Source: Spirochaetia bacterium (lineage in GTDB: Bacteria > Spirochaetota > Spirochaetia > CADAEX01). From it: a DNA stretch of 60,676 nt. How positions within the stretch are numbered: the first letter of the stretch is position 1; each line of letters opens with the position of its first letter. A program made the position numbers and the translations under genes. Shown here piece after piece: positions 1 to 60,676 of the stretch. The stretch spans positions 1 through 60,676 of the forward strand of contig JAVEZE010000001.1 in the NCBI GenBank assembly GCA_034003145.1. The letters run 5' to 3'. Below the pieces are notes generated by a model. It made no database searches, had not been told where the DNA came from, and worked only from the letters and a program-made list of their open reading frames with translations.

Positions 1-928
1 TATTTAAGTCTTCATGGGATTCATGGGCAATTGCGCCGAATACATACTGACCTATAGCGCTTGAACAAAGGTTTGCAGTGTTTTCAGCTACAGCTTTTGT
101 GTGGAATTCTTCATTGTCTGTTATAAGAGCGCCTATCCTGAGTCCGCAGCAGTTCCATACCTTGGAAGTTGTTTCTATGCTGATCCTTCTTCCTTCAATT
201 CCAGGGACATCCTTATCAGTGATTCCCCAGATACTGCTCACTTTTTCGCCGCTGTAAAGAAGTTCTCTGTATGCCTCATCGCTTACCATCCACATATTGT
301 GTTTTACGCAAAGCCGGGCAAGAGATATCATTGCTTCCTTGTTATAAAAATGGCCTGTAGGGTTATCATAGGGGATTACAATCATAACTCCCGGGTTGTT
401 TTTTGTTATTACCTTTTCAATCTCTTCCATATCAGGAAGTGAAAATTTACCATTCTTTTCTAGTTTTCGTTTGACAGAAACGCTTTTTCTTCCAACCCTG
501 TCTTTCATGGAAAGATAGTTTGTGTAGGCAGGGTCAATAAGCAGTATAGGTTTTTCATCACTCCCTGCAGGGCCGCATATTCCAAGTATAATAATCTCCA
601 TAGCCTGGCTTCCGCCGTCTGTAATCTGGGAATAAAGCCCTTCTGTTTTAAAGCCGCCTGATGCTATGACATTCAAAAAAGCATCATTGGTTTCTTTCAT
701 CCCGACAGTAGCTGTATACTTTACAACTCCCTCTTTAAAAGGTGAGTCCGGCCCGTCAAGATTAAACATCCTCTTCTGCATCGCAGGGTGAGTCGGCAGG
801 GTTACATTCCCTATCGCGGTATTTATCTCTTTTACCTTATCTTTTCTTTTGGCAAATTCAATCTGTGACATCCTTATTGCCGAAGGTTTCCTGGCCTGAA
901 AATAAACTGACATCTGCGGTTTATTCAT
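1..928 (-). CDS. class I/II PLP-dependent aminotransferase, N-terminal ~309 codons (C-terminus lies beyond the left edge)
   Basis: My own minus-strand translation from ATG 926-928 gives MNKPQMSVYFQARKPSAIRMSQIEF.... SKVWNCCGLRIG fits the SKxxxxxGxRxG PLP-lysine motif. GGAGG RBS at 934-938. Absent from the ORF track because no stop lies in the window. Confidence 0.8.
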   Translation of the reverse strand, partial: MNKPQMSVYFQARKPSAIRMSQIEFAKRKDKVKEINTAIGNVTLPTHPAMQKRMFNLDGPDSPFKEGVVKYTATVGMKETNDAFLNVIASGGFKTEGLYSQITDGGSQAMEIIILGICGPAGSDEKPILLIDPAYTNYLSMKDRVGRKSVSVKRKLEKNGKFSLPDMEEIEKVITKNNPGVMIVIPYDNPTGHFYNKEAMISLARLCVKHNMWMVSDEAYRELLYSGEKVSSIWGITDKDVPGIEGRRISIETTSKVWNCCGLRIGALITDNEEFHTKAVAENTANLCSSAIGQYVFGAIAHESHEDLN

Positions 929-990
929 GATTTCCTCCTGTCTCTAAAAAGAGTTTATCAACTTTTTCCATTATTTTTGCTATATAAATC

Positions 991-1045
991 ATTATATCAC
1001 ACATATATTGATAAATAAAGTATTACAAGGCGCATATATTGATAA
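991..1045 (-). promoter_or_regulatory. extended -10 promoter (TGATATAAT, 991-999) plus two 13-nt direct repeats upstream of the aminotransferase gene
   Basis: The minus strand reads TGATATAAT about 60 nt upstream of the ATG. CATATATTGATAA occurs at 1002-1014 and 1033-1045, spaced 31 bp apart. Confidence 0.5.
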
Positions 1046-1096
1046 TAAATGAATGAAACAACTTGTTTTTTGATGTTTTGACTAAAAACGCTGACT

Positions 1097-1130
1097 AAAA
1101 AACCGCAGTTTTCACTCTGCGGCTTTTTTT
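1097..1130 (-). terminator. rho-independent terminator after the amino-acid ABC operon (T-runs on both sides)
   Basis: Stem CCGCAG (1103-1108) / CTGCGG (1117-1122) with an 8-nt loop. It is flanked by A6 (1097-1102) and T7 (1124-1130) and lies 23 nt past the ATPase stop. Confidence 0.6.
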
Positions 1131-1152
1131 CAGTTCACTTCAAGTGATAATG

Positions 1153-1896
1153 CTAAAGGATGTGCTTGAGAAACTTTTTTGTCCTTTCTTCTTTAGGCTG
1201 GTCAAAGATATCATCAGGCGTGCCGATTTCAATAATCTCACCGCCGTCCATAAATACTACCTTATCAGCCGCTGCTCTCGCGAAACCCATCTCATGGGAT
1301 ACGACAAGCATTGTCATGCCGTCTTTTGCAAGCTGAAGCATGACATCAAGAACCTCTTTAATCATTTCAGGATCAAGCGCGCTTGTCGGCTCATCAAAAA
1401 GCATGACTTTGGGATTCATGGCAAGGGCTCTTGCAATCGCGACTCTCTGCTGCTGTCCGCCTGAAAGCTGATCAGGATAGTTATTTTCCTTATCTGAAAG
1501 ACCAACCCTTGCGAGCAGTTCTCTTCCTTTTTTTTCTGCTGTTTCCTTTGGAATTTTCTTTACTGTCAGCGGCGCAAGAGTCACATTTTCAAGTGCGGTA
1601 AGGTGTGAAAACAGATTGAAACTCTGAAAAACCATTCCAACCTCTTCCCTTATCTTCCGTATATCTGATTTATTATTTGTCAAAAGATCGTCATCAACCC
1701 AGATATCTCCCGAGGTAAGGTTTTCAAGCCTGTTTACACTGCGAAGCAATGTACTTTTCCCGCTTCCGGAAGGGCCAATTATAAGGACAACTTCCCCGAT
1801 TTTTACTTCAAGGTTGACATTTTTCAACGCAACTACTTTATCAAAATTTTTTGATGCATTTTCTATTCTTACTCTTGTTTTGTTGTTAATTTTCAC
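1153..1896 (-). CDS. polar amino acid ABC transporter ATP-binding protein (GlnQ/HisP-like)
   Basis: Walker [10 protein letters not shown], signature [15 protein letters not shown] and Walker [12 protein letters not shown]. Overlaps the upstream permease by 11 nt. Confidence 0.9.
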
Positions 1897-2671
1897 GTCT
1901 TACCAGCTTTTCTTCCATTATTGCCACAAGCCGTGACAAAAACAGGGTTATAATAAGGTACACAAGAGCTACTATTGTGTAGCTCTCGAAATACATAAAT
2001 GATGTTGATGCATATTCCCTTCCGCGTCTTAGCAGGTCCGATACAGCAAGGATTGAAACAAGAGATGAATCTTTTAAGAGAGCTATAAATTCATTGCCGA
2101 TCGGGGGGAGTATCACTTTGACTGTCTGGGGCAGTATTACCTTCCACAGAGCCTGTCCCCTGGAAAGACCAAGCGCAAGAGCTGCTTCCATCTGCCCCCT
2201 CGGGATTGCAAGTATACCTGCCCTGAATATCTCTCCCATGTATGCTCCGTAGCACACAGCCATGGCAATTACAGCTGAGGCAAGGCGGGGAACCTGAACA
2301 ATTTTACCAAGCGCGTAATAGATATAAAAAAGCTGTACAAGAAGCGGAATCCCTCTTATAACCTCAACATAAACAGTTGCGATCCGGTTGAAAATAGTTA
2401 CTCTTGAGATCCGGCCCAGCCCTGTAAGCAGTCCTATAAAAAACGACAGCACAATAGACAGTACTGTCACCTGAAAAGTCGCAACAATCCCGTCTGGTAT
2501 GAATTTCAGAATATATAAATAGGGGTCAGGTTTGACAATGGGAAGAATAATCAGTAGAGATATTGCCCCGAAAAAGGCAATTTTCCATGCTGAAAATATG
2601 GATTTCTCGCCTTTATCCGGGATCAACGTACCGTCTGTTACTTCAAAACGGGGAGTTTTTATCTGAGCCAC
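1886..2671 (-). CDS. amino acid ABC transporter permease (His/Glu/Gln/Arg/opine family)
   Basis: 261-aa polytopic protein. The EAA-type loop [21 protein letters not shown] is typical of HisM/GlnP permeases. Overlaps both neighbouring genes. Confidence 0.85.
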
Positions 2672-3417
2672 TTGTCTTCAAGCTCTTCTGCTTTTCCTGA
2701 GTCTATGACTTTTTTCAGTCCCGCATTTATGATATCAAGAACTTCCTTGTTCCCTTTTTTCACAGCCACGCCGTAGTATTCATCTGTAAAAGGAACACCT
2801 ACTATTTTGAGGCTTTTCTTGTATTCTTCGTTCTGGAGTACAAAATCAGCTGCGATGGGAGCATCAGCTACAACACCTGCGATTCTTCCGTTTGCAAGAT
2901 CTGCAATCGCAAGCCCGATTTCATCGTAGGTTTTAAGAATAACGCCTTCTGTATTCTGGATTTCGATAGCTCCGGTTGTTCCGATCTGGGCGCCTACATC
3001 CTTCCCTTTCAAATCAGCAAGTAGTGTATCTGTATTATTATCTGCAGATACCATAAGAACCTGTCCAGCGTTAACATAGGGGATTGAGAAATCCATTGTC
3101 TCTTTTCTTTCTTCAGTAATTGTAACTGATGAGCAGACAGCATCATATTCGCCGTTTGCGAGCCCCGCGAATATTCCGTCCCACGCGGTATTTTTAATCA
3201 CTATCTCATAACCGCCTGCCTCGGCTGCGGCATGCATCAAATCAATATTAAATCCGACAAGTTCCTTATTCTCGTCAACAAATTCCATCGGCGGCCATGT
3301 CGCGTCTGATGCAATTGTTATAACCTTTTTTTCTCCTGCTGCCTGCTCTTTTTTTGAACATGAGGCAATTCCGAAAATTAGAACTGCTGCAAGCAGTATA
3401 AGTAAAATCTTTTTCAT
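2659..3417 (-). CDS. amino acid ABC transporter substrate-binding lipoprotein (SBP family 3)
   Basis: Signal peptide with lipobox GIASC. Family-3 blocks DATWPPMEF, GFNIDL and DFSIPY. Confidence 0.85.
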   Translation of the reverse strand: MKKILLILLAAVLIFGIASCSKKEQAAGEKKVITIASDATWPPMEFVDENKELVGFNIDLMHAAAEAGGYEIVIKNTAWDGIFAGLANGEYDAVCSSVTITEERKETMDFSIPYVNAGQVLMVSADNNTDTLLADLKGKDVGAQIGTTGAIEIQNTEGVILKTYDEIGLAIADLANGRIAGVVADAPIAADFVLQNEEYKKSLKIVGVPFTDEYYGVAVKKGNKEVLDIINAGLKKVIDSGKAEELEDKWLR

Positions 3418-3568
3418 CCGTAATACTCCTTATTTTATGTTTAATTGATAAATAAACACATGTTTTATTTTTACATATACAATTGAGAATAGTCAAGTTT
3501 TTAGATTATAAGAAGCATAAATAACGTTACTAATTGAACTAATAAATGGATTATGTTAGTTTTTAGCC

Positions 3569-4606
3569 ATGTCTGCATTTATCTCAATTGGAATTATACT
3601 CTTGTTTTTGTTCGCAGGCATGGCTGCGGCAAAAATTAATATTCTCCCTGACGGCAGGGTCTTCAATTCCCTGATAAATATTTCACTTTTTCTCCTCCTT
3701 TTCTTCATGGGATTCAGGATAGGAAGAAATGAAGAAATTGGGAAAGCGTTAAAAACCATAGGTATTGTTTCCATAACTTTTGCCGCTGCATCGGTTGCCG
3801 GAACTGTTATTGTTCTTTTCATAATTTTTTCTGTTCGGGATTATTTCCGGGGGAAAAAAAGAGATGTGCCTCCCGCTTATGACGAAAAATCCAAAGCTGA
3901 CAGAAAGATTGAAAGCTGGGAAGAAGCTGCAAATATCACCCAAAGATCTGATGCTGCATCTGATTCCATCAAAAACAGCAGCAAAGACGAAAGCTTTCTC
4001 CACCATTTAAAAGAGCCGCTTAAACTTGTAGCTTATGTAATTGCCGGTTTTGCATCCGGCTGGCTGATAAAGATTTATCCCTTATTTACAGGTTCGCACC
4101 TCACTACATGGCTTTTGTACCTGCTTTTGTTCTTAATCGGCGCCCAGCTTATAAAGAATAATATAAGCCTGAAAGAGACACTTGCCCACCCTGAGACTGT
4201 ATTGCTGCCGCTTGGGACAATAATAGGCTCGCTGCTTGGAGGGCTTGCTGCCGCCCCGCTTCTTATGATAACCCCGGGAAAAGCGCTTGCGCTTGTATCA
4301 GGGTTCGGCTGGTATTCTCTGTCCGGTGTTATAATCACCGATATGGGAGATCCTGTGCTTGGTTCGGCAGGGTTTCTGATAAACCTGATGAGGGAAAGTA
4401 TCGCCCTTGTTACAATCCCGTTTATCGCACAGACAAGGTATCCCAATATCGCGATAGGTGTCGCGGGGGCGACAAGCATGGATGTAACACTGCCTCTTAT
4501 TGAAAAAAGCTGCGGCGATGAGATAGTGCCGCTTTCAATTTCAAGCGGCGCTATTTTATCGCTGACAGTCCCTGTTCTGGTGCCGATTTTTTTCCAGGCA
4601 GGATAA
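3569..4606 (+). CDS. lysO: LysO (YbjE/DUF340) family lysine exporter-like membrane protein
   Basis: The C-terminal half carries SGFGWYSLSG, GSAGF, GATSMDVTLP and ILSLTVPVLVP, which match blocks of E. coli LysO as I recall them. It has an extra hydrophilic linker of about 60 aa mid-protein. Confidence 0.75.
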   Translation: MSAFISIGIILLFLFAGMAAAKINILPDGRVFNSLINISLFLLLFFMGFRIGRNEEIGKALKTIGIVSITFAAASVAGTVIVLFIIFSVRDYFRGKKRDVPPAYDEKSKADRKIESWEEAANITQRSDAASDSIKNSSKDESFLHHLKEPLKLVAYVIAGFASGWLIKIYPLFTGSHLTTWLLYLLLFLIGAQLIKNNISLKETLAHPETVLLPLGTIIGSLLGGLAAAPLLMITPGKALALVSGFGWYSLSGVIITDMGDPVLGSAGFLINLMRESIALVTIPFIAQTRYPNIAIGVAGATSMDVTLPLIEKSCGDEIVPLSISSGAILSLTVPVLVPIFFQAG

Positions 4607-4685
4607 GCAGCAAAGAAATGCAGCTGCCGCCAGAAACTATTACAGATTATCAAACCGGTTTCACAGGAATTCCAGGAGGATAAAC

Positions 4686-5615
4686 ATGGATCAGGTTCTA
4701 TGCATCGGAAACACATCCTATGATATAACAGCCTATTTTGAAAAATATCCTGAGGAAAACTCAAAATACATGACACAGGATTTTAATGAATGCAGCGGAG
4801 GCCCTGCCGCGAACGCCTCAGCACTTCTTGCCGAATGGGGGCTTGATGCCGCATTCATCGGAGTAACAGGAGATGATATTTACGGAGAACTTATTGAAAA
4901 GGAACTTTCACAGAAAGGGGTAGACTGCAGCGGCATGATAAAAAGAATAGGGACAAAGACTCCTCTTTCAATTATCATTGTAAACCTTGAAAATGGAAGC
5001 AGGACACTTATAAACAGGAACAAACTTGAACAGACAGGCATCCAGGCATCACAGGGGCTTAAAAAATACAACCCTTCTGTCCTTCTTTTTGACGGGTATG
5101 AACTTGAAACCGCGCTTGAATCGATAAAAATGTTTCCAGGCGCAAAAACAATACTTGACGCAGGCTCGCTCAGAAAAGAGACAGAGATTCTTGCATCCAG
5201 AGTTGATTACCTTGTATGTTCAGAGCGTTTTGCCTCTTCTGTCTCTGGAATTGAAAACATAAAGGAAAATTCCGGTTACACCAGGGCATTTAAGGCGCTA
5301 AAAGGTTTAAACAAAAACAATATAGTAATTACCATGGGCGAAGAGGGAATGGTTTTTGAAAAAGAAGGAGAAGACTCTGGAGTTACCCGCCTTGACGCAT
5401 TCAAAGTCAAGGCAGTAGACACGACAGGGGCCGGGGATATATATCACGGCGCATTCGCGTGGTGCCTGACTCAAGGCTATAGCCTTGAAAAAACCATTGT
5501 TTTTTCAGCCGCGGCCTCGGCTCTCTCTGTACAGAAGAGAGGGGGAATTACTTCAATCCCCTCTCTGGCAGAGGTAAGGGAATTTCTTGGAAAACAAGAT
5601 CAGGGTAATTGGTAG
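4686..5615 (+). CDS. PfkB-family carbohydrate kinase (ribokinase-like), substrate unknown
   Basis: PfkB signature DTTGAGDIYHGAF near the C-terminus and an N-terminal GG motif (CSGGPAANA). AGGAGG RBS 6 nt upstream. Confidence 0.85.
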   Translation: MDQVLCIGNTSYDITAYFEKYPEENSKYMTQDFNECSGGPAANASALLAEWGLDAAFIGVTGDDIYGELIEKELSQKGVDCSGMIKRIGTKTPLSIIIVNLENGSRTLINRNKLEQTGIQASQGLKKYNPSVLLFDGYELETALESIKMFPGAKTILDAGSLRKETEILASRVDYLVCSERFASSVSGIENIKENSGYTRAFKALKGLNKNNIVITMGEEGMVFEKEGEDSGVTRLDAFKVKAVDTTGAGDIYHGAFAWCLTQGYSLEKTIVFSAAASALSVQKRGGITSIPSLAEVREFLGKQDQGNW

Positions 5616-5648
5616 TTATCCCGTATTGCGGGTAAGCTGCATCCTTTA

Positions 5649-6347
5649 TTAAAATTCAATATCCGGGTAATTGGTAATTATACCGTCGCATCCGGCATCT
5701 GTCAGCACTCTTGCATATCCGGCATCATTAACCACCCATGGATATATTTTTATATTATTATCATGAAGCTCATTTATTAGATCAGCATCAGCATAATAAA
5801 AAACAGGATGGAGGCTGTAGCATCTGAAGCTGCTTAGGTATCTCACAGGATTTATCAGCATCGACGCGATTATAAGCGCGGTTTTTATTTCACTGTCAAT
5901 TTTTTCAATTTTTGCGATTGTTTTATGATTGAATGATGAAATTATTACACGCTCTGTCATTCCCATATCCCTTACGCATTTGACAACCTTATCCTCGACT
6001 TCTCTTGTATCTACCGATGTTTTCTTTATCTCAATATTGACTATCTTCCCTTTCGGGACAGCATCAAACGCTTCTTCCAGTGTCGGCAATTTTATCCCGG
6101 CGAATTTGGAGGAAAACCAGCTGCCGGCATCAATCTTCTTTATTTCTGCCATGGTTTTCGATGTAATTAAAGCTTTATCTCCTGTTACTTTTTCAAGGTC
6201 CCAGTCATGGAACAGAAAAAGCTCTCCATCACGGCTCATCTGAACATCAATCTCGATACCGTCCGCTCCAAGTTCAAATGCCTTGTTAATCGCCTCTATT
6301 GTATTGTCCGGGGCATATGCGCTTGCCCCCCTGTGTGCCATTATCAT
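5649..6347 (-). CDS. glycerophosphodiester phosphodiesterase (GDPD family)
   Basis: HRGASAYAPDNT and EIDVQMSRDGELFLFHD motifs. The ORF-track start at 6407 is a TTG followed by 20 unconserved residues. I prefer ATG 6347 (MIMAHRG), but no clear SD supports any candidate start. Confidence 0.8.
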   Translation of the reverse strand: MIMAHRGASAYAPDNTIEAINKAFELGADGIEIDVQMSRDGELFLFHDWDLEKVTGDKALITSKTMAEIKKIDAGSWFSSKFAGIKLPTLEEAFDAVPKGKIVNIEIKKTSVDTREVEDKVVKCVRDMGMTERVIISSFNHKTIAKIEKIDSEIKTALIIASMLINPVRYLSSFRCYSLHPVFYYADADLINELHDNNIKIYPWVVNDAGYARVLTDAGCDGIITNYPDIEF

Positions 6348-6453
6348 GGATTCACAATACAAAATAAGAATATCCCATGTCAAACCCTCTATTGATGAAT
6401 CTTTCAATAAATAATATTCTCACAGAAGCAGTACGACTTCCAACGGAGAGATA

Positions 6454-7260
6454 ATGAAAATCATAGCACCGGTCAGCGAAATACCAAAAGAACTTTGCAA
6501 AAACCTCAAATACCTTTTCGCAGATATTGATGATACAATCACTACCAATGGAAAACTACCTGCTTCAACTTTTGAGGCTATCTGGAAACTTTACAATGCC
6601 GGCATCAAGATCGTACCTGTAACAGGGCGGCCCGCAGGATGGTGCGATCATATAGCAAGGATGTGGCCTGTCGCTGGGGTTGTAGGGGAGAACGGCGCTT
6701 TTTATTATTCCTACAATCCTGATCAAAAAAAGGTCATAAGAAAATATCTTCAAAGCGCTGATGAGAGAAAACAGGGAAGGGTAAAACTTGACAGGATAAA
6801 AGAGCGGGTACTGAATGAGGTACCAAACGCGGGGATAGCATCAGACCAGGAGTTCAGAATCGCGGACCTTGCGATTGATTTTTGCGAAGATGTACCCCCT
6901 TTGAGCCAAAAAGAAATAGACAAAATCTGCAGTATCCTTGATGAGGAGGCCGCAGTTTACAAGATATCAAGCATCCACATAAACTGCTGGTACGGCGATT
7001 ATGACAAGCTTACCTGTTTCAATCTTTTTCTCAAAGATCATACAGGAAAGGAGCTGAAAGCAATGCAGGATTACATACTTTTCGCAGGCGACTCACAGAA
7101 TGATGAGCCTATGTTTGAAGCGCTTAAGCATACAATTGCTGTAGCAAACATCAAAAAGTTCCTCCCGATCATGGAGCATTATCCGGCATATGTCACAGAG
7201 AAGAATGACGCTGATGGTTTTTTTGAGGCTTCTCAGATAATTCTTGCCAAAAGAAAATAA
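6454..7260 (+). CDS. HAD-IIB (Cof/sucrose-phosphatase-like) phosphatase
   Basis: Nucleophile motif FADIDDTIT, motif II VTGRP and motif IV GDSQND. GGAGAG RBS. Confidence 0.8.
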   Translation: MKIIAPVSEIPKELCKNLKYLFADIDDTITTNGKLPASTFEAIWKLYNAGIKIVPVTGRPAGWCDHIARMWPVAGVVGENGAFYYSYNPDQKKVIRKYLQSADERKQGRVKLDRIKERVLNEVPNAGIASDQEFRIADLAIDFCEDVPPLSQKEIDKICSILDEEAAVYKISSIHINCWYGDYDKLTCFNLFLKDHTGKELKAMQDYILFAGDSQNDEPMFEALKHTIAVANIKKFLPIMEHYPAYVTEKNDADGFFEASQIILAKRK

Positions 7261-7305
7261 AAAAAGGGCAGAGATAAATCCGGTATTTCCCGGATCATTC
7301 TGCCC
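7261..7305 (-). terminator. rho-independent terminator after the GHMP-kinase gene, abutting the HAD stop codon
   Basis: Stem GGGCAGA (7266-7272) / TCTGCCC (7299-7305) with an inner CCGG/CCGG pairing. On the minus strand it is followed by a long U-tract (plus strand AAGAAAATAAAAAAA, 7251-7265). Confidence 0.7.
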
Positions 7306-7336
7306 CCTCACTCAACGCCTGAACAGCGACCAGGTA

Positions 7337-8314
7337 TTATTTGAGAATCCTGAACTTTACGTTATCCGCAGCATTGATTCCAAGCTGAGCAGTAATAACA
7401 GGAACACCTTCAGACTCGAATTTTGATGCAATTTTTTTCTGCAAATCAGCATCTTTTACCAGAGCCACCATGTAGCCGCCTTTTCCGCCTCCTGTAAGCT
7501 TTGCCCCGTAAGCGCCCATCTCTATTGACCTTCCGCAAAGCTCAATCAGCCTTTCCTGGCTTAAATCCATTTCAATAAGCAGTTTGTGGTTTTCTGTCAT
7601 GATTTTACCGGCTGATGCAAGATCCCCTGTTTCAATCGCTTTTTTCATTTCATAAACCTGGGATGTAATTTTGCTCATTGTTGTGTAAAAAAGCTCAGGA
7701 TTGTTTTTAATCATATCTTCAACATGCTCATCAAGAAGAGCAGTGTTATATGTAACGCCGCTGTTTGCAAGAACAATATAAAGAGGTTTTGCGGGAACAA
7801 TTCTCTCATACATTTTTTTCCCGTCCCGGATCATGTACATCATGAGCCCTCCGAAAGATGAGGCTGTATTGTCTACACCGCTTGGAATACCGTGGTAGGC
7901 ATGCTCCCCCTCCCAGCCTATATAGTTCTCCTCAAGCGCATCAAGGCCGAGATTAAACTCCCTGTTGCATGCGCGGGCAAATGAAACACTTATCGCGGCG
8001 CTTGCCCCTACACCGCTTCCGGCAAGCAGATCGCCTCCGACAGTAATTTTTATCGGGTTTTTTTTAAGATCAAGCCCCATCACCTTTATCATCTGCTCAT
8101 ACGACCTGTAGCAGGCTTCCTCTTTTTTCTTTTTGTATCCCGGTACTTCAACCCTGTTGTCAACAACTGTAAACCCCCGCCCGCCAAGGCCTGGAGCCTT
8201 TTCAACAATGGTTTCTGTCTGATACGGCAGCGCGGATAATATCGCGGGTACCCCGTTTAAAACAAACTGGTCGCCGATAAGTATAGATTTTCCAAAAGCA
8301 GTCCCTTTACCCAT
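7337..8314 (-). CDS. GHMP kinase, mevalonate-kinase-like
   Basis: N-terminal GKSILIGDQFVL resembles the MVK GKxILxGEHxVV motif, with EH replaced by DQ. ATP loop AGSGVGASAA, HGIPSGVDNTAS and KLTGGGKGG are present. The GGAGG RBS lies inside the upstream gene. Confidence 0.7.
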   Translation of the reverse strand: MGKGTAFGKSILIGDQFVLNGVPAILSALPYQTETIVEKAPGLGGRGFTVVDNRVEVPGYKKKKEEACYRSYEQMIKVMGLDLKKNPIKITVGGDLLAGSGVGASAAISVSFARACNREFNLGLDALEENYIGWEGEHAYHGIPSGVDNTASSFGGLMMYMIRDGKKMYERIVPAKPLYIVLANSGVTYNTALLDEHVEDMIKNNPELFYTTMSKITSQVYEMKKAIETGDLASAGKIMTENHKLLIEMDLSQERLIELCGRSIEMGAYGAKLTGGGKGGYMVALVKDADLQKKIASKFESEGVPVITAQLGINAADNVKFRILK

Positions 8315-9563
8315 TTAATCCTCCATTTTTCTTCATCTTTGATTCCAGAACTTTCTGTGTTTCATCCATAAGCTCGCTTTCCCGTCCCGCGCCAATCGTG
8401 GTTGCTGCCGCTATACTGTGGCAGGCATCCGCGAATCCGCCCAGATTATTTGTAGCTTCAGGAAGAAAATCACTCATTCCAGGCATTTTTTTATCAATTA
8501 TTTTTTTAGAGAGTTCTGATGAACTTCTCATAGATATCTTTGTCTGTCCCATCTTTACAGTACCGAATCCGGGAACTGTATCAGGTATTATCTGAAAACC
8601 TGCAAGATATTTACCATGGTCAAGAAAATCAAGCTCTGCTATCTCTTCGCAGAAAACCCCAATCATCTTGACTCCCATCGGTGAAAATCTCTCTTTCACG
8701 TCAAACCACTGGATATTGCCGGTATCGTGCAGCCCTTTCTTTTTAAGAGTCTCAAGTTCCTGAGCGAAAAGAGAATCCTTGATTTTTTTAAGCTTTTCAA
8801 TTTCCCCAAGTTTACCAGGAGTTAGCCCTTCAAGCAGAATTGAAATACCCAGCTCAGGCCCTCCGTTATAAAAGCCGACTCCCCCTGCGATATCAAGCAT
8901 CGGATAAAAATCAACTACATCAACCTCCATTTCTCCCAGAGTAATAAAAAACCTCTCCTCTTCTCCTGCCGCATCGCTTCTCATTAGGCCGGACTTTACC
9001 GCATCCTCAAAACAGATCCTGTTGTATGAGTGTACCTGCCTGTCAAGATAGTAGAAATCCGCGATTCCGCCGAATGCTGCGATATGGACAAGTTCGCGGT
9101 TTGCCTTATCAAGCTCTACAGCAAAATAATAGCACACGACAGAGGCTGATATATCCCTGTCTCCCCTTAGGCCGTAAAGGTCGGGGTCAAGATTAAGGAC
9201 AGTTTCATCAGGGGATGCTTCTGCCCTGTGATGGTCAAGGAGAAGGACAAGATTTCTCCCCCTGTTTATTTTCGCGATTACCGGGGCAATCTTTCCCGCG
9301 AAATCGGCAAATACAACAATCTTCCCGCTGTTTTCATCAAACAGTTTTTCAAGTACAGCGGGATACGGCTTTTCAAGTGAAAATCTGCTTACGCTGAAAC
9401 CTGCCCTCTGGAAAGCCTTAAGCAGAATCGCACCAGATGTAAGTCCGTCAGAATCGTTATGATGCAAAAGAATAAGCTCTTTTGATCCGTAGTTTTTTAA
9501 TTTCTCAATCCCGATTCTTAAATCGGCAAGGTACCTTTCCATCCCTTTATTTAAATCCATCAC
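8307..9563 (-). CDS. DHH-family phosphoesterase (RecJ/NrnA-like, DHH + DHHA1-like domains)
   Basis: DHH motifs HHNDSDG, FADFAG, LLLDHHR and GGIADF. C-terminal GGFADACHSIAAA resembles the DHHA1 GGGHxxAAG motif. Overlaps the kinase gene by 8 nt. Confidence 0.75.
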   Translation of the reverse strand: MMDLNKGMERYLADLRIGIEKLKNYGSKELILLHHNDSDGLTSGAILLKAFQRAGFSVSRFSLEKPYPAVLEKLFDENSGKIVVFADFAGKIAPVIAKINRGRNLVLLLDHHRAEASPDETVLNLDPDLYGLRGDRDISASVVCYYFAVELDKANRELVHIAAFGGIADFYYLDRQVHSYNRICFEDAVKSGLMRSDAAGEEERFFITLGEMEVDVVDFYPMLDIAGGVGFYNGGPELGISILLEGLTPGKLGEIEKLKKIKDSLFAQELETLKKKGLHDTGNIQWFDVKERFSPMGVKMIGVFCEEIAELDFLDHGKYLAGFQIIPDTVPGFGTVKMGQTKISMRSSSELSKKIIDKKMPGMSDFLPEATNNLGGFADACHSIAAATTIGAGRESELMDETQKVLESKMKKNGGLNG

Positions 9564-9646
9564 TGCTCCTCTGGTATTGATATTGCCCTGCCTCTTTAGC
9601 AGTTATTCCTCATATCACAGCTATTCCGGCAATTATTCTAATCCGC

Positions 9647-9695
9647 AAAAAAGCCGGGACCTGATGCGTCTATAAACACATTCGAGGCCGCGGCT
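9647..9695 (-). terminator. terminator after the Pot-type ABC operon
   Basis: Minus-strand arms AGCCGCGGCCT / AGGTCCCGGCT pair at 9 of 11 positions, with a loop of about 22 nt, followed by T6. It lies 43 nt past the permease stop. Confidence 0.55.
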
Positions 9696-9737
9696 CTCAT
9701 TAACCTGCCAGCTAACCATAACCACTATTCTGATTTC

Positions 9738-10595
9738 TTAATATTCCTCCTTCTTATAAAAATAGAGGTTCGCTACAGCGAATATTGAATTGGAAACAAT
9801 AAGAAGGAAGGAAATTGCGTTTATAACAGGTGTTGATCCGTCCCTTACCTGAAGATAGAGCGTAATAGGGAGGGTCGCCTCTGACCCTACAAGAAAGAGA
9901 GAAGTATTAAAGTTTTCAAATGACATCAGAAAAGCTACAGCAGCTCCTCCTATTATGGATGGACGCAAAAATTTCAATGTTATGAACCAGATAACCTCAA
10001 ACCTGTTTGCACCAAGATTGTAAGCTGCCTCTTCGAGAGTCTTGTCAAATTTCTTCAGCCGTGCTCCCACAACAAGCGCGACAAAGGTTGTGATAAATGA
10101 AAATTGCCCCATTATGACAAGCCAGATACCAGGGTTGAACAATTTAACATAGATATCAAGTTTTTCCTCAATAAATATTCCAGCGGAATTTGAAAACAGC
10201 AGAATCGAGATACCAAGGATAACACCTGGAATTACAAGAGGCGCAAGCATCAAAAAGTAGAAAAAATTCTTGAACCTGAATTCCTCCTGCTCAAAGAGAA
10301 ATGCCGCGCATGTTCCGACTACAGTTGACAACGCGGAAACAACAACAGCGACCCTGAATGAAACTACGATGCTTCGGAGGTTTATTTTATCGTGGAATAT
10401 ACCTATTTTTTCAGGACCTGTCCCTGTAAACCAGTCAAGGGTAAAACCTTTCCAGGGAAGGGATGGAAACATTGAGTTATTAAACGCCAGAATGCAGGTA
10501 ATAAGCAGGGGAGCGAAGAGAAACATAAAATAGAGAAAAATAAATATTGAAAAACTTGCCTTATATATATTTGATCTCGGTAATGTTCTTATCAT
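9738..10595 (-). CDS. ABC transporter permease, PotC-like
   Basis: 285-aa, 6-TM protein of the binding-protein-dependent transport family. Overlaps the upstream permease by 4 nt. Confidence 0.8.
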   Translation of the reverse strand: MIRTLPRSNIYKASFSIFIFLYFMFLFAPLLITCILAFNNSMFPSLPWKGFTLDWFTGTGPEKIGIFHDKINLRSIVVSFRVAVVVSALSTVVGTCAAFLFEQEEFRFKNFFYFLMLAPLVIPGVILGISILLFSNSAGIFIEEKLDIYVKLFNPGIWLVIMGQFSFITTFVALVVGARLKKFDKTLEEAAYNLGANRFEVIWFITLKFLRPSIIGGAAVAFLMSFENFNTSLFLVGSEATLPITLYLQVRDGSTPVINAISFLLIVSNSIFAVANLYFYKKEEY

Positions 10596-11461
10596 TTCAC
10601 TACCTCGCTAAGCTGCTGACCTGAAAGCTTGAGCGCAATCCAGATTATGCCTGAAGACATAAGGAGAAGCAGAAACCCGAACGCGGCGCCCTGGTTCCAG
10701 TTAAAATATGTAATAAACTGATTATAAATCTGCTGGGTAAACCAGAGGGAATTTTTTCCTCCCATAAGGTTCGGAGTCAGATAGCTTCCAAGAACAAGCA
10801 TAAACACAACAATCGAACCTGACATTACCCCCGGCATACAGTGGGGAATAATAATCTGCTGCCATATTACCAGCTTCTTTGCCCCAAGGTCATACGCTGC
10901 CTCAATATAGGAATCATCAAGGCTTTCCATTACCCCGATTATCGGGATTACCATAAAAAGCATCGAAGTATAAACAAGGCCCATTATCATTACCGCATCG
11001 TTGTAAAGCATTTCAACCGGTTTATCCCAAATCCCCAGGCTTGTAAGAATTTTATTTATTACACCGCTTTCACGGAGCAGAATCATCCAGCCGTAAACCC
11101 GGATAAGCTCACTTACCCAGAATGGAAGCATCAGAAGCACCATAAGAAAACCCTGTACCTTGAAACCTGAAACCTTTGTAACATAAAAAGCAACAGGAAG
11201 TGCAACAACAAGTACAATAAATGTCACAGTAATGGAATAAAGCGCGGTTCTTACAAATGTAAGCCAGTAGATAGGCTCTGTAAAAAAAGCGCCGTAGTTC
11301 GACAGTGTTATTCCTGATTTCCCTCCGTAATCTGTTGCAAGAAAAGACATTCTAAGCAGCTCTGCGTGGGGTAACACAATAAGCAGGAAAAGCCAGAGAA
11401 AAACAGGGGTAAAAAATATCCAGAATCCCCATCTTATCTTGTGATGTTTAGAGTTCAGCAT
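10592..11461 (-). CDS. ABC transporter permease, PotB-like
   Basis: 289-aa polytopic protein with the EAA-type loop SYIEAAYDLGAKKLVIWQQIIIP. Overlaps the ATPase gene by 14 nt. Confidence 0.8.
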   Translation of the reverse strand: MLNSKHHKIRWGFWIFFTPVFLWLFLLIVLPHAELLRMSFLATDYGGKSGITLSNYGAFFTEPIYWLTFVRTALYSITVTFIVLVVALPVAFYVTKVSGFKVQGFLMVLLMLPFWVSELIRVYGWMILLRESGVINKILTSLGIWDKPVEMLYNDAVMIMGLVYTSMLFMVIPIIGVMESLDDSYIEAAYDLGAKKLVIWQQIIIPHCMPGVMSGSIVVFMLVLGSYLTPNLMGGKNSLWFTQQIYNQFITYFNWNQGAAFGFLLLLMSSGIIWIALKLSGQQLSEVVK

Positions 11462-12557
11462 AGGTTTTTACTCCTGCATCACTGAAACATACGGCAGATT
11501 TAATATCCCACCCGATTTCTATGGAATCACCTGATTTTATATAATCAAACTGCCTGTTCTGGGGCAGCGAAACTATGAGTTCTTTATCGCTTCCATCAAG
11601 CACAACAAGAAGGCGGCTGTTGGCACCGTCAAAAAGGATTGCCTTTACAAGAACCTTTATAGTATTGAAATTTGATTTGCCGGCTTCCGGTTTTATAATT
11701 ACAGCTTCCGGCCTGATATACATTTCAACACTTTCCCCTTCAGATAAATCACAGTCGCTGCTTACAAGGTATTTCCTTTCATCTTCAGTTATAACATAAT
11801 GGGAACCGCTCTCATCGCGGTGCAGTTTTCCTGTAAACTTATTATTGTCTCCGACAAATTGGGCGACAAAAGATGAGTGGGGATTGTTGTAGAGTGTCTG
11901 CGGTGTGTCAAGCTGCTCAAAGTGGCCGGTGTTCATGACAGCAACATAATCACTCATTACCATAGCTTCTGACTGGTCATGGGTGATGTAAACAAATGTT
12001 GTGCCGACCTGCACCTGCAGTTTTTTAAGCTCAACCTTCATGTGTTCCCTGAGCTTAAGGTCAAGTGAGCCGAGCGGTTCATCAAGAAGAAGGACTGCAG
12101 GCTCAAGAATAAGGCACCTTGCAATCGCGACTCTCTGTTTCTGGCCCCCTGAAAGCTGGCTGATTTTCTTGTTAGCCTGCTCGGGAAGTCCGACCCTTTC
12201 CAGCAAATCATTAACCTTTTTATAGACTCCCGGCCCCCTCTCTCCCCTTCTTTTAAGGCCGAACGCTATGTTTTCCTTGACATCCATCATCGGGAAAAGC
12301 GCCAGATGCTGAAAGACAAGGTTAACAGGCCTTTTGTTAGGCTCAACCCCTGCCATATCCTCACCCCGGATCTCAACCGATCCGCTTGTTGGTTCATAAA
12401 AGCCTGCAATCATTCTGAGCAGTGTTGTTTTCCCGCACCCGGACGGGCCCAGTATTGAAAAGAATTTGCCGCTTTCAACATTGAAAGATACCCTGTCAAC
12501 AGCTGTAAATTCGCCGAATTTTTTGGTAATATCTTTAACCGATAAATCAATCTGCAT
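11448..12557 (-). CDS. ABC transporter ATP-binding protein, PotA-like with a C-terminal TOBE-type domain
   Basis: Walker A GPSGCGKTT, signature LSGGQKQRVAIARCL and Walker B LLLDEPLGSLD, plus a C-terminal extension of about 120 aa. Confidence 0.85.
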   Translation of the reverse strand: MQIDLSVKDITKKFGEFTAVDRVSFNVESGKFFSILGPSGCGKTTLLRMIAGFYEPTSGSVEIRGEDMAGVEPNKRPVNLVFQHLALFPMMDVKENIAFGLKRRGERGPGVYKKVNDLLERVGLPEQANKKISQLSGGQKQRVAIARCLILEPAVLLLDEPLGSLDLKLREHMKVELKKLQVQVGTTFVYITHDQSEAMVMSDYVAVMNTGHFEQLDTPQTLYNNPHSSFVAQFVGDNNKFTGKLHRDESGSHYVITEDERKYLVSSDCDLSEGESVEMYIRPEAVIIKPEAGKSNFNTIKVLVKAILFDGANSRLLVVLDGSDKELIVSLPQNRQFDYIKSGDSIEIGWDIKSAVCFSDAGVKTYAEL

Positions 12558-12614
12558 CTTCCAATACCCCTATAATTTATTTTTATTTGTATGTATTTGC
12601 CGAAATCAATGATA

Positions 12615-12684
12615 CCGGCGGACACTGGTTCAAAACCATGCTTTGAACCAGTGTTTTGAAGCTAAACCAAACAGAAACCGCCGG
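12615..12684 (-). other. nested intercistronic stem-loop between the binding-protein and ATPase genes
   Basis: Perfect 13-bp stem ACACTGGTTCAAA (12622-12634) / TTTGAACCAGTGT (12642-12654) with a 7-nt loop. An outer pair CCGGCGG (12615-12621) / CCGCCGG (12678-12684) encloses it. Confidence 0.7.
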
Positions 12685-12714
12685 CGTTTAAAAAAGTTTA
12701 TTAAAGACCTGCGC

Positions 12715-13800
12715 CTACTTGGCAGCCTTGATCTTGTCCATTGTTTTTCCTTCCATCTCTTCAAGACCTGCAGGAACTGTAGGATACCAGTTCATTTTTG
12801 CCATTACTTCAGGAGTAAAGCATCTTGAGAAGTTGGCTGCTGCTTCAGGATTCAGGAATTTAACCGCGTCTTTTGAAGCTGTTCCGTAGTTTTCAACATT
12901 TGTGAATCCTGCGGCATTTTCCGGTCTCAGAATAAAGTTGATGTATTTGTATGCTCCTTCAACATTTTCTGATTTGGCAGGGAGGGCGAATGTATCTACC
13001 CATGCCATTGCGCCGCTTGCAGGAGCTACATAGTCTATATCCTTATTTTCCTTATAAAGCTTCCAAGCCTGCTGTTCCCAGCCCATTGCTGCCCATACCT
13101 CGCCTGATCTCATTGATTCAAGAAGCGCGTCCCCATTTTCCCAGTAGTTTCTTACAACCGGTTTTGCTTTTATAAGAACATCGCCTATCTCATCAAGAAA
13201 TTTCTGGTATGCAGCCTTGTCGCTGTAAAGGGCAAAAGGATCATAACCGAGAGAAAAACCCATAGCCATGAGTGTAGGCCTTTTCATTCTGTACGCAGTT
13301 CTTCCTGTATATTTTGGGTCAAGAAGATCTTTATAATCTTTTACATCGGGAGCTTTTGCCCTGTTTACAATAAGACCTGATGTTCCAAATACATGGGGGA
13401 CAGCGTATGATTTGCCGTTAACCTCTGTATATTTTTTTGTAGCCGCAAGCATGCTGGGGTCAAGCTGATCTGTGTTAACCTTAGAATAATCAATAGGCTG
13501 ATATATCCCGAACTGTTCAACCATTGATGATATCCTGTCCTGTGAAGGCTGCGCAAGGTCAAACCCGCCTCCTCTTGTTGCCCTGAGTTTTGAAATCATC
13601 TCTTCATTGCTGCTGAGTGTTACTTCAACAGTAATTCCGGTTTCTTCCTTAAATTTTTCAAGCTGATCAGCAGGCGCATAACCTGTCCACGAGATAAGCC
13701 TTAAAACCTTGTTTTCTTCTGCAGCTTCTTTTTTACCGCCTGCAAACACGCCTGTTGCAATTACAACAAGGCATAGAAAAATCAATAGTACCTTTTTCAT
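12715..13800 (-). CDS. extracellular solute-binding protein, PotD/PotF-like (polyamine-type SBP family 1)
   Basis: 361 aa with a cleavable signal peptide (VFAGGKKE). It is the first gene of the SBP-ATPase-permease-permease operon. Confidence 0.75.
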   Translation of the reverse strand: MKKVLLIFLCLVVIATGVFAGGKKEAAEENKVLRLISWTGYAPADQLEKFKEETGITVEVTLSSNEEMISKLRATRGGGFDLAQPSQDRISSMVEQFGIYQPIDYSKVNTDQLDPSMLAATKKYTEVNGKSYAVPHVFGTSGLIVNRAKAPDVKDYKDLLDPKYTGRTAYRMKRPTLMAMGFSLGYDPFALYSDKAAYQKFLDEIGDVLIKAKPVVRNYWENGDALLESMRSGEVWAAMGWEQQAWKLYKENKDIDYVAPASGAMAWVDTFALPAKSENVEGAYKYINFILRPENAAGFTNVENYGTASKDAVKFLNPEAAANFSRCFTPEVMAKMNWYPTVPAGLEEMEGKTMDKIKAAK

Positions 13801-14025
13801 TGTTTCCTCCTATGGAAATCTAATACAATTATACACCTCAATAAAAAATTAAACACTTATAAACAGGTTTATTATATTTTTATTTAAGATGTTATTGACC
13901 TAAAAGTATTAAGAGAGCAGAATCTCCAGCCATATATCCAGGCAAAAAAAAACGGCAAAACAAGACAACAATCTGTGCCCCATTTTCCCGTCTCTTTATT
14001 CCTCCGCCATCTTGTTTACTTTTTT

Positions 14026-14055
14026 ATTATAACCCCATAAACATCAGACTGTCAA
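14026..14055 (-). promoter_or_regulatory. sigma70-type promoter for the Pot-type operon (TTGACA-18-TATAAT)
   Basis: The minus strand reads TTGACA (14050-14055), an 18-nt spacer, then TATAAT (14026-14031). This implies a 5' leader of about 215 nt before the ATG at 13800. Confidence 0.6.
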
Positions 14056-14161
14056 ATTTTTAATAGGGGCTGCGCTGGGGAAGTATTAAAGAGAGGCTCT
14101 GATCCGGCATTGCGCCAGATGACCGACCTGTCGGCCCGACCGTCCCGCTGGCCGCAAATAA

Positions 14162-15316
14162 TCACATATCAAGTCTATTGCCTTTCCAAATAACAGAAGG
14201 CTTGAATGTCGCTGCCGCAGTAACTACCGGGAAAAGAAATTGCGCTATCAAGAGGCAAACCGGCAGACTCAGCCAGAAAGACTTTCCCGGTTTCAGGTGA
14301 AAGCCGTAGGCAAGTGAAACAGAAAGCATGCATAAAATACCGCAAAAGAATACCGGAAAAAAGGAGGGGATGAAAAAAGCAAGGGGAAAAAGGATTATCC
14401 CGATCAGAAGCTGATACATTATAAATCCGTACCCTATGCGCGAATTGATATCAGGTGCGTGGATCGCGCCTGTACTCCACCTGAGCTCCTGAAGATAAAG
14501 CTCTTTCCAGCTTGTAACCGGAACAGTGCTGACCATTGAGTCAGCAGAGGTCTGGGCAAATATTTTCCATTTCCCCGTATCCCTTACCCTCGCGATCAGC
14601 TGGGCATCTTCTGTAACAGTATATTCAAGCTTTTCAAATCCCCCGATATCATCAAGTGTTTTTCTCCTGACCGCAAGATTGTTTCCAAACCCGCCGTTAG
14701 GCATGTTAAGCCCGGCAGCGGCAGCAGTATAGTGATATCTTAAAAGGTGGTCATACTGCTGAAACCTTTCAAGCAGTGATCTGCCGCCCGGTGATACAGT
14801 AACAGTCCCGAAAACAAGCCCGGTGCCGGGGTTTGCAAAAGGCTTCATCATTGTCTCAACCCACTGCGGCGGCACCTGGCAGTCTGCGTCAGTATACAGA
14901 AACACTTCACCCTCGGCAGCAGTTTCCCTCTCTGCGAGAGACAGCGCCATCTGCTTCGGGTTCTTTCCGCTGAAAGAGTGCCTGTTGTCAATTACCTTTA
15001 CCCGGCCGGGATTCGCATCCCTGAAGCTCTCCATAATTTCAAGAGTGTTATCTTGTGATCTGTCATTAATAAGAATTATCTCAAAATTATCTACGCTTTG
15101 CGAAAGCAGCGATTTGAAAAGCGCAGGCAGTGTTTTTTCCTCATCCCGCGCCGGAACAATTACAGATATTTTTACATCAGGAATTTTATGGTTTTTAGCC
15201 TTCCTCTCTCTATTGAATGAAGAGATCACTCCTGCAATTACAAAAATGTGGATAAATAAAAAAACAGCAGTATAAAAATAGATAAGAAAAAGTACTGATG
15301 AAACAACAAAAGCCAT
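14162..15316 (-). CDS. membrane-bound family-2 glycosyltransferase
   Basis: N-terminal TM helix. GT-A motifs VIVPARDEE and YTDADC, a QxxRW-like LQELRWSTG, and several C-terminal TM helices. Confidence 0.8.
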   Translation of the reverse strand: MAFVVSSVLFLIYFYTAVFLFIHIFVIAGVISSFNRERKAKNHKIPDVKISVIVPARDEEKTLPALFKSLLSQSVDNFEIILINDRSQDNTLEIMESFRDANPGRVKVIDNRHSFSGKNPKQMALSLAERETAAEGEVFLYTDADCQVPPQWVETMMKPFANPGTGLVFGTVTVSPGGRSLLERFQQYDHLLRYHYTAAAAGLNMPNGGFGNNLAVRRKTLDDIGGFEKLEYTVTEDAQLIARVRDTGKWKIFAQTSADSMVSTVPVTSWKELYLQELRWSTGAIHAPDINSRIGYGFIMYQLLIGIILFPLAFFIPSFFPVFFCGILCMLSVSLAYGFHLKPGKSFWLSLPVCLLIAQFLFPVVTAAATFKPSVIWKGNRLDM

Positions 15317-15537
15317 ATAATTCCCCGTATTATGAAAATGCTTTTAAAAGGAGAGATCCTGCCTTCCTATCCTCTCCGGTTATGTATGAAAGATGTAAAG
15401 AAATATTTATCTTTTTTTGAGTATATTATTAATAGGCAAAGAGATACAGATTATAATAAAATATTTAAAACTATCAGGTGATATAGTAATTGCAAACATA
15501 ACCGCGGCAAGAAATATGTAGCAGTTTTTTTAAAATA

Positions 15538-15546
15538 TGCTACAAT
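15538..15546 (+). promoter_or_regulatory. extended -10 element TGCTACAAT, 6 nt before the nitroreductase ATG (possible leaderless mRNA)
   Basis: TGCTACAAT spans 15538-15546 and the ATG is at 15553. No SD sequence lies between them. Confidence 0.4.
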
Positions 15547-15552
15547 TACCAT

Positions 15553-16116
15553 ATGAGTCAAAACACAATATTAAATGAGATTTATGACAGAAGAGCATCA
15601 AGAGCCTTAAAAAGTGATAAAATCCCGCGCGAAACAATAAACAGGCTGATTAAAGCTGCCACCCTTGCCCCGTCATGCTTTAACAAGCAGCCCTGGAGAT
15701 TTATTGCCGCCGATGATCCGCAAACACTTGGAAAAGTGCATGAAGCACTTACAGGCGCAAATTACTGGGCAAAGAAAGCTCCAGTAATGATCGCGGTCCT
15801 TACAGATGTTTCTCTCGGATGCAGCCTTTCAGACAGGCGGGATTATGCCCTGTTTGATACCGGTTTTGCTGTGATGAATATTATGCTGCAGGCTGAAAAA
15901 GAAGGGCTGATAGCCCATCCCATGGCAGGATTTGACCCTTTTAAAATCAAGGAGATTTTCAAGGTTTGTGATTCCTATATAGTGATAACCCTGATAGCGC
16001 TCGGAGGCAAGGGAGGCAGCACAGATCACCTTAATGAAAAACATCTTTCATCTGAAACATCGCCAAGGGACCGCAAGCCGATAGATGAAGTGCTTTCCTA
16101 CAACCGCTGGATTTAA
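15553..16116 (+). CDS. nitroreductase family protein
   Basis: 187 aa with the nitroreductase-fold N-terminus RRASRALKSDKIP...APSCFNKQPWRF. Confidence 0.85.
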   Translation: MSQNTILNEIYDRRASRALKSDKIPRETINRLIKAATLAPSCFNKQPWRFIAADDPQTLGKVHEALTGANYWAKKAPVMIAVLTDVSLGCSLSDRRDYALFDTGFAVMNIMLQAEKEGLIAHPMAGFDPFKIKEIFKVCDSYIVITLIALGGKGGSTDHLNEKHLSSETSPRDRKPIDEVLSYNRWI

Positions 16117-16153
16117 AGTAATTAAATGAAAGGATAATCAGGAGGAAATTGAA

Positions 16154-16723
16154 ATGGTAAAAGAACTCATATTAAAAAACAGGACTTACAGGCGTTTTTA
16201 TCAGGATACTAAAATAACGCGGGATGATTTACTGGAATTTATAGAACTTGCCCGTCTTTCCTCATCTGGAGGCAACCTGCAGTCGCTGAAATATATTTTA
16301 TCGTATGATGAAAAGAAAAACAGCCGGATATTCCCCTACCTCAAGTGGGCAGGGTATTTAAAAGACTGGGACGGCCCGAAAGAAGGGGAAAGGCCTTCCG
16401 CATACATCATAATGGTTGGAGACAGCGAGATCAGCACAAATCATTTCTGGGATCACGGTATTGCCTGTCAGAGCATCCTTTTGGGCGCAGTTGAAAAAGG
16501 TTTCGGCGGATGCATGTTCGGCTCGATCGACAGGGAAGGCCTTAAAAAGGAACTTGGAATAACAGAGCGGTTTGAACTGATCCTTGTAATAGCGCTCGGC
16601 AAGCCGAAGGAAACAGTTGTACTTGATGAGGTAAAAGATCCCAAAGACATAAAATACTGGCGGGATGACAAGTGGATCCATCATGTCCCGAAGCGGAGGC
16701 TTGAAGATCTGATTATTGAATGA
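16154..16723 (+). CDS. nitroreductase family protein (second, divergent copy)
   Basis: 189 aa containing RTYRRF...LARLSSSGGNLQSLKY. AGGAGG RBS. Confidence 0.8.
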   Translation: MVKELILKNRTYRRFYQDTKITRDDLLEFIELARLSSSGGNLQSLKYILSYDEKKNSRIFPYLKWAGYLKDWDGPKEGERPSAYIIMVGDSEISTNHFWDHGIACQSILLGAVEKGFGGCMFGSIDREGLKKELGITERFELILVIALGKPKETVVLDEVKDPKDIKYWRDDKWIHHVPKRRLEDLIIE

Positions 16724-16746
16724 TTATTGAATGATTTTCAGATAAA

Positions 16747-16775
16747 CTGCTGCTGCCGTCATTTGACAGCAGCAG
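16747..16775 (-). terminator. stem-loop between the convergent nitroreductase and nfnB genes
   Basis: Perfect 9-bp stem CTGCTGCTG (16747-16755) / CAGCAGCAG (16767-16775). A short T-rich tract follows only on the minus strand. Confidence 0.45.
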
Positions 16776-16803
16776 GAAGGGTTCGATCAAGACACAGCAG
16801 CAA

Positions 16804-18291
16804 TCATTTATCTGCAAGATATTTGTTTATACTTTCAGCAGCTTTCCTGCCCTCTCCCATTGCCAGGATAACAGTCGCAGCTCCACGGACAATATCGCCG
16901 CCTGCCCATACCTTTTTCAGGCTGGTCCTCTGCTGCTCATCAACAATAATATTCCCCCGCAGCGTAACATCAAGCCCTTCAGTGGTTTGCGCCATCAGGG
17001 GATTTGAATCATTACCCAAAGCAATGATCATCGCATCAATCGGAATTTCGTGCTCAGTCCCCGGAATTGCGACAGGACTTCGCCTGCCTGAAGAATCCAC
17101 ATCTCCAAGTTTATAATCAAGTACCTCAACCGCGCGGACCTGTCCTTTGTCGTCAGAGAGAATTTGAGTGGGATTTTGTAGAAAGAAAAACTCAACACCT
17201 TCTTCCTCTGCGTGCACTACCTCTTCAGCTCTCGCAGGCATCTCATCGCGTGTACGGCGGTAGATACAATAGACCTTGTCAGCCCCCAGGCGCAAAGCCA
17301 TACGGCATGCATCCATTGCGACATTTCCCCCGCCGACAACCGCGACAACCTTCGCAGGATACAATGGAGTGGCGGCTCTATCAGTATCATAGGCTTTCAT
17401 CAAATTGGCCCGGGTCAAATACTCATTCGCGCTAAAAACTCCAACCAGATTCTCGCCTGGAATATTCATGAATTTGGGATGACCCGCGCCTGTGCCGATA
17501 AAAACCGCGTCATAACCCTCACGGTCAAGCAAATCAAACAAAGACTCAGTGCGGCCGACAAGAAAATTGGTACGGAACTGAACTCCCATCTCTTTTAAAA
17601 CCTCAACTTCCTTGGCAACAATAGCTTTGGGTAAGCGGAACTCAGGAATTCCATATACCAGAACTCCGCCAGTCTTGTGGAATGCCTCAAAAACCGTAAC
17701 ATCATGCCCTTCTCGGCGGATATCTGCAGCAACAGTCAAACCGGCAGGCCCTGAGCCCACAACCGCAACCTTCTTTCCTGTAGGAGGCGCGACAGGAGGA
17801 GGGGTGATCATATCATTCTCCCTCTCCCAATCAGCTACAAACCGCTCAAGCCGCCCGATCGCCACTGCCTTATCTATAGATTTCAAAGATTTCCCCAGGG
17901 TACATGTACTTTGGCACTGCTTCTCCTGCGGGCACACCCGTCCGCAGATTGCGGGGAGCAGATTGGTAATCTTTATTGTCGCAACTGCTTTGGCATAATC
18001 GCCGTCCTGGATACAGGCAATAAACTCAGGGATAGGTACGCCGACAGGACAAGCTGCCACGCAGGGCCTGTTTTTGCACCCCAGACAGCGGGCAGCCTCA
18101 AGCTTTGCCTGCTCCTCCGAATAGCCGAGAGTCACCTCACTCATCTGCCGTGAGCGAATCAAGGGATCCCCGGCTGCCATCTCCTGCACCGGGATAGCCA
18201 TTCTCTCTTTCGGTTTCAGGTCTTTATTTTTCAAACCTGCCCACAGCTTCCTGGCCCCGGCATACAAAACATCCTTATCCACGTGACTCAT
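16804..18291 (-). CDS. nfnB: NfnB/SudA/GltD-type NAD(P)H oxidoreductase large subunit (Fe-S flavoprotein)
   Basis: Cys clusters CLGCKNRPCVAACP and CGRVCPQEKQCQSTC. Two dinucleotide folds, VVGSGPAG and VVGGGNVAMD. Overlaps nfnA by 4 nt. Confidence 0.8.
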   Translation of the reverse strand: MSHVDKDVLYAGARKLWAGLKNKDLKPKERMAIPVQEMAAGDPLIRSRQMSEVTLGYSEEQAKLEAARCLGCKNRPCVAACPVGVPIPEFIACIQDGDYAKAVATIKITNLLPAICGRVCPQEKQCQSTCTLGKSLKSIDKAVAIGRLERFVADWERENDMITPPPVAPPTGKKVAVVGSGPAGLTVAADIRREGHDVTVFEAFHKTGGVLVYGIPEFRLPKAIVAKEVEVLKEMGVQFRTNFLVGRTESLFDLLDREGYDAVFIGTGAGHPKFMNIPGENLVGVFSANEYLTRANLMKAYDTDRAATPLYPAKVVAVVGGGNVAMDACRMALRLGADKVYCIYRRTRDEMPARAEEVVHAEEEGVEFFFLQNPTQILSDDKGQVRAVEVLDYKLGDVDSSGRRSPVAIPGTEHEIPIDAMIIALGNDSNPLMAQTTEGLDVTLRGNIIVDEQQRTSLKKVWAGGDIVRGAATVILAMGEGRKAAESINKYLADK

Positions 18292-19175
18292 CGATTCCCC
18301 CCGGAAACTTTCAACTTATCGGATTCTTTAAGCGCATCAGCTGCCATTTCCATATGACACTTGTGATGATCCGCATCTTCCTGGCTCTTATACGCTTTCA
18401 AGCGGAGCATCATGTTATCCCAGTCAACCAGATGGCCGTCAAACTCAGGCCCGTCAACACAGACAAACTTTGTCTCATTGCCGACAGTTACCCGGCAGCC
18501 GCCGCACATACCTGTCCCGTCAATCATAATAGTATTTAAAGAAACCACTGTATGAATATTAAACGGCTTTGTTGTAAGCGTGCAAAATTTCATCATAATT
18601 GGAGGGCCGATAGCAACCACCTCAGATGGAGGGTTCTCACTCTCGCAAAATTCCTTCAAAGGCTCTGTGACCAAACCTTTTCTCCCATATGAGCCGTCAT
18701 CAGTAACCACAATTACCTCATCGCACACTTCCCTCATCTCATCCTCAAAAATAATCAGATCTTTTGTGCGGGCGCCAATAATAGCTGTAACAATATTGCC
18801 TGCAGCCTTATGGGCTTTTACAATCGGATAAAGGGGGGCAACTCCAATACCTCCGCCAACGCAGACTACAAAACCACTCTTCTCAATAAGAGTCGGCCTG
18901 CCAAGCGGCCCCAGAATCGCCTCAATCTTCTCCCCGGGATTTTTCAGGGCAAGCTTATGGGTAGTCGCTCCAACTGTTTGAAATACAAGGGCAATCCATC
19001 CCTCTTCCGGATTCGCATCCGCAATGGTAAGCGGAATCCGCTCTCCAAATTCTATGTCAATTTGAACCAGCACAAACTGGCCGGCCTTCCTGTTTCGGGC
19101 AATTTCCGGAGCCATAACACGAAGGTAAAAAACCTCATCTGAAAATTGCTTCTTTTCAAGAATTTTGTGCATCAC
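18288..19175 (-). CDS. nfnA: NfnA/SudB/PyrK-type ferredoxin-NADP reductase-like small subunit
   Basis: 295-aa FAD/NAD(P)-binding fold with the C-terminal 2Fe-2S motif GMCGGCRV...FVCVDGP. Confidence 0.8.
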   Translation of the reverse strand: MMHKILEKKQFSDEVFYLRVMAPEIARNRKAGQFVLVQIDIEFGERIPLTIADANPEEGWIALVFQTVGATTHKLALKNPGEKIEAILGPLGRPTLIEKSGFVVCVGGGIGVAPLYPIVKAHKAAGNIVTAIIGARTKDLIIFEDEMREVCDEVIVVTDDGSYGRKGLVTEPLKEFCESENPPSEVVAIGPPIMMKFCTLTTKPFNIHTVVSLNTIMIDGTGMCGGCRVTVGNETKFVCVDGPEFDGHLVDWDNMMLRLKAYKSQEDADHHKCHMEMAADALKESDKLKVSGGNR

Positions 19176-19312
19176 ATTCCCCTTTGACTTTTATAATATC
19201 TAAATATCTGTAACACTACAATGCTTATGCATAATTATGCAATTGTCATACATAAAAGAGGAAGCAGGCAATTAAATCATTCACATAAGACAAGTGATGT
19301 TTTGATAGTTTA

Positions 19313-20293
19313 TTATAAAACCAAAACCGCCGGATTGGCAACGTTTTCCATCTCCTCTCCGTTAAAAAACCTTACAACCCGTTTTACCCCTTCCATAGCC
19401 ATCCGGAGAGTGCATTCAACAGTAAGGGCTGCGGTATGGGGGGAGAGAATAACATTATCCAGTTTAAGCAGGCCGCTTTCCATTTCAATCGGCTCATTTT
19501 CAAATACATCAAGTCCGGCGCCTGCCATTATTTTCTCTTCCAGCGCCTTAACCAGATCTTTTTCATTTATTATTCCTCCCCTTGATGTATTTATCAGGAA
19601 AGCGGTTTTTTTCATTTTTTTCATTTTGCTGAAATCAAAAAGATCTTTTGTCTCTTTTGTCAGAGGCACATGGATTGAGATATAATCAGATTTTTCGATC
19701 AGGGTATCAAGATCAGTAAACCTGACCCAGTCAGAGAAAGAATCCTTTGCTTGAGGAGGAAGAAAATCATCATTCGCGATTATATTCATAGCGAAACTGT
19801 CGCGGCATATTCTGGCAAGTCCTGATCCTATTCTTCCAAAACCGACAAGGCCGAGTGTTTTATCCCTTACATCTGAAGAGAGGCTCTGATACCTAACCTT
19901 AAAATTACCCTTTCGCACCTCAGAATCAATTTTTATTATATTTTTCGAAAGAGAGAGGATAAACATGAGAGCATGCTCAATCACGCTTGTTGTATTTGCC
20001 CCGAGGCTTGATGTGACAACTATACCAGCTTCAGTTGCCGCCTCAAGATCCACGTTATCCACTCCAGCGCCAGTCCTGCTGATGGTTTTAAGTTTTTTTC
20101 CCTTTTCAATAAGATCACGTGTAATTTTGATTCCTGTCCTTAGAACCACAGCCTCAGCATCAGCGATCTTTTCCGCGACTTCTGAATGTTCGCATTTTGA
20201 ACAAACAACAACTTCGCAGTTGTTTTCAAGAAGATAATCATGCGCTTCCTTTTCAATAGGCTGAGGAAGCAGAACCTTGTGTTTCCCGCTCAT
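19313..20293 (-). CDS. D-isomer-specific 2-hydroxyacid dehydrogenase (PGDH/GyaR-like)
   Basis: NAD fold GLVGFGRIGSGLA, followed by HVPLTKET, NTSRGG, LDVFENEP and SPHTAA. Confidence 0.85.
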   Translation of the reverse strand: MSGKHKVLLPQPIEKEAHDYLLENNCEVVVCSKCEHSEVAEKIADAEAVVLRTGIKITRDLIEKGKKLKTISRTGAGVDNVDLEAATEAGIVVTSSLGANTTSVIEHALMFILSLSKNIIKIDSEVRKGNFKVRYQSLSSDVRDKTLGLVGFGRIGSGLARICRDSFAMNIIANDDFLPPQAKDSFSDWVRFTDLDTLIEKSDYISIHVPLTKETKDLFDFSKMKKMKKTAFLINTSRGGIINEKDLVKALEEKIMAGAGLDVFENEPIEMESGLLKLDNVILSPHTAALTVECTLRMAMEGVKRVVRFFNGEEMENVANPAVLVL

Positions 20294-20318
20294 TTATTTG
20301 ACTCCAATATTAACTTTA

Positions 20319-21089
20319 TCACCTTAGGTATCTGCCTCCGCTGACATCAAGTGTGATTCCTGTTATGTATGATGCCTCATCAGACGCGAGAAAAACAACA
20401 GCTGATGCAATTTCACCAGGTGTGCTTAACCTTCTTAACGGGATATTTTTAAGCGTTCTTTCCTGCTCTTCCTTCCCCTTGTCATCCCAGAGCCCTTTTA
20501 CCCGCTCCCCTGTCATTGTGATAGTAGGGGCAACCCCGGTTACCCGTATTCCTTTTTCACCCCAGTCATAGGCAAGCTGCCTGGTAAGACCCTCAACTCC
20601 CGCCTTGGCGGCAGTATACTGTACTCCGGCAAGGCTTGCCCTGTAGTGTGCCGCAAGAGCTGAAATATTGACGATTGAGCCGCCTCCCTGCTCTGCCATT
20701 ATATTTATGGCTTTTCTGCAGCAGAAAAACGCCCCTTTAAGGTTTACATCAAGAACAAGGTTCCAGTGTTTATCCTCAATCTCATTTAATTTATAAGGGG
20801 TGTTAAGCGCGCCTCCAGCGTTATTTACCAGTATATCAAGTTTTCCGTATTTATTTTTAACCGCGTCAAAAACCTCTCCTACCTGCGCATCAACTGTAAC
20901 GTTCATGCTGTAGCCGTCTGCGGTAAATCCTTCCGATTCAAGAGCGGCAACAGTTTTTTCAACCTGCTCGCTGTTAATATCTGTTATTATTATTATGGCG
21001 CCTTCATTGCCAAGTGCTTTCGCGATGGCAAGTCCCATTCCCTGCGCCGACCCGGTAACAATGGCAACTCTTCCCTCAAGTCTTTTCAT
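20319..21089 (-). CDS. SDR-family oxidoreductase
   Basis: TGSAQGMGLA (TGxxxGxG), NNAG and YTAAK (YxxxK). I trimmed the start to the ATG at 21089 (MKRLEG), which follows a GGAG RBS. The 33 upstream codons in the ORF track look non-coding. Confidence 0.85.
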   Translation of the reverse strand: MKRLEGRVAIVTGSAQGMGLAIAKALGNEGAIIIITDINSEQVEKTVAALESEGFTADGYSMNVTVDAQVGEVFDAVKNKYGKLDILVNNAGGALNTPYKLNEIEDKHWNLVLDVNLKGAFFCCRKAINIMAEQGGGSIVNISALAAHYRASLAGVQYTAAKAGVEGLTRQLAYDWGEKGIRVTGVAPTITMTGERVKGLWDDKGKEEQERTLKNIPLRRLSTPGEIASAVVFLASDEASYITGITLDVSGGRYLR

Positions 21090-21229
21090 GGTTTCTCCTA
21101 CAGGATTTATCTTTATGATATTCCAGGTGTGTATCCGGTCTGGCCCTGATGCGCACCTTACAGTAAGATACCCCGAACCTTGCGGCACGGGGCATCTGTA
21201 TTAACATTTAATTACAAAAACCCCGATAA

Positions 21230-22108
21230 CTACGCGCGGTTATTGAAAGCTCTTTTTTCTTCAGGAACCTTAATGTCGAATTTTTTGATTTCCTCGATAA
21301 GAGCAGCAAGAAGTTCGCCGCCTCTCTTGAGGATTTTCTCTCCCTTCTCTTTTGAGGCGCGCAAGGGATTTCCGATTGTTGCAGTATCAGAATATTCATG
21401 GTGTTCCATCGGTACCCACATGCATTCATCGCCCCTGAATGTCACGAATCCTGAACCGTCATGTTTTGTGAACTCCTTTGTCATCCATTTCGGCGCGTGT
21501 GTTCTGTCTTCCTTGGCAAGTTCCATGGCAACAGACTCAGGTTTATACGCCCATGCTGTTGATGTCTCAAGCTCGCCTGCGTGCCAGCCCGGTGTTTCCT
21601 CAGGTGTTCCCTCAAGGATATCTGCGATAAACCTGTAATTCCTTTCTGTCGGGGTTTTAAACCATCCTACAAAACATCCGGTTTCATACCTTATTTTTCT
21701 AAGTACATCATCGATAACTTTTGAGTTGCTTCCATGGTGTGTAACAAATATAAGTTTGTTGTAACCGTGGTATATAAGGCTTTTGGCAAGATCATAAACT
21801 ACTCTTCTGTATGTATCGCCTGAAAAGGTAAGTGTTCCTGTTCCCTCTCCCTCTCTTCCCATATGGTGGGGAGAATATCCTACCGGCATTAAAGGTGTGT
21901 AAAGGGTATCTGTTAATTTAGCAGCTTCTTCAATAACACCCATAGCTGTAAAACTGTCTGTTCCAAGCGGACAATGCGCTCCGTGTTTTTCGATAGATCC
22001 CATGCTTACGATAATTGTATCGTTTTTCTTGAGATGCTCCCGTACATCTGTATATCCCAGATCCAGGATATTCAGGCTTTTTCCTCTTTTCATTCCATCT
22101 GATGACAT
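21230..22108 (-). CDS. creatininase-superfamily metal-dependent hydrolase (copy 1)
   Basis: GSIEKHGAHCPLGTDS, THHGSN and GELETS fit the creatininase-fold metal-ligand pattern. GGAGG RBS 7 nt upstream. Confidence 0.75.
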   Translation of the reverse strand: MSSDGMKRGKSLNILDLGYTDVREHLKKNDTIIVSMGSIEKHGAHCPLGTDSFTAMGVIEEAAKLTDTLYTPLMPVGYSPHHMGREGEGTGTLTFSGDTYRRVVYDLAKSLIYHGYNKLIFVTHHGSNSKVIDDVLRKIRYETGCFVGWFKTPTERNYRFIADILEGTPEETPGWHAGELETSTAWAYKPESVAMELAKEDRTHAPKWMTKEFTKHDGSGFVTFRGDECMWVPMEHHEYSDTATIGNPLRASKEKGEKILKRGGELLAALIEEIKKFDIKVPEEKRAFNNRA

Positions 22109-22136
22109 CTGTAAACCTCCATTGGTTAAATACTAT

Positions 22137-23033
22137 TTATTTCAAAAACCCGCTTTCCTTAAGGTCAGCTTCAAGTGTTTTTTTCTGTTCATCGGTAAGT
22201 CCTAAAAGAGGCTTCCTTGTCAGCCCCCCAGAGAACCCGGCAAGATCCATCGCGTATTTTACTCCCGCAACCCCGTAGGCCCCTGATACTTTTTTATTGA
22301 GATCAACAAGCTTTTTGTTAAGCTCTACCGCTTCAGCTTTTTTTCCTGAAACATAAAGGCTGTAAAGCTCGGCGCAGGAATCAGGAAAAACATTAGCGAG
22401 AGATAAAACCCCGCCTGTTCCCCCTTTATCAAGAAGATCAAGAAAGTATCCCGCGCTCCCTGCCATTACGGAAAAATCGCTGCTGTTAAATACCACGTTT
22501 TCAGGCCATGTCTCCTTGCTCGAATCCTTGATTCCCGCGACATTGGCATGCTGTGATACCACCTTGATAACAGCCGGCCTTATTGTGACTCCCGCTGCCA
22601 CTGAAGGATTGTTGTAAAGAACCACAGGTATTGGGGATGCGTCTGCCACATCCGTGATATGCCTTATCATCACTTCATCTGTAATTTTCTTCGCGAAAAA
22701 ATTGGGCATCAGAAGACTTACCATAACCGCGCCCATATCGGCGGCTTTTTTAGTAAGTCTGATTGTTTCCCTGGTGCTTTCGGCTCCGGTTCCTGCCATT
22801 ACAATTTTCCCCGGAGCAGCTTTTTTAATTGCGATAGAGAGTACCCTGAATCTTTCTTCTTCAGACATGGTTTTGAATTCTCCATTTGTTCCAAGGACAA
22901 AATACCCTTTAAGGCCTGAAGAGTTCATCAGTTCCACATTTTTTTCAAATCCGGCATAGTCTACTTCATCATTTTCAAATGGAGTACACATCGGGGAATA
23001 AACCCCGGAAAGCATTTCTTTAGCTTTGATCAT
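22137..23033 (-). CDS. DHDPS/N-acetylneuraminate-lyase family class I aldolase
   Basis: GYFVLGTNGEF and the Schiff-base lysine context AGIKDSS. I moved the start to the ATG at 23033, which follows AGGAGG. The track start at 23048 is a TTG. Confidence 0.8.
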   Translation of the reverse strand: MIKAKEMLSGVYSPMCTPFENDEVDYAGFEKNVELMNSSGLKGYFVLGTNGEFKTMSEEERFRVLSIAIKKAAPGKIVMAGTGAESTRETIRLTKKAADMGAVMVSLLMPNFFAKKITDEVMIRHITDVADASPIPVVLYNNPSVAAGVTIRPAVIKVVSQHANVAGIKDSSKETWPENVVFNSSDFSVMAGSAGYFLDLLDKGGTGGVLSLANVFPDSCAELYSLYVSGKKAEAVELNKKLVDLNKKVSGAYGVAGVKYAMDLAGFSGGLTRKPLLGLTDEQKKTLEADLKESGFLK

Positions 23034-23075
23034 TATTCCTCCTGGCAAATTATCCGCCTATAAGTTATAAGTTAA

Positions 23076-24329
23076 TCACTTTCCCTTTATAAAACTGAAA
23101 AGCTTATTGACTGCTATATCAATAAATTCACTGTCATTTATATGCATATCAAGTTCGTTATACGGAACATCTTTACGTAAATTCTTTTTAAGCGCCCCTA
23201 TAAATGCCGCGTTCCCTTCCGGGTCCCAATGCTCCCTCTCTATTGAATCAGGAAAGGAAAATCCCCTAAGCGGGATGTAAACATGCACCTTGCCTTTTGA
23301 AAGATTTATTTTTTGCGCAGTTATCTTCCCGACTTCGGTAAGCTCATCAGGTGTAAGTCTTACGAGAGTGAGAAAAGAGTTGTGTATAATGTGCTGCCTC
23401 TTTTTAAGCTCATCGCTTACTTCAGCATAAGGGCCCTGTACTGTATAGTTGATGCTGCCCGGCGCTATAACCTGGGGAAGCCCTGTCCTTGCCGCGCTTT
23501 CAAGCCGCCCTTCCCTTACCGAGCCGTGAAGCCCTCCGAAATAACGGTCGCCGATTTCATGAAGATTTATGTCAAGAACTCCCTTAAAAAGCCCTTCCTC
23601 TATCATTTCTTCCATCGCTATTCCGCCTGTGCCGTTCTGGTGAAACGCGACAAAATCATAATTCTCTTTTTCGATAAGTTCCTTGGCATAAAGGGCTCCC
23701 GGGGTTGTAGTGCCAAGCATACTGACAGCGATTGACCCTGCCCGCCCTGCGCCGCTTCGCCCTAAGCTTTGCCGTCTTGCCTTAACCATACCGCAGACTG
23801 CAGAAGCTGCATTGTCAAAAACACTTCTTGTGACTATATTAAGCCCTTGAATATCGCATACAGAATGCATCATTATAATGTCTTTTGTCCCGGTAAAAGG
23901 GCCGAAAGCCGCCTTTCCTGAGGCAACTGTTGATACCATGAATTTGGGAACTCCGAAAGGAAGCTCTCTCATCGCGGCTGTCCCAATATCTGTTCCTTGA
24001 GCTCCGCCTATTGAAAGAACTGCCGCTATTTTACCTTCGCTGTAAAGCCTCTTCGTGATTATCTTGATTCCCTTTGTAATCGACTTTATGCTGTAGCCTT
24101 TGTCTTTTTTTGCCTTAAGCTCGTCTATGGAAAGGGCGCAGCCTGCCTTGACAATCTCTTCCCCCCTGATGTCTTCTTTTCCCATGATGTCAGTTTTCCC
24201 GGCAAGAGAAAGGAATACTCCGGTGTTAGCAAGTATTACTTTTTCCCCGTGGCTTTCGATCCGGGCCTTTACATAGGAGGCTTCTTCTGATTTTGTATCA
24301 AGTGTTGCGATAAGTAAAACAGAGGACAT
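23076..24329 (-). CDS. UPF0261 / Tm-1-like ATP-binding domain protein
   Basis: 417 aa with N-terminal LLIATLDTKSEEASYVKARIE, characteristic of the UPF0261 family. No PEP-hydrolase-like TIM-barrel partner lies next to it. Confidence 0.7.
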   Translation of the reverse strand: MSSVLLIATLDTKSEEASYVKARIESHGEKVILANTGVFLSLAGKTDIMGKEDIRGEEIVKAGCALSIDELKAKKDKGYSIKSITKGIKIITKRLYSEGKIAAVLSIGGAQGTDIGTAAMRELPFGVPKFMVSTVASGKAAFGPFTGTKDIIMMHSVCDIQGLNIVTRSVFDNAASAVCGMVKARRQSLGRSGAGRAGSIAVSMLGTTTPGALYAKELIEKENYDFVAFHQNGTGGIAMEEMIEEGLFKGVLDINLHEIGDRYFGGLHGSVREGRLESAARTGLPQVIAPGSINYTVQGPYAEVSDELKKRQHIIHNSFLTLVRLTPDELTEVGKITAQKINLSKGKVHVYIPLRGFSFPDSIEREHWDPEGNAAFIGALKKNLRKDVPYNELDMHINDSEFIDIAVNKLFSFIKGK

Positions 24330-24334
24330 TACAC

Positions 24335-25411
24335 CTACTCCTGGGGCTTTGAAATAACTTTTATCGCGCCGTCAATCCTGTTGTTGAATGTATCAAATGC
24401 CTCATTTATTTTAGCAATCGGGAATGTATGGGTAATAAGCGGCTTAAGATCAACAATCCCTTTATTTAAAAAAGTCGCTGCCCGTCCAACGTTTGCCCAT
24501 CCTTCGCCCCTTACAGTAAAAATATGCTTATTGTTAAGGGCAAGATCCTCAAAATCGGCAGGAAACGGTTTATGAGGGAAAGCAAGAAGGAGAATTTTTC
24601 CCATTCTTTTTGCTGATTTTATTGAAAGCCCAAGCCCTGCCTCAGAACCGGAAGCCTCTATCGCGAGGTCACACCCTTTACCGCCTGTTTCCTTCATTAT
24701 TATTTCAAGAGGATCCTGCTTTTTGGTATTGATGATAATATCGGCACCTGTCTTTTCAGCAATCTGCAGCCTTGAGTCTCTTGTGCCAAGCAGTATTATC
24801 TTTCCCGCGCCAAGAGCTCTTGCAGCCTGAACCGCGTTTAGACCCAGAGGTCCCGGGCCGATTATCACAATTGTGTCGCCTGCTATAAATCCGCCGATTG
24901 TCTCAAATCCGTATAATACGCATCCCAGGTTTGTCGCGAGGGATGCCTCATCAAAAGATACTTTGTCCGCTATTTTGTGAACTGTATTTATATGGTTTAT
25001 AACATACTGGGCATTGCCGCCGTTAGTGGTAAAACCGTTTGCCCTGTGCCCTTTGGCGGTATCACCGTAATTAAGGCATCCTGTGTAGTTTCCAAGGCGG
25101 CAATTCCTGCACCTGCCGCATCCGTTATGCGCCTCTACTGTTACCCGGTCGCCCACTGCGAACTCGTCAACCGTCTCACCAAGGGCAGCGACTGTTCCGG
25201 AATACTCATGTCCTATTATAAAATCCCCGTAGGGAGGCTGGCCCGGAAAAGGTTTGTGGATAAGCCCTGTATCAGAGCCGCACAATGCGCAGGACTCGAC
25301 TTTAATAAGTACATCTACCGGCCCAGGTGCCGGCACCTTCATCTCCTTGACTTCAAGTTTATCCGGCCCCATAAGGACAACAGCTTTCATAAATTCCGGA
25401 ATATTAGTCAT
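24335..25411 (-). CDS. MDR-family Zn-dependent dehydrogenase (sorbitol/threonine-DH-like)
   Basis: CGSD...GHEYSG, structural-Zn cluster GCGRCRNC and the GPGPLG fold. It is a clear paralog of the 41528-42598 product. Confidence 0.85.
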   Translation of the reverse strand: MTNIPEFMKAVVLMGPDKLEVKEMKVPAPGPVDVLIKVESCALCGSDTGLIHKPFPGQPPYGDFIIGHEYSGTVAALGETVDEFAVGDRVTVEAHNGCGRCRNCRLGNYTGCLNYGDTAKGHRANGFTTNGGNAQYVINHINTVHKIADKVSFDEASLATNLGCVLYGFETIGGFIAGDTIVIIGPGPLGLNAVQAARALGAGKIILLGTRDSRLQIAEKTGADIIINTKKQDPLEIIMKETGGKGCDLAIEASGSEAGLGLSIKSAKRMGKILLLAFPHKPFPADFEDLALNNKHIFTVRGEGWANVGRAATFLNKGIVDLKPLITHTFPIAKINEAFDTFNNRIDGAIKVISKPQE

Positions 25412-25417
25412 CAGATG

Positions 25418-26119
25418 TTATTCTCCTTCAATTATAATCTTGAACTCGTTTTCAACATCCACTATGTGATCATACATGTATGAAAAAGCCAGATGTTCAT
25501 CCCCAATGCTGATTGCCTTGAAAATCTTTTCATGAAAATCAAGTGATTTAGGCATTATATTGCTATACCTTTCAATCAGGACTACTGCCTGATTTTTCTT
25601 CATAAGATCCTTGAAGCTTTTAATAAAAGTCTCAAGAATTGTATTGCCTGAAGCTTCAAAAACAAGATCATGAAAACGGCTGTCATGAAGTATGAAATCA
25701 TCAACATTTCCTGCGCCGTTTTTCATCTCATCAAGCTCAAGCTCAAGCTTCTCAACCAAATCTTTATCAGCGCGCCTGGCGGCAAACCCTGCCAATGCCG
25801 GCTCTATAACTTTCCTTACTTCAATAATTTCAATTATATCCCTGTATTCATCAAGTTTGATTTCTACATCAGGTTTTAACTTTCCTTCTGTTACAAAGGT
25901 CCCGTTCCTTTTCCTTTCAACAAGTCCCATATGTATCAGAACTTTAAGTGCTTCACGCACAGTTCCCCGTCCGACACCCATGCTTTCTGCGAGTGACTCC
26001 TCCGCAGGCAGCCTTTGCCCTGTTTTAAGTCTTCTGCTTAAAATTTCGTTTTTGAGATATTCAACAATCTCTTCTGACATACTCACGCGGTCAATTTTTT
26101 TAAAATCCATACCTGTCAC
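25418..26119 (-). CDS. GntR-family transcriptional regulator, FadR subfamily (wHTH + FCD domain)
   Basis: The N-terminus LPAEESLAESMGVGRGTVREALKVL is a GntR wHTH. The C-terminal all-helical region of about 150 aa is typical of FCD domains. Confidence 0.85.
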   Translation of the reverse strand: MTGMDFKKIDRVSMSEEIVEYLKNEILSRRLKTGQRLPAEESLAESMGVGRGTVREALKVLIHMGLVERKRNGTFVTEGKLKPDVEIKLDEYRDIIEIIEVRKVIEPALAGFAARRADKDLVEKLELELDEMKNGAGNVDDFILHDSRFHDLVFEASGNTILETFIKSFKDLMKKNQAVVLIERYSNIMPKSLDFHEKIFKAISIGDEHLAFSYMYDHIVDVENEFKIIIEGE

Positions 26120-26137
26120 CTTTTTTAAAAATTATGC

Positions 26138-26182
26138 TTTGTATGACAATACTACTGTACCATCATTTTACCTAATTGTCAA
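26138..26182 (-). promoter_or_regulatory. promoter TTGACA-17-TACAGT with the dyad operator ATTGTCATACAAA 3 nt downstream (GntR autoregulation site)
   Basis: Minus strand: -35 at 26177-26182, -10 at 26154-26159 (preceded by TGG), dyad at 26138-26150. Confidence 0.6.
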
Positions 26183-26211
26183 GCTGAATACAACATTCTC
26201 CCTGCCTGTTC

Positions 26212-27252
26212 TCAAAGTTCTTTAAAAACTATCCTGCCGTAGATGCTGTCAAGCATAGAACCGTCAAAAACCTTATTTAAGGAAGACATTTCCATCTCAG
26301 ATGAGACAATCGGCTTCAGTGTACCGTTTTTAACATAATTTATCAGCTCAATTAATTCCTGTTTTGTACCAAGCCGGGAGCCTATAATTTCCCATTCATT
26401 GTAATGCATACCCAGGGCATCAAGCGGAACAGGCTTAAGAGGATCATACCCCATCAGAACAAGCTTGCCTCCCTTTTTCAGGCTTTTAAGCGCCCAGGGA
26501 AATGTCACTGCTGTACCTACTCCGTCAAGAACAACATCAGCGCCAAAACCTTCAGTCCATTCCCTGATTGCAGAAACAGGGTCCTGAGATTCCGGGTTAA
26601 ATACAACATCAGCCCCAAACCTCGTTGCTTCAGCCAGTGATTTATCCCTGATGTCAGCACCGGCAACTTCCGCACCAAGCATCTTGCCAAGCAAAACAGC
26701 ATGAAGGCCGAGTCCTCCAAGTCCGATGACAAGAACTTTTACGCCACTTTTTACTTTTCCAAGCGCTTTTAAGGCATGGTAAGGGGTAAGGACTGCATCA
26801 GGAAGGACAGCCATCTCTGCCCATAAGACCTTATGGTCATCAACAGGGCAGAAATTATATGCAGGGATTGCTATATATTCAGCAAATGCCCCGTCAAGCT
26901 CAAACCCTGTCCTTTTTATCTCAAAACAGATGTTCTCTCTTCCTGTTCTGCAAAGCCCGCAGTCCCTGCATGGTATGTAGTGATATACTATCCCCCTGTC
27001 ACCAGGTTTTAATCTTTTAACATTCTTTCCTGTCTCAACTATTTCCCCTGCCCCTTCATGTCCGGGGATATGGGGAAGCTTGATTATTCCGTCAAGTTTA
27101 CCGGTATATATTTTCATGTCTGTTCCGCAGATTCCTGCAGCTTTTACCCTTACAAGAACATCATCATCGCCGACCGGCGGCAGTGGAACATCTTTTAATA
27201 CCAGGGGGCTGTTATACTTTTCAAGAACCCAGGCTTTCATTGTATTTTTCAT
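26212..27252 (-). CDS. MDR-family Zn-dependent alcohol dehydrogenase
   Basis: CGTD, GHEGAG, CRDCGLCRTG and GLGGLG. I placed the start at ATG 27252 (MKNTMKAWVL), which follows a GAGG RBS. The track start at 27264 is a TTG. Confidence 0.85.
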   Translation of the reverse strand: MKNTMKAWVLEKYNSPLVLKDVPLPPVGDDDVLVRVKAAGICGTDMKIYTGKLDGIIKLPHIPGHEGAGEIVETGKNVKRLKPGDRGIVYHYIPCRDCGLCRTGRENICFEIKRTGFELDGAFAEYIAIPAYNFCPVDDHKVLWAEMAVLPDAVLTPYHALKALGKVKSGVKVLVIGLGGLGLHAVLLGKMLGAEVAGADIRDKSLAEATRFGADVVFNPESQDPVSAIREWTEGFGADVVLDGVGTAVTFPWALKSLKKGGKLVLMGYDPLKPVPLDALGMHYNEWEIIGSRLGTKQELIELINYVKNGTLKPIVSSEMEMSSLNKVFDGSMLDSIYGRIVFKEL

Positions 27253-27270
27253 TTTCAACCTCAATTTTCT

Positions 27271-28146
27271 TTAATCGTTGAATCCGAACGCTGTTCCCTT
27301 AACCCCGTAAAGACCGGTTGGTTTTATAAGGATAGTGATAAACATAACGATAAATGGGCCTACAAATGCAAGAGGAGCCCAGATTGTCCCTCCGACATTT
27401 ATAACCTGCCCCAGGACAAGGGAGGCGACCATTGTTCCCTTAATACTTCCCAGGCCGCCCAGTATTACGGTAATGAATGCGAATAAAAGCATATCAAACC
27501 CCATATAAGGTCCGACCATCACAAGAGGCGCGTTAAGCGCTCCCCCAAGCCCGGCAAAAGCGCTTGCGATTACAAATGTGGTTGTGAATATCCTGTTGAT
27601 ATTAACCCCAAGCCCTTCTACGTTTTCCCTGTTTTCAATTCCTGCCCGCAGAGCTTTGCCGGTAATTGTTTTGTTCATTAAAATCTGTATAAAAAGATAT
27701 GCGGCTGCAGCAATAACAATAATGATAAGCCTGTAAAGCGGTATCTGAATATTCATCAGCCGTACTATTGTTGAAATCGGAGATGCAACAGGTTTTGGGT
27801 CAAGGCCGTAGATAAACTGGATAACGCCGATACCTATCATGAATACACTGAAAGTCACAACCATCGTAAACATCATGTTCCTGTGATAAACTTTTCTTAA
27901 AAGGGTTGTTTCGACAATGAATCCAAGCAGCCCTCCTATAAGCGCTGCTCCTACCGCTCCAAGGAGAAAGCTTCCGGTTAAAGTTACTATCGTATATGTA
28001 ATATATGCGCCGAATGAATAGTAAAGCATTGCTTCCATGTTAACTATTCTCATAAGTCCGTAACCGATTGATAATGCAAGTGATATCAGAAATAATATTC
28101 CGCTTGTACTTAATCCGTATATAATTGCTGTAAACCAGGTTTCCAT
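27271..28146 (-). CDS. livH: branched-chain-amino-acid-type ABC permease (LivH-like)
   Basis: 291-aa polytopic protein in a LivG-F-M-H-type gene order. The substrate is not inferable. Confidence 0.8.
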   Translation of the reverse strand: METWFTAIIYGLSTSGILFLISLALSIGYGLMRIVNMEAMLYYSFGAYITYTIVTLTGSFLLGAVGAALIGGLLGFIVETTLLRKVYHRNMMFTMVVTFSVFMIGIGVIQFIYGLDPKPVASPISTIVRLMNIQIPLYRLIIIVIAAAAYLFIQILMNKTITGKALRAGIENRENVEGLGVNINRIFTTTFVIASAFAGLGGALNAPLVMVGPYMGFDMLLFAFITVILGGLGSIKGTMVASLVLGQVINVGGTIWAPLAFVGPFIVMFITILIKPTGLYGVKGTAFGFND

Positions 28147-28164
28147 AATTTTCCTCTTGATATT

Positions 28165-29154
28165 TTATTTTTCTGCTGTCTTGATACTTTCTTTTTTGTA
28201 TTTTTTGGATAAATCAAAGATAAAGCTGCCGGTATCCTGAATCAGGCCCCATAGCCCCCTGTTGAATTTAAAAAGGACAACAAGCGTCATAATGCCTACA
28301 ACAAATTCCCATCTTGAAAGCCAGCTGCTCACAAAGTCTTTCATCCCGAGGAAACCAAGCGCTCCGAAAAAAGGGCCGTAAACTGTCCCGATACCGCCGA
28401 TCAACGTAGCCAGCAGAACCTCAATCGCTCTTGAATTTTCCCCGAGACTGGGATTGACAAACCCGAAATTGACAGCATAAAGCGATCCTGCAATTGTTGA
28501 GAATACTACAGAAATAGTATAGGCGAGCCATCTGATCCTGAAAACATTGTAGCCGAGAAACCTCATTTTCCGCGGATTGGAGTTTGAGGCCTTGAGTATA
28601 GATCCTAGCGCTGATTTGTCCATTTTCCGGTAAATATATAATGCGGCCAGAAGGACAAACATTATAAAAAAGAAATAATTCTGCGGCAGCCTTATGTCAA
28701 GGAAAGGTGTCTTTGCCATATTGCTTCTGTACCACAGTCCGTCATTTCCGTTTGTAATATCGATAAGAAGCCTCTCAAACATGAATACTCCGATCGCGCA
28801 AAGAGAGGCGTTGATAAGGGTAAAATAACTCCCCTTAAGCCGCATCAGGCTGGGGCCAAGTATCAAAGAAAGCAGGAGGCCGACCAGAACGGCAAATAAC
28901 ATTGCGACAAAAACATTCCCGCCGAGATATGCCAGGTAAAGGGCTGCTGCATATGCCCCGCAGCTTAAATAGAACGGCTGGCCGAATGAGGTATATCCCA
29001 TATATCCCATAAGGATATTGTTGCCCATTACAAAAATTGTATATATCGATATTTCAGTAAAAAAGGTTATCTTGTTGGGAAACAGATAACGGCTTATCAA
29101 AAGACCGATAATAATAAAAACCGGTCCGAATATTTCAAGTTTCTTAAGTTTCAT
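28165..29154 (-). CDS. livM: branched-chain-amino-acid-type ABC permease (LivM-like)
   Basis: 329-aa polytopic protein adjacent to the LivH-like gene. Confidence 0.8.
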   Translation of the reverse strand: MKLKKLEIFGPVFIIIGLLISRYLFPNKITFFTEISIYTIFVMGNNILMGYMGYTSFGQPFYLSCGAYAAALYLAYLGGNVFVAMLFAVLVGLLLSLILGPSLMRLKGSYFTLINASLCAIGVFMFERLLIDITNGNDGLWYRSNMAKTPFLDIRLPQNYFFFIMFVLLAALYIYRKMDKSALGSILKASNSNPRKMRFLGYNVFRIRWLAYTISVVFSTIAGSLYAVNFGFVNPSLGENSRAIEVLLATLIGGIGTVYGPFFGALGFLGMKDFVSSWLSRWEFVVGIMTLVVLFKFNRGLWGLIQDTGSFIFDLSKKYKKESIKTAEK

Positions 29155-29171
29155 AGAAGCTCCTGTAACCT

Positions 29172-29867
29172 TTATAAATATTGCTCAAAGCATAAATTAC
29201 CAATATCTTCCCTGCTGATAATTTCATTGACAACCTTGCCTTCTTTCATGCAGTAAACCCTGTCGGCGATTTCCGCTATCAGGGGAAGGTTCTGTTCCAC
29301 TATAAACAATGTCGTGGTTTTACTAAGTTTTTTAAAAATTGCAGCCAGGTCCTTGATTACATGGGGAGCAAGCCCTTCAGTCGGCTCATCCAGCATGACA
29401 AGGCTGGGCTTTCCTATCATGGCCATAGCGATAAGAAGCATCTGTTTTTCACCGCCGCTTAAGTTCCCTGCCTTCCTGTCAATCAGCTCCCTGAGCTTCG
29501 GAAACATTCCAAGAACAGGTTCCCAGTCATAATCTTTTGTCGCATAACTGCTTAACTCGAGGTTTTCTTTTACGGTAAGATCTCCGAAAACCTGCTTATC
29601 CTGATGGATATATTTAAGCCCTGATCTTGCAGTCTTGTAGGCCCCTGTTTTATTTATGTTATTACCCTTGAATTCTATATTTCCCTCCGCGGGGGAAAGA
29701 AAGCCGGCAATTGTCCTGAAAAGGGTAGTTTTTCCCGCTCCGTTTCTGCCTACAAGAAATACAACCTCGCCGGCATTCACATTAACAGAAACATCAAAAA
29801 GCACAGCAAGTTTTCCGTAACAGACATTCAGATTGTCAACTTTCAAAAGTTTACTTTCCTGATTCAT
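29172..29867 (-). CDS. livF: ABC ATP-binding protein, LivF-like
   Basis: Walker A GRNGAGKTT, signature LSGGEKQML and Walker B LDEPTEGL. 231 aa. Confidence 0.85.
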   Translation of the reverse strand: MNQESKLLKVDNLNVCYGKLAVLFDVSVNVNAGEVVFLVGRNGAGKTTLFRTIAGFLSPAEGNIEFKGNNINKTGAYKTARSGLKYIHQDKQVFGDLTVKENLELSSYATKDYDWEPVLGMFPKLRELIDRKAGNLSGGEKQMLLIAMAMIGKPSLVMLDEPTEGLAPHVIKDLAAIFKKLSKTTTLFIVEQNLPLIAEIADRVYCMKEGKVVNEIISREDIGNLCFEQYL

Positions 29868-29902
29868 TTACTTCTCCGTATTTTATAAAAAATATTGAAA
29901 AA

Positions 29903-30664
29903 TCATTCTTCGATTTTCCAATAGGATTTTCGAACAACAGGATTATTAAGTGTTTCCTCACACGGCCCTGATGCTATCATTTTCCCCTCATGCATTACGC
30001 ACAGGGTATCAACAATCTCTGTCAGCTTTGAAAGCTTGTGCTCAACAATAATTATTGTCTTTTTATGCAGCTGCTTTTTTAATATTTCAATTATCTCGTC
30101 AATTTCATGATCGCTTATTCCTGCAAACGGTTCATCAAGAATAAAAACATGGGGATCGGAAATCCAGGCCATGGCAATTTCAAGCCTTTTCTGACTGCCC
30201 AGTGAGAGATTACCGACAATCTGACTGCTTTCTTTTTCAAGGCTGAATACCCTGAGCGCCTCTTCAACTTTCTCTGTAATCTTATTGTGTTTTTTGAAAT
30301 TTGTATTGTAAAGATTCAGAGGCATGGATTTGTTTTCCATTTTTCTGTAAATCGATAACGCGAGATTTTCAAAAGCAGTTATATTATCAAAAACATGAAC
30401 CAGCTGGAATGTTCTGACTATACCCTTTGCTACCCTCTTTTCGCTTTTCATCGAAGTTATATCCTCGCCCTGAAAAAAAACGCGTCCTTCTTCCGGAATA
30501 TATTCACCTGTCAATATGTTTATAAATGTTGTTTTACCGGCGCCGTTAGGCCCGAATATTCCGACAGCATCGTTTTCTTTTATGCTGAAATCAACATTAT
30601 CAACTGCTTTGAATAATCCGAATATTTTTGATACATTTTTTGTCTCAAATATGGCTTCGCTCAT
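29903..30664 (-). CDS. livG: ABC ATP-binding protein, LivG-like
   Basis: Walker A GPNGAGKTT, degenerate signature LSLGSQKRLEIA and Walker B ILDEPFAG. 253 aa. Confidence 0.85.
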   Translation of the reverse strand: MSEAIFETKNVSKIFGLFKAVDNVDFSIKENDAVGIFGPNGAGKTTFINILTGEYIPEEGRVFFQGEDITSMKSEKRVAKGIVRTFQLVHVFDNITAFENLALSIYRKMENKSMPLNLYNTNFKKHNKITEKVEEALRVFSLEKESSQIVGNLSLGSQKRLEIAMAWISDPHVFILDEPFAGISDHEIDEIIEILKKQLHKKTIIIVEHKLSKLTEIVDTLCVMHEGKMIASGPCEETLNNPVVRKSYWKIEE

Positions 30665-30771
30665 TTTTTACTCCCGATATTAAAATACCGCATCCGCCAG
30701 GGATGCATGATGCATTAATTAGCATTTTTTTGAGATCAGATGCTTTATTACCTTGGGATCATCGCTTTCAT

Positions 30772-31149
30772 TTATTTTTTAGCAGGCATATAAGGCATAG
30801 CCGGCGCGAACACATTGTAAAGCTTGACAGTTTTTTTGATGTTTTTTATGGTATGTTTTGTGTTAGGCGGAACCATAACAACCATTCCCGCTTCAAGGGG
30901 AAACTCACCTTCTCCCTCGATAAACATTGTTGCCTCCCCCTCAAGGACATGAATAAGGTCAGGCTGGTCGCGGTGAACATGCTCAGGCAAAGAGAGCCCT
31001 TCCCTGAGTTCTATCAGCATAACAGTAATCGGTGTTCCGTCTTTTTCCCTGGAATATATCCATTTAATTTTACTGCCGCCGTCATCCATGAAATGCTCTT
31101 CCCATGGGACATCGCTTATTTTTTTCTTTACTTCATATTTTGGTACCAT
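30772..31149 (-). CDS. cupin domain protein
   Basis: 125 aa with cupin motifs LPEHVHRDQPDLIHVLEG and VMVPPNTKH. Confidence 0.75.
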   Translation of the reverse strand: MVPKYEVKKKISDVPWEEHFMDDGGSKIKWIYSREKDGTPITVMLIELREGLSLPEHVHRDQPDLIHVLEGEATMFIEGEGEFPLEAGMVVMVPPNTKHTIKNIKKTVKLYNVFAPAMPYMPAKK

Positions 31150-31173
31150 TTTTTACCCCTTCTCCTATTTGAA

Positions 31174-32418
31174 TTAATATCCCATTACAGAAAGAGGAGG
31201 AAGAACTTCTTCTCCTCCGAATGAGTCGACCACAGTGAATAAATCCCAATTATTTTTCTTTTCAGCAGGGGTTTTCCCCTTTAAAAGAAAAGCGGTATGG
31301 TCATTTATCGGCTGTCTGTCTTTTCTGAAAATGTAGCTCCCTTTTATTGTGTCGATTTTTTTAGTCTCAAATATATTACTAACCTTTTCAGGATCAAATG
31401 TCCCTGCCTCTTCAACTGCCCCGAATATAAGCTTCGCGGCAAGGTATGCCGCAGTTCCCATATTATCCGGCGGCTCATTCCATCTTGCCATGTAGGCATC
31501 CGAGTATTTTTTTACCTTTTCAGCTACTGCCTTGTCTTTGAATCCTGTTAAATCATAATAAAACCACGCAAGCGCATAATGCCCGGCAAGAGCGTTCTCG
31601 GGAATCCCCTTGGCTACTATATTTGCGGTCCAGACATTAAAAATTGTGCTTACATCATAAAACCCAAGGTCATATGCCTGCTTAAGATTTGCTATCGCGT
31701 CTCCGCCGAACATTGTAGTGACAAAAACATCGGGTTTTAACCTGAGCGCCTTGTTTATGACTGCAGAATAATCAACAGTCCCTGCCGGCAGCTCTTCAAC
31801 CGCAACTATTTCTGTACCGTATTGTTTACACGCCGCTTCAAGCCCTTCCTGAATAACTGTACCCCATGAATCAGCTCTCTTCAGCAGAAAAATGGTTTTT
31901 TTACCCAGATTCTTCGCGATAGACTGGCCTGTAATATACCCGATGCTCCACGGTGTAAAAGTGGGAGTGTAGGAACATACAGCAGGATTTCCTGCCATAA
32001 AAGCGTCTTTCGCCGGCACAAAGCCAGGAACATATATAACAGGATTTATTTTTGTCTCTTCATTAAGTGCAGCAGACATGGGATTCCAGATTCCCCCTGT
32101 AAGTGCATCCATTCCCTGGTCCATCATTTCCCTGAATTTTCTCACCCCCACATCAAGCTTTGCCTGATCATCCTCTATCATTGATTCAACAGGAATCTTT
32201 CCCCAGGGCATATCAAGACCGCCGGCTGCGTTTATTTCTTCCACTGCAAGGATAAATGATTTTTTCTGGGTTTCTGCGACACCTGCAAAAGTGCCGCTCA
32301 ATGAAGAAGAAAAACCCATCTTGAAAACTGTGGGGTTTTCCTCTTCCTTCTTTCCTGCTGCGAATAGAACTGATGCGGCGCATATCAAAAGTATGGCAAA
32401 AAATAATTTTTTCTTCAT
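31174..32418 (-). CDS. Liv-type (periplasmic-binding-protein type 1) ABC substrate-binding protein, copy 2
   Basis: Signal peptide (LFAAGKKE). It shares long blocks with copy 1: FKMGF, ETQKK, GGLDMPWGK, AKLDVGVR and WNPMSAA. Confidence 0.8.
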   Translation of the reverse strand: MKKKLFFAILLICAASVLFAAGKKEEENPTVFKMGFSSSLSGTFAGVAETQKKSFILAVEEINAAGGLDMPWGKIPVESMIEDDQAKLDVGVRKFREMMDQGMDALTGGIWNPMSAALNEETKINPVIYVPGFVPAKDAFMAGNPAVCSYTPTFTPWSIGYITGQSIAKNLGKKTIFLLKRADSWGTVIQEGLEAACKQYGTEIVAVEELPAGTVDYSAVINKALRLKPDVFVTTMFGGDAIANLKQAYDLGFYDVSTIFNVWTANIVAKGIPENALAGHYALAWFYYDLTGFKDKAVAEKVKKYSDAYMARWNEPPDNMGTAAYLAAKLIFGAVEEAGTFDPEKVSNIFETKKIDTIKGSYIFRKDRQPINDHTAFLLKGKTPAEKKNNWDLFTVVDSFGGEEVLPPLSVMGY

Positions 32419-32459
32419 TTTTAATAAAACTCCTTAAAACCTTTTTCAGGAAATATTTT

Positions 32460-32531
32460 ACAGCCGCAGCCGGATGTGATACCCGGCGCTGCTGTAATTT
32501 TTTTCTCTGATATCAGTTCCCGGATATCAGA
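32460..32531 (-). other. two stem-loops between the tandem binding-protein genes
   Basis: Imperfect GC-rich hairpin at 32460-32495. Perfect 9-bp stem TCTGATATC (32506-32514) / GATATCAGA (32523-32531), 2 nt after the copy-1 stop codon. Confidence 0.55.
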
Positions 32532-32533
32532 AT

Positions 32534-33796
32534 CTAATAACCGAGTGATTTAAGTGAAGGAAGTGCTGATTCGCCGCCGAAAGATCCTATAACCTTAAAT
32601 ACATCATTGGGATCTTTCATTTCGTCTTTGGATTTCCCTTTTACAATAAACGCCAGGTAATCGCCGACAAGCTGCTGATCTTCCCTGAATTTCATTTTTC
32701 CTTTTACAGTATCAAACGTTGTTTCTTTCATTACTTTTGCTACAGCGACAGGATCAAAAGTTCCTGCTTTCTCTACTGATTCAAATATCATTTTTGCTGC
32801 CATGTATGAAATTGTTCCGTAAGCATCAGGCGGCTCGTTCCACATTTTCATGTGCGCCTCAGTATATGCCTTGGCCTTTTTCTCAAGCTCAGGATTACCA
32901 AAACCTTCCAGGTTGTAATAATAGAAATTAAGAGCGTAAAGCTCTTTAAGCGCGTCTGACGGTATTCCTTTTCCAACAACATTAGTTGTCCAGGTATTGA
33001 ACATTTTTGACTGTTTGTGAAGTCCCATATCATAAGCCTGTTTGAAGATTGCAATTGCATCTCCTCCAAACTGGCATGCCATAAATACGTCAGGTTTGAT
33101 TTCAAGCGCCTTGTTTATGGCTGATGAAAAATCAACTGTGCCGAGCGGATATTCAGCAAATCCTACAACTTCCCCGCCGTGCTCCGCGATTGCGGCTTTT
33201 AGCCCTTCAAATATTGTACTTCCCCATGAATCTGCCCTTGATACAAAAAAGATTTTTTTGGCGCCAAGTTCCTGGATAGCCGAAGCTCCCGCAAGATAAC
33301 CGATACTCCAGGGGGTAAACGCGACAGAAAAAGTTCCCACAGCCGGGTTTCCTTTTCTAAATGAATCAAGAGCTGGAACATTACCGGCAAGATACGGGAG
33401 AGGAGCGATCTTTGTTTCTTCATTTATTGCGGCAGACATCGGGTTCCAGACAGTACCTGTAAGGCCGTTGATACCTGCACCGACTAGCTCCCTGAACCTT
33501 CTGACTCCGACATCAAGTTTAGCCTCATCATCCTTTACCAGGGTCTCTATTTTAACCTTGCCCCATGGCATATCAAGGCCCCCTTTCGCGTTTACTTCCT
33601 CTGCCGCAAGGAGTGTCCCTTTTTTCTGGGTTTCACCTACAGCGGCAAATGATCCGCTTAATGATGTCATAAACCCCATTTTGAACTCGGCAGGTTTCGA
33701 ATCTTCTTTGGCGCCTCCTGCCGAAACACTGAAAACAGAAAACAGTACCATTATCAATGCCATAAGCAGAGATAGCAGTTTAATACTTCTTCTCAT
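32534..33796 (-). CDS. Liv-type ABC substrate-binding protein, copy 1
   Basis: 420 aa with a signal peptide. Paralogous to 31174-32418. It is the first gene of the transporter operon. Confidence 0.8.
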   Translation of the reverse strand: MRRSIKLLSLLMALIMVLFSVFSVSAGGAKEDSKPAEFKMGFMTSLSGSFAAVGETQKKGTLLAAEEVNAKGGLDMPWGKVKIETLVKDDEAKLDVGVRRFRELVGAGINGLTGTVWNPMSAAINEETKIAPLPYLAGNVPALDSFRKGNPAVGTFSVAFTPWSIGYLAGASAIQELGAKKIFFVSRADSWGSTIFEGLKAAIAEHGGEVVGFAEYPLGTVDFSSAINKALEIKPDVFMACQFGGDAIAIFKQAYDMGLHKQSKMFNTWTTNVVGKGIPSDALKELYALNFYYYNLEGFGNPELEKKAKAYTEAHMKMWNEPPDAYGTISYMAAKMIFESVEKAGTFDPVAVAKVMKETTFDTVKGKMKFREDQQLVGDYLAFIVKGKSKDEMKDPNDVFKVIGSFGGESALPSLKSLGY

Positions 33797-33821
33797 ATTT
33801 AACTCCTATAAATTATGTTGT

Positions 33822-33865
33822 ATTGTATTACAATATTATTTTAGCACGACGTGGCTGGATGTCAA
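33822..33865 (-). promoter_or_regulatory. promoter TTGACA-16-TAAAAT with the perfect dyad ATTGTAATACAAT 3 nt downstream
   Basis: Minus strand: -35 at 33860-33865, -10 at 33838-33843 (preceded by TGC, an extended -10), dyad at 33822-33834. AGGAG RBS precedes the ATG at 33796. Confidence 0.65.
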
Positions 33866-33970
33866 GAAAAAATGAAAAAGATCATAATATGAGAAGCGCT
33901 GTTCAGGGTACTGATAATCAGATTAAGGGGAAAAAGTTAACTAAATGAGAATCACCATGATTGAAAGGTA

Positions 33971-34663
33971 TCAGAGAATAAAAAAGAGGAGTAAAGGGGT
34001 GATCAAGGCTGTTATTATTCCCGCGATTACCACAGCCATGCTGCTTACAGAGCCCTCAAGCATTCCCATTTCCACAGCACGGCCGGTACCGAGGATATGG
34101 GCTGATGTGCCGAGGGCAAGCCCTTTTGCGGCAGGGTTTTTTATACCGAAAATCTTGAACAGCAAGTCAGCTGTAAAAAGGCCTGCCATACCTGTAAAGA
34201 CAACTCCGGCAGCAGCCAATTCCTTGAATCCGCCAATTTTTTCAGCTATCCCCACAGCAAGCGGCATTGTGACTGATTTGGGAATAAGTGAAACATAGAT
34301 ATCAAATGGTATCCCCATCAATCTGCCGAGCCAGACAACTGCGGCAATTCCGGAGGCGCTTCCCGCGATAATGGAGATTATCATAACAGGCAGATATCTG
34401 CGGACAGAGGATAATTTAAGATATAAAGGAACAGCCAGAAACAAGGTTGCAAGCGGAAGAAAGGCAAATATAATTCCTCCCCCCTTCATATAACTTCCGA
34501 CAGGTATTTTGAATATGTAAAGCAGGATAATTATTGCAGCGCTTGCTGTTATTACAGGCTGAAGAAAAGCCTTCCCAGTTTTGAGATATAATTTCCTGAA
34601 TAAAACATACATGGAAAATGTGATAAAAAGTCCAAAAAGGGGATCTGATGCTACTGCTTTCAT
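33971..34663 (-). CDS. lrgB: LrgB/CidB-family membrane protein
   Basis: 230-aa polytopic protein. An ATGA overlap with the upstream 137-aa LrgA-like gene gives the canonical small-plus-large pair architecture. Confidence 0.75.
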   Translation of the reverse strand: MKAVASDPLFGLFITFSMYVLFRKLYLKTGKAFLQPVITASAAIIILLYIFKIPVGSYMKGGGIIFAFLPLATLFLAVPLYLKLSSVRRYLPVMIISIIAGSASGIAAVVWLGRLMGIPFDIYVSLIPKSVTMPLAVGIAEKIGGFKELAAAGVVFTGMAGLFTADLLFKIFGIKNPAAKGLALGTSAHILGTGRAVEMGMLEGSVSSMAVVIAGIITALITPLLLFFIL

Positions 34664-35073
34664 CCCTCACCCCCTTTGCCGGGATTTGATCTGCCGCTGG
34701 CGCTTCCAGGGGATGATCCGCCGCGTCCGTGAAATATTTTCATCAAAAGCTGAGCTGTAATCCCTGTAACAAGCATCACAATTATAGTCCCTGCAGCTAT
34801 CAGGAGGAATATTTTAAAAAGATAATGGCCGGCGTATCTGCCGATATCTGCGCTGCTTACAACAACCGGAATAAGGAAGAAAACAATATTATCAAGAAAA
34901 AAACCTGAAACATCAGCAATTGCTTCGTATTTTACAATATTTGAAAAAAGAAGGAGTGTCATAACAATGATCCCGATTACGCTTCCCGGTATCATGGGAA
35001 GCAACAATCTGGACAAAAGCTCACTTGCAAACGCAACTGCGGATGCAAGCGTGACTACAAAAAACACTTTCAT
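34660..35073 (-). CDS. lrgA: LrgA/CidA-family small membrane protein
   Basis: 137 aa with four predicted TM helices and a Gly/Ser/Pro-rich tail. Its start lies 3 nt after the CoADR stop codon. Confidence 0.7.
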   Translation of the reverse strand: MKVFFVVTLASAVAFASELLSRLLLPMIPGSVIGIIVMTLLLFSNIVKYEAIADVSGFFLDNIVFFLIPVVVSSADIGRYAGHYLFKIFLLIAAGTIIVMLVTGITAQLLMKIFHGRGGSSPGSASGRSNPGKGGEG

Positions 35074-35076
35074 TCT

Positions 35077-36807
35077 TTAGGTCTTGCCTGAAGCTGCGCT
35101 GATGCTCTGTGGCGCGGCTGAGGCTTCCAGCCTTATTTTTTCCCAGAAGTGAGTTGAAAACACGGTACCTCCGGATAAAACAGCAATTTTTTTAAATCCT
35201 GCTTTTTCGAGGATTTTATATGCGTTATACGCTCTTATACCTCTGCGGCAGACTATTGCGTATTCCTTGTCTTTATCAAGTTCACCGATCCTGTCAGACA
35301 GGTAAGTATTTTCAATGTGGATTGATCCCGGAATAGACCATTCTGCCACCTCATCATCTGTTCTGATATCAAGTATGATAACATCCCTGTTTTTCTCATC
35401 CGAGAAAAGATCAACAGGATGGACAGTCTTGACTCTTCCTGAAAGCTTGTTCCGCCCTGTATTTGAAGAGGCAATGGTTGATGCCATAGCGTTTGAAAAC
35501 GGTGGAGCATAGGCAAGATCAAGATTTGAAAGATCAAAAATTGTAGCGTTAAAGCTTATTGCGGTAACAAGGATATCTACCGGTTTATCCACGACACCCC
35601 AGCCGAAAACCTGCCCGCCGAGAACCCTGCCGCTTTTCTTTTCATATATAAGTTTGGTTATTATCTCTTTAAATCCAGGATAGTATCCTGCGCTGTCATT
35701 GCCGGGAACAATTACAGTATCATAGTCATATCCGCCAGCTTTGGCATCCTTTTCTGTAAGGCCTGTCTTTCCCGCTGTCATCTCAAAAACCTTGATTATC
35801 ATTGTGCCGAGAACTCCGGGGAAAACCTCTGTAGATCCTCCGAACCGTTTCTCTGCCATAATTCTGCCCATCTTGTTGGCGGTAGATCCGAGCGGGACCC
35901 AGCACTCTTTTCCTGTAATCCTGTTTTTCATTTCAACACAGTCGCCTACAGCGAAAATATCCTTGATATTTGTCTCAAAATTATCATCAACCTTTATTGC
36001 CCCCGCAATACCTGTTTTTATACCGCATCTTACAGCAATCTCTGAATTTGCTTTAACGCCTGCAGCCGCGACAACAAAATCCACATCAACATCGCCTCCG
36101 CTGCGCAGCGATACTTTTATCCTTCCGTCATCAAGCTGGGAAAAACCAGTTACCATCTCGCTGGTTTTTATTTGAAGCCCTTTCTGCTCCATAAAATATC
36201 TGATATAAAGTGATACATCATAGTCAAACCCGGCGAGAATCTGATCCTTCATTTCAACAACAACAGTCTCAATACCCATGTCAAATAAATTTTCGGCTGT
36301 TTCAATACCTATTAAACCTGATCCAATTACAAGGGCACGCCCTTTTTTTGCAGCAGTCTTTACTGCCGCGTCTTTTATTTTGTTGGAATCCCTGACTGTT
36401 CTCAGATTGTAAATACCGGGAAGGTCAGCGCCAGGAAGCGGAAGTGGAAATGGAATCGCGCCTGTAGCGATAACAAGGGTATCATATTCATACTTCTTCA
36501 GTTCACCGCTCTTTAAATCAAGGGCAGAAACAGTTTTGTTCCCGGGATCAATATCTTTGGCTTCTGTATTAAGCTCAACTTTAATGTCGCGGACTTTTTC
36601 AAACGATTCAGCTTTAACAATCTTTAACGCTTCTTCAGTTTCTATAACACCGCCTATATAATAAGGCAGTCCGCAGCCGGCATAGGAGATCATATCTTCA
36701 TTGGATAAAATTGTAATATCAAGGGACTGGTTCTCCCTTCTGGCTTTTGCCGCGGTTTTTGCACCCGCGGCGACACCGCCGATTACAAGCAGTTTTTCTT
36801 TTTTCAT
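35077..36807 (-). CDS. CoA-disulfide/persulfide reductase-type flavoprotein fused to a C-terminal rhodanese domain (CoADR-RHD)
   Basis: FAD fold GGVAAG, redox Cys in SYAGCGLPYY, second fold VIGSGLIG and a C-terminal rhodanese loop CRRGIRA. Confidence 0.8.
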   Translation of the reverse strand: MKKEKLLVIGGVAAGAKTAAKARRENQSLDITILSNEDMISYAGCGLPYYIGGVIETEEALKIVKAESFEKVRDIKVELNTEAKDIDPGNKTVSALDLKSGELKKYEYDTLVIATGAIPFPLPLPGADLPGIYNLRTVRDSNKIKDAAVKTAAKKGRALVIGSGLIGIETAENLFDMGIETVVVEMKDQILAGFDYDVSLYIRYFMEQKGLQIKTSEMVTGFSQLDDGRIKVSLRSGGDVDVDFVVAAAGVKANSEIAVRCGIKTGIAGAIKVDDNFETNIKDIFAVGDCVEMKNRITGKECWVPLGSTANKMGRIMAEKRFGGSTEVFPGVLGTMIIKVFEMTAGKTGLTEKDAKAGGYDYDTVIVPGNDSAGYYPGFKEIITKLIYEKKSGRVLGGQVFGWGVVDKPVDILVTAISFNATIFDLSNLDLAYAPPFSNAMASTIASSNTGRNKLSGRVKTVHPVDLFSDEKNRDVIILDIRTDDEVAEWSIPGSIHIENTYLSDRIGELDKDKEYAIVCRRGIRAYNAYKILEKAGFKKIAVLSGGTVFSTHFWEKIRLEASAAPQSISAASGKT

Positions 36808-37262
36808 TTACAGTGTTCCTCAATATCTTCAATTACCCATTCGCATACTTTCCGCACAAGCGGTTTGCATATATTTTCATGTACCTTTAGTTTTTCATCA
36901 TCAGTCGGCTGGGTTTTTTTAAGATCAAGCCCTGTAATATCAAGGCAGTTTATATTGCCGATATTTTCCTTGAATTTCGCGAGAAGCCGGTCGACTGCCT
37001 CATAAGCAGGGGCTCTTTCCTCATCTATGCTGTCGCGCCCGTATACAATACCAAGCGCCATTCCTCCTGCTGCAAGGCTTCCGCACATCATTCCGTTTCT
37101 CCCGAATCCTCCGCCGAACGGGGTAGCTATTCTCGGAATCAGCTCACTGTCAATTTCAAGATATTTAGCAAGTCCGTACAGGGTGGATTCGGCGCAGTTA
37201 TACCCGCCTGTGCTTCCGCTGTTGTAATATTTTATGCATTCATCACATTTATCTCTGCTCAT
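36804..37262 (-). CDS. C_GCAxxG_C_C family putative redox-active protein
   Basis: 152 aa with conserved cysteines in YNCAESTLYG, GMMCGSLAAG, INCLD and ICKPLVRKVCE. ATGA overlap with the CoADR-RHD start. Confidence 0.65.
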   Translation of the reverse strand: MSRDKCDECIKYYNSGSTGGYNCAESTLYGLAKYLEIDSELIPRIATPFGGGFGRNGMMCGSLAAGGMALGIVYGRDSIDEERAPAYEAVDRLLAKFKENIGNINCLDITGLDLKKTQPTDDEKLKVHENICKPLVRKVCEWVIEDIEEHCK

Positions 37263-37304
37263 TAATTAACCTCCACAATATATTCAGGATTTTTAAATTT
37301 TATA

Positions 37305-38828
37305 TTATTTTTCATCGTTTTTGGGGGTACATTTCTCTGCCCCTTTTGACCATGCCTTTTTAAGTGAAGGCATTAAAAATGGAGCAGAAAGTGAAAAAAT
37401 TGAAACTATAATAAAAAACAGACTAATGGGATGCCTTACAAAGACCATCGGATTTCCCTGACTTATAATTAAAGACATCCTCAGGTGCTCCTCAAGATTC
37501 GGGCCCAGAATAAGGGCAAGAAGCAGGGGAACAACAGGAAAACCGTATTTTTTCATTAAAAAGGCAAGGATGCCGAAGAATATCATTATCCCTGTATCAA
37601 AAAAGGTGTTCCTGAGTGAATAAGAACCCACAACACAAAGCACTAGTATAATGGGAAGTAATATACGCTGAGGTACTTTCAGGATCCTTACCCAGAAATT
37701 GATGCTTGTAAAAGAAACTATCAGATTGAAAATATTTGCGATTAAAAACGCCCAGAAGATTGAAAAGACAAACTGGGGATTTGTCTCAAAAAGAAGAGGC
37801 CCGGGTATAAGGCCGTGAATCATCAAAGAACCAAGAAGGATAGCTGTAATGGGATCACCTGGAATTCCAAGTGTAAGCATCGGGATAAGAGCTCCGCCTC
37901 CAACTGCGTTATTGGCTGCCTCAGGCGCCGCGATACCGTCAGCTGAACCATTGCCGTAATTATCCTTATCCTTTGAAATCTTTTTAGACGCATCATAGGC
38001 GAGAAAAACAGCAATTGCCCCACCCGCACCCGGTATTGCCCCGATTCCAGTGCCTATAAAGGAGCCGACCAGGATTGCCTTCATTCTTTTTCCCACATCT
38101 GAAAACTTTGGCAATATGCCGGTAATTTTTTTATCATACTTAGGGATTACACTTCCCTTGTTTGTGAGTCCCGATATAATTTGAGGAATCGCAAACAGCC
38201 CTATCATTGCGGGAAGAAAAGGAATTCCAGCCTGGAGGTCAAGCATGCCGAATGTAAACCGGGGCGTTCCGGTCATGGAATCAAGACCTGCTGTCATGAT
38301 AATAAGTCCCAAAAGCCCTGCTATAACACCTTTAAGCAAAGATTGCTGCCCGAAGCTGCAGATCAGTGTAATACCGAGCAGAACAAGGGCGAAAAGCTCA
38401 GGCGCGCCGAATTTAAGCGCGGCTTTCGCGAGAAACGGGGATATCGCAGAAAGACATATAAGGCCGATTATTCCTCCGATAAAAGAGGCGATAATTGCTG
38501 TGCCGAGCGCCTGCCCCGCCTTGCCCTGCTGCGCCATGATATGGCCGTCAATAGCAGTGGCAGAGGCTGACGGTGTTCCGGGAATATTAAGAAGAATCGC
38601 GGAAAAAGATCCTCCTGTCATTCCTGCCGCGTAAAGGCCCAAAAGGAGGCAGACAGAGGTAACAGGATCAAGTGAGAAAGTTATTGGAAGCAGGAGGACC
38701 ATTCCAAGAGAAATTGTCAGCCCTGGAGTGGCTCCTATAAAAAGGCCAAATGAAACACCTAAAAGCGATGCAATAATATTTTGCAGTTTCAACACTTCAA
38801 ACATTGAAGCCAATATATATTCTAACAT
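37305..38828 (-). CDS. tctA: tripartite tricarboxylate transporter permease TctA
   Basis: 507-aa, 12-TM-type protein with the Gly-rich motifs typical of TctA. It follows the TctB-like and TctC-like genes. Confidence 0.85.
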   Translation of the reverse strand: MLEYILASMFEVLKLQNIIASLLGVSFGLFIGATPGLTISLGMVLLLPITFSLDPVTSVCLLLGLYAAGMTGGSFSAILLNIPGTPSASATAIDGHIMAQQGKAGQALGTAIIASFIGGIIGLICLSAISPFLAKAALKFGAPELFALVLLGITLICSFGQQSLLKGVIAGLLGLIIMTAGLDSMTGTPRFTFGMLDLQAGIPFLPAMIGLFAIPQIISGLTNKGSVIPKYDKKITGILPKFSDVGKRMKAILVGSFIGTGIGAIPGAGGAIAVFLAYDASKKISKDKDNYGNGSADGIAAPEAANNAVGGGALIPMLTLGIPGDPITAILLGSLMIHGLIPGPLLFETNPQFVFSIFWAFLIANIFNLIVSFTSINFWVRILKVPQRILLPIILVLCVVGSYSLRNTFFDTGIMIFFGILAFLMKKYGFPVVPLLLALILGPNLEEHLRMSLIISQGNPMVFVRHPISLFFIIVSIFSLSAPFLMPSLKKAWSKGAEKCTPKNDEK

Positions 38829-38893
38829 GTATTATCCCTAAATTATTTTGTTTTCTGTATAATCATATAATAATCATATTATATGTTTATTAT

Positions 38894-39349
38894 CTATATG
38901 ATCATTCCGCCTGGCAGCTGAACCCTGAAAACAACCACAAACAGTAAATATACTGAAACAGAGACCAGGACAGATGTAAGAAACATCTCTTTCAGGTTTG
39001 CTGCTCCCATCATTTTCATCAGCAGAAATACAGCAACCGGGGTTATCATTGCAAAACCGATAATCCTCATCATAAAAACATAACCAATTATAAGCAAAAC
39101 AATTTTAGCAATTCCCAATATTTCATATTTATGTATTACATAATCGCATTTTTCAAGACACGGTCTGATTAAGGAAGTAACAAGAAATGCTGTATTAATT
39201 ATCATCAATAAAACAAAAAGCAGGGTAGGCATAAAACTGCTTTTCAAGGTTCCCGGCATATTTCTATCCGGAAGCATAAGAATCTGCCAGAAATACCAGA
39301 TGGCAAATATATAAATAATAGCAGATAAAATAATATTAATTTTTTTCAT
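38894..39349 (-). CDS. tctB: tripartite tricarboxylate transporter small subunit TctB
   Basis: 151 aa with four TM helices, positioned between tctC and tctA. Confidence 0.7.
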   Translation of the reverse strand: MKKINIILSAIIYIFAIWYFWQILMLPDRNMPGTLKSSFMPTLLFVLLMIINTAFLVTSLIRPCLEKCDYVIHKYEILGIAKIVLLIIGYVFMMRIIGFAMITPVAVFLLMKMMGAANLKEMFLTSVLVSVSVYLLFVVVFRVQLPGGMII

Positions 39350-39371
39350 TAAGGTAATCCGATTTTAAAGC

Positions 39372-39400
39372 TGTATAATAATTTTGTTTTTTCCTGTCAA
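39372..39400 (-). promoter_or_regulatory. candidate internal promoter TTGACA-17-TATACA ahead of tctB
   Basis: Minus strand: -35 at 39395-39400 and -10 at 39372-39377, 23 nt upstream of the tctB ATG. Confidence 0.4.
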
Positions 39401-39406
39401 ATTTGG

Positions 39407-39480
39407 CAAAAAACAATAAAAATTATGGTAAAGCACTGCGCCAACTGAAGCTGATGCAGTGCTGAAACCAAAACTACCAT
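39407..39480 (-). terminator. terminator/attenuator immediately after tctC
   Basis: Stem AGCACTGC (39432-39439) / GCAGTGCT (39456-39463), extended by ATGGTA/TACCAT. On the minus strand it is followed by AATTTTTATTGTTTTTTG. Confidence 0.6.
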
Positions 39481-39489
39481 ACCTGGCTG

Positions 39490-40491
39490 TTATTTTTTAA
39501 TCAATCCGGCAGCATCCATTGCTGCGTAAACCCTTTTGTACTGATCAGCAAGAACTACTTCAAAATCAGCCCTCCCCTTGAAATCAACAACAAAACCGGT
39601 TTTATTTGCAAGATCCTGGAATTCTTTGCTCTCTGATGCTGCCTTGAATGCTTTTTCAAGCATAGCTGATACAGCAGGATCTGTCCCCTTTGGAAGGCTT
39701 ACACCCCTGAAAAGATCCATGACAACATCATAGCCCTGTTCCTTTAACGAAGGAACGTCAGGAAATGAAGGATCTCTTTTGGCTGTTGATACACCCAGGA
39801 TTCTGGCTTTACCTGCTTTTACCTGGGGAGCAATTTCAGGAAGAGGAACACATACTGCTTCCACTTCGCCGCCCAAAAGACTTGCGATTCTTCTTTCAGC
39901 GCCTAAAGGAACATGGATAGCCTGGACTCCTGCCGCCTGCTGGAACATTACACCGGTAAGATGTGTTCCGCTTCCAGTACCCGCGTTGCCTATTTTAAGC
40001 TTTCCAGGGTTCTTTTTTGCCCAGTCTACAAGATCATCTGCTGTTTTCCAGGGCGAGTCGGCAAGAACTGCTATCGGCATTGATGTATAACCTACAACAC
40101 AGATGTTATCAAAATCTGTGTAAGGAAATGGAACATTTCCCATAATTGTTGTGGTAAGAATTGAAGTTGAGTTCCAGGCTGTTGTATATCCGTCCGGTTC
40201 AGCTTTGTGAAGCTCACCGTACATGATTCCGCCGCCTGCTCCCGGCCTGTTTACAGGGACAACCGGCTCACCGATAATATTATCCATTGAGCTTACAAGA
40301 GCTCTTCCAAGAAGGTCGGCATCACCGCCGGCTCCGAACGGGATAAGAAAACTTATCGGTTTTTCAGGAAACTTTGCACTCATTTCCGCAGCCTGGGGAG
40401 CTGCTTCGCTGCCGCCTGCCGCAAAAACGAAAGAAACAGATGCAATCAATAAAACTGCTGCAACTGTTATTCTCATAAAATTTTTCATCAA
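39490..40491 (-). CDS. tctC: Bug/TctC-family tripartite tricarboxylate transporter substrate-binding protein
   Basis: 333 aa with a signal peptide (FAAGGSE). NRPGAGGGIM fits the TctC PGAGG motif. Confidence 0.85.
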   Translation of the reverse strand: MMKNFMRITVAAVLLIASVSFVFAAGGSEAAPQAAEMSAKFPEKPISFLIPFGAGGDADLLGRALVSSMDNIIGEPVVPVNRPGAGGGIMYGELHKAEPDGYTTAWNSTSILTTTIMGNVPFPYTDFDNICVVGYTSMPIAVLADSPWKTADDLVDWAKKNPGKLKIGNAGTGSGTHLTGVMFQQAAGVQAIHVPLGAERRIASLLGGEVEAVCVPLPEIAPQVKAGKARILGVSTAKRDPSFPDVPSLKEQGYDVVMDLFRGVSLPKGTDPAVSAMLEKAFKAASESKEFQDLANKTGFVVDFKGRADFEVVLADQYKRVYAAMDAAGLIKK

Positions 40492-40567
40492 AAACTCCTT
40501 TGTTTATTTATTGTTATTTATTGTTATTTTTACATATATAGCTTATCCACTAATTTTAATAATCATA

Positions 40568-41488
40568 TTATTCCTGCGCTGCCGCCCAGGCCAGCTTTAT
40601 CACCCGTTTTGCCTGGGCAATAATTGCTTCTGAATATTCTTCCATTAGCAGCGGCCTCACCTCAACACTAACAACAGGGCGCTTTTCAGGAGAGACAAGT
40701 TTTCTTTCAAGAAGAAGCCTGAAAAAATCCGCAACCTCTTTAACATCAGTCTCACCGCCGGGAATCCCGAACCTCGGCTGAAGATCACCGTAAAGGGGAT
40801 GCTTCCTGTCTCTCATTATGCAGTTGCCAAGATGAAAATGCATTGGAAATTTTTCAACAAGAGGGATTACATCTTCCGGTTTTTCCCTTAAAAGAGGAAA
40901 ATGTGAAAGATCTGCAAGAACGCCGAAATTTTTATACTTTGCATATACTTCATCTGCTACATCTGCGGCATCGCTGAAAAGGCCGATAAGCGCTTTTTTA
41001 TCAATATCCCGGTCAAATATTTTAAGATAAAGCATCGCGTCGCCGAAATCGCTGTTATATTCACAGAGCTCTGAAAGCGAATCAACAAAGATTTTCTTTG
41101 CCTCTCCCCTTTTTTCATCACCAGGATCTTTTCCCGAAAGGACACGGATTGATGTCGCCCCGATATGATATGCTTCAGCGATCCCTTTCTTTACACCCTC
41201 AATTGCTTTCCGTCTTTCTGCCTTGTCAAAGGAATTGAGATTAAGCTTTTGTGATAATATCCTCGGCTGGCAGGCATAGCATACCTTCATTGCTGATATT
41301 TCAAGAAGTTTTCTTACTTCGCTTCTTTTTTTGTCATCCTTGATCCAGCCTATCTCGACCGCTGTCCAGAAATCATCTTCCACAAGCTTTTTAAGCGATT
41401 CAATTATTGTCCCGCCTCCGTCAACAATTTCGGGGAAAGCCTTGAAATGGACAATCCCAAGATCCATATATCTATAAATATCTCTCAT
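40568..41488 (-). CDS. xylose-isomerase-like TIM-barrel protein (sugar phosphate isomerase/epimerase family)
   Basis: 306 aa. The call rests on the overall alternating beta/alpha pattern and His/Asp/Glu-rich ligand positions (HFHLGN, SVEVRP). This is a weaker, family-level call. Confidence 0.6.
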   Translation of the reverse strand: MRDIYRYMDLGIVHFKAFPEIVDGGGTIIESLKKLVEDDFWTAVEIGWIKDDKKRSEVRKLLEISAMKVCYACQPRILSQKLNLNSFDKAERRKAIEGVKKGIAEAYHIGATSIRVLSGKDPGDEKRGEAKKIFVDSLSELCEYNSDFGDAMLYLKIFDRDIDKKALIGLFSDAADVADEVYAKYKNFGVLADLSHFPLLREKPEDVIPLVEKFPMHFHLGNCIMRDRKHPLYGDLQPRFGIPGGETDVKEVADFFRLLLERKLVSPEKRPVVSVEVRPLLMEEYSEAIIAQAKRVIKLAWAAAQE

Positions 41489-41527
41489 CTGTTTACTCCC
41501 AAAATTTATTTTTTAACCAGACTGATA

Positions 41528-42598
41528 TCACGGATGGACTACAACCTTGATGGCCCCTTCCTTCCTTCCCATAAATACATCAAAAGCCTCATTTATCTGG
41601 TCAAGTTTAAAAGAGTGGGTAATAATTTCCTTTCCGCTAACCTTTCCCTCTCTCATAAGCTCAAGTCCCCTGTGGACACACTGCCTGCCTTCGCCCCTGA
41701 TCGTAAAAATATTGTTCATATTTTGAACAGCAAGCCCTACATCAATGGTAACAGGATCCTCAAAATGGGCAAGAAGAGTAATATCTCCCCCTTTCCTTAC
41801 TGCCCTCAAGGCAAGCTGGAATGCATCTGTTGTACCCGAGGCAAGAAGAACAAGGTCTGCGCCGTATCCGCCTGTAAGTGATTTGACAAAGGCAATTGCA
41901 TCTTCCTCTCTTACATTGACTGTGTGTTCTGCCCCAAGTTTTTTTCCAAGATCAAGCCTTTCCTTTCTGGTTCCTGCGAGAATCACCTTACCGGCACCCA
42001 GTGCTTTCGCACACTGGACTGCCATCAGTCCTATGGACCCCGGCCCTATTACAAGAACTGACTCGCCGACAATAAACCCCCCGTTCCGTGAAATGCCGAA
42101 AAGGGGTGTGCCTACAGTTGTAATCATTGTAGCTTCGTCAAAAGAGATATTATCCGGGATAAGACTAATTGTATTAACATGATTTACAGCGTATTCAGCA
42201 AAACCACCGTTTGTCGTAAAACCGTTTGCGATATGCCCCTTGTCCTTGTTACCGTAGTTTAAGCACGCGGTCTGTTTTCCGTCGAGGCAGTTCTTGCATC
42301 TTCCGCACCCTTTATGCACCTCAACAGTTACCCTGTCGCCTATGTTAAACTCATCTACCGAGGAACCTTTTTTGACAATTATTCCGGCATATTCATGTCC
42401 GATGATGAAATCTCCCATGGGAGGCTGTTTAAGCATTCCCCTGGTTATAATTTTTACGTCGCCGCCGCATATAGAACATGACTCAACTTTGATCAGAACT
42501 TCATCCTCACCAGGTGACGGAACAGGCCTTTCGACCACTCTTACATCATTCCAGTCAAAAAGAACCGCAGCCTTCATTTTTTCAGGCACATTCATCAA
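41528..42598 (-). CDS. MDR-family Zn-dependent dehydrogenase, paralog of 24335-25411
   Basis: CGGD...GHEYAG, GCGRCKNC and GPGSIG. It shares blocks with the paralog: QPPxGDFIIGHEY, CLNYG..KGH.ANGFTTNGG, IFT.RGEG and INEAFD. Confidence 0.85.
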   Translation of the reverse strand: MMNVPEKMKAAVLFDWNDVRVVERPVPSPGEDEVLIKVESCSICGGDVKIITRGMLKQPPMGDFIIGHEYAGIIVKKGSSVDEFNIGDRVTVEVHKGCGRCKNCLDGKQTACLNYGNKDKGHIANGFTTNGGFAEYAVNHVNTISLIPDNISFDEATMITTVGTPLFGISRNGGFIVGESVLVIGPGSIGLMAVQCAKALGAGKVILAGTRKERLDLGKKLGAEHTVNVREEDAIAFVKSLTGGYGADLVLLASGTTDAFQLALRAVRKGGDITLLAHFEDPVTIDVGLAVQNMNNIFTIRGEGRQCVHRGLELMREGKVSGKEIITHSFKLDQINEAFDVFMGRKEGAIKVVVHP

Positions 42599-42627
42599 AT
42601 TCCCCCATATTAGTTATTGTTTTTTTT

Positions 42628-42681
42628 ATTGTACGACAATTGGACTGTATTATTTTATGTCTGAATATTTTGTTTTGTCAA
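42628..42681 (-). promoter_or_regulatory. promoter TTGACA-18-TAAAAT with the dyad ATTGTCGTACAAT 11 nt downstream
   Basis: Minus strand: -35 at 42676-42681, -10 at 42652-42657, dyad at 42628-42640. It lies in the divergent spacer shared with the plus-strand cupin gene. Confidence 0.6.
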
Positions 42682-42796
42682 GGAAAATCTGCCTTCTTTA
42701 CTTGAAGAAAGGTAGAATCTTATTTAATAATAGTATTAAAGTATGAAAATTGCTAATTCAAGGATTAAAATAGACTTATTTTTACAGGAGATGAAC

Positions 42797-43144
42797 ATGC
42801 CAATACTTAGAAACAGTGATATGAAAAAAATCCCTCTTGACGCTCCGGGGATGAAAAATGTGACTAAACAGGTTGCAATCTCACCGCAGCAGGGCTGGGA
42901 CGGATGGGTAATGAGAATTTTCACTCTCGGAAAGGGGGGATTTTCACCTCGGCACATACATGAATGGCCTCACATAAACTATGTAATAGAAGGAAGCGGT
43001 AATCTCTACCTTGACGGAAAGGAAAATCCGGTTAAAGCAGGCGATACTGCATATATTCCTGCCGGTGAAGAACATCAGTTTACAAATACAGGAGGCGGGA
43101 TTCTCTCATTTATCTGCATTGTGCCGGAAGAAGGGGAAAAATAA
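42797..43144 (+). CDS. cupin domain protein
   Basis: Cupin motifs GGFSPRHIHEWPHINYVIEG and AYIPAGEEHQF. I placed the start at ATG 42797, 6 nt after AGGAG. The track start is 42743. Confidence 0.75.
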   Translation: MPILRNSDMKKIPLDAPGMKNVTKQVAISPQQGWDGWVMRIFTLGKGGFSPRHIHEWPHINYVIEGSGNLYLDGKENPVKAGDTAYIPAGEEHQFTNTGGGILSFICIVPEEGEK

Positions 43145-43150
43145 CCAGAT

Positions 43151-43978
43151 ATGTTTGTGAAGCTTGAGCAGGCAGATGTTTATACAGAAATTATAGGGAG
43201 CGGAAAACCCCTGCTCATGATTCACGGCAACTGGTGCGATCACAGGCTGATGAGCGGCTGCATGGAAAGGATATTTACAGCAAAAACCGCGGATGGGATT
43301 GCGGATAAATGGAAACGGATATATTTCGACCTTCCGGGGATGGGCAGCACTCTCCTTAAAAAAGAGATTTCAACAACTGATGATATTTTAGATATTGTTG
43401 ATGCCTTTGTCAGGGCTGTAATAAAGGAAGAGCCTTTTTATATCGCATCTGAATCCTACGGCTCTTACATCGCTCAGGGGATTGTAAATAAATACCCGGA
43501 TCAGGTTGCCGGAATAATGATGCTCTGCCCTGTTATTGTGCCGCTTCACGAAGATAGAGACCTCCCGTTCAAGAATATAATTTTCAGGGATGATGATTTT
43601 TACAGTACGCTGTCAAACAATGAACAGGATACCTGCGACAATATGCTTACTATCCAGAGCAGGGAAAACTGGGAAAGATATGTGAATGAGGTAAGATGCG
43701 GAGTCAGGAAAGCTGATATCGCGCTTCTTAAAAAAATAAAAAGATACGGCTATCCATTACATGAAAATGCTGATGCCCTGAAAACCCCTTTCAAAAAGCC
43801 ATCCCTGATTATTACAGGCAGACAGGATACAGCTGTCGGATACAAAGATGCCCTCCCCCTTTTAGAAAACTATCCAAGGGCGGATTTTGTAATTCTTGAC
43901 AGCGCGGGGCACATGCTTCAGATAGAGCAGGCAGATATTTTCGAAGATCTTGTATTAAACTGGCTTTCAAAACTATAA
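43151..43978 (+). CDS. alpha/beta-fold hydrolase
   Basis: 275 aa with HGNW (oxyanion region), nucleophile elbow ASESYGS (GxSxG-like) and C-terminal DSAGHM (catalytic His). Confidence 0.75.
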   Translation: MFVKLEQADVYTEIIGSGKPLLMIHGNWCDHRLMSGCMERIFTAKTADGIADKWKRIYFDLPGMGSTLLKKEISTTDDILDIVDAFVRAVIKEEPFYIASESYGSYIAQGIVNKYPDQVAGIMMLCPVIVPLHEDRDLPFKNIIFRDDDFYSTLSNNEQDTCDNMLTIQSRENWERYVNEVRCGVRKADIALLKKIKRYGYPLHENADALKTPFKKPSLIITGRQDTAVGYKDALPLLENYPRADFVILDSAGHMLQIEQADIFEDLVLNWLSKL

Positions 43979-43983
43979 AAACA

Positions 43984-43999
43984 GGGCTGTTAGCAGCCC
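43984..43999. terminator. short GC hairpin between the convergent hydrolase and MFS genes
   Basis: GGGCTG (43984-43989) / CAGCCC (43994-43999) with loop TTAG. An A-run precedes it and a T-containing tract follows. Confidence 0.45.
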
Positions 44000-44051
44000 G
44001 GGCTTCTTACGTTACACGCCATATTTTTAGAATAAAATCCCGAAGCCTTTT

Positions 44052-45518
44052 TTAAAGATATCCTGTAATTTCCCACCACTGGATATCGCTCTTTTTTTTA
44101 CGCTTTGCCGGTAACCCGGAATCAGGCAATCCTGGCGATGCGGAAGTTTCCAGCAGTTCAGAATGAGAATGTCCGGAAGATACTGATCCTTTTGCAACTG
44201 CAGTCCGGGAATGACCGGAAGAAACAGCAGCATCCCGTGAAAAATCCTCCTCCCTTTCCCCCGCCTCAGCTGCAGCTCCCTTTTTTTCTGATTTTATCCT
44301 TAAAAGCCTTAAAGCAAGAGATGCGTTGACAACAGAAATTACCGCAGTTGAAATGAAAACAAATGTGAAGCTGTTCCCCTCTTCGCCAAAAAAATGAATA
44401 TAGATATCAATCAGCGCTCCGCTGTAAAGGCCGATGATAAACGAAAAAAATGATGCTGTGAAATTTATCATTGACATGAATGTAACTTCCTTTCCCGGAA
44501 GCATCTTGTTGATAATAAGCCTCATGATAAGATAGTTGTTGAAATGGAGAAAAAAGCAGGTAATAAATCCGAGAAACAGCGGGAAAATAATACCTGAAGA
44601 AATAAATATCCAGAATATCGAAAGACAGGCAAGGGAAACTGAAGAAAGCAGAATAAGGGGAGAGCTTCCTGTCCTGTCGCTGAACACGGCAAGTGATTTA
44701 GCAGCAGTTATTGCTGCTAAACTCTGCAGTATCAAAAACGCAAAGACAAGATTTGCCTCAAATCTCAGTTCCCTGCTGTAAAAAGCGACAAGCAGACCCA
44801 TCATTATGTCGGCAGAGAGGATCAGCCATTTAAGCAAAAGGATAAGCCTTTTTTCCCTGTCAAGGACAGACTCTTTAAGAATCTCAAGCATGTTTCTGCC
44901 GGAATAAGGCTCTATCTTCTCAGGACACTTCAGCTTAAAAAGCTGCAATGCCGCGGCTGTGTTGGCAATTATTCCGACAAACTGCAGGACAAGGAGTGCG
45001 GTAAGCGTTCCTATTTTCTCAATAGAAGTAAAGAAAAAAGAAGCTGCCCGCGCGATGAGGGATGACCTGTGAAATCTGACAGAGCTAAGCCCTATAATCT
45101 CGCCTGTATTATCAGCTGATGAGATATATTTTCTGGTAATCTGATTTAACACGCTTCCGATTTCGCGGGCGAAGCAGTATATGGTATAAACAATCATTAT
45201 TGTATATACAGCAAAACTTTTATCAACAAAGGGGAGGATAAAATAGAGCATGCATATCACACCCCTTACAACCCAGATAGTTGCGTGTACCCTTACAGTA
45301 TTTTTACCACCAAAGATTACCGGCAGAAGAAGAAGTGATATTCCCGCGCTGTGGATGATAGAAGAAAGGTAGCCAAGCTGAATGTTTGAGGCTCCGAAGT
45401 AAAGGGCAAGAAGCATAACCGGCCCTTTTGCTATAAACCCGGCACCAAAGCCGTTGTAAAAGGCATAGTTAAAATAGTGTTTTATGTTTTTCTCACCCGG
45501 GGTTAACTCTTTCTTCAC
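44052..45518 (-). CDS. MFS transporter with a hydrophilic C-terminal tail of about 80 aa
   Basis: About 12 hydrophobic segments over the first roughly 405 aa. The start codon is GTG with no well-spaced SD, so the N-terminus is uncertain. Confidence 0.7.
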   Translation of the reverse strand: MKKELTPGEKNIKHYFNYAFYNGFGAGFIAKGPVMLLALYFGASNIQLGYLSSIIHSAGISLLLLPVIFGGKNTVRVHATIWVVRGVICMLYFILPFVDKSFAVYTIMIVYTIYCFAREIGSVLNQITRKYISSADNTGEIIGLSSVRFHRSSLIARAASFFFTSIEKIGTLTALLVLQFVGIIANTAAALQLFKLKCPEKIEPYSGRNMLEILKESVLDREKRLILLLKWLILSADIMMGLLVAFYSRELRFEANLVFAFLILQSLAAITAAKSLAVFSDRTGSSPLILLSSVSLACLSIFWIFISSGIIFPLFLGFITCFFLHFNNYLIMRLIINKMLPGKEVTFMSMINFTASFFSFIIGLYSGALIDIYIHFFGEEGNSFTFVFISTAVISVVNASLALRLLRIKSEKKGAAAEAGEREEDFSRDAAVSSGHSRTAVAKGSVSSGHSHSELLETSASPGLPDSGLPAKRKKKSDIQWWEITGYL

Positions 45519-45596
45519 TTTATTTAACTTTTACTCCAACTCCTTAAAAACTTTGTTTTTTATGCTGCATCTTTAACACTTCAGCTAATTTAAAAA

Positions 45597-45605
45597 ATTA
45601 TACCA
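45597..45605 (-). promoter_or_regulatory. extended -10 element TGGTATAAT upstream of the MFS gene
   Basis: The minus strand reads TGGTATAAT, 79 nt upstream of the GTG start. Confidence 0.45.
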
Positions 45606-45717
45606 GATATTCTTGTTTTTTTAATTTAATTTTACAAGTCCTGATTTAATGAATATAAATTAAATAAATTATCCAGAAGTGCAATCCCTGTCGGTATGGA
45701 TAATTAATCAGGTTTAA

Positions 45718-45757
45718 TTGACGTTTATCTATGACATATGGTATACAATTGGTATAT
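45718..45757 (+). promoter_or_regulatory. promoter (TTGACG-18-TATACA) of the second GntR gene, overlapped by TGGTATACA / TGGTATAT motifs
   Basis: -35 at 45718-45723 and -10 at 45742-45747. TGGTATACA at 45739-45747 and TGGTATAT at 45750-45757 resemble the TGGTATACCA dyad at 51844-51853. Confidence 0.5.
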
Positions 45758-45775
45758 GTTTAACAAAGAGAGCAG

Positions 45776-46444
45776 TTGAAAAAATTTATGTTTGAAAAAA
45801 AAGAAGTAATATCTGATAAGCTTTTTCGTGAGCTTAAAGAAATGATAATCACGAATAAACTCAAACAAGGGTCTCCCCTTTCTGAAAGAAAATTATGTGT
45901 GCTGCTCAACGCAAGCAGAACCCCTATCAGGGAAGCTTTGCGAAAACTTTACAACGATCATTTTGTAGAATTGAAACCGGATTACGGCGCATTTGTATCC
46001 ATAGTTACCTTTGAACAGGTATCTCAAATCTATGATATAAGGGAAATGCTGGAAGCTCTTGCCGTGCGTTCATTTACCCAGTCTATTAATGTAAAACAAA
46101 TTGAAACAATAAAAGATATCCACAGGAAACTAATAACAGCGATAAACCTGAAAAAGTACGAAGAAGCCTTAAATATTGATCTGTTTTTCCACAAATATAT
46201 AATTGAAGAATCCAAGAACGAACTTCTCCAGAGTATATTAATTTCAATATTTGATCATATCAGAAGAATAATCAATTTAACCAATTATACCGATGACTGG
46301 GCACATGAATCACTTGATCAGCATAATTTAATATTTGAATGCATTCTTAAAAAAAATGTCAACGGAGCAGAGAAAGCAATGAGAAAACATTCACGTACCA
46401 GTAAAAAACACCAGCTTGAACAATGGATAAAAATAAAACAGTAA
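45776..46444 (+). CDS. GntR-family transcriptional regulator, FadR subfamily (FCD domain)
   Basis: wHTH LSERKLCVLLNASRTPIREALRKL plus a helical C-terminal domain. The start could be TTG 45776 or ATG 45788. Confidence 0.8.
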   Translation: MKKFMFEKKEVISDKLFRELKEMIITNKLKQGSPLSERKLCVLLNASRTPIREALRKLYNDHFVELKPDYGAFVSIVTFEQVSQIYDIREMLEALAVRSFTQSINVKQIETIKDIHRKLITAINLKKYEEALNIDLFFHKYIIEESKNELLQSILISIFDHIRRIINLTNYTDDWAHESLDQHNLIFECILKKNVNGAEKAMRKHSRTSKKHQLEQWIKIKQ

Positions 46445-46474
46445 AAAACTCTGTTATCTTATGCTGATTAATAT

Positions 46475-46502
46475 CCGGAGAGATTCATATGAATCTCTCC
46501 GG
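46475..46502. terminator. perfect 28-nt palindrome between the convergent GntR and dehydrogenase genes
   Basis: CCGGAGAGATTCATATGAATCTCTCCGG forms a stem of up to 13 bp with AT-rich flanks on both sides. Confidence 0.65.
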
Positions 46503-46508
46503 TATTGA

Positions 46509-47564
46509 TTAATCAAATTTTATCATTACTTTTCTTGCGTTAGCCTTGTCATGACAGGCAATATCAAAAGCTTTGTGGATATCGGCAAATTTGAATCTGT
46601 GGGTATTTAAGGCCTTGAAGTCATAATTGGCCTTGATCCTGCTCAGGAATTTTATAGTCCTCGGCATGAAAGTTTTTGTGCCGCCAGATCCGACTATACT
46701 TAAGTTTTTCCAGATAACCTTTCCAAGTTCGGCTGAAACTTTCCGGCCTATCGAGTGCCCGACAAATCCTACACGGCAGCTGTGCCCTGCAATATCAAAA
46801 ACTGATGCAATACCCTTATCATTACCTGAACATTCAACAATTACAGAAGGACCTTTTCCTTTGGTCAGCTTATTTATAGATTCAACTACTTTTCCGTCGG
46901 ACGGATCCACAACATGATCAGCTCCATATTTTAATGCTGTTTCCCTGCGGCTTGCCAGAGGATCAACAACTATAACCATGGCATTTGATGCCTTTGCAGT
47001 CATGGTCGCGGAAAGCCCTATAGGGCCTGCTCCCAATACAACAACATCATCGCTTGCATCAAGATATCCTCCATTTCCCCATACTCCCCAATAACCTACA
47101 GAGAAAGTCTCAACCCAGGCTCCAAGCTCATAATCCCAGTCATCAGGAAATGGATGGGTATACTGTTCTTCAAGTATCATGTATTCACCCATGGCGCCGG
47201 GAGAATCCGGCCTGAATCCCAGTTCCCTCATATTAAGACATGCTGAAGGCATAAGTCCGTTTTTACAGTTTTCACATTTTCCGCATGCCATTACACAATC
47301 GCCGGTAACTTTCATCCCTTTTTTGATGCTAGTTACCTTGCTTCCTGTTTCAACGACTTCTCCTGCCCATTCGTGCCCGGGTGTATAGGGTGCTATATCA
47401 TATCGCCCTTCTGCAGATTCTCCCTCAAAACATTCCACATCAGATCCGCAGATGCCGACAGCATGCATCTTTATCAATACCTGGTCATCCCTCAATGCGG
47501 GAAGTTCTACTTCTTCAACCCTTAAGTCCTTAGGACCGTATAGAAAAGCAATTTTAGCTTTCAT
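46509..47564 (-). CDS. MDR-family Zn-dependent dehydrogenase (sorbitol-DH-like)
   Basis: CGSD, GHEWAG, CGKCENC and GAGPIG. It is the last gene of the operon. Confidence 0.85.
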   Translation of the reverse strand: MKAKIAFLYGPKDLRVEEVELPALRDDQVLIKMHAVGICGSDVECFEGESAEGRYDIAPYTPGHEWAGEVVETGSKVTSIKKGMKVTGDCVMACGKCENCKNGLMPSACLNMRELGFRPDSPGAMGEYMILEEQYTHPFPDDWDYELGAWVETFSVGYWGVWGNGGYLDASDDVVVLGAGPIGLSATMTAKASNAMVIVVDPLASRRETALKYGADHVVDPSDGKVVESINKLTKGKGPSVIVECSGNDKGIASVFDIAGHSCRVGFVGHSIGRKVSAELGKVIWKNLSIVGSGGTKTFMPRTIKFLSRIKANYDFKALNTHRFKFADIHKAFDIACHDKANARKVMIKFD

Positions 47565-47578
47565 ATTATTTTTCTCCT

Positions 47579-48778
47579 CTATTCCTTGACATGTTCAATC
47601 TTTTTGTAATGTGTACTTACCAGAACTTTTCCTGCTACACGATTACCGGCTAGTGCCATTCCATCCATTATGTTTTCCAGAGGGACCCTTGATGTAACCA
47701 TTTTTCTCATATCAATACGGCCGCTTGCCATTAGAGAGATTACATCGGTGTAAATCCCCTGTCCGGATTGTCCATTTGAACCGCACATCATGGCTGCGTT
47801 GAACTGAATCGGATATAAATCTATACTTGTTTTTCCGATTGAATGTCCAATCTGTACAATTTTTCCGCCTATAGCCATAGCTCCTGCCATTACAGGATAG
47901 GTCGCATTGGTAGCACCTGAACATTCTGCGAAAAGAGAGATACCGCGCCCATTTGTGAGGTCCATCAGCATTTCTGAAGGGTTTATTGATTTTTTTGAAA
48001 GTTCAATCGGATCATAAACATAATCAGCTCCCATTTTTTTTGCCAAATCCCTTCTTTCAGGGGTTGTCTCGAAACAGATCAATTTACCTGCCCCGCTGGT
48101 TTTCATAAGAGCAACAGCAGCAAGTCCCACAGGGCCGCCTCCAAAAACAACTGTATGCCCTCCCGGCCTGACCCCGCCTGCCCTGACAAATAAACCGTTA
48201 TATGCAACACCTGCCGGTTCAATCATTGATCCCAGTTCCAGAGCCGACATTTTATCCTCATAGAGATTCATGATATCATTAAGCAGATAACAGTACTTTG
48301 CTTTTACAGTAACGTACTCTGCAAAACCTCCATCGTATGTGAGTCCAGGCTCTTCAAGCATCCGGCACTGATTAAACATGCCGGTCCGGCAGGGATCACA
48401 TTCACCGCACCAGTGCATTGATTCAACACTTACAAGGTCTCCGGTTTTTAAGGTTTTTACGTTTTTTCCTGCAGAGACAACTTCTCCTGAAAATTCATGT
48501 CCTGTAATAATCGGGTATCTGGAATGTCCATTATATTTCGTATATCCATCATCATCCATCTGAAGAAGATGGGCGTCTGTACCACATATTCCTGCAGCAC
48601 CAACTTTCAAAAGAACCTCTCCGTCTTTTACCACAGGTTCCGGCCTGTCAACAACAGAGCCCCTGATATTTTTCCAGATTGAGTTTCCTCTTGCAGATCT
48701 ATGTGTTTCTGATTCTCTTTTGGAAAGGACATAATCTTTTTTGGGCGCCCAATCCGCTTCTACATAAAATGCTCTCAT
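47579..48778 (-). CDS. MDR-family Zn-dependent dehydrogenase with an N-terminal extension (IolM-like candidate)
   Basis: CGTDAH, GHEFSG, CGECDPC and GGGPVG. I placed the start at ATG 48778, which follows GGAGG and forms an ATGA overlap with the upstream stop. The track start 48835 overlaps the upstream gene. Confidence 0.8.
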   Translation of the reverse strand: MRAFYVEADWAPKKDYVLSKRESETHRSARGNSIWKNIRGSVVDRPEPVVKDGEVLLKVGAAGICGTDAHLLQMDDDGYTKYNGHSRYPIITGHEFSGEVVSAGKNVKTLKTGDLVSVESMHWCGECDPCRTGMFNQCRMLEEPGLTYDGGFAEYVTVKAKYCYLLNDIMNLYEDKMSALELGSMIEPAGVAYNGLFVRAGGVRPGGHTVVFGGGPVGLAAVALMKTSGAGKLICFETTPERRDLAKKMGADYVYDPIELSKKSINPSEMLMDLTNGRGISLFAECSGATNATYPVMAGAMAIGGKIVQIGHSIGKTSIDLYPIQFNAAMMCGSNGQSGQGIYTDVISLMASGRIDMRKMVTSRVPLENIMDGMALAGNRVAGKVLVSTHYKKIEHVKE

Positions 48779-49596
48779 TTGACCACCTCCTGATTTAAAC
48801 AGCTCCTGATAGTTTTTATGGCTGTCTGCGCACATGTTTTACTGTCCGGTACAGGTAAAACCTCTACCCCTATGTATTTAAGATTTTTAAAATTTTTAAC
48901 CTGGCTCAAAATACTCCTGAAGTCGATATGCCCCATCCCGGGAGCCAGCCGATTGTTGTCCGCGCAATGAATAGCACCTACATCCTCAGCTGCCCCTTTC
49001 AAAGCTTCATGGATAGAGCTTTCCTCAATATTCATGTGATATGTATCAGGTAAAACCCTGAGATGAGATGAGTTCATGGATAGAACATATTCATGGCATG
49101 AGCCTACTGTATTGAAAAAATTTGTTTCATACCGGTTTATGGCCTCAAGCAGAAGATAAGCGCCAGCTTTTTCGGCATGGGAAAGACATTCAGCGATAGC
49201 GCTGCTGCCTGATTCAAACTGTTTTTTATCATCAGTTCCTGCAAGTTTTCCCTTGATACCTCCGAGAATAACACAACCGCCAGTCCCGGAGAGGAGATCA
49301 ATATAACCTTTAATCCGCCGTACTGTTTCTTTCCTTTTTCCCTCTTCAAAGGAAAAGAGAGAAAGTGAATCCTCAATAAAGCTTTGCCCTGTTGCGATTG
49401 ACAACAATTCCATATCATATTTTTCAAGCAGTCCAAACAACACTTTCTTTTCCATATCGTCAGGCGTTCTGAGGCTTAATTCAATTCCGTCATAACCCAT
49501 TTCAGAAAGTTCTTTCAATCCCCTTTCAATATCACCTGGATACAAAAGAGGGCCGAATTTCGTCTTATTGGGTGTAACGCTGGCTGCAATTTTCAT
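48775..49596 (-). CDS. xylose-isomerase-like TIM-barrel sugar (phosphate) isomerase/epimerase (IolO-like candidate)
   Basis: 273 aa with N-terminal MGYDGIELSLR and later EAINRYE, PDTYHMNIEE and IGVEV, which look like TIM-barrel metal-ligand positions. Confidence 0.7.
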   Translation of the reverse strand: MKIAASVTPNKTKFGPLLYPGDIERGLKELSEMGYDGIELSLRTPDDMEKKVLFGLLEKYDMELLSIATGQSFIEDSLSLFSFEEGKRKETVRRIKGYIDLLSGTGGCVILGGIKGKLAGTDDKKQFESGSSAIAECLSHAEKAGAYLLLEAINRYETNFFNTVGSCHEYVLSMNSSHLRVLPDTYHMNIEESSIHEALKGAAEDVGAIHCADNNRLAPGMGHIDFRSILSQVKNFKNLKYIGVEVLPVPDSKTCAQTAIKTIRSCLNQEVVK

Positions 49597-49604
49597 TATT
49601 TCTC

Positions 49605-50576
49605 CTATGTAGGATATCCAAGTGTATAGATATGTTTTCCGCCATTAAGCGGTCCTTTTATCACATCTTCAATTTCTTTCTTGTCTCTCATTGTCATGTA
49701 CTCGATCGGAGGAAGTTTCCCGGCAGGATACATCGTCATAATATCGTTTATCAGCTTTTCGAGATAATCAAGTATGGCATACACTCCTGGTTTGGCTTTC
49801 TCAGGATCAGCAAGTGTCGCATCCCCTACAACACCTTCGGGCGTTGAGACAACTTCTATAGCTGATGCGCCAACCTGGCACCAGAAATCAATTGGAGACT
49901 CTTCCTTGTAAACACTTCCTGATTTGTTTATATGACCTTCCGGAAATATTTTTGCAGGTGTGGATTTTTCAGCATAATCCTGATTGATCAGTTCCGGAAA
50001 AAGAGCCATTGAAAAAGACGTTTCAACTTCATCCGCATGAATAAACGGAGTTTCAAAAACACCGCCATGGGCTTTGTCCTTTAAAAACTCGGGGATAACA
50101 AACCACCAGTTGACATTTACAAGAATGGCCGGAACCTGGTATTTTTTTGCGAACTGATGTATCGCGAGCGGCAGTACATAATCCTGGCCATGCCCGTTTA
50201 ATAATATTATTTTCCTGAATCCTGAATTCCAGAATCCTGCGATTACCGCGCGGATATAGGCAGATAAATCTTCTTCCGGAACAACAATTGTTCCTGGCAT
50301 TCCAAGGTGATGAAAAGGATGTGATCCGTACCATATAGGTTCAGCTACAGTGCAACCTGTCTTTTGCGCTACAGCCTCAGCAAGACGCGTTACCAAAAAA
50401 GTATCTTCACCAGAACAGGCATTTTTCCCGTGGTTTTCTGTACTTCCTATTGGTAAAATCAGCATATCGCTTTTCTTGAGCCGCTCTTCAATCTCATGAC
50501 CGTTCATTGTCTGATAATAAATCCCTGTAGGTCTTTCCATGTGACCACCCTGAGGCGGAATTGTCCATTTACTCAT
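49605..50576 (-). CDS. creatininase-superfamily hydrolase (copy 2; IolN-like candidate)
   Basis: GSTENHG, NGHGQ and ADEVETS fit the creatininase-fold ligand pattern. AGGAG RBS. Confidence 0.75.
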   Translation of the reverse strand: MSKWTIPPQGGHMERPTGIYYQTMNGHEIEERLKKSDMLILPIGSTENHGKNACSGEDTFLVTRLAEAVAQKTGCTVAEPIWYGSHPFHHLGMPGTIVVPEEDLSAYIRAVIAGFWNSGFRKIILLNGHGQDYVLPLAIHQFAKKYQVPAILVNVNWWFVIPEFLKDKAHGGVFETPFIHADEVETSFSMALFPELINQDYAEKSTPAKIFPEGHINKSGSVYKEESPIDFWCQVGASAIEVVSTPEGVVGDATLADPEKAKPGVYAILDYLEKLINDIMTMYPAGKLPPIEYMTMRDKKEIEDVIKGPLNGGKHIYTLGYPT

Positions 50577-50614
50577 AACTTTATTCTCCTTATAAAACTT
50601 ATATTTTTTATATT

Positions 50615-51733
50615 TTAAATTTCAACCCAGCTTGAATTGCTTTCTGCGCTTTCAAGGGACCTCTTTACAAAAAGAAGGCTTTCAACACCATCTTTCAGGG
50701 TCGGGAATTTATACTTTCCATTATTGACGGGGGAGTTTTTTGTCAGAAGCTCATCAATAAAAGAATTATAAATATTAGCCAAAGCCTCATAATATCCTTC
50801 AGGATGACCTTCCGGCAAACAGGTGTTTTCCTTCTGCAGAGCAGATAAATATACAGCTCCTCTTTTTAATATCCGTGAAGGTTCATTCAGCGGTGAAAAG
50901 ATAAGCTCATTAGGCCTCTCCTGTACCCAAATCAATGACCCTTTGGATCCATAAATTTCTATCTTCATGCCATTGCCGTGACCGATGGCGATATATGAAA
51001 GCCAATATAATCCCTTGGCTCCGTCCTCATATTCAAGCATAACAACCGCATTGTCATCCAGCGCTCTTCCTTCAACAAAGCTGTCCAGAACAGCGCATAC
51101 TTTTTTTATTTTAAGCCCTGTAACATAGCTGACAAGATTTTCGATATGTACACCGATATCACCAAGACAATTTGTTTTTCCTGTCTGGGCAGGGTCTGAT
51201 CTCCACTGCGCCTGCCTGTTTCCCATCTCTTCAACTTTTTCAGCCATCCATGCCTCAGGGCAGTCAGCCTTGACAAACCGTAATTTTCCCAGTTTCCCAT
51301 CATCAATAAGAGCTTTCATTTCTTTTACCATTGGATATCCGGTGTAGGTATAGGTTACAGCAAAATGACAGCAATTCTTTTCACTTAATTTTTTCAGCTC
51401 CAGCGCATCCTCAAGTGTAACTGTAACCGGTTTTTCGCAAACCACATTAATTCCATGTTCAAGACATTTTTTGGCGATCGGATAATGAAGATTATTGGGA
51501 GTTACAATAGTTATAAAATCTATTTCCTTTTCTTTTTCAAGAAGCTCTTCATAGCTTGAATAAACCCTAGAGGGATCCAAAAACAATGATTCGCCTGTTT
51601 TTTTGTTATTTACCGCATCCCTTGAAAAAGACCCTGCAACAAGTGCTGCCCTGCCGTCAAATCTTATGGCTCTTCTGTGAACATCACCAATGAATGCCCC
51701 TTCCCCGCCGCCAATCATCGCGTACTTTAACAT
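50615..51733 (-). CDS. Gfo/Idh/MocA-family NAD(P)-dependent oxidoreductase
   Basis: N-terminal Rossmann motif MIGGGEGAFIGDVHRRA, plus VCEKP. AGGAG RBS 6 nt upstream. Confidence 0.85.
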   Translation of the reverse strand: MLKYAMIGGGEGAFIGDVHRRAIRFDGRAALVAGSFSRDAVNNKKTGESLFLDPSRVYSSYEELLEKEKEIDFITIVTPNNLHYPIAKKCLEHGINVVCEKPVTVTLEDALELKKLSEKNCCHFAVTYTYTGYPMVKEMKALIDDGKLGKLRFVKADCPEAWMAEKVEEMGNRQAQWRSDPAQTGKTNCLGDIGVHIENLVSYVTGLKIKKVCAVLDSFVEGRALDDNAVVMLEYEDGAKGLYWLSYIAIGHGNGMKIEIYGSKGSLIWVQERPNELIFSPLNEPSRILKRGAVYLSALQKENTCLPEGHPEGYYEALANIYNSFIDELLTKNSPVNNGKYKFPTLKDGVESLLFVKRSLESAESNSSWVEI

Positions 51734-51833
51734 TTAACACTCCTTAAGGATTTGACTGTAGAAAAAACCCAACATGCGGAAGGCTATTCAGCAATGGGAG
51801 GTACAGTACAAGGTTTTTTCATCACCCATTAAT

Positions 51834-51862
51834 ATTATGCCACTGGTATACCATTTAGTCAA
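51834..51862 (-). promoter_or_regulatory. promoter TTGACT-17-CATAAT with the perfect 10-bp palindrome TGGTATACCA inside the spacer
   Basis: Minus strand: -35 at 51857-51862, -10 at 51834-51839 (preceded by TGG), palindrome at 51844-51853. Confidence 0.65.
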
Positions 51863-51924
51863 GATACACAATGCCCGATCCAAAACAAGACATACTTTAA
51901 AAAATTCCAGTCTATAAACAATCT

Positions 51925-51957
51925 TTAAAATCAGGGCGGCAGTAAACCGCCCTTTTC
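51925..51957 (-). terminator. terminator after the Hyi-like TIM-barrel gene
   Basis: GGGCGG (51934-51939) / CCGCCC (51947-51952) with a 7-nt loop. T/A-rich tracts flank both sides. It lies 28 nt past the stop codon. Confidence 0.55.
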
Positions 51958-51979
51958 AATTATAAAATTTTTAGTAGTA

Positions 51980-52768
51980 TCAGACCATACTCTTTTTAAT
52001 CGCGTCTACTGCTTTTTTGTTATCGCTTATCGGAGAAAGCTCAAATCCCACAAAGCCGTCATATCCGGCAACCTTTAATGCCTTGAATATATTTTCAAAT
52101 GAAAGCTCTCCTGTACCAGGCTCATGCCTTCCGGGAACATCAGCAGCATGAACATATCCCACATGCTCAATATTCTTTTGAAGCCGCTCAATTATATTCC
52201 CTTTCATGATCTGCATGTGATAGATATCAAATAATAATTTGATATTTTTTGATGCAACTGCTTCGATCAGCTCAAAAGATCTGTCGGGATCTGAAAGAAA
52301 ATAATTTTTATGATCAACCAAAGTATTAAGAGGTTCAAGAACCAGGGTAATCCCTTTTTTTTCTGCAAGAACTGCACACTTTTTCAGGGTATCATAAGTA
52401 TTTATAAGTTTTTGGCCCTCACTTAAATAATTTTTGGTTTTTTTGGCACTGCCGTCTGCCGGGTTGAGTGCATCTGTATGGATTACAAGATTCGGACACC
52501 CTATTGATACAGCCTTCTCTATTGAACGTCCTAAAAAATCAAGATAGGAAGAGGAATCTTCAGGATCTACAAGAGAGTATTTATCATCACCTGAGAATGA
52601 GGATACTTTAAGGCCTGATTTCTTCACTGCATCTATAATTTTATTCCAGTCTCTTCCTTCCCATCTCCAGAATTCGCAATATTCAAATCCGTCAGCTGCT
52701 GCTGCTTTGAATCTGTCTGTAAAATCAAGCTTACCGTACATCATTTCAGTACATATTGAATATTTCAT
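51980..52768 (-). CDS. hydroxypyruvate-isomerase-like TIM-barrel protein
   Basis: The N-terminus MKYSICTEMMYGKLDFTDRFKAAAADGFEYCEFW resembles the Hyi/OtnI-type N-terminus. HTDALNP, LEPLN, DIYHMQ and GFEL sit at metal-ligand positions. Confidence 0.7.
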   Translation of the reverse strand: MKYSICTEMMYGKLDFTDRFKAAAADGFEYCEFWRWEGRDWNKIIDAVKKSGLKVSSFSGDDKYSLVDPEDSSSYLDFLGRSIEKAVSIGCPNLVIHTDALNPADGSAKKTKNYLSEGQKLINTYDTLKKCAVLAEKKGITLVLEPLNTLVDHKNYFLSDPDRSFELIEAVASKNIKLLFDIYHMQIMKGNIIERLQKNIEHVGYVHAADVPGRHEPGTGELSFENIFKALKVAGYDGFVGFELSPISDNKKAVDAIKKSMV

Positions 52769-52808
52769 CCATTTACTCCATCTGGCTGATCAAAATCAGC
52801 TTAAGCCA

Positions 52809-53825
52809 TTAACCCATCTCGCTGATTTTGACTGGTCTGTTTTCCTTAAGTGATTTAAGTGCCGCTTTTGCTATTACAACAGAGGCAAGACCGGCATCAC
52901 CTCCAACTGGAACATCTTTACCATTCTTTATTGCTGAGACAAACTCTCCTACCTCAGCAGCATAAGCCTGCATATATCTTTCAAGAAAAAAATAAAGCGG
53001 TTTCTCTTCACATACCGCATCTTTATTGCTTATTTTATTTGTTGAGGGTTTTTCGTTCTCTACAGCTGCGCATCCTGCCGATCCGAAAACTTCGGCTCTC
53101 TGGTCATATCCGTAAACCGCCTGCCTTGAGTTATCAATTACACCGATAGCGCCATTTTCGAATTTAAGGTTTACAATTGCTGTATCAATATCCCCGGCTT
53201 TTCCAATGGCAGGATCAACAAGAACAGTTCCGTTTGCAAAAACTTCAACTACCTCACTACCGGACAAAAATCTTGCGAGATCAAAGTCATGAATCATCAT
53301 GTCGCAGAACAGTCCTCCTGAAACCTTTATATACTCAACAGGAGGCGGAGCAGGATCCCTTGAAGTAATTTTTACAATATGAACATCGCCGATCTTCCCT
53401 TCAACAACACTTTTTTTTAATGCTCTGAAGTTGCGGTCAAATCTCCTGTTAAAACCAACCTGAAATTTCACTCCGGCATCTTTGACTGCTTTCAGGGTTT
53501 CTTTTATCCTGTTTATATCAAGGTCTATCGGTTTTTCACAAAAAATATCTTTTCCTGCTTTTGCCGCCTCGATTGTAATCTCTGCATGTGTATCTGTTGA
53601 TGAGCAGATAAGAACAGCATCTATATCCTTTCTTGCAAGGATATCCTTATAATCTTTTGAAACATCTTTTACTCCAAGATTACTGAAAAATATTTTCCCT
53701 TCCTCAGTAATAAAAGGATCAGCAACAGCGGCTACCTCTGCATCCGGAATATGGAATGTTACGCTTTCTGCGTGTACGCGGCCGATTCTTCCGGCGCCGA
53801 TTATACCTAATTTGATTTTTTCCAC
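52809..53825 (-). CDS. iolG: inositol 2-dehydrogenase-like Gfo/Idh/MocA oxidoreductase
   Basis: GIIGAGRIGRVH, FCEKP, QVGFNRRFD and DMMIHDFD follow the IolG block pattern as I recall it from B. subtilis IolG. Confidence 0.65.
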   Translation of the reverse strand: MEKIKLGIIGAGRIGRVHAESVTFHIPDAEVAAVADPFITEEGKIFFSNLGVKDVSKDYKDILARKDIDAVLICSSTDTHAEITIEAAKAGKDIFCEKPIDLDINRIKETLKAVKDAGVKFQVGFNRRFDRNFRALKKSVVEGKIGDVHIVKITSRDPAPPPVEYIKVSGGLFCDMMIHDFDLARFLSGSEVVEVFANGTVLVDPAIGKAGDIDTAIVNLKFENGAIGVIDNSRQAVYGYDQRAEVFGSAGCAAVENEKPSTNKISNKDAVCEEKPLYFFLERYMQAYAAEVGEFVSAIKNGKDVPVGGDAGLASVVIAKAALKSLKENRPVKISEMG

Positions 53826-53946
53826 GACTTTATCTCCTGTTTATATATCAAGAAGGATAAAATGAGCCAAATAACCTCACTTACCCCTCTCACAGACCCG
53901 TTCGTACAGGTCTCGCATACGGCTCAAAAACTGCCGGATATTATTT

Positions 53947-54942
53947 TTATCTTTTGGCAGCAAGTCTCTTTGACTTGGCTTCTGCTCTTGCTCTAAGTAC
54001 ATCAACATAAACCGCAACAATAATTACAAGACCGATTACAACAAGCTGCATATCTGCAGATGCGCCGATAAGGTTCAGCCCGTTTCTCAATACTGTAATA
54101 AGAAGAGAACCGATCAATGTGCCCCAGATTGTTCCTTTTCCTCCAAGGAATGAAACACCTCCGATAATACAGGATGCAATTGCATCCATATCAGAAGTAG
54201 ATCCCGCAAGGGGGAAAGCTGTATTAAGACGGCCTACCATAACCAGCGCTGCGAATGCACACATAAATCCGCAAATTGCATATACGATAACCAGTATTTT
54301 ATTTACATTAAGTCCGGAAAGTCTTGCTGCCTCTTTATTGCCCCCGACCGCATAGATATGCCGTCCTAAAGCTGTTTTATTCAGAAAAATATGAATACCT
54401 AAATACATTACAATAACAATTATAAAACTTACCGGTATCCCAAAAACTATATCACCTGTTCCAGGATACTGTACCGCTTTGGGAAATCCTGATATGGGCG
54501 ATGCGGCTGTGATAAGAAGAGCCAGCCCCCTGAAAATATTTCTGGTACCGATTGTAGAGATAAATGGATGGGGAAGGCGTAATTTGGTAAGCAGAATACC
54601 ATTGATATAACCGACAAAAGTACCTGAACCAAAACCAGCCGCGATCAGGAGAACTGGATTCATGATGCCGTTTTTAATCATTACTCCCATTACACAAGCG
54701 GCAAAAGCTGTTATCGAACCTACGGACAGGTCAATACCGCCGGTAAGAATAACCATCATCATACCTGCAGCGATAAGGCTGTTGATGGAAGCCTGTCTCA
54801 TTATATTTGTGATATTCCCGACTGTCATAAACTGCTCAGTTCCAAGCGATAAAGCTATACTAACCAGTACAAGCGCGAGAAGCGGCCCAAGTTTGGACAG
54901 CACCTCTTTATAATCAATATTTTTACCATTCATGTTTTTCAT
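53947..54942 (-). CDS. sugar ABC transporter permease (RbsC/AraH type)
   Basis: 331-aa polytopic protein carrying the GGIDLSVGS motif typical of RbsC-family permeases. Confidence 0.85.
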   Translation of the reverse strand: MKNMNGKNIDYKEVLSKLGPLLALVLVSIALSLGTEQFMTVGNITNIMRQASINSLIAAGMMMVILTGGIDLSVGSITAFAACVMGVMIKNGIMNPVLLIAAGFGSGTFVGYINGILLTKLRLPHPFISTIGTRNIFRGLALLITAASPISGFPKAVQYPGTGDIVFGIPVSFIIVIVMYLGIHIFLNKTALGRHIYAVGGNKEAARLSGLNVNKILVIVYAICGFMCAFAALVMVGRLNTAFPLAGSTSDMDAIASCIIGGVSFLGGKGTIWGTLIGSLLITVLRNGLNLIGASADMQLVVIGLVIIVAVYVDVLRARAEAKSKRLAAKR

Positions 54943-54951
54943 CTTTTACTC

Positions 54952-56454
54952 CTATATGGCGCTGTCATCCCAGGATGCATGCATAATATCTTCCTGATTA
55001 AACTGCTTGTTTCCCCTTTTTATTTCAGCAGTTATACTTCCATTTCTCATAACAAGAACCCTGTCGCTCATTCCAAGAATCTCAGTTAACTCTGAAGATA
55101 TCATTATGATGGCTTTTCCCTGTTCAAGAATTTTATTCATCAGATTATAAACTTCAACCTTTGCCCCGACATCAATGCCGCGGGTAGGTTCATCAAATAT
55201 ATATATTTCAGCATCGCTGTTAAGCCATTTTCCGACAACAACTTTCTGCTGATTGCCGCCGCTTAACTGTTCCGCGAGTGTATCAGGACCAGGTGTTTTA
55301 ATTTGCAATGATTTAATATTATGATCAACTGCTTTACCTATTTTACTGTCGTCAAGAAAAAGACCTTTTTTAAACTTCCAAAGACATGTAATTATCAAAT
55401 TTGAAAGAATCGATGCACCAAGGACCAAACCTTGTGTTTTTCTGTCTTCTGTCAAAAGAGCGAATCTGTTCCTGACTGCAACTTCCGGACTGTAAATGTT
55501 TTCTTCTTTGCCGTTTAAATACAATTTACCCTCATCAATAGGATCAGCCCCAAATATTCCCCTGATAAGTTCTGTCCGGCCGGCTCCCACAAGACCAGAA
55601 AAACCGAGTATTTCTCCTCTTGAAAGAGAAAAATTAATCTTTTGATATACCCCGTATCTTGTAAAATTTTCTACCCTAAGTATTTCCTCACCTTTTTTAA
55701 ATTCTATTTTTGGAAACTGTTGGGTTATCTCCCGGCCTACCATATTGTGAATAAGTAGATCATTTGTAAAATCTGTAACAGGTCCAGTTATAACATGCTG
55801 CCCGTCCCTGAAAACAGTAACCTTATCGCACAATTCAAATATCTCTTCCAGCTTGTGCGAAACAAACAGAATACCGACTCCGCGGCTTTTTAATTTGCGG
55901 ACAGCTTTTACAAGTTCATTAACCTCTGTCTCACTAAGACTGGATGTAGGTTCGTCCATAATCAGCAGCTTTATATCTTTTGTAATAGCTTTTACAATCT
56001 CAACCATCTGCTGATGCCCCATCCCAAGTTTTTCTATAGGCAAAGTTGGATCAATATCCTGTCCCAAATCTTTCAGGAGTTCTCTTGCTTTTTTATGCAT
56101 TGTCTCATAATCGAGTAATCCGGATCTTTTCTTCAACTGGCATCCCAGAAAAATATTATCAGTTACAGAAAGCTGAGGAATATTGTTAAGCTCCTGATAA
56201 ATACACCCAATTTCAAGATCAATTGCGTGTTTCGTGTTTTCAATTTTTATAGGATTCCCTTTTAAAATTAATTTTCCTTTTTCAGGGGTATGGACACCTG
56301 TAAGGATTTTTATAAATGTTGATTTACCGGCGCCATTCTCGCCAATGAGACCATGAATCTCTCCCTGAAAAAGATCCAAAGAGACATTATTAAGAGCAAC
56401 AACCCCTGGAAACTTTTTTGTAATATTTTCCAGTTTTATAAATGGTTGAGTCAT
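54952..56454 (-). CDS. sugar ABC transporter ATP-binding protein with duplicated ATPase domains (RbsA type)
   Basis: 500 aa. First domain: GENGAGKST, with IMDEPTSSL. Second domain: degenerate Walker A GLVGAGRTE, signature LSGGNQQK and FDEPTRGID. Confidence 0.9.
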   Translation of the reverse strand: MTQPFIKLENITKKFPGVVALNNVSLDLFQGEIHGLIGENGAGKSTFIKILTGVHTPEKGKLILKGNPIKIENTKHAIDLEIGCIYQELNNIPQLSVTDNIFLGCQLKKRSGLLDYETMHKKARELLKDLGQDIDPTLPIEKLGMGHQQMVEIVKAITKDIKLLIMDEPTSSLSETEVNELVKAVRKLKSRGVGILFVSHKLEEIFELCDKVTVFRDGQHVITGPVTDFTNDLLIHNMVGREITQQFPKIEFKKGEEILRVENFTRYGVYQKINFSLSRGEILGFSGLVGAGRTELIRGIFGADPIDEGKLYLNGKEENIYSPEVAVRNRFALLTEDRKTQGLVLGASILSNLIITCLWKFKKGLFLDDSKIGKAVDHNIKSLQIKTPGPDTLAEQLSGGNQQKVVVGKWLNSDAEIYIFDEPTRGIDVGAKVEVYNLMNKILEQGKAIIMISSELTEILGMSDRVLVMRNGSITAEIKRGNKQFNQEDIMHASWDDSAI

Positions 56455-56535
56455 TATTTTCTCCCATGATTATTTTAAATACCCTTTCCGAAACGGAAAG
56501 GGTATTATCAAACTAAATCAGTAACTACACTTCTA

Positions 56536-57495
56536 TTATTTGCCAAGCATTTTTTTAAGATCGTCACTGTATGCCTGCACATTGGATGCATCAATCATTT
56601 TCGCACCAGTATCAATTCTTTTTTCAACAGCTTCGCCTTTGGCAGCTTTGATTGCATTCTCAACACCCATATAACCTATATTATAGGGACTCTGGGCAAC
56701 TGAGCCTTTAAATGTTTTACCTTTCATAATCTCTTCAACTGCAACAGGTATAGCATCAAAACCGATAACAATGATGTTTTTGCCTGATTTCTCTACAGCC
56801 CGGTTGGCGCCAATTGCCATAGCATCGCTTGTACAGAATACACCCTTGATATTGGGATTAGCCTGAATCAGGTTTTCCATAACATCCATGGCTTTTGCCA
56901 TATCGCTGTCAGCTGGCTGAATATCTATGACTTTACATCCGCCGGCTTTTGCAGCTTCTGCTGCGCCGCTGCTTCTCTGATCATGTGTAAGGTCGCCAAG
57001 AGCGCCTCTTACAATAACAATTTCAGCTCCTGCGCCAAGTTTTTTCGCGATATATTCACCGCCGATTTTGCCAGCTGCTTCATTTCCTGTTCCAAGAAAA
57101 GTAACTTTTTTATCCCAGTCTGCATTTGTATCTGCAAGAAGAACAGGTATACCTGCCGCATCTGCTTTGTCAAATACGGAAATCGCGGCTTTAGGCTGTG
57201 AAGGAGCAACTACAAGTGCAGCTACTTTCTTTGTTATCATATCTTCCATCATAGATACCTGCTGCATAACTTCTGTCTCGGCATTCGGGCCATTGTATAA
57301 AACTTCAACATCAAAATCCTTGCCTGCAGCCATTGCACCAGCCTGAACAATTTTCCAGTAATCACCTGTGTTGTCTTTAACAACATAACCGATTTTCATT
57401 TTTCCGCCATCTGCTTCTTTCTTGCCGCCTGCAAAAACTGCAGAAGTGATAAGAACACAGATGATAAGTGCAAAAAGCAATACTCTCTTTGTCAT
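56536..57495 (-). CDS. sugar ABC substrate-binding protein (RbsB/PBP-type-1 family)
   Basis: Signal peptide (VFAGGKKE) and a periplasmic-binding-protein type 1 pattern. I placed the start at ATG 57495 (MTKRVLL), 5 nt after GGAGG. The track start 57507 overlaps that RBS. Confidence 0.85.
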   Translation of the reverse strand: MTKRVLLFALIICVLITSAVFAGGKKEADGGKMKIGYVVKDNTGDYWKIVQAGAMAAGKDFDVEVLYNGPNAETEVMQQVSMMEDMITKKVAALVVAPSQPKAAISVFDKADAAGIPVLLADTNADWDKKVTFLGTGNEAAGKIGGEYIAKKLGAGAEIVIVRGALGDLTHDQRSSGAAEAAKAGGCKVIDIQPADSDMAKAMDVMENLIQANPNIKGVFCTSDAMAIGANRAVEKSGKNIIVIGFDAIPVAVEEIMKGKTFKGSVAQSPYNIGYMGVENAIKAAKGEAVEKRIDTGAKMIDASNVQAYSDDLKKMLGK

Positions 57496-57516
57496 AAATT
57501 CCTCCATTATTGAATT

Positions 57517-57553
57517 ATTACGGTAATTATAACACAGCTTTTTGGTTTGTCAA
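57517..57553 (-). promoter_or_regulatory. promoter TTGACA-16-TATAAT for the sugar ABC operon, with the 11-bp dyad ATTACGGTAAT at -10/+1
   Basis: Minus strand: -35 at 57548-57553, -10 at 57526-57531 (preceded by TGT), dyad at 57517-57527. Confidence 0.6.
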
Positions 57554-57629
57554 CTTTATTTATAAATGTCTTTACGTATTATGAATTAGGCTTTATGCTT
57601 ATTAATAAAATGAGATTCCGAGGTTAAAA

Positions 57630-58847
57630 ATGAGCCCAACAGGCGCAAAGCCAAAGTCACTAAAAAATAAAAACCAGAAGCTTGTATTTAAGCTATTCAG
57701 GGAAAATGATTATATATCAATAACCGAAGCAGCTAAAACAATTAAACTCAGTAAAACCACAGTTATTAAAATATTTGAATATTTAATACAAAAAAACCTG
57801 ATTATTTTTAAAGGCAAGGGAATTTCCAGCAGCAAGGGGGGTAAAAAACCTGATCTTTACGGGTTAAACCATTTATACGGCTATACAATATCTGTTCATA
57901 TTTTAGATATTAAAATCCGCCTGGTAACTACCGATACAAACGCGAATATTGAAATCGACAGGACAATTCCTATTGGCAATAATGAACCAATAGAAAATGT
58001 AATTTCAATAACTTCAAATTTTATCAATGAAGTAACTTCTGATGCTGTTTATATATCACGAAAATTACTTGGACTTTCCATCGCTGCCCCTGGAGTTGCT
58101 GATTCTGAAAAAGGAGAAATACTGACCGCTTCACGGTTCCCTTCATGGAAATATAAAACTCCTATAATAAGAATGCTAAAAGAAAAAACTTCTGAAAATT
58201 TTAATTTTCACCTTGATAATCAGATCAGGTTTATATGCCTGGCAGAACAGGCAATCGGCAAAGCCAGAAACACAAAGAATTTTCTTGTGTTTTCCGCAGG
58301 TTCTGAAGGCGTCGGCGGCGGTATCATAATTAAAGGGAATATGTATATAGGTAATAATTATCTTGCCGGTGAAATTGGCCATATCAGGATTGACCCGGCA
58401 TCCCAGGAAGTGTGTCACTGCGGAGGAAGAGGGTGTTTTGAAAATGTCATATCATATGATAAAATCATTAACAGAGCAAAAGAATTATACAAAGAAAGCG
58501 GTAATACAGAAGATTCTGGTTCACTTACAATTTCAATTATTTTTAATGACTCAAATAATGGGAATCCTGCTGCAATGAAAGTAATGGAAGAGTTTGCAGA
58601 ATTATACGCTATCGGAATATCCAACGTATGCATGATGATTGATCCTGAACTGATTATTATTACAGGCGAAATTGTTGATGCAGGTGATTTTTTTATTGGT
58701 AAATTAAGGGAAAAAATATCTGATATTTCACTGAACAATATGAGGAAATATTATGATATTCAATACACATCTTTTAAAAAAAATGGAAGTATCCTGGGCG
58801 GGGCAATCCATTCAATAAACACCTTTTTTGACAGCTTCTTTTTTTGA
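57630..58847 (+). CDS. ROK-family transcriptional regulator (N-terminal wHTH + ROK sugar-kinase-like domain)
   Basis: 405 aa with the N-terminal HTH ISITEAAKTIKLSKTTVIKIF. ROK Zn motif GHIRIDPASQEVCHCGGRGCFE. Confidence 0.85.
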   Translation: MSPTGAKPKSLKNKNQKLVFKLFRENDYISITEAAKTIKLSKTTVIKIFEYLIQKNLIIFKGKGISSSKGGKKPDLYGLNHLYGYTISVHILDIKIRLVTTDTNANIEIDRTIPIGNNEPIENVISITSNFINEVTSDAVYISRKLLGLSIAAPGVADSEKGEILTASRFPSWKYKTPIIRMLKEKTSENFNFHLDNQIRFICLAEQAIGKARNTKNFLVFSAGSEGVGGGIIIKGNMYIGNNYLAGEIGHIRIDPASQEVCHCGGRGCFENVISYDKIINRAKELYKESGNTEDSGSLTISIIFNDSNNGNPAAMKVMEEFAELYAIGISNVCMMIDPELIIITGEIVDAGDFFIGKLREKISDISLNNMRKYYDIQYTSFKKNGSILGGAIHSINTFFDSFFF

Positions 58848-58906
58848 CAGTCAGGTTAATAATCTGCTCTTTGCATCTGTTGTTTATATTCTATTCCCCG
58901 TAAAAA

Positions 58907-59923
58907 TCAGGAAATAAAATATTTTTCAATCAAATCTGCTGTTTTTAATATATCAGGCTTATTTACATCAAGATGAGTTACAAACCTGATTATCTTGCCA
59001 GGCAGAATCAATATGCCATCATTTTTAAGTACGCTAGCAAGTGATGCAGGGTCTCCTTTAAGGAGTTTTACAAAAACCATATTGGTAGCCTGGTAAATAA
59101 TTTCCATCTCCTTTATATCTGATAAACCTTCTGCAAGTAATTTCGCGTTTTCATGATCCTCACAAAGTCTTTCTATATTATTCTCAAGCGCGTAAAGCCC
59201 TGCCGCGGCGATAATACCGGCCTGCCTCATTCCACCGCCAAGGACTTTTCGCCATCTTCTTGCTGTATCGATATTTTCCTTTTTCCCGCACATAAGCGAG
59301 CCTATAGGCGCGCCAAGTGCTTTTGAAAGGCACACAGACACTGTATCAAAGAGGGATGCTATCTCTTTTGCCGGAACATTTGCGGCGGCGGCTGCGTTGA
59401 AAAGCCGTGCACCGTCAAGATGGAAAGAAAGGTTTTTTCCCCTGCAAAAAAGGGATGCCTCTTTCATGTAATCAAGAGGAAGCGCTTTTCCGTCCTGCGT
59501 ATTTTCAAGGCATAAAAGCCGTGTTCTTGCAAAATGAAAATCATCCGGCTTTATCTTTGCCTCAACCTCATCAAGTGAGAGCGTACCGTCTCCCTTAAAC
59601 TCTACCGGCTGCGGCTGGATGCTCCCAAGGACGGCAGCCCCTCCCCCCTCGTGGCTGTAACAGTGAGCGCTCTGCCCGGCAATGTATTCATCCCCTCTTT
59701 CGCAGTGGCTCATTATGGAAAGAAGGTTAGCCTGAGTTCCGCTTGATACAAACAGGGCGCTTTCCGTGCCGAGCAGGGAGCATATCCTCTCCTCAAGTTT
59801 TTTAACTGTCGGATCGTCTCCAAGGACATCATCCCCGACCTCAGCTTCATACATAGCCTTCCTCATACCTTCGGTCGGTTTTGTTACAGTGTCGCTTCTG
59901 AAATCTATAATCATTTTTTCCAT
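58907..59923 (-). CDS. ltaE: low-specificity L-threonine aldolase
   Basis: The N-terminus IDFRSDTVTKPT and GDDVLGDDPTV are characteristic of LtaE/GLY1-type aldolases. The PLP lysine context is CLSKALGAP. Confidence 0.8.
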   Translation of the reverse strand: MEKMIIDFRSDTVTKPTEGMRKAMYEAEVGDDVLGDDPTVKKLEERICSLLGTESALFVSSGTQANLLSIMSHCERGDEYIAGQSAHCYSHEGGGAAVLGSIQPQPVEFKGDGTLSLDEVEAKIKPDDFHFARTRLLCLENTQDGKALPLDYMKEASLFCRGKNLSFHLDGARLFNAAAAANVPAKEIASLFDTVSVCLSKALGAPIGSLMCGKKENIDTARRWRKVLGGGMRQAGIIAAAGLYALENNIERLCEDHENAKLLAEGLSDIKEMEIIYQATNMVFVKLLKGDPASLASVLKNDGILILPGKIIRFVTHLDVNKPDILKTADLIEKYFIS

Positions 59924-60057
59924 TTTTCCATCCTTTTTTTTAGGCTCAACCTGATTAAGGGTACATCTTAAAAATAAATAGTACTATAATTAAAGCTGCA
60001 AATAAATATTTATTTATGCTCAATTGCATATCAGGAAAAAAGGAGAAGTGCATTATT

Positions 60058-60676
60058 TTGACTAATCAGATTTCAGGGGGAGCAGTTCCTTCAGGCAGGG
60101 CTGATGTAATTGTAATAGGAACCGGATTTGCCGGCTTAAGCGCAGCCATTGAAGCCCATAATGCCGGCGCATCTGTTGTTATCATAGAAAAAATGCATGC
60201 CCCCGGGGGCAACTCCCTGATCAGCGACGGAGGTATTGCAGCAGCCGGTACAGTAGAGCAGAAGAAAGCAGGTATAACTGATTCACCAGAACTCTTTTAC
60301 AAAGACATGATGAGAGCAGGGCTTGGAATCAATCATCCTGAGCTTGTAAAAACTGTAACTGATAATTCAAAAGAAGCCTATGAATGGCTGCGTGACTATA
60401 TCGGCGTTCCATTCCTTGAAAAGATCGAGATATTCGGCGGACACTCTGTCCCGAGATGTTTCACACCTGAAGGGATTTCAGGGGCCGTGATTGTAAAAAA
60501 ACTGATACAGAAAATAAAAGAAAAAAATATTAAAATCATGTTTCACACACACTTCACCGGTTTCATCAGGAATACCGGAGGAAAAGTAACAGGGATAGAG
60601 GTTACTGAAAACTATAATTATAAAAAAGGGGATACAGGAAGTATAAAACATATAATTGCAGACAAGGCTGTGATAC
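60058..60676 (+). CDS. FAD-dependent flavoprotein of the fumarate-reductase/flavocytochrome-c family, N-terminal part (continues beyond the right edge)
   Basis: My own translation gives TNQISGG...ADVIVIGTGFAGLSAAIEAHNAGASVVIIEKMHAPGGNSLISDGGIAAAG, the FAD_binding_2 N-terminus. The start is a tentative TTG at 60058, 12 nt after AGGAG. Confidence 0.7.
   Translation, partial: MTNQISGGAVPSGRADVIVIGTGFAGLSAAIEAHNAGASVVIIEKMHAPGGNSLISDGGIAAAGTVEQKKAGITDSPELFYKDMMRAGLGINHPELVKTVTDNSKEAYEWLRDYIGVPFLEKIEIFGGHSVPRCFTPEGISGAVIVKKLIQKIKEKNIKIMFHTHFTGFIRNTGGKVTGIEVTENYNYKKGDTGSIKHIIADKAVI

Follow-up and report, generated by a model that had tools for sequence, protein, structure and literature searches.

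A cysteine-rich C_GCAxxG protein and a predicted persulfide reductase recur side by side in carbohydrate-acid operons, with lrgAB as a lineage-restricted addition in an uncultured spirochaete

What could keep the genes of a cysteine-rich C_GCAxxG protein, a flavoprotein fused to a rhodanese domain and two LrgAB-type membrane proteins in one tightly packed row? The question is raised by a locus in a Spirochaetales MAG, from an uncultured spirochaete, of which a stretch of 60,676 nucleotides (hereafter the window) was analysed. At 33971-37262 it carries four intact ORFs, all on the minus strand:

36804..37262, minus strand: C_GCAxxG_C_C family protein gene, 152 aa (ORF with PF09719/TIGR01909)
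35077..36807, minus strand: CoADR-rhodanese fusion flavoprotein gene, 576 aa (Pfam domains, full-length PDB matches)
34660..35073, minus strand: lrgA-like small membrane protein gene, 137 aa (PF03788, hydrophobic segments)
33971..34663, minus strand: lrgB-like membrane protein gene, 230 aa (PF04172 over full length)

ATGA overlaps join the C_GCAxxG gene to the flavoprotein gene (36804-36807) and lrgA to lrgB (34660-34663), and between the flavoprotein TAA (35077-35079) and the ATG of lrgA at 35073 lie only the three nucleotides "aga" (35074-35076). Re-reading of the sequence found these junctions and coordinates exactly as the first-pass annotation had given them, and the two overlaps and the 3-nt gap bear out the tight coupling it proposed; its gene identities were also right, all Pfam scores exceeding the gathering scores. 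The block had further been described as lying directly 3' of tctA with no obvious promoter of its own, which agrees with a 42-nt gap that contains a GGAGG ribosome-binding site and, in a promoter scan, no good sigma-70-like site. The unit itself had been drawn too narrowly, as the four genes belong to an ADH-TIM-tctCBA operon, of which they are the last. They are the distal part of a nine-gene, presumably co-transcribed operon with the order Zn-ADH, TIM-barrel epimerase-like, tctC, tctB, tctA, C_GCAxxG, CoADR-RHD, lrgA, lrgB, whose remaining features are:

42599..42742, no strand: putative operon promoter region, divergent intergenic (ORF layout, Pfam of flanking genes)
41528..42598, minus strand: Zn-dependent alcohol/polyol dehydrogenase, the first gene of the operon (ADH_N and ADH_zinc_N)
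40568..41488, minus strand: xylose-isomerase-like TIM-barrel protein of the sugar or keto-acid epimerase/isomerase type (PF01261)
39490..40491, minus strand: tctC, solute-binding receptor of a tripartite tricarboxylate transporter (PF03401, E 2e-52)
38894..39349, minus strand: tctB, small membrane subunit (PF07331)
37305..38828, minus strand: tctA, large permease subunit (PF01970, E 5e-150)
33838..33865, minus strand: sigma-70-like site TTGACA-16-TAAAAT with TG (consensus match, 11/12)

The divergent intergenic region separates the Zn-ADH gene on the minus strand from a cupin/hydrolase pair on the plus strand. At the other end, the site at 33838..33865, the top score of the promoter scan, sits in a 174-nt gap after lrgB and probably marks the start of the next transcription unit, a solute-binding protein gene at 32534-33796, which would place the 3' boundary of the nine-gene operon here. 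The Zn-ADH shows sub-threshold similarity to threonine dehydrogenase and to the scyllo-inosose 3-dehydrogenase IolM and is syntenic in loci L001, L002, L003, L085, L093 and L096; the TIM-barrel protein, a weak match to the 5-keto-L-gluconate epimerase IolO, is 79-95% identical across syntenic loci.

Around the operon extends a large island for cyclitol/sugar-acid catabolism in which NAD-dependent dehydrogenases abound: the window encodes at least six Zn-ADHs, two Gfo/Idh/MocA proteins, one SDR and one 2-Hacid_dh, together with a DHDPS-family aldolase-type enzyme. Like the Thermotoga-type IolM/IolN/IolO inositol pathway, it contains genes of the Zn-ADH, creatininase and TIM-barrel families, for which IolM, IolN and IolO are the top named matches in NCBIfam, along with a complete tctCBA set. 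Unlike in that pathway, every one of these matches falls far below the equivalog cut-offs, which points to a related cyclitol or keto-sugar acid rather than the Iol pathway's own substrate. We know of no Thermotoga-type inositol/tctCBA pathway that includes a C_GCAxxG protein or a persulfide reductase. The only regulators detected among the window ORFs scanned are of the GntR/FCD and ROK types. No persulfide-sensing regulator was found there, nor any other sulfur gene; specifically, CstR/CsoR, BigR/ArsR and SqrR, as well as further rhodaneses, PDO, SQR and TauE, were not found in the operon or its scanned flanks.

C_GCAxxG_C_C proteins form a widespread Cys-rich family, some members of which contain Sec, and to our knowledge the family has neither a solved structure nor an assigned function. 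The window protein belongs to it by PF09719 (88.3 bits, cut-off 27) and TIGR01909 (55.3 bits, cut-off 47.4). Its family cysteines C23, C60, C106 and C132 are invariant in 23 aligned sequences, and its clade adds an N-terminal CxxC (C6, C9) and C140. The AF2 model (pLDDT 91) is all-alpha, and no PDB relative was found either by sequence or by fold.

The flavoprotein is built of PF07992 (residues 5-294), PF02852 (339-442) and PF00581 (474-547), that is, a Pyr_redox_2 and a dimerisation domain followed by a C-terminal rhodanese domain at about 35167-35388, an arrangement that aligns end to end with PDB entries. The flavin-side cysteine of the SxxxC motif, Cys45, lies in SYAGCGLPYY (codon 36673-36675) and Cys520 in the CRxGxR-type rhodanese loop CRRGIRA (codon 35248-35250); both motifs, pointed out in the first-pass annotation, are present, and both cysteines are conserved without exception in 18 sequences of 44-91% identity. 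The family it had named, CoADR-RHD persulfide reductases, is upheld by full-length matches to Archaeoglobus fulgidus NoxA-3 (6PFZ, E 4e-113), the B. anthracis CoADR-RHD (3ICR, E 7e-105), Shewanella loihica Npsr (3NTA, E 1e-91) and E. faecalis CoAPR (8A56, query 5-539, E 2e-97), the last with the same CoADR plus C-terminal rhodanese architecture and with both catalytic Cys kept in the window protein. The first three have the same two-Cys, FAD, bound-CoA design, although the window protein is at most about 40% identical to them and differs in a C-terminal extension of about 25 residues, which is common only to LrgAB-linked relatives and absent from the sister clade. By this homology it is a predicted NAD(P)H-dependent CoA-persulfide/polysulfide reductase, expected to catalyse the reaction of CoAPR, CoASSH + NAD(P)H -> CoASH + H2S (PMC9405070). 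Scores under the cut-offs of the canonical CoA-disulfide reductase equivalogs (TIGR03385 / NF007123; 391.6 versus 578.8 bits and 343.9 versus 458) place it in the RHD-fused subfamily and not among plain CoADRs. The genomic setting differs as well: in contrast to the CstR-controlled cst-like operon of E. faecalis, the window lacks CstR or another persulfide sensor and the sulfurtransferases RhdA/RhdB, and the reductase gene has C_GCAxxG and lrgAB as neighbours within an operon for carbohydrate-acid uptake.

Is the four-gene row a fixed module? The adjacency is not unique to one genome, a possibility the first-pass annotation had left standing against its own reading: the same order recurs in four further contigs (L001, L084, L092, L095), so that it is not due to chance, and with the window these make five loci showing all four genes or the contig-visible part of them. 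Among these CoADR-RHD is 75-92% identical, and against a 92%-identical relative dN/dS is 0.03-0.17 for all four genes, indicating purifying selection, at a nearly saturated dS of about 0.9-1.4. The presence of the genes is nested, however, and the co-occurrence put up for checking breaks down at two levels. LrgAB is missing from L002, L003 and L085, which have C_GCAxxG and CoADR-RHD and, despite equal synteny, no lrgAB remnants; the reductase is missing from L093, L094, L098 and L099, where C_GCAxxG stands at the locus between flanks as window-like as those of the former three (TctA 72-74%, ADH 74-76%). In most relatives showing it, C_GCAxxG follows tctA, which it overlaps or from which it lies no more than 28 nt away, or the adjacent ADH. 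Of the four genes it is the one retained throughout, and its occurrence at loci without the reductase suggests a primary role independent of that enzyme. A fixed pairing of reductase and LrgAB is likewise not seen, as 0/80 diverse CoADR-RHD loci had LrgB within 10 kb by phmmer and profile HMM. What recurs is the pair of C_GCAxxG and persulfide reductase, not a fixed set of four.

The pair occurs in a second, unrelated operon (L106, identical to L110, and L109, L113) with the content PTS EI-IIA-IIB-IIC, 2-Hacid_dh, C_GCAxxG, HPr, CoADR-RHD, SorC and a RuBisCO-like protein; in L117 this PTS/2-Hacid_dh operon lacks the reductase. The reductase of L106 does not group as sister to the spirochaete clade, and the pairing appears to have arisen separately here, beside a different C_GCAxxG gene. 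These are the only two contexts found in which the families are juxtaposed, and at about 70 other, more distant C_GCAxxG loci the neighbours are unrelated. CoADR-RHD genes themselves usually lie near sulfur-carrier or sulfur-redox genes, namely TusA and DrsE_2 in Firmicute relatives of 49-50% identity and LysR, NIR_SIR and ArsR genes at 72 diverse loci, which makes an adjoining Cys-rich small protein a plausible partner.

LrgA and LrgB are assigned to their families by PF03788 (68.1 bits, cut-off 28) and PF04172 (209.9 bits, cut-off 25); the LrgA C-terminal tail is Gly/Ser-rich. LrgA is 72% identical in L001 and 49% in L084, LrgB 85% in L001, 70% in L092 and 58% in L084, and the nearest LrgB outside the four-gene loci is at most 42% identical, in LrgAB pairs of unrelated contexts. 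Orthology to S. aureus LrgAB or E. coli YohJK is not supported (TIGR00659, 167.5 versus 249.7; NF003155, 42.9 versus 136), both proteins scoring below every NCBIfam equivalog cut-off, and a substrate therefore cannot be transferred by orthology. With B. subtilis PftAB and the LrgAB of S. mutans and S. aureus the pair shares the overlapping lrgA-lrgB two-gene unit and full-length Pfam matches, but it is embedded in a catabolic operon, and the window ORFs that were scanned revealed neither a two-component system of the LytSR/LytST type nor CidR. LrgAB homologues transport pyruvate (PMC5626966, PMC6790026, PMC12632267), and the window pair is most likely a pyruvate-type small-carboxylate carrier serving the carbon pathway and not a sulfur-specific partner of the reductase: a late, lineage-restricted accessory. 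That the pair has remained beside the reductase while LrgB identity fell to as little as 58% could nevertheless reflect a specific link, and on parsimony a stepwise gain of lrgAB has no advantage over a joint gain with later loss from the sister lineage.

The explanation we put forward, to which we give about an even chance, is that the operon grew in layers, with the reductase recruited beside C_GCAxxG in NADH-producing carbohydrate-acid operons and LrgAB joining as an accessory carboxylate carrier. C_GCAxxG would be the constant companion of the tctCBA/ADH operon, the CoADR-rhodanese reductase would have been recruited directly 3' of it in some lineages, and lrgAB would have been added only in the narrow lineage of the window. 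In the reaction envisaged, NAD(P)H would reduce FAD, as may be judged from solved homologues; Cys520 of the rhodanese would accept sulfane sulfur, the donor being a low-molecular-weight persulfide or polysulfide or, alternatively, a cysteine of the C_GCAxxG protein in persulfidated or oxidised form; and bound CoA would carry the sulfur to Cys45 beside the flavin, with release of H2S and a free thiol. In a sulfidic habitat such a relay would clear sulfane sulfur from CoA and from the C_GCAxxG partner, the reductase meanwhile consuming NADH from the operon's dehydrogenases. The persulfide reductase mechanism and the rationale of CoASSH poisoning have been described (PMC9405070), and for NAD(P)H sulfur reductases an influence on the redox balance of fermenting Thermotoga has been proposed (PMC9431562).

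Would the same facts fit a dedicated reactive-sulfur module, as the first-pass annotation had it? LrgAB would then move a small acid carrying a thiol or sulfane sulfur, such as 3-mercaptopyruvate or 3-mercaptolactate, from which the rhodanese domain removes the sulfur, or it would be redox-regulated by C_GCAxxG and the reductase. The coupling kept in five loci under purifying selection, to 58% LrgB and 75% CoADR identity, fits this, as does the finding of this LrgAB clade in no other position, its next relatives being 42% identical; the C-terminal extension of the reductases in LrgAB-bearing loci follows the same line, and the island's 2-hydroxyacid dehydrogenase and aldolase-type enzyme could in principle process mercapto-acids. 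Yet syntenic sister loci manage without LrgAB, as does the second C_GCAxxG/CoADR-RHD context, LrgB is absent from the surroundings of all 80 diverse reductase loci, and no other sulfur gene or persulfide sensor turned up nearby in the ORFs scanned. Moreover, no LrgAB homologue is known as a carrier of sulfur compounds, and a literature search found no paper naming both a persulfide reductase and LrgA, so that we consider a dedicated module quite unlikely. Rather improbable, too, is the absence of any functional link, with reductase and lrgAB having landed fortuitously at an operon end that tolerates insertions, overlaps produced by compaction and each gene doing an independent generic job. The variable presence of reductase and lrgAB among otherwise syntenic loci, the commonplace nature of ATGA overlaps in bacterial operons and the position of the site at the junction of two transport operons would all suit it, but the reductase adjoins a C_GCAxxG gene in two unrelated operons, a double placement unlikely by chance because both families are rare in each other's neighbourhoods, and the gene order persists, with the genes under purifying selection, at a synonymous divergence that has reached saturation.

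The role of the reductase might also lie in electron disposal and not in thiol protection: with C_GCAxxG as helper it would re-oxidise island NADH via polysulfide or S0 to H2S, a form of "facilitated fermentation". Both recruiting contexts are uptake operons with NAD-dehydrogenases (Zn-ADH/TctCBA; 2-Hacid_dh/PTS), the window is rich in such enzymes, and control is apparently exerted by carbon regulators (GntR/FCD), not persulfide sensors; among related enzymes, the effect on redox balance proposed for Thermotoga (PMC9431562) and the reduction of polysulfide by Npsr (PMC5573963) point the same way. Against this, no polysulfide uptake or sulfur-carrier system is found nearby, the studied Firmicutes CoADR-RHD enzymes serve low-flux CoA-persulfide detoxification (PMC9405070), and the same substrate is broken down in sister lineages that lack the reductase. 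We regard this electron sink as unlikely, although layered recruitment, the reading we prefer, retains NADH consumption as an accompanying effect.

A broader generalisation, advanced here as a doubtful one, is that C_GCAxxG_C_C proteins are protein-thiol redox or sulfane-sulfur carriers with CoADR-RHD as their dedicated NAD(P)H-dependent reductase, forming a two-component thiol/persulfide relay in carbohydrate-acid operons with LrgAB moving the product. If true, the relay would parallel the combination of TusA/DsrE and CoADR-RHD, or that of thioredoxin and thioredoxin reductase; through the pair, anaerobes would channel NADH from dehydrogenases into the reduction of sulfane sulfur, and LrgAB in the spirochaete lineage would extend the relay by moving the product of sulfane-sulfur chemistry. 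A comparison is offered by the CoADR-RHD/TusA/DsrE-like (DrsE_2) cassettes of Firmicutes (L086-L089, e.g. Biomaibacter acetigenes), which hold the closest non-spirochaete relatives of the reductase. There the enzyme is likewise accompanied by small Cys-bearing proteins, but these are known sulfur carriers encoded downstream, whereas in the window, which has no TusA/DsrE, the accompanying protein is the all-alpha C_GCAxxG protein encoded upstream.

The C_GCAxxG_C_C, CoADR-rhodanese (CoADR-RHD), lrgA and lrgB genes at 33971-37262 form the tail of what is probably a nine-gene operon, listed here from its upstream end:

41528-42598, minus strand, Zn-ADH (Pfam)
40568-41488, minus strand, xylose-isomerase-like TIM-barrel protein (Pfam)
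39490-40491, minus strand, tctC (Pfam)
38894-39349, minus strand, tctB (Pfam)
37305-38828, minus strand, tctA (Pfam)
36804-37262, minus strand, C_GCAxxG_C_C protein, 152 aa (Pfam 88 bits, above the gathering score; NCBIfam agrees)
35077-36807, minus strand, CoADR-RHD flavoprotein, 576 aa (Pfam Pyr_redox_2, Pyr_redox_dim and Rhodanese, above gathering scores)
34660-35073, minus strand, LrgA, 137 aa (Pfam 68 bits, above the gathering score)
33971-34663, minus strand, LrgB, 230 aa (Pfam 210 bits, full length, above the gathering score)

Open reading frames, strand reading and Pfam confirmed the layout, junctions and gene identities of the last four genes as described in the first-pass annotation. 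Read on the coding strand, the C_GCAxxG and CoADR-RHD genes share an ATGA stop/start overlap (36804-36807), as do lrgA and lrgB (34660-34663), and the CoADR-RHD stop codon (TAA, 35077-35079) is followed after 3 bases by the lrgA ATG at 35073. The tight coupling and the missing promoter of their own, proposed in the same annotation, agree with these overlaps and with the 42-nt spacer between tctA and the C_GCAxxG gene, which contains a GGAGG ribosome-binding site and in which a promoter scan returned no convincing site. The unit had been drawn too narrowly, as the four genes would end a longer ADH-TIM-tctCBA operon, whose spacers measure 39, 76, 140 and 65 nt. This operon probably starts at the ADH gene, because its upstream neighbours, a cupin and a hydrolase gene on the plus strand, are divergent. 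A 174-nt gap after lrgB holds the region's best-scoring promoter-like sequence (TTGACA-16-TAAAAT, 33865-33838), followed by a solute-binding protein (SBP) gene. From the same-strand upstream genes, the gaps and these boundary sites we infer co-transcription of all nine genes. No Rfam riboswitches or leader RNAs and no tRNAs were found across the window. All four terminal genes are under purifying selection (dN/dS 0.03-0.17 against the closest relative, dS about 1), LrgA evolving fastest at 0.17.

Membership of the flavoprotein in the CoADR-RHD/persulfide-reductase family, suggested earlier, is established at the sequence level, because it matches solved enzymes end to end (A. fulgidus NoxA-3, 6pfz, E 4e-113; B. 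anthracis CoADR-RHD, 3icr; E. faecalis CoA-persulfide reductase (CoAPR), 8a56; S. loihica Npsr, 3nta) and both catalytic residues, Cys45 (SYAGCGLPYY) and rhodanese Cys520 (CRRGIRA), are invariant among 18 aligned homologues of 44-91% identity. It scores under the NCBIfam cut-offs for canonical CoA-disulfide reductase. In CoAPR the persulfide is carried on the rhodanese Cys, and the pantetheine arm of bound CoA moves it about 27 Å to the FAD-adjacent Cys, after which H2S is released (PMC9405070). By analogy with its homologues, the enzyme would act from NAD(P)H through FAD and a Cys45/CoA/Cys520 relay, releasing H2S from persulfide or polysulfide. Reductases of lrgAB-bearing loci (the window, P0001 and P0002) also have in common a C-terminal extension of about 15-25 residues (35077-35150, residues ~552-576), absent from the sister clade without lrgAB and from Firmicute homologues in the same alignment.

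Gene contexts were recovered for homologues of each of the four genes, the closest relatives being obtained by searching for contigs encoding the proteins and by a metagenome scan. All four genes, or the contig-visible part, occur in L001 (CoADR 92% identical, LrgB 85%), L084 (CoADR 77%, LrgB 58%, with a 93-nt CoADR-lrgA gap), L092 (CoADR C-terminus 75%, LrgB 70%) and L095 (C_GCAxxG 94%). Three sister loci, L002, L003 and L085, keep the order ADH-TIM-tctCBA-C_GCAxxG-CoADR_RHD-SBP and lack lrgAB; their CoADR is 55-59% identical to that of the window, against 72-82% for the flanking genes. In these loci, tblastn returned no lrgA or lrgB match at E <= 1e-3 in the 92-300 nt following the reductase, and so no sign of lrgAB decay. 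Members of the same C_GCAxxG clade in L093, L094, L098 and L099 (57-66% identical) have neither reductase nor lrgAB; tct genes adjoin the C_GCAxxG gene in all of them except L098, which shows an ADH and an SBP gene only, and the flanking genes of L093 match the window no less closely than do those of L002, L003 and L085. On these three kinds of context, conservation is nested: the C_GCAxxG gene is retained with the operon, the reductase may be present or absent, and lrgAB is confined to one narrow lineage. In the window, the SBP gene after the operon is one of two tandem Peripla_BP_6 paralogues (31174-33796) before a single ABC permease/ATPase set; the duplication is also present in L001 and L084, and L002, L003 and L085 have one copy. 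On a further metagenome contig (L100, LQAH01000174.1, 6786-11165), syntenic tctC, tctB, tctA and CoADR-RHD are each split into several short ORFs, so that either this copy is decaying or the assembly is rich in frameshifts.

The pairing of all four genes is thus not unique to this genome, as L001, L084, L092 and L095 demonstrate, but it is not fixed either. A general CoADR-RHD/LrgAB pairing was rejected: among the matches listed, 80 diverse CoADR-RHD loci from species-representative genomes (35-46% identical, a set that excludes the closest relatives) contained no LrgA, LrgB or TctA within 10 kb by phmmer and our own profile HMMs. Near the same 80 loci among the matches listed, C_GCAxxG was found once, at 7 kb, with one additional weak match; the usual neighbours were LysR regulators, NIR_SIR-type Fe-S proteins and ArsR regulators. 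The nearest non-spirochaete reductases are Firmicute enzymes (49-50% identity), followed by TusA and a DsrE-like gene. Parsimony does not separate stepwise gain of lrgAB from joint gain with subsequent loss in the sister lineage; late gain is mildly favoured by the absence of lrgAB from every other CoADR-RHD context.

A second pairing of C_GCAxxG and CoADR-RHD came from distant metagenomic C_GCAxxG loci, about 40% identical. L106 (identical to L110), L109 and L113 carry a PTS operon in the order EI, EIIA, EIIB, EIIC (GAT family), 2-hydroxyacid dehydrogenase, C_GCAxxG, HPr, CoADR-RHD, SorC-type regulator and RuBisCO-like protein, and L117 has the same operon without the reductase (neighbours 77-84% identical). 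The reductase of L106 has retained both Cys, does not group as sister of the spirochaete clade, and is most similar to Firmicute enzymes (40-42%); together with the different operon, this indicates that CoADR-RHD was placed beside C_GCAxxG at least twice. In both pairings the host is an uptake-plus-NAD-dehydrogenase operon in which the reductase is variable in presence. The link is recurrent and not family-wide, because the genes around the other distant C_GCAxxG members are a mixed set (M42/M20 peptidases, archease and others), which ruled out a family-wide partner. In L106 (4499-14987), as in L109, L110, L113 and L117, the PTS is complete (EI, HPr, EIIA/B/C) and the RuBisCO-like protein is of form IV.

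The C_GCAxxG protein has four invariant cysteines (C23, C60, C106, C132), joined in the spirochaete clade by an N-terminal CxxC and C140. Reductase-linked and unlinked proteins showed no contrast in Cys pattern, CxxC and C140 being present also in the unlinked P0276 and P0277. An AlphaFold2 model from 23 sequences is all-helical (pLDDT 91, pTM 0.87); no PDB relatives were found by sequence, and the best Foldseek match had E 0.97. In the literature searched, C_GCAxxG_C_C is named in just six papers, and the two cited here give it as an annotation or table entry only: a proteome survey of D. biacutus identified an acetone-induced member and also a Zn-dependent dehydrogenase whose locus tag is close by (PMC4103992), and the family is entered in a table of prokaryotic selenoprotein families (PMC9312934). 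The family is uncharacterised and structurally novel.

Three proteins of the window have cluster mates annotated as a Spirochaetales bacterium MAG. The window as a whole is one large carbohydrate catabolic island. It encodes at least six Zn-ADHs, an SDR and a 2-hydroxyacid dehydrogenase, besides two Gfo/Idh/MocA oxidoreductases and an NfnAB-like pair. Three TIM-barrel isomerase-like genes, a pair of creatininase-family hydrolases, one DHDPS-family enzyme and UPF0261 are also present, together with two ABC systems, the tripartite tricarboxylate transporter and regulators of the GntR/FCD and ROK types. Among named NCBIfam entries, the ADH, creatininase-family and TIM genes come closest to IolM, IolN and IolO, which belong to the Thermotoga-type inositol route; because all these matches fall far below the cut-offs, the likely substrates are cyclitols or keto-sugar acids that are uncharacterised, and the island may be read as breaking down such a compound. 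No other sulfur gene or persulfide-sensing regulator was found among the window ORFs scanned.

LrgA and LrgB score under every NCBIfam equivalog cut-off, and LrgB proteins of this operon type group in a separate clade (at least 58% identical; next relatives 42%). LrgAB homologues are pyruvate carriers (PMC5626966, PMC6790026, PMC12632267, PMC8805020); given these, an aldolase-type enzyme and the many transporters of the island, the simplest reading is that LrgAB would serve as an accessory small-carboxylate carrier for the carbon pathway. That it carries a sulfur-bearing acid, as first proposed, is quite unlikely and finds no positive support. The nearest LrgAB outside the module (L090 and L091, other spirochaetes) have moaABC-type genes and an MFS transporter beside them, contexts that show no link to sulfur. 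A literature search pairing persulfide reductase with LrgA gave no match. A holin or prophage reading was set aside, as no part of the window has a phage context. The C-terminus of LrgA is a Gly/Ser/Pro-rich tail, HGRGGSSPGSASGRSNPGKGGEG (34660-34730, residues ~115-137), and the protein has 137 aa versus 125-129 aa in relatives.

For the reductase, a role with about an even chance of being correct is that it clears sulfane sulfur or disulfides from CoA and from the Cys-rich C_GCAxxG protein in a sulfidic habitat, spending NADH from the operon's dehydrogenases. This is proposed because the enzyme commonly has small Cys-based sulfur carriers as neighbours, stands twice beside C_GCAxxG, and belongs here to an operon that seems to be under carbon-source, not persulfide, control. 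A close rival, unlikely in our estimate, is that it purely re-oxidises NADH, a sink role that has been proposed for the NAD(P)H sulfur reductases of Thermotoga during fermentation (PMC9431562). Hitch-hiking of the genes with no functional link is rather improbable, the recurrence of a reductase beside C_GCAxxG speaking against it.

Previously described CoADR-RHD persulfide reductases are mainly detoxification enzymes under stress regulation, with rhodanese, TusA or DsrE proteins as partners. In the present loci the enzyme forms part of substrate-uptake and dehydrogenase operons that appear to be controlled by carbon source. It does so in two unrelated contexts, with C_GCAxxG beside it each time, which suggests that fermenters of sulfidic habitats couple sugar-acid catabolism to sulfane-sulfur reduction. 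This recurrent pair in carbohydrate-acid operons is the more interesting result, and it offers a first concrete and cheap test of C_GCAxxG_C_C function: is the protein a substrate or sulfur carrier of the adjoining reductase? The lrgAB genes in turn caution that genes packed tightly together and coupled in translation need not form a fixed functional module: some of them can be recent additions restricted to one lineage.

Elsewhere in the island, 16804-27264 and 46509-53825 contain repeated paralogous sets of Zn-ADH (IolM-like), creatininase-family (IolN-like), TIM-barrel (IolO-like) and Gfo/Idh/MocA (IolG-like) genes. The NfnAB-like pair at its edge (16804-19175) consists of a 'sulfide/dihydroorotate dehydrogenase-like' FAD/NAD-binding subunit and a GltD-like NADPH-dependent subunit, and could help to balance NADH, NADPH and ferredoxin for the island's many dehydrogenases; two tandem nitroreductase-family genes lie just upstream of it (15553-16723, plus strand). 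The mechanically called Zn-ADH ORF at 47579-48835 (418 aa) overlaps the upstream TIM-barrel gene (48775-49596) by 61 nt and its Pfam match begins at residue 70, the true start probably being an internal codon.

Follow-up and report, generated by a model that had tools for sequence, protein, structure and literature searches.

The oxidative inositol pathway of Thermotoga maritima and its intermediates have been described (Rodionova et al, 2013; PMID 23441918), and, as far as that work is relayed in PMC5931981 and PMC12632266, the operon TM0411–TM0416 encodes IolR, IolM, IolN, IolG, the kinase TM0415, and IolO. T. maritima itself did not grow on inositol (PMC3750489), so that the physiology of the route is poorly anchored even in the model organism. 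The L-glucose pathways of Luteolibacter sp. LG18 (LguG) and Paracoccus 43P share with this route 5-keto-L-gluconate, which an IolO-like TIM barrel epimerizes at C4 to give D-tagaturonate, but their substrates are L-glucose or L-galactose rather than a cyclitol, and they are without IolN and IolM (PMC12632266). 5-Keto-L-gluconate also has alternative fates; for example, it can be reduced to D-idonate, which then enters the KDGal route (PMC12632266). The iol pathway of Bacillus subtilis (IolG, IolE, IolD, IolB, IolC, and IolJ) has its first step, that of IolG, in common with the locus described here.

We analyzed a stretch of 60,676 nucleotides (the window) from a mesophile-like spirochaete MAG with a G+C content of about 42%. 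A locus in it likely takes up inositol and degrades it by oxidation and ring hydrolysis, as in the T. maritima route. All four enzyme families of that route were found here with the expected best matches, together with an adjacent ROK-family regulator and an ABC importer. The spirochaete locus differs from the Thermotoga operon in that its genes form two units, with ROK and GntR/FCD regulators, in that it has three extra genes (GFO2, MDR2, and TIM2) and no TM0415-like PfkB kinase, and in that it has a CUT2 (Rbs)-type importer.

Layout of the two units

An earlier note on this DNA had described a five-gene operon, and its coordinates, the enzyme families, and their order were all borne out: five co-directional ORFs were confirmed on the minus strand, and Pfam assigned to them, along the unit, Gfo/Idh/MocA, Creatininase, a xylose-isomerase-like TIM barrel, and two Zn-MDR dehydrogenases. 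Also present, at 48775-48778, is the ATGA overlap that had been pointed out between the third and fourth genes. This operon, however, makes up only one half, that of the enzymes, of a locus with about 10 genes, two units, and two regulators, which reaches upstream to 57507 (ABC importer, true IolG, and second TIM barrel) and includes a ROK gene beyond. The operon (unit 2, 51733-46509) has boundaries of its own, namely, a promoter-like site, an upstream hairpin, and a downstream hairpin.

51933-51953: GC-rich terminator-like hairpin between the two units, with a weak minus-strand T-run (GATTTTAAAG)
50615-51733, minus strand: GFO2, Gfo/Idh/MocA dehydrogenase of a scyllo-inositol-dehydrogenase-like clade (PDB matches, motifs)
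49605-50576, minus strand: IolN, predicted 3-dehydro-scyllo-inosose (diketo-inositol) hydrolase
48775-49596, minus strand: divergent IolO-like 5-keto-L-gluconate 4-epimerase
47579-48778, minus strand: IolM, predicted scyllo-inosose 3-dehydrogenase, 399 aa
46509-47564, minus strand: MDR2, Zn-dependent MDR dehydrogenase of an unnamed IolN-linked family (own clade, IolN linkage)
46475-46502: perfect 12-bp hairpin downstream of unit 2, where the MDR2 and GntR genes converge

The gene order IolG-IolN-IolO-IolM-MDR2-GntR is kept across spirochaete relatives.

Enzymes and importer

The IolN gene scored 525 bits against the NCBIfam equivalog model NF041098 (cut-off 245) and is the sole match above this cut-off in the whole genome, and T. 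maritima alone passes it among 14 control genomes. IolM scored 530 bits against NF041097 (cut-off 450), with an alignment spanning model positions 1–388 of 389, and its closest PDB match was 3IP1 (TM0412; E 2e-84, 42% identity), which is the T. maritima scyllo-inosose 3-dehydrogenase (PMC10033563). Given the ATGA overlap, IolM therefore starts at the overlap ATG and has 399 aa, compared with 418 aa for the longest ORF; an AGGAGG lies 8 nt upstream of this start, and in the long ORF the alignment to the IolM model begins at residue 20. For IolO, NF041099 was clearly the best NCBIfam match, with 232 bits against 103 for the next family, but this score is under the curated cut-off of 300 and counts against the inositol route; the closest PDB match was TM_0416 (2ZVR; E 1e-45, 33% identity over 264 columns, full length), and iolO adjoins the IolN gene in all relatives. 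The assignment of IolN, IolM, and IolO to the creatininase-like, long-MDR, and TIM-barrel families, which the earlier note had given, was thus right, the models of the same names matching these three genes best.

The earlier note had, however, taken the first gene of the operon for IolG. This gene, GFO2, scored only 80 bits against the IolG model TIGR04380 (cut-off 355) and has 25% identity to the real IolG, and we rejected it as IolG. The real one is just upstream, in the separate transporter unit (unit 1, 57507-51980), and is a true TM0414 ortholog, with 471 bits against the same model and, as its closest PDB match, 3EZY (E 1e-102), the structure of T. maritima TM_0414 (PMC13656337). Unit 1 consists of the following genes.

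56536-57507, minus strand: CUT2-type periplasmic sugar-binding protein (Pfam Peripla_BP_4, 193 bits; best NCBIfam matches RbsB/AlsB-like, under their cut-offs)
54952-56454, minus strand: ABC ATPase with two nucleotide-binding domains (Pfam ABC_tran, two stretches)
53947-54942, minus strand: ABC permease (Pfam BPD_transp_2, 151 bits)
52809-53825, minus strand: IolG, predicted myo-inositol 2-dehydrogenase
51980-52768, minus strand: TIM2, second TIM barrel, hydroxypyruvate isomerase/2-oxo-tetronate isomerase-like (Pfam AP_endonuc_2, 121 bits; Hyi model 151 and OtnI model 149, both under their cut-offs)

The best PDB matches of GFO2 were 3V5N (1e-101), 3DTY, and 7D5M, and the EKP and D-x3-H motifs are readable in its sequence. 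3V5N and 3DTY, which are structures without biochemical characterization, cluster with the scyllo-inositol dehydrogenase of Paracoccus laeviglucosivorans (5YA8), in a clade distinct from myo-inositol dehydrogenases such as IolG (PMC5969746), and GFO2 matches 5YA8 itself weakly (E 4.5e-16). GFO2 was seen again in unrelated iol loci. It is only in the present lineage that GFO2 and TIM2 are inserted between IolG and IolN, and L003 and L004, the two closest relatives, are the only ones with TIM2. GFO2 probably acts as a dehydrogenase on another inositol isomer, for example, scyllo-inositol, and it is plausible that the extra genes allow the route to accept further inositol isomers.

In the proposed mechanism, unit 1 would supply the CUT2 ABC importer, TIM2, and IolG, which would convert myo-inositol to scyllo-inosose, while GFO2 would oxidize another isomer, such as scyllo-inositol, to an inosose. 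IolM would then oxidize the inosose to a 1,3-diketone, IolN would open the ring hydrolytically to give 5-keto-L-gluconate, and IolO would epimerize the latter at C4 to D-tagaturonate, with MDR2 acting as a second, IolM-like keto-inositol dehydrogenase.

Regulators and a putative operator

The earlier note had listed control by a GntR-type rather than a ROK-type regulator among the differences from Thermotoga. Both are present, the ROK gene being divergent from the importer/IolG unit.

57630-58847, plus strand: regulator of the ROK family, 405 aa (Pfam ROK, 142 bits)
57526-57553, minus strand: promoter-like site of the importer/IolG unit, TTGACA-16-TATAAT, 12/12, with an upstream TG (consensus scan)
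51834-51862, minus strand: promoter-like site of unit 2, TTGACT-17-CATAAT, with an upstream TG (consensus scan)
51844-51853: perfect dyad TGGTATACCA, putative GntR operator, in the spacer of the unit 2 promoter-like site
45776-46444, plus strand: GntR/FCD (FadR-subfamily) regulator, convergent with the operon (Pfam GntR and FCD)

The adjacent ROK regulator probably controls unit 1; by eye, no evident copy of the published IolR site was found in the 57507-57630 spacer. For unit 2, TGGTATACCA is likely the site of the adjacent GntR/FCD repressor, whose gene is also found beside MDR2 in spirochaete relatives. A copy of the dyad with one mismatch (TGGTATACAA) is located at 45739-45748, just upstream of the GntR gene. 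The dyad alone is statistically ordinary in the window, at least two matches being obtained in 20 of 100 shuffles, and its weight therefore comes from position and conservation: the arrangement of TTGACA, dyad, and −10 is conserved upstream of iol operons in six related loci (L003, L004, L005, L011, L012, and L049).

The distinct promoters, the hairpin between the units, and the two different regulators may also be read in another way, in which unit 2 would have GFO2 as its first enzyme and MDR2 as a second one of its own, the ROK unit with IolG being a separate myo-inositol entry that shares IolM, IolN, and IolO. The insertion of GFO2 and TIM2 in the present lineage only and the grouping of GFO2 with a broad-specificity scyllo-inositol dehydrogenase are in line with this arrangement. 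Nevertheless, in other spirochaetes, the putative GntR operator covers the whole operon, with the importer and IolG included; the models that IolM and IolN pass were trained on the myo-inositol route, and unit 2 is without a transporter. We regard such a division as possible but rather doubtful, and it largely overlaps the preferred reading of a single Thermotoga-type route.

MDR2 and the fate of the ring-opened product

MDR2 scored 207 bits against the IolM model NF041097 (cut-off 450), about the same as unrelated MDRs in the window (179–204 bits), and its alignment begins at model position 39, leaving the N-terminal extension of about 40 residues that marks IolM unmatched. It is 30% identical to IolM and forms a clade of its own with 100/100 support, and the names given to it in the sources are generic only. 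Membership in the IolM family was therefore rejected on the score and the separate clade, although MDR2 may work like IolM. Among 25 loci seeded with MDR2 and having more than 5 kb of sequence each, MDR2 was within 3 kb of IolN in 22. It is the sole MDR beside a true IolN (298–300 bits) and IolO (325–330 bits), with IolG and UxaE, in L096–L099 and L106, and also the sole MDR beside IolN-like and IolO-like genes, identified by BLAST and Pfam alone, in L108 and L109. Because it is the sole such dehydrogenase beside IolN and IolO in those loci, MDR2 is probably a second, IolM-like keto-inositol dehydrogenase. L098, L099, and L108 carry both the Thermotoga-type and the classical iol routes.

As for the product, UxaE, UxuA, and the Mannitol_dh family finish the route in Thermotoga, where D-tagaturonate is taken through UxaE, UxuB, and UxuA to KDG, whereas a six-frame search of the spirochaete's own genome, which is 95.57% complete, gave no match to UxaE (PF16257), UxuA (PF03786), Mannitol_dh (PF01232), or UxaA (PF04295). 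The genome searched is thus missing the known routes that lead from D-tagaturonate to KDG, which counts against the inositol route, and uxaB and uxaA, which the earlier note had suggested looking for, were not found in it, nor were uxaE and uxuA. No downstream gene of the Luteolibacter and Paracoccus L-glucose pathways was identified in the spirochaete. The classical IolD (ThDP hydrolase), IolB, IolE, IolC, and IolJ were all missing from the ORFs covered by Pfam and NCBIfam scans, which took in the window less a few ORFs of a Liv-type importer region (27271-33796), and the absence of a Bacillus-type set noted earlier held to that extent.

Some other enzyme must then carry the product onward, and MDR2, the last gene in the operon, could be considered for this role, acting not on cyclitols but after ring opening, as an NADH-dependent reductase that turns 5-keto-L-gluconate into D-idonate or L-gluconate, or D-tagaturonate into D-altronate or L-galactonate; this would open a route replacing the missing UxaE/UxuAB or UxaBA genes. 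There are known Zn-MDR enzymes that act on C5 of L-hexonates, and LgnH, LguD, LgoD, IdnD, and RspB are Zn-MDR enzymes. The name L-gluconate dehydrogenase has been given to LgnH and LguD (PMC12632266). We consider this role unlikely, however. In L097–L099 and L108, MDR2 adjoins UxaE (524 bits in L098), with no IolM in the sequence covered, and thus cannot substitute there for the UxaE route; the inosose-to-diketone step in these loci is without a candidate enzyme unless MDR2 performs it, and MDR2 is not repeatedly accompanied by any dehydratase, kinase, or aldolase. On the preferred reading of MDR2 as IolM-like, the organism would keep both IolM and an isofunctional MDR2, which counts against it.

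It is very improbable that the cluster degrades no inositol and that the matches of its IolN-, IolM-, and IolO-like proteins reflect mere family resemblance in enzymes for a different polyol or sugar acid, in that, although IolO is under its cut-off, IolN relatives with 60–65% identity have quite different neighbors in Chloroflexota, and five different MDR clades accompany IolN, three of the four enzymes (IolN, IolM, and IolG) pass equivalog cut-offs, the best structural matches of IolM, IolG, and IolO are TM0412, TM0414, and TM0416, and the cluster adjoins a genuine IolG and an importer of the sugar/cyclitol type.

The pathway is already named in NCBIfam and KEGG, and the spirochaete copy is real and recognized by databases. 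The part worth testing is the MDR2 family, which accompanies the ring-opening enzyme IolN in many bacteria.

Operon architecture and match to the Thermotoga-type enzymes

The earlier note had described a five-gene operon with a particular order of enzyme families, and both the families and the order were confirmed by ORFs and Pfam assignments. The sequence is the entire contig 1 of a 2.8-Mb assembly of 273 contigs with an estimated completeness of 95.6%, and the nearest public loci come from metagenome-assembled genomes (MAGs) labelled Spirochaetales, Spirochaetia, Sphaerochaetaceae or Oceanispirochaeta.

Features of the operon and its boundaries
51933-51953: GC-rich hairpin, upstream operon boundary
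51862-51834, minus strand: promoter-like TTGACT-17-CATAAT with an upstream TG, after the GC-rich hairpin and before the operon
51733-50615, minus strand: gene 1, GFO2, 372 aa, Pfam Gfo/Idh/MocA
50576-49605, minus strand: gene 2, IolN, 323 aa, Pfam Creatininase
49596-48775, minus strand: gene 3, IolO-like, 273 aa, Pfam xylose-isomerase-like TIM barrel
48778-47579, minus strand: gene 4, IolM (the "long" MDR), 399 aa, Pfam Zn-dependent MDR dehydrogenase
47564-46509, minus strand: gene 5, MDR2, 351 aa, Pfam Zn-dependent MDR dehydrogenase
46475-46502: perfect 12-bp hairpin, downstream operon boundary

The ATGA overlap of the TIM-barrel gene with the next gene was verified at 48775-48778, and the start of the long MDR was therefore set at the overlap ATG, which has AGGAGG 8 nt on its 5' side and agrees with the onset of the alignment to the IolM model. 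The oxidative inositol pathway of Thermotoga, in which IolG, IolM, IolN and IolO act in that order, is summarised in passages of PMC5931981 and PMC12632266, each citing Rodionova et al, 2013. The families named in the earlier note for IolM, IolN and IolO proved correct, as curated NCBIfam equivalog models carry these names (IolN, 3-dehydro-scyllo-inosose hydrolase; IolM, scyllo-inosose 3-dehydrogenase; IolO, 5-keto-L-gluconate epimerase), and KEGG has entries for iolM (K22231) and iolN (K22232) (PMC13234733).

Model and structure matches of three operon genes (gene; best model, score and cut-off; next family; PDB match)
Creatininase-like gene; IolN, 525 bits, cut-off 245; creatininase, 92; creatininases only, E 1e-14
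Long MDR; IolM, 530 bits, cut-off 450; Tdh, 196; 3IP1, E 2e-84, 42% identity
TIM barrel; IolO, 232 bits, cut-off 300; psicose 3-epimerase, 103; 2ZVR (TM_0416), E 1e-45, 33% identity

The structure 3IP1 has been named as the T. maritima scyllo-inosose 3-dehydrogenase (PMC10033563). The correspondence to the Thermotoga enzymes held for IolN, IolM and IolG, which pass their cut-offs, and fell short for the IolO-like gene (232 against 300 bits), which is a clear best match yet under the curated threshold and whose alignment to TM_0416 spans the full protein length. A six-frame search of the organism's own genome with the IolN model gave the operon gene as the sole match above the cut-off, which was passed by T. 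maritima only among 14 control genomes. Of the four defining enzymes, three were found and one, the IolO-like protein, is clearly the best match yet below its cut-off; the core of the locus is, as judged from its sequence, a member of the known Thermotoga-type pathway. The pathway is recognised by standard annotation, and the locus is sound and largely ordinary.

IolG, GFO2 and regulation

The first operon gene, GFO2, which is the operon's own Gfo/Idh/MocA dehydrogenase, had been taken for IolG, and this assignment was not sustained, the IolG model giving 80 bits against a cut-off of 355 and the identity to the real IolG being 25%. The true IolG lies at 52809-53825 (TIGR04380, 471 bits, cut-off 355; best PDB match 3EZY, E 1e-102), and 3EZY is TM_0414 (PMC13656337). 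It belongs to a unit separate from the operon, which starts at a consensus promoter (TTGACA-16-TATAAT, 57553-57526) and comprises a CUT2-type binding protein, a double ATPase, a permease, IolG and TIM2, a second TIM barrel that resembles hydroxypyruvate and 2-oxo-tetronate isomerases.

The best solved relatives of GFO2 were 3V5N (E 1e-101), 3DTY, 7D5M and 7D5N. We take the last two to be entries described as "inositol dehydrogenase homolog", and a literature search on them found nothing. In the analysis of Fukano et al. (PMC5969746), 3V5N and 3DTY group with the Paracoccus scyllo-inositol dehydrogenase in a single clade that is distinct from the myo-inositol dehydrogenases. The EKP and D-x3-H family motifs are readable in the GFO2 sequence, and GFO2-like genes (36-41% identity) recur within otherwise rearranged iol loci (L084/L111, L098/L099 and L105 among the related loci compared). 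The simplest reading is that GFO2 would be a dehydrogenase for another inositol isomer. As a second inositol-dehydrogenase-like family recurring in iol loci, it marks a gap in annotation and in the pathway.

Regulation had been ascribed to a GntR-type rather than a ROK-type regulator, which was not borne out: a ROK gene (57630-58847) is divergent from the importer/IolG unit, and a GntR/FCD gene (45776-46444) is convergent with the operon. A perfect palindrome, TGGTATACCA, lies at 51844-51853 inside the spacer of the operon promoter, and a copy with one mismatch lies at 45739-45748, just 5' of the GntR gene. The count of this dyad across the window is not significant alone, as at least two matches occurred in 20 of 100 shuffles, and its weight comes only from position and conservation. 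An arrangement of TTGACA, a few bases, the dyad, GTGG and a -10 box recurs 5' of the iol operons in six loci (L003, L004, L005, L011, L012 and L049), the proteins of which are only 55-95% identical to those of the window. In L005 and L012, the arrangement precedes the importer gene, so that the putative GntR-type site would there control the whole operon, including IolG. In the window lineage and its two closest relatives (L003 and L004), IolG is separated from IolN by TIM2, a hairpin, the promoter and GFO2, and a ROK gene adjoins the importer unit.

Linkage of MDR2 to IolN

IolN was conserved at 60-96% identity across Spirochaetota, Chloroflexota, Actinomycetota, Bacillota and Bathyarchaeia in the loci collected with IolN as the seed (L003-L082). 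This conservation is unusual; the partner dehydrogenase varies. MDR2, the operon's second Zn-dependent MDR dehydrogenase, is 30% identical to IolM and is without IolM's N-terminal 40 residues. In a tree of 98 MDRs found adjoining IolN, MDR2 formed its own clade (32 rows, 100/100) and IolM another (30 rows, 100/99), and three more (c4, c13 and c28) also accompany IolN, so that five MDR clades adjoin it. The top NCBIfam match of MDR2, to IolM (207 bits), was rejected as meaningful, as unrelated MDRs of the window score 179-204 on the same model. At E <= 1e-40, the MDR2 family counts at least 733 members, drawn from Spirochaetota, Clostridia, Planctomycetes and others, and it is well conserved, with 67% identity or more to MDR2 in the best 120 clusters listed. 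These relatives carry only generic names, "L-iditol 2-dehydrogenase" or "zinc-dependent alcohol dehydrogenase".

Among the loci seeded with IolN, the search method favours close relatives, and those seeded with MDR2 served as the unbiased test of linkage. IolN was present within 3 kb in 22 of the 25 MDR2-seeded loci for which over 5 kb of sequence was available, in varying gene order; these include near-duplicates, and about 17 of 20 distinct loci keep the linkage. In seven loci (L096-L099, L106, L108 and L109), MDR2 is the only MDR. The clusters without IolM hold IolN (298-300 bits) and IolO (325-330 bits), both above cut-off as measured in L096 and L098 (L108 and L109 being identified by BLAST and Pfam), together with IolG; on the Planctomycetes contig L109, there is just IolN-MDR2-IolO between unrelated genes. 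Since nothing else in these clusters could make the diketone that IolN uses, MDR2 is read as IolM-like in function, and it probably works like IolM without belonging to the IolM family. For the presence of both in the present operon, different inosose stereoisomers or more flux would be guesses at the reason. MDR2 has a genetic tie to IolN, and it is probably a missing or alternative step of the pathway.

Another explanation considered, that MDR2 replaces the missing downstream route, is weakened by clusters in which MDR2 adjoins UxaE with no IolM nearby (L097-L099 and L108; UxaE scores 524 bits in L098). The reading of MDR2 as IolM-like extends to a broader proposal, which we hold tentatively and at somewhat less than an even chance: MDR2 may represent an unannotated keto-inositol dehydrogenase family, widespread in anaerobes, that as a rule accompanies the ring-opening hydrolase IolN and in some cases is its sole partner; the four-enzyme Thermotoga route may be one variant of a broader modular system; and the spirochaete's product may be finished by an undescribed route, because the searched hexuronate enzymes (UxaE, UxuA, UxaA and Mannitol_dh) are absent.

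Several further arrangements were observed. L102 and L105 (near 16239) carry a second copy of MDR2 (71-73% identity) that is not accompanied by IolN and has as neighbours a TauE-like membrane protein, an XRE-cupin regulator and an IolO-like gene; the MDR2 family is thus also found outside the IolN module. A xylose-isomerase-like TIM barrel of about 275-285 aa (clusters c26/d8 and d13) lies directly 3' of MDR2 in many loci (L005, L006, L012, L084-L087, L091, L095, L104, L110 and L111), and the pair could be a side branch, e.g., an inosose isomerase with its dehydrogenase. Split transketolase genes (N and C halves) adjoin Thermotoga-type iol genes in L096, L106 and L111. IolN relatives of 61-65% identity in L056-L082 (mostly Chloroflexota) are in quite a different context, with neighbours that by eye are a 570-600-aa aldehyde:ferredoxin-oxidoreductase-like protein, an Ldh_2-like protein, a 304-aa protein and a small cupin. 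In the cultured Anaerotalea alkaliphila (L107, GCA_010179735.1), IolM-IolN-MDR2-IolO is flanked by AraC and LacI regulators, making this organism a possible laboratory model for MDR2.

Fate of the product and significance

The earlier note had proposed a search for uxaA and uxaB elsewhere in the genome, and neither was found. A six-frame HMM search of the 95.6%-complete MAG gave no match to UxaE (PF16257), UxuA (PF03786), the UxaA domain (PF04295) or the Mannitol_dh family (PF01232), to which both UxaB and UxuB belong; in E. coli, B. subtilis and T. maritima, used as controls, the expected matches were obtained. Thus, neither of the known routes leading from D-tagaturonate to KDG is present in the assembled 95.6%. 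Within the window, no c26-type TIM barrel, UxaE, split transketolase, or IolE or IolD homolog was detected at E <= 1e-3. A second catabolic island on the same contig, with another GntR in control, contains a distant IolN paralog (81 bits), a DHDPS-type aldolase, a UPF0261 protein, an SDR, a 2-hydroxyacid dehydrogenase and three more MDRs, and one might speculate that it takes over the product of the inositol pathway. In the stretches 40568-42598 and 24335-25411, two MDRs (MDR3 at 41528-42598, and the one at 24335-25411) are about 50% identical and both fall in the c13 clade, other members of which adjoin IolN in Actinomycetota; through this membership, the neighbouring GntR island is connected with the same set of enzymes. 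At 4686-13800, genes for a PfkB kinase (ribokinase-like, below cut-off), a glycerophosphodiester phosphodiesterase, a HAD phosphatase, a GHMP kinase and a DHH protein adjoin an ABC importer and might supply free inositol released from glycerophosphoinositol.

Compared with the Thermotoga model, the locus is divided into two units with two regulators, has the extra GFO2 and the conserved, unnamed MDR2 family, and is without the known downstream finish. Plant matter, sediments and guts are rich in inositol and its phosphates, and anaerobes appear commonly to use these compounds by the Thermotoga-type route; to our knowledge, the biochemistry of this route has been examined in only a single hyperthermophile. 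The locus adds no new chemistry alone and draws attention to specific gaps in both the annotation and the pathway, one of which is a genome with no recognisable way to finish the pathway among the families searched in a 95.6%-complete MAG. Taken together, the locus is a modest variant of the Thermotoga-type pathway, and the linkage of MDR2 to IolN is the one lead that deserves bench work.
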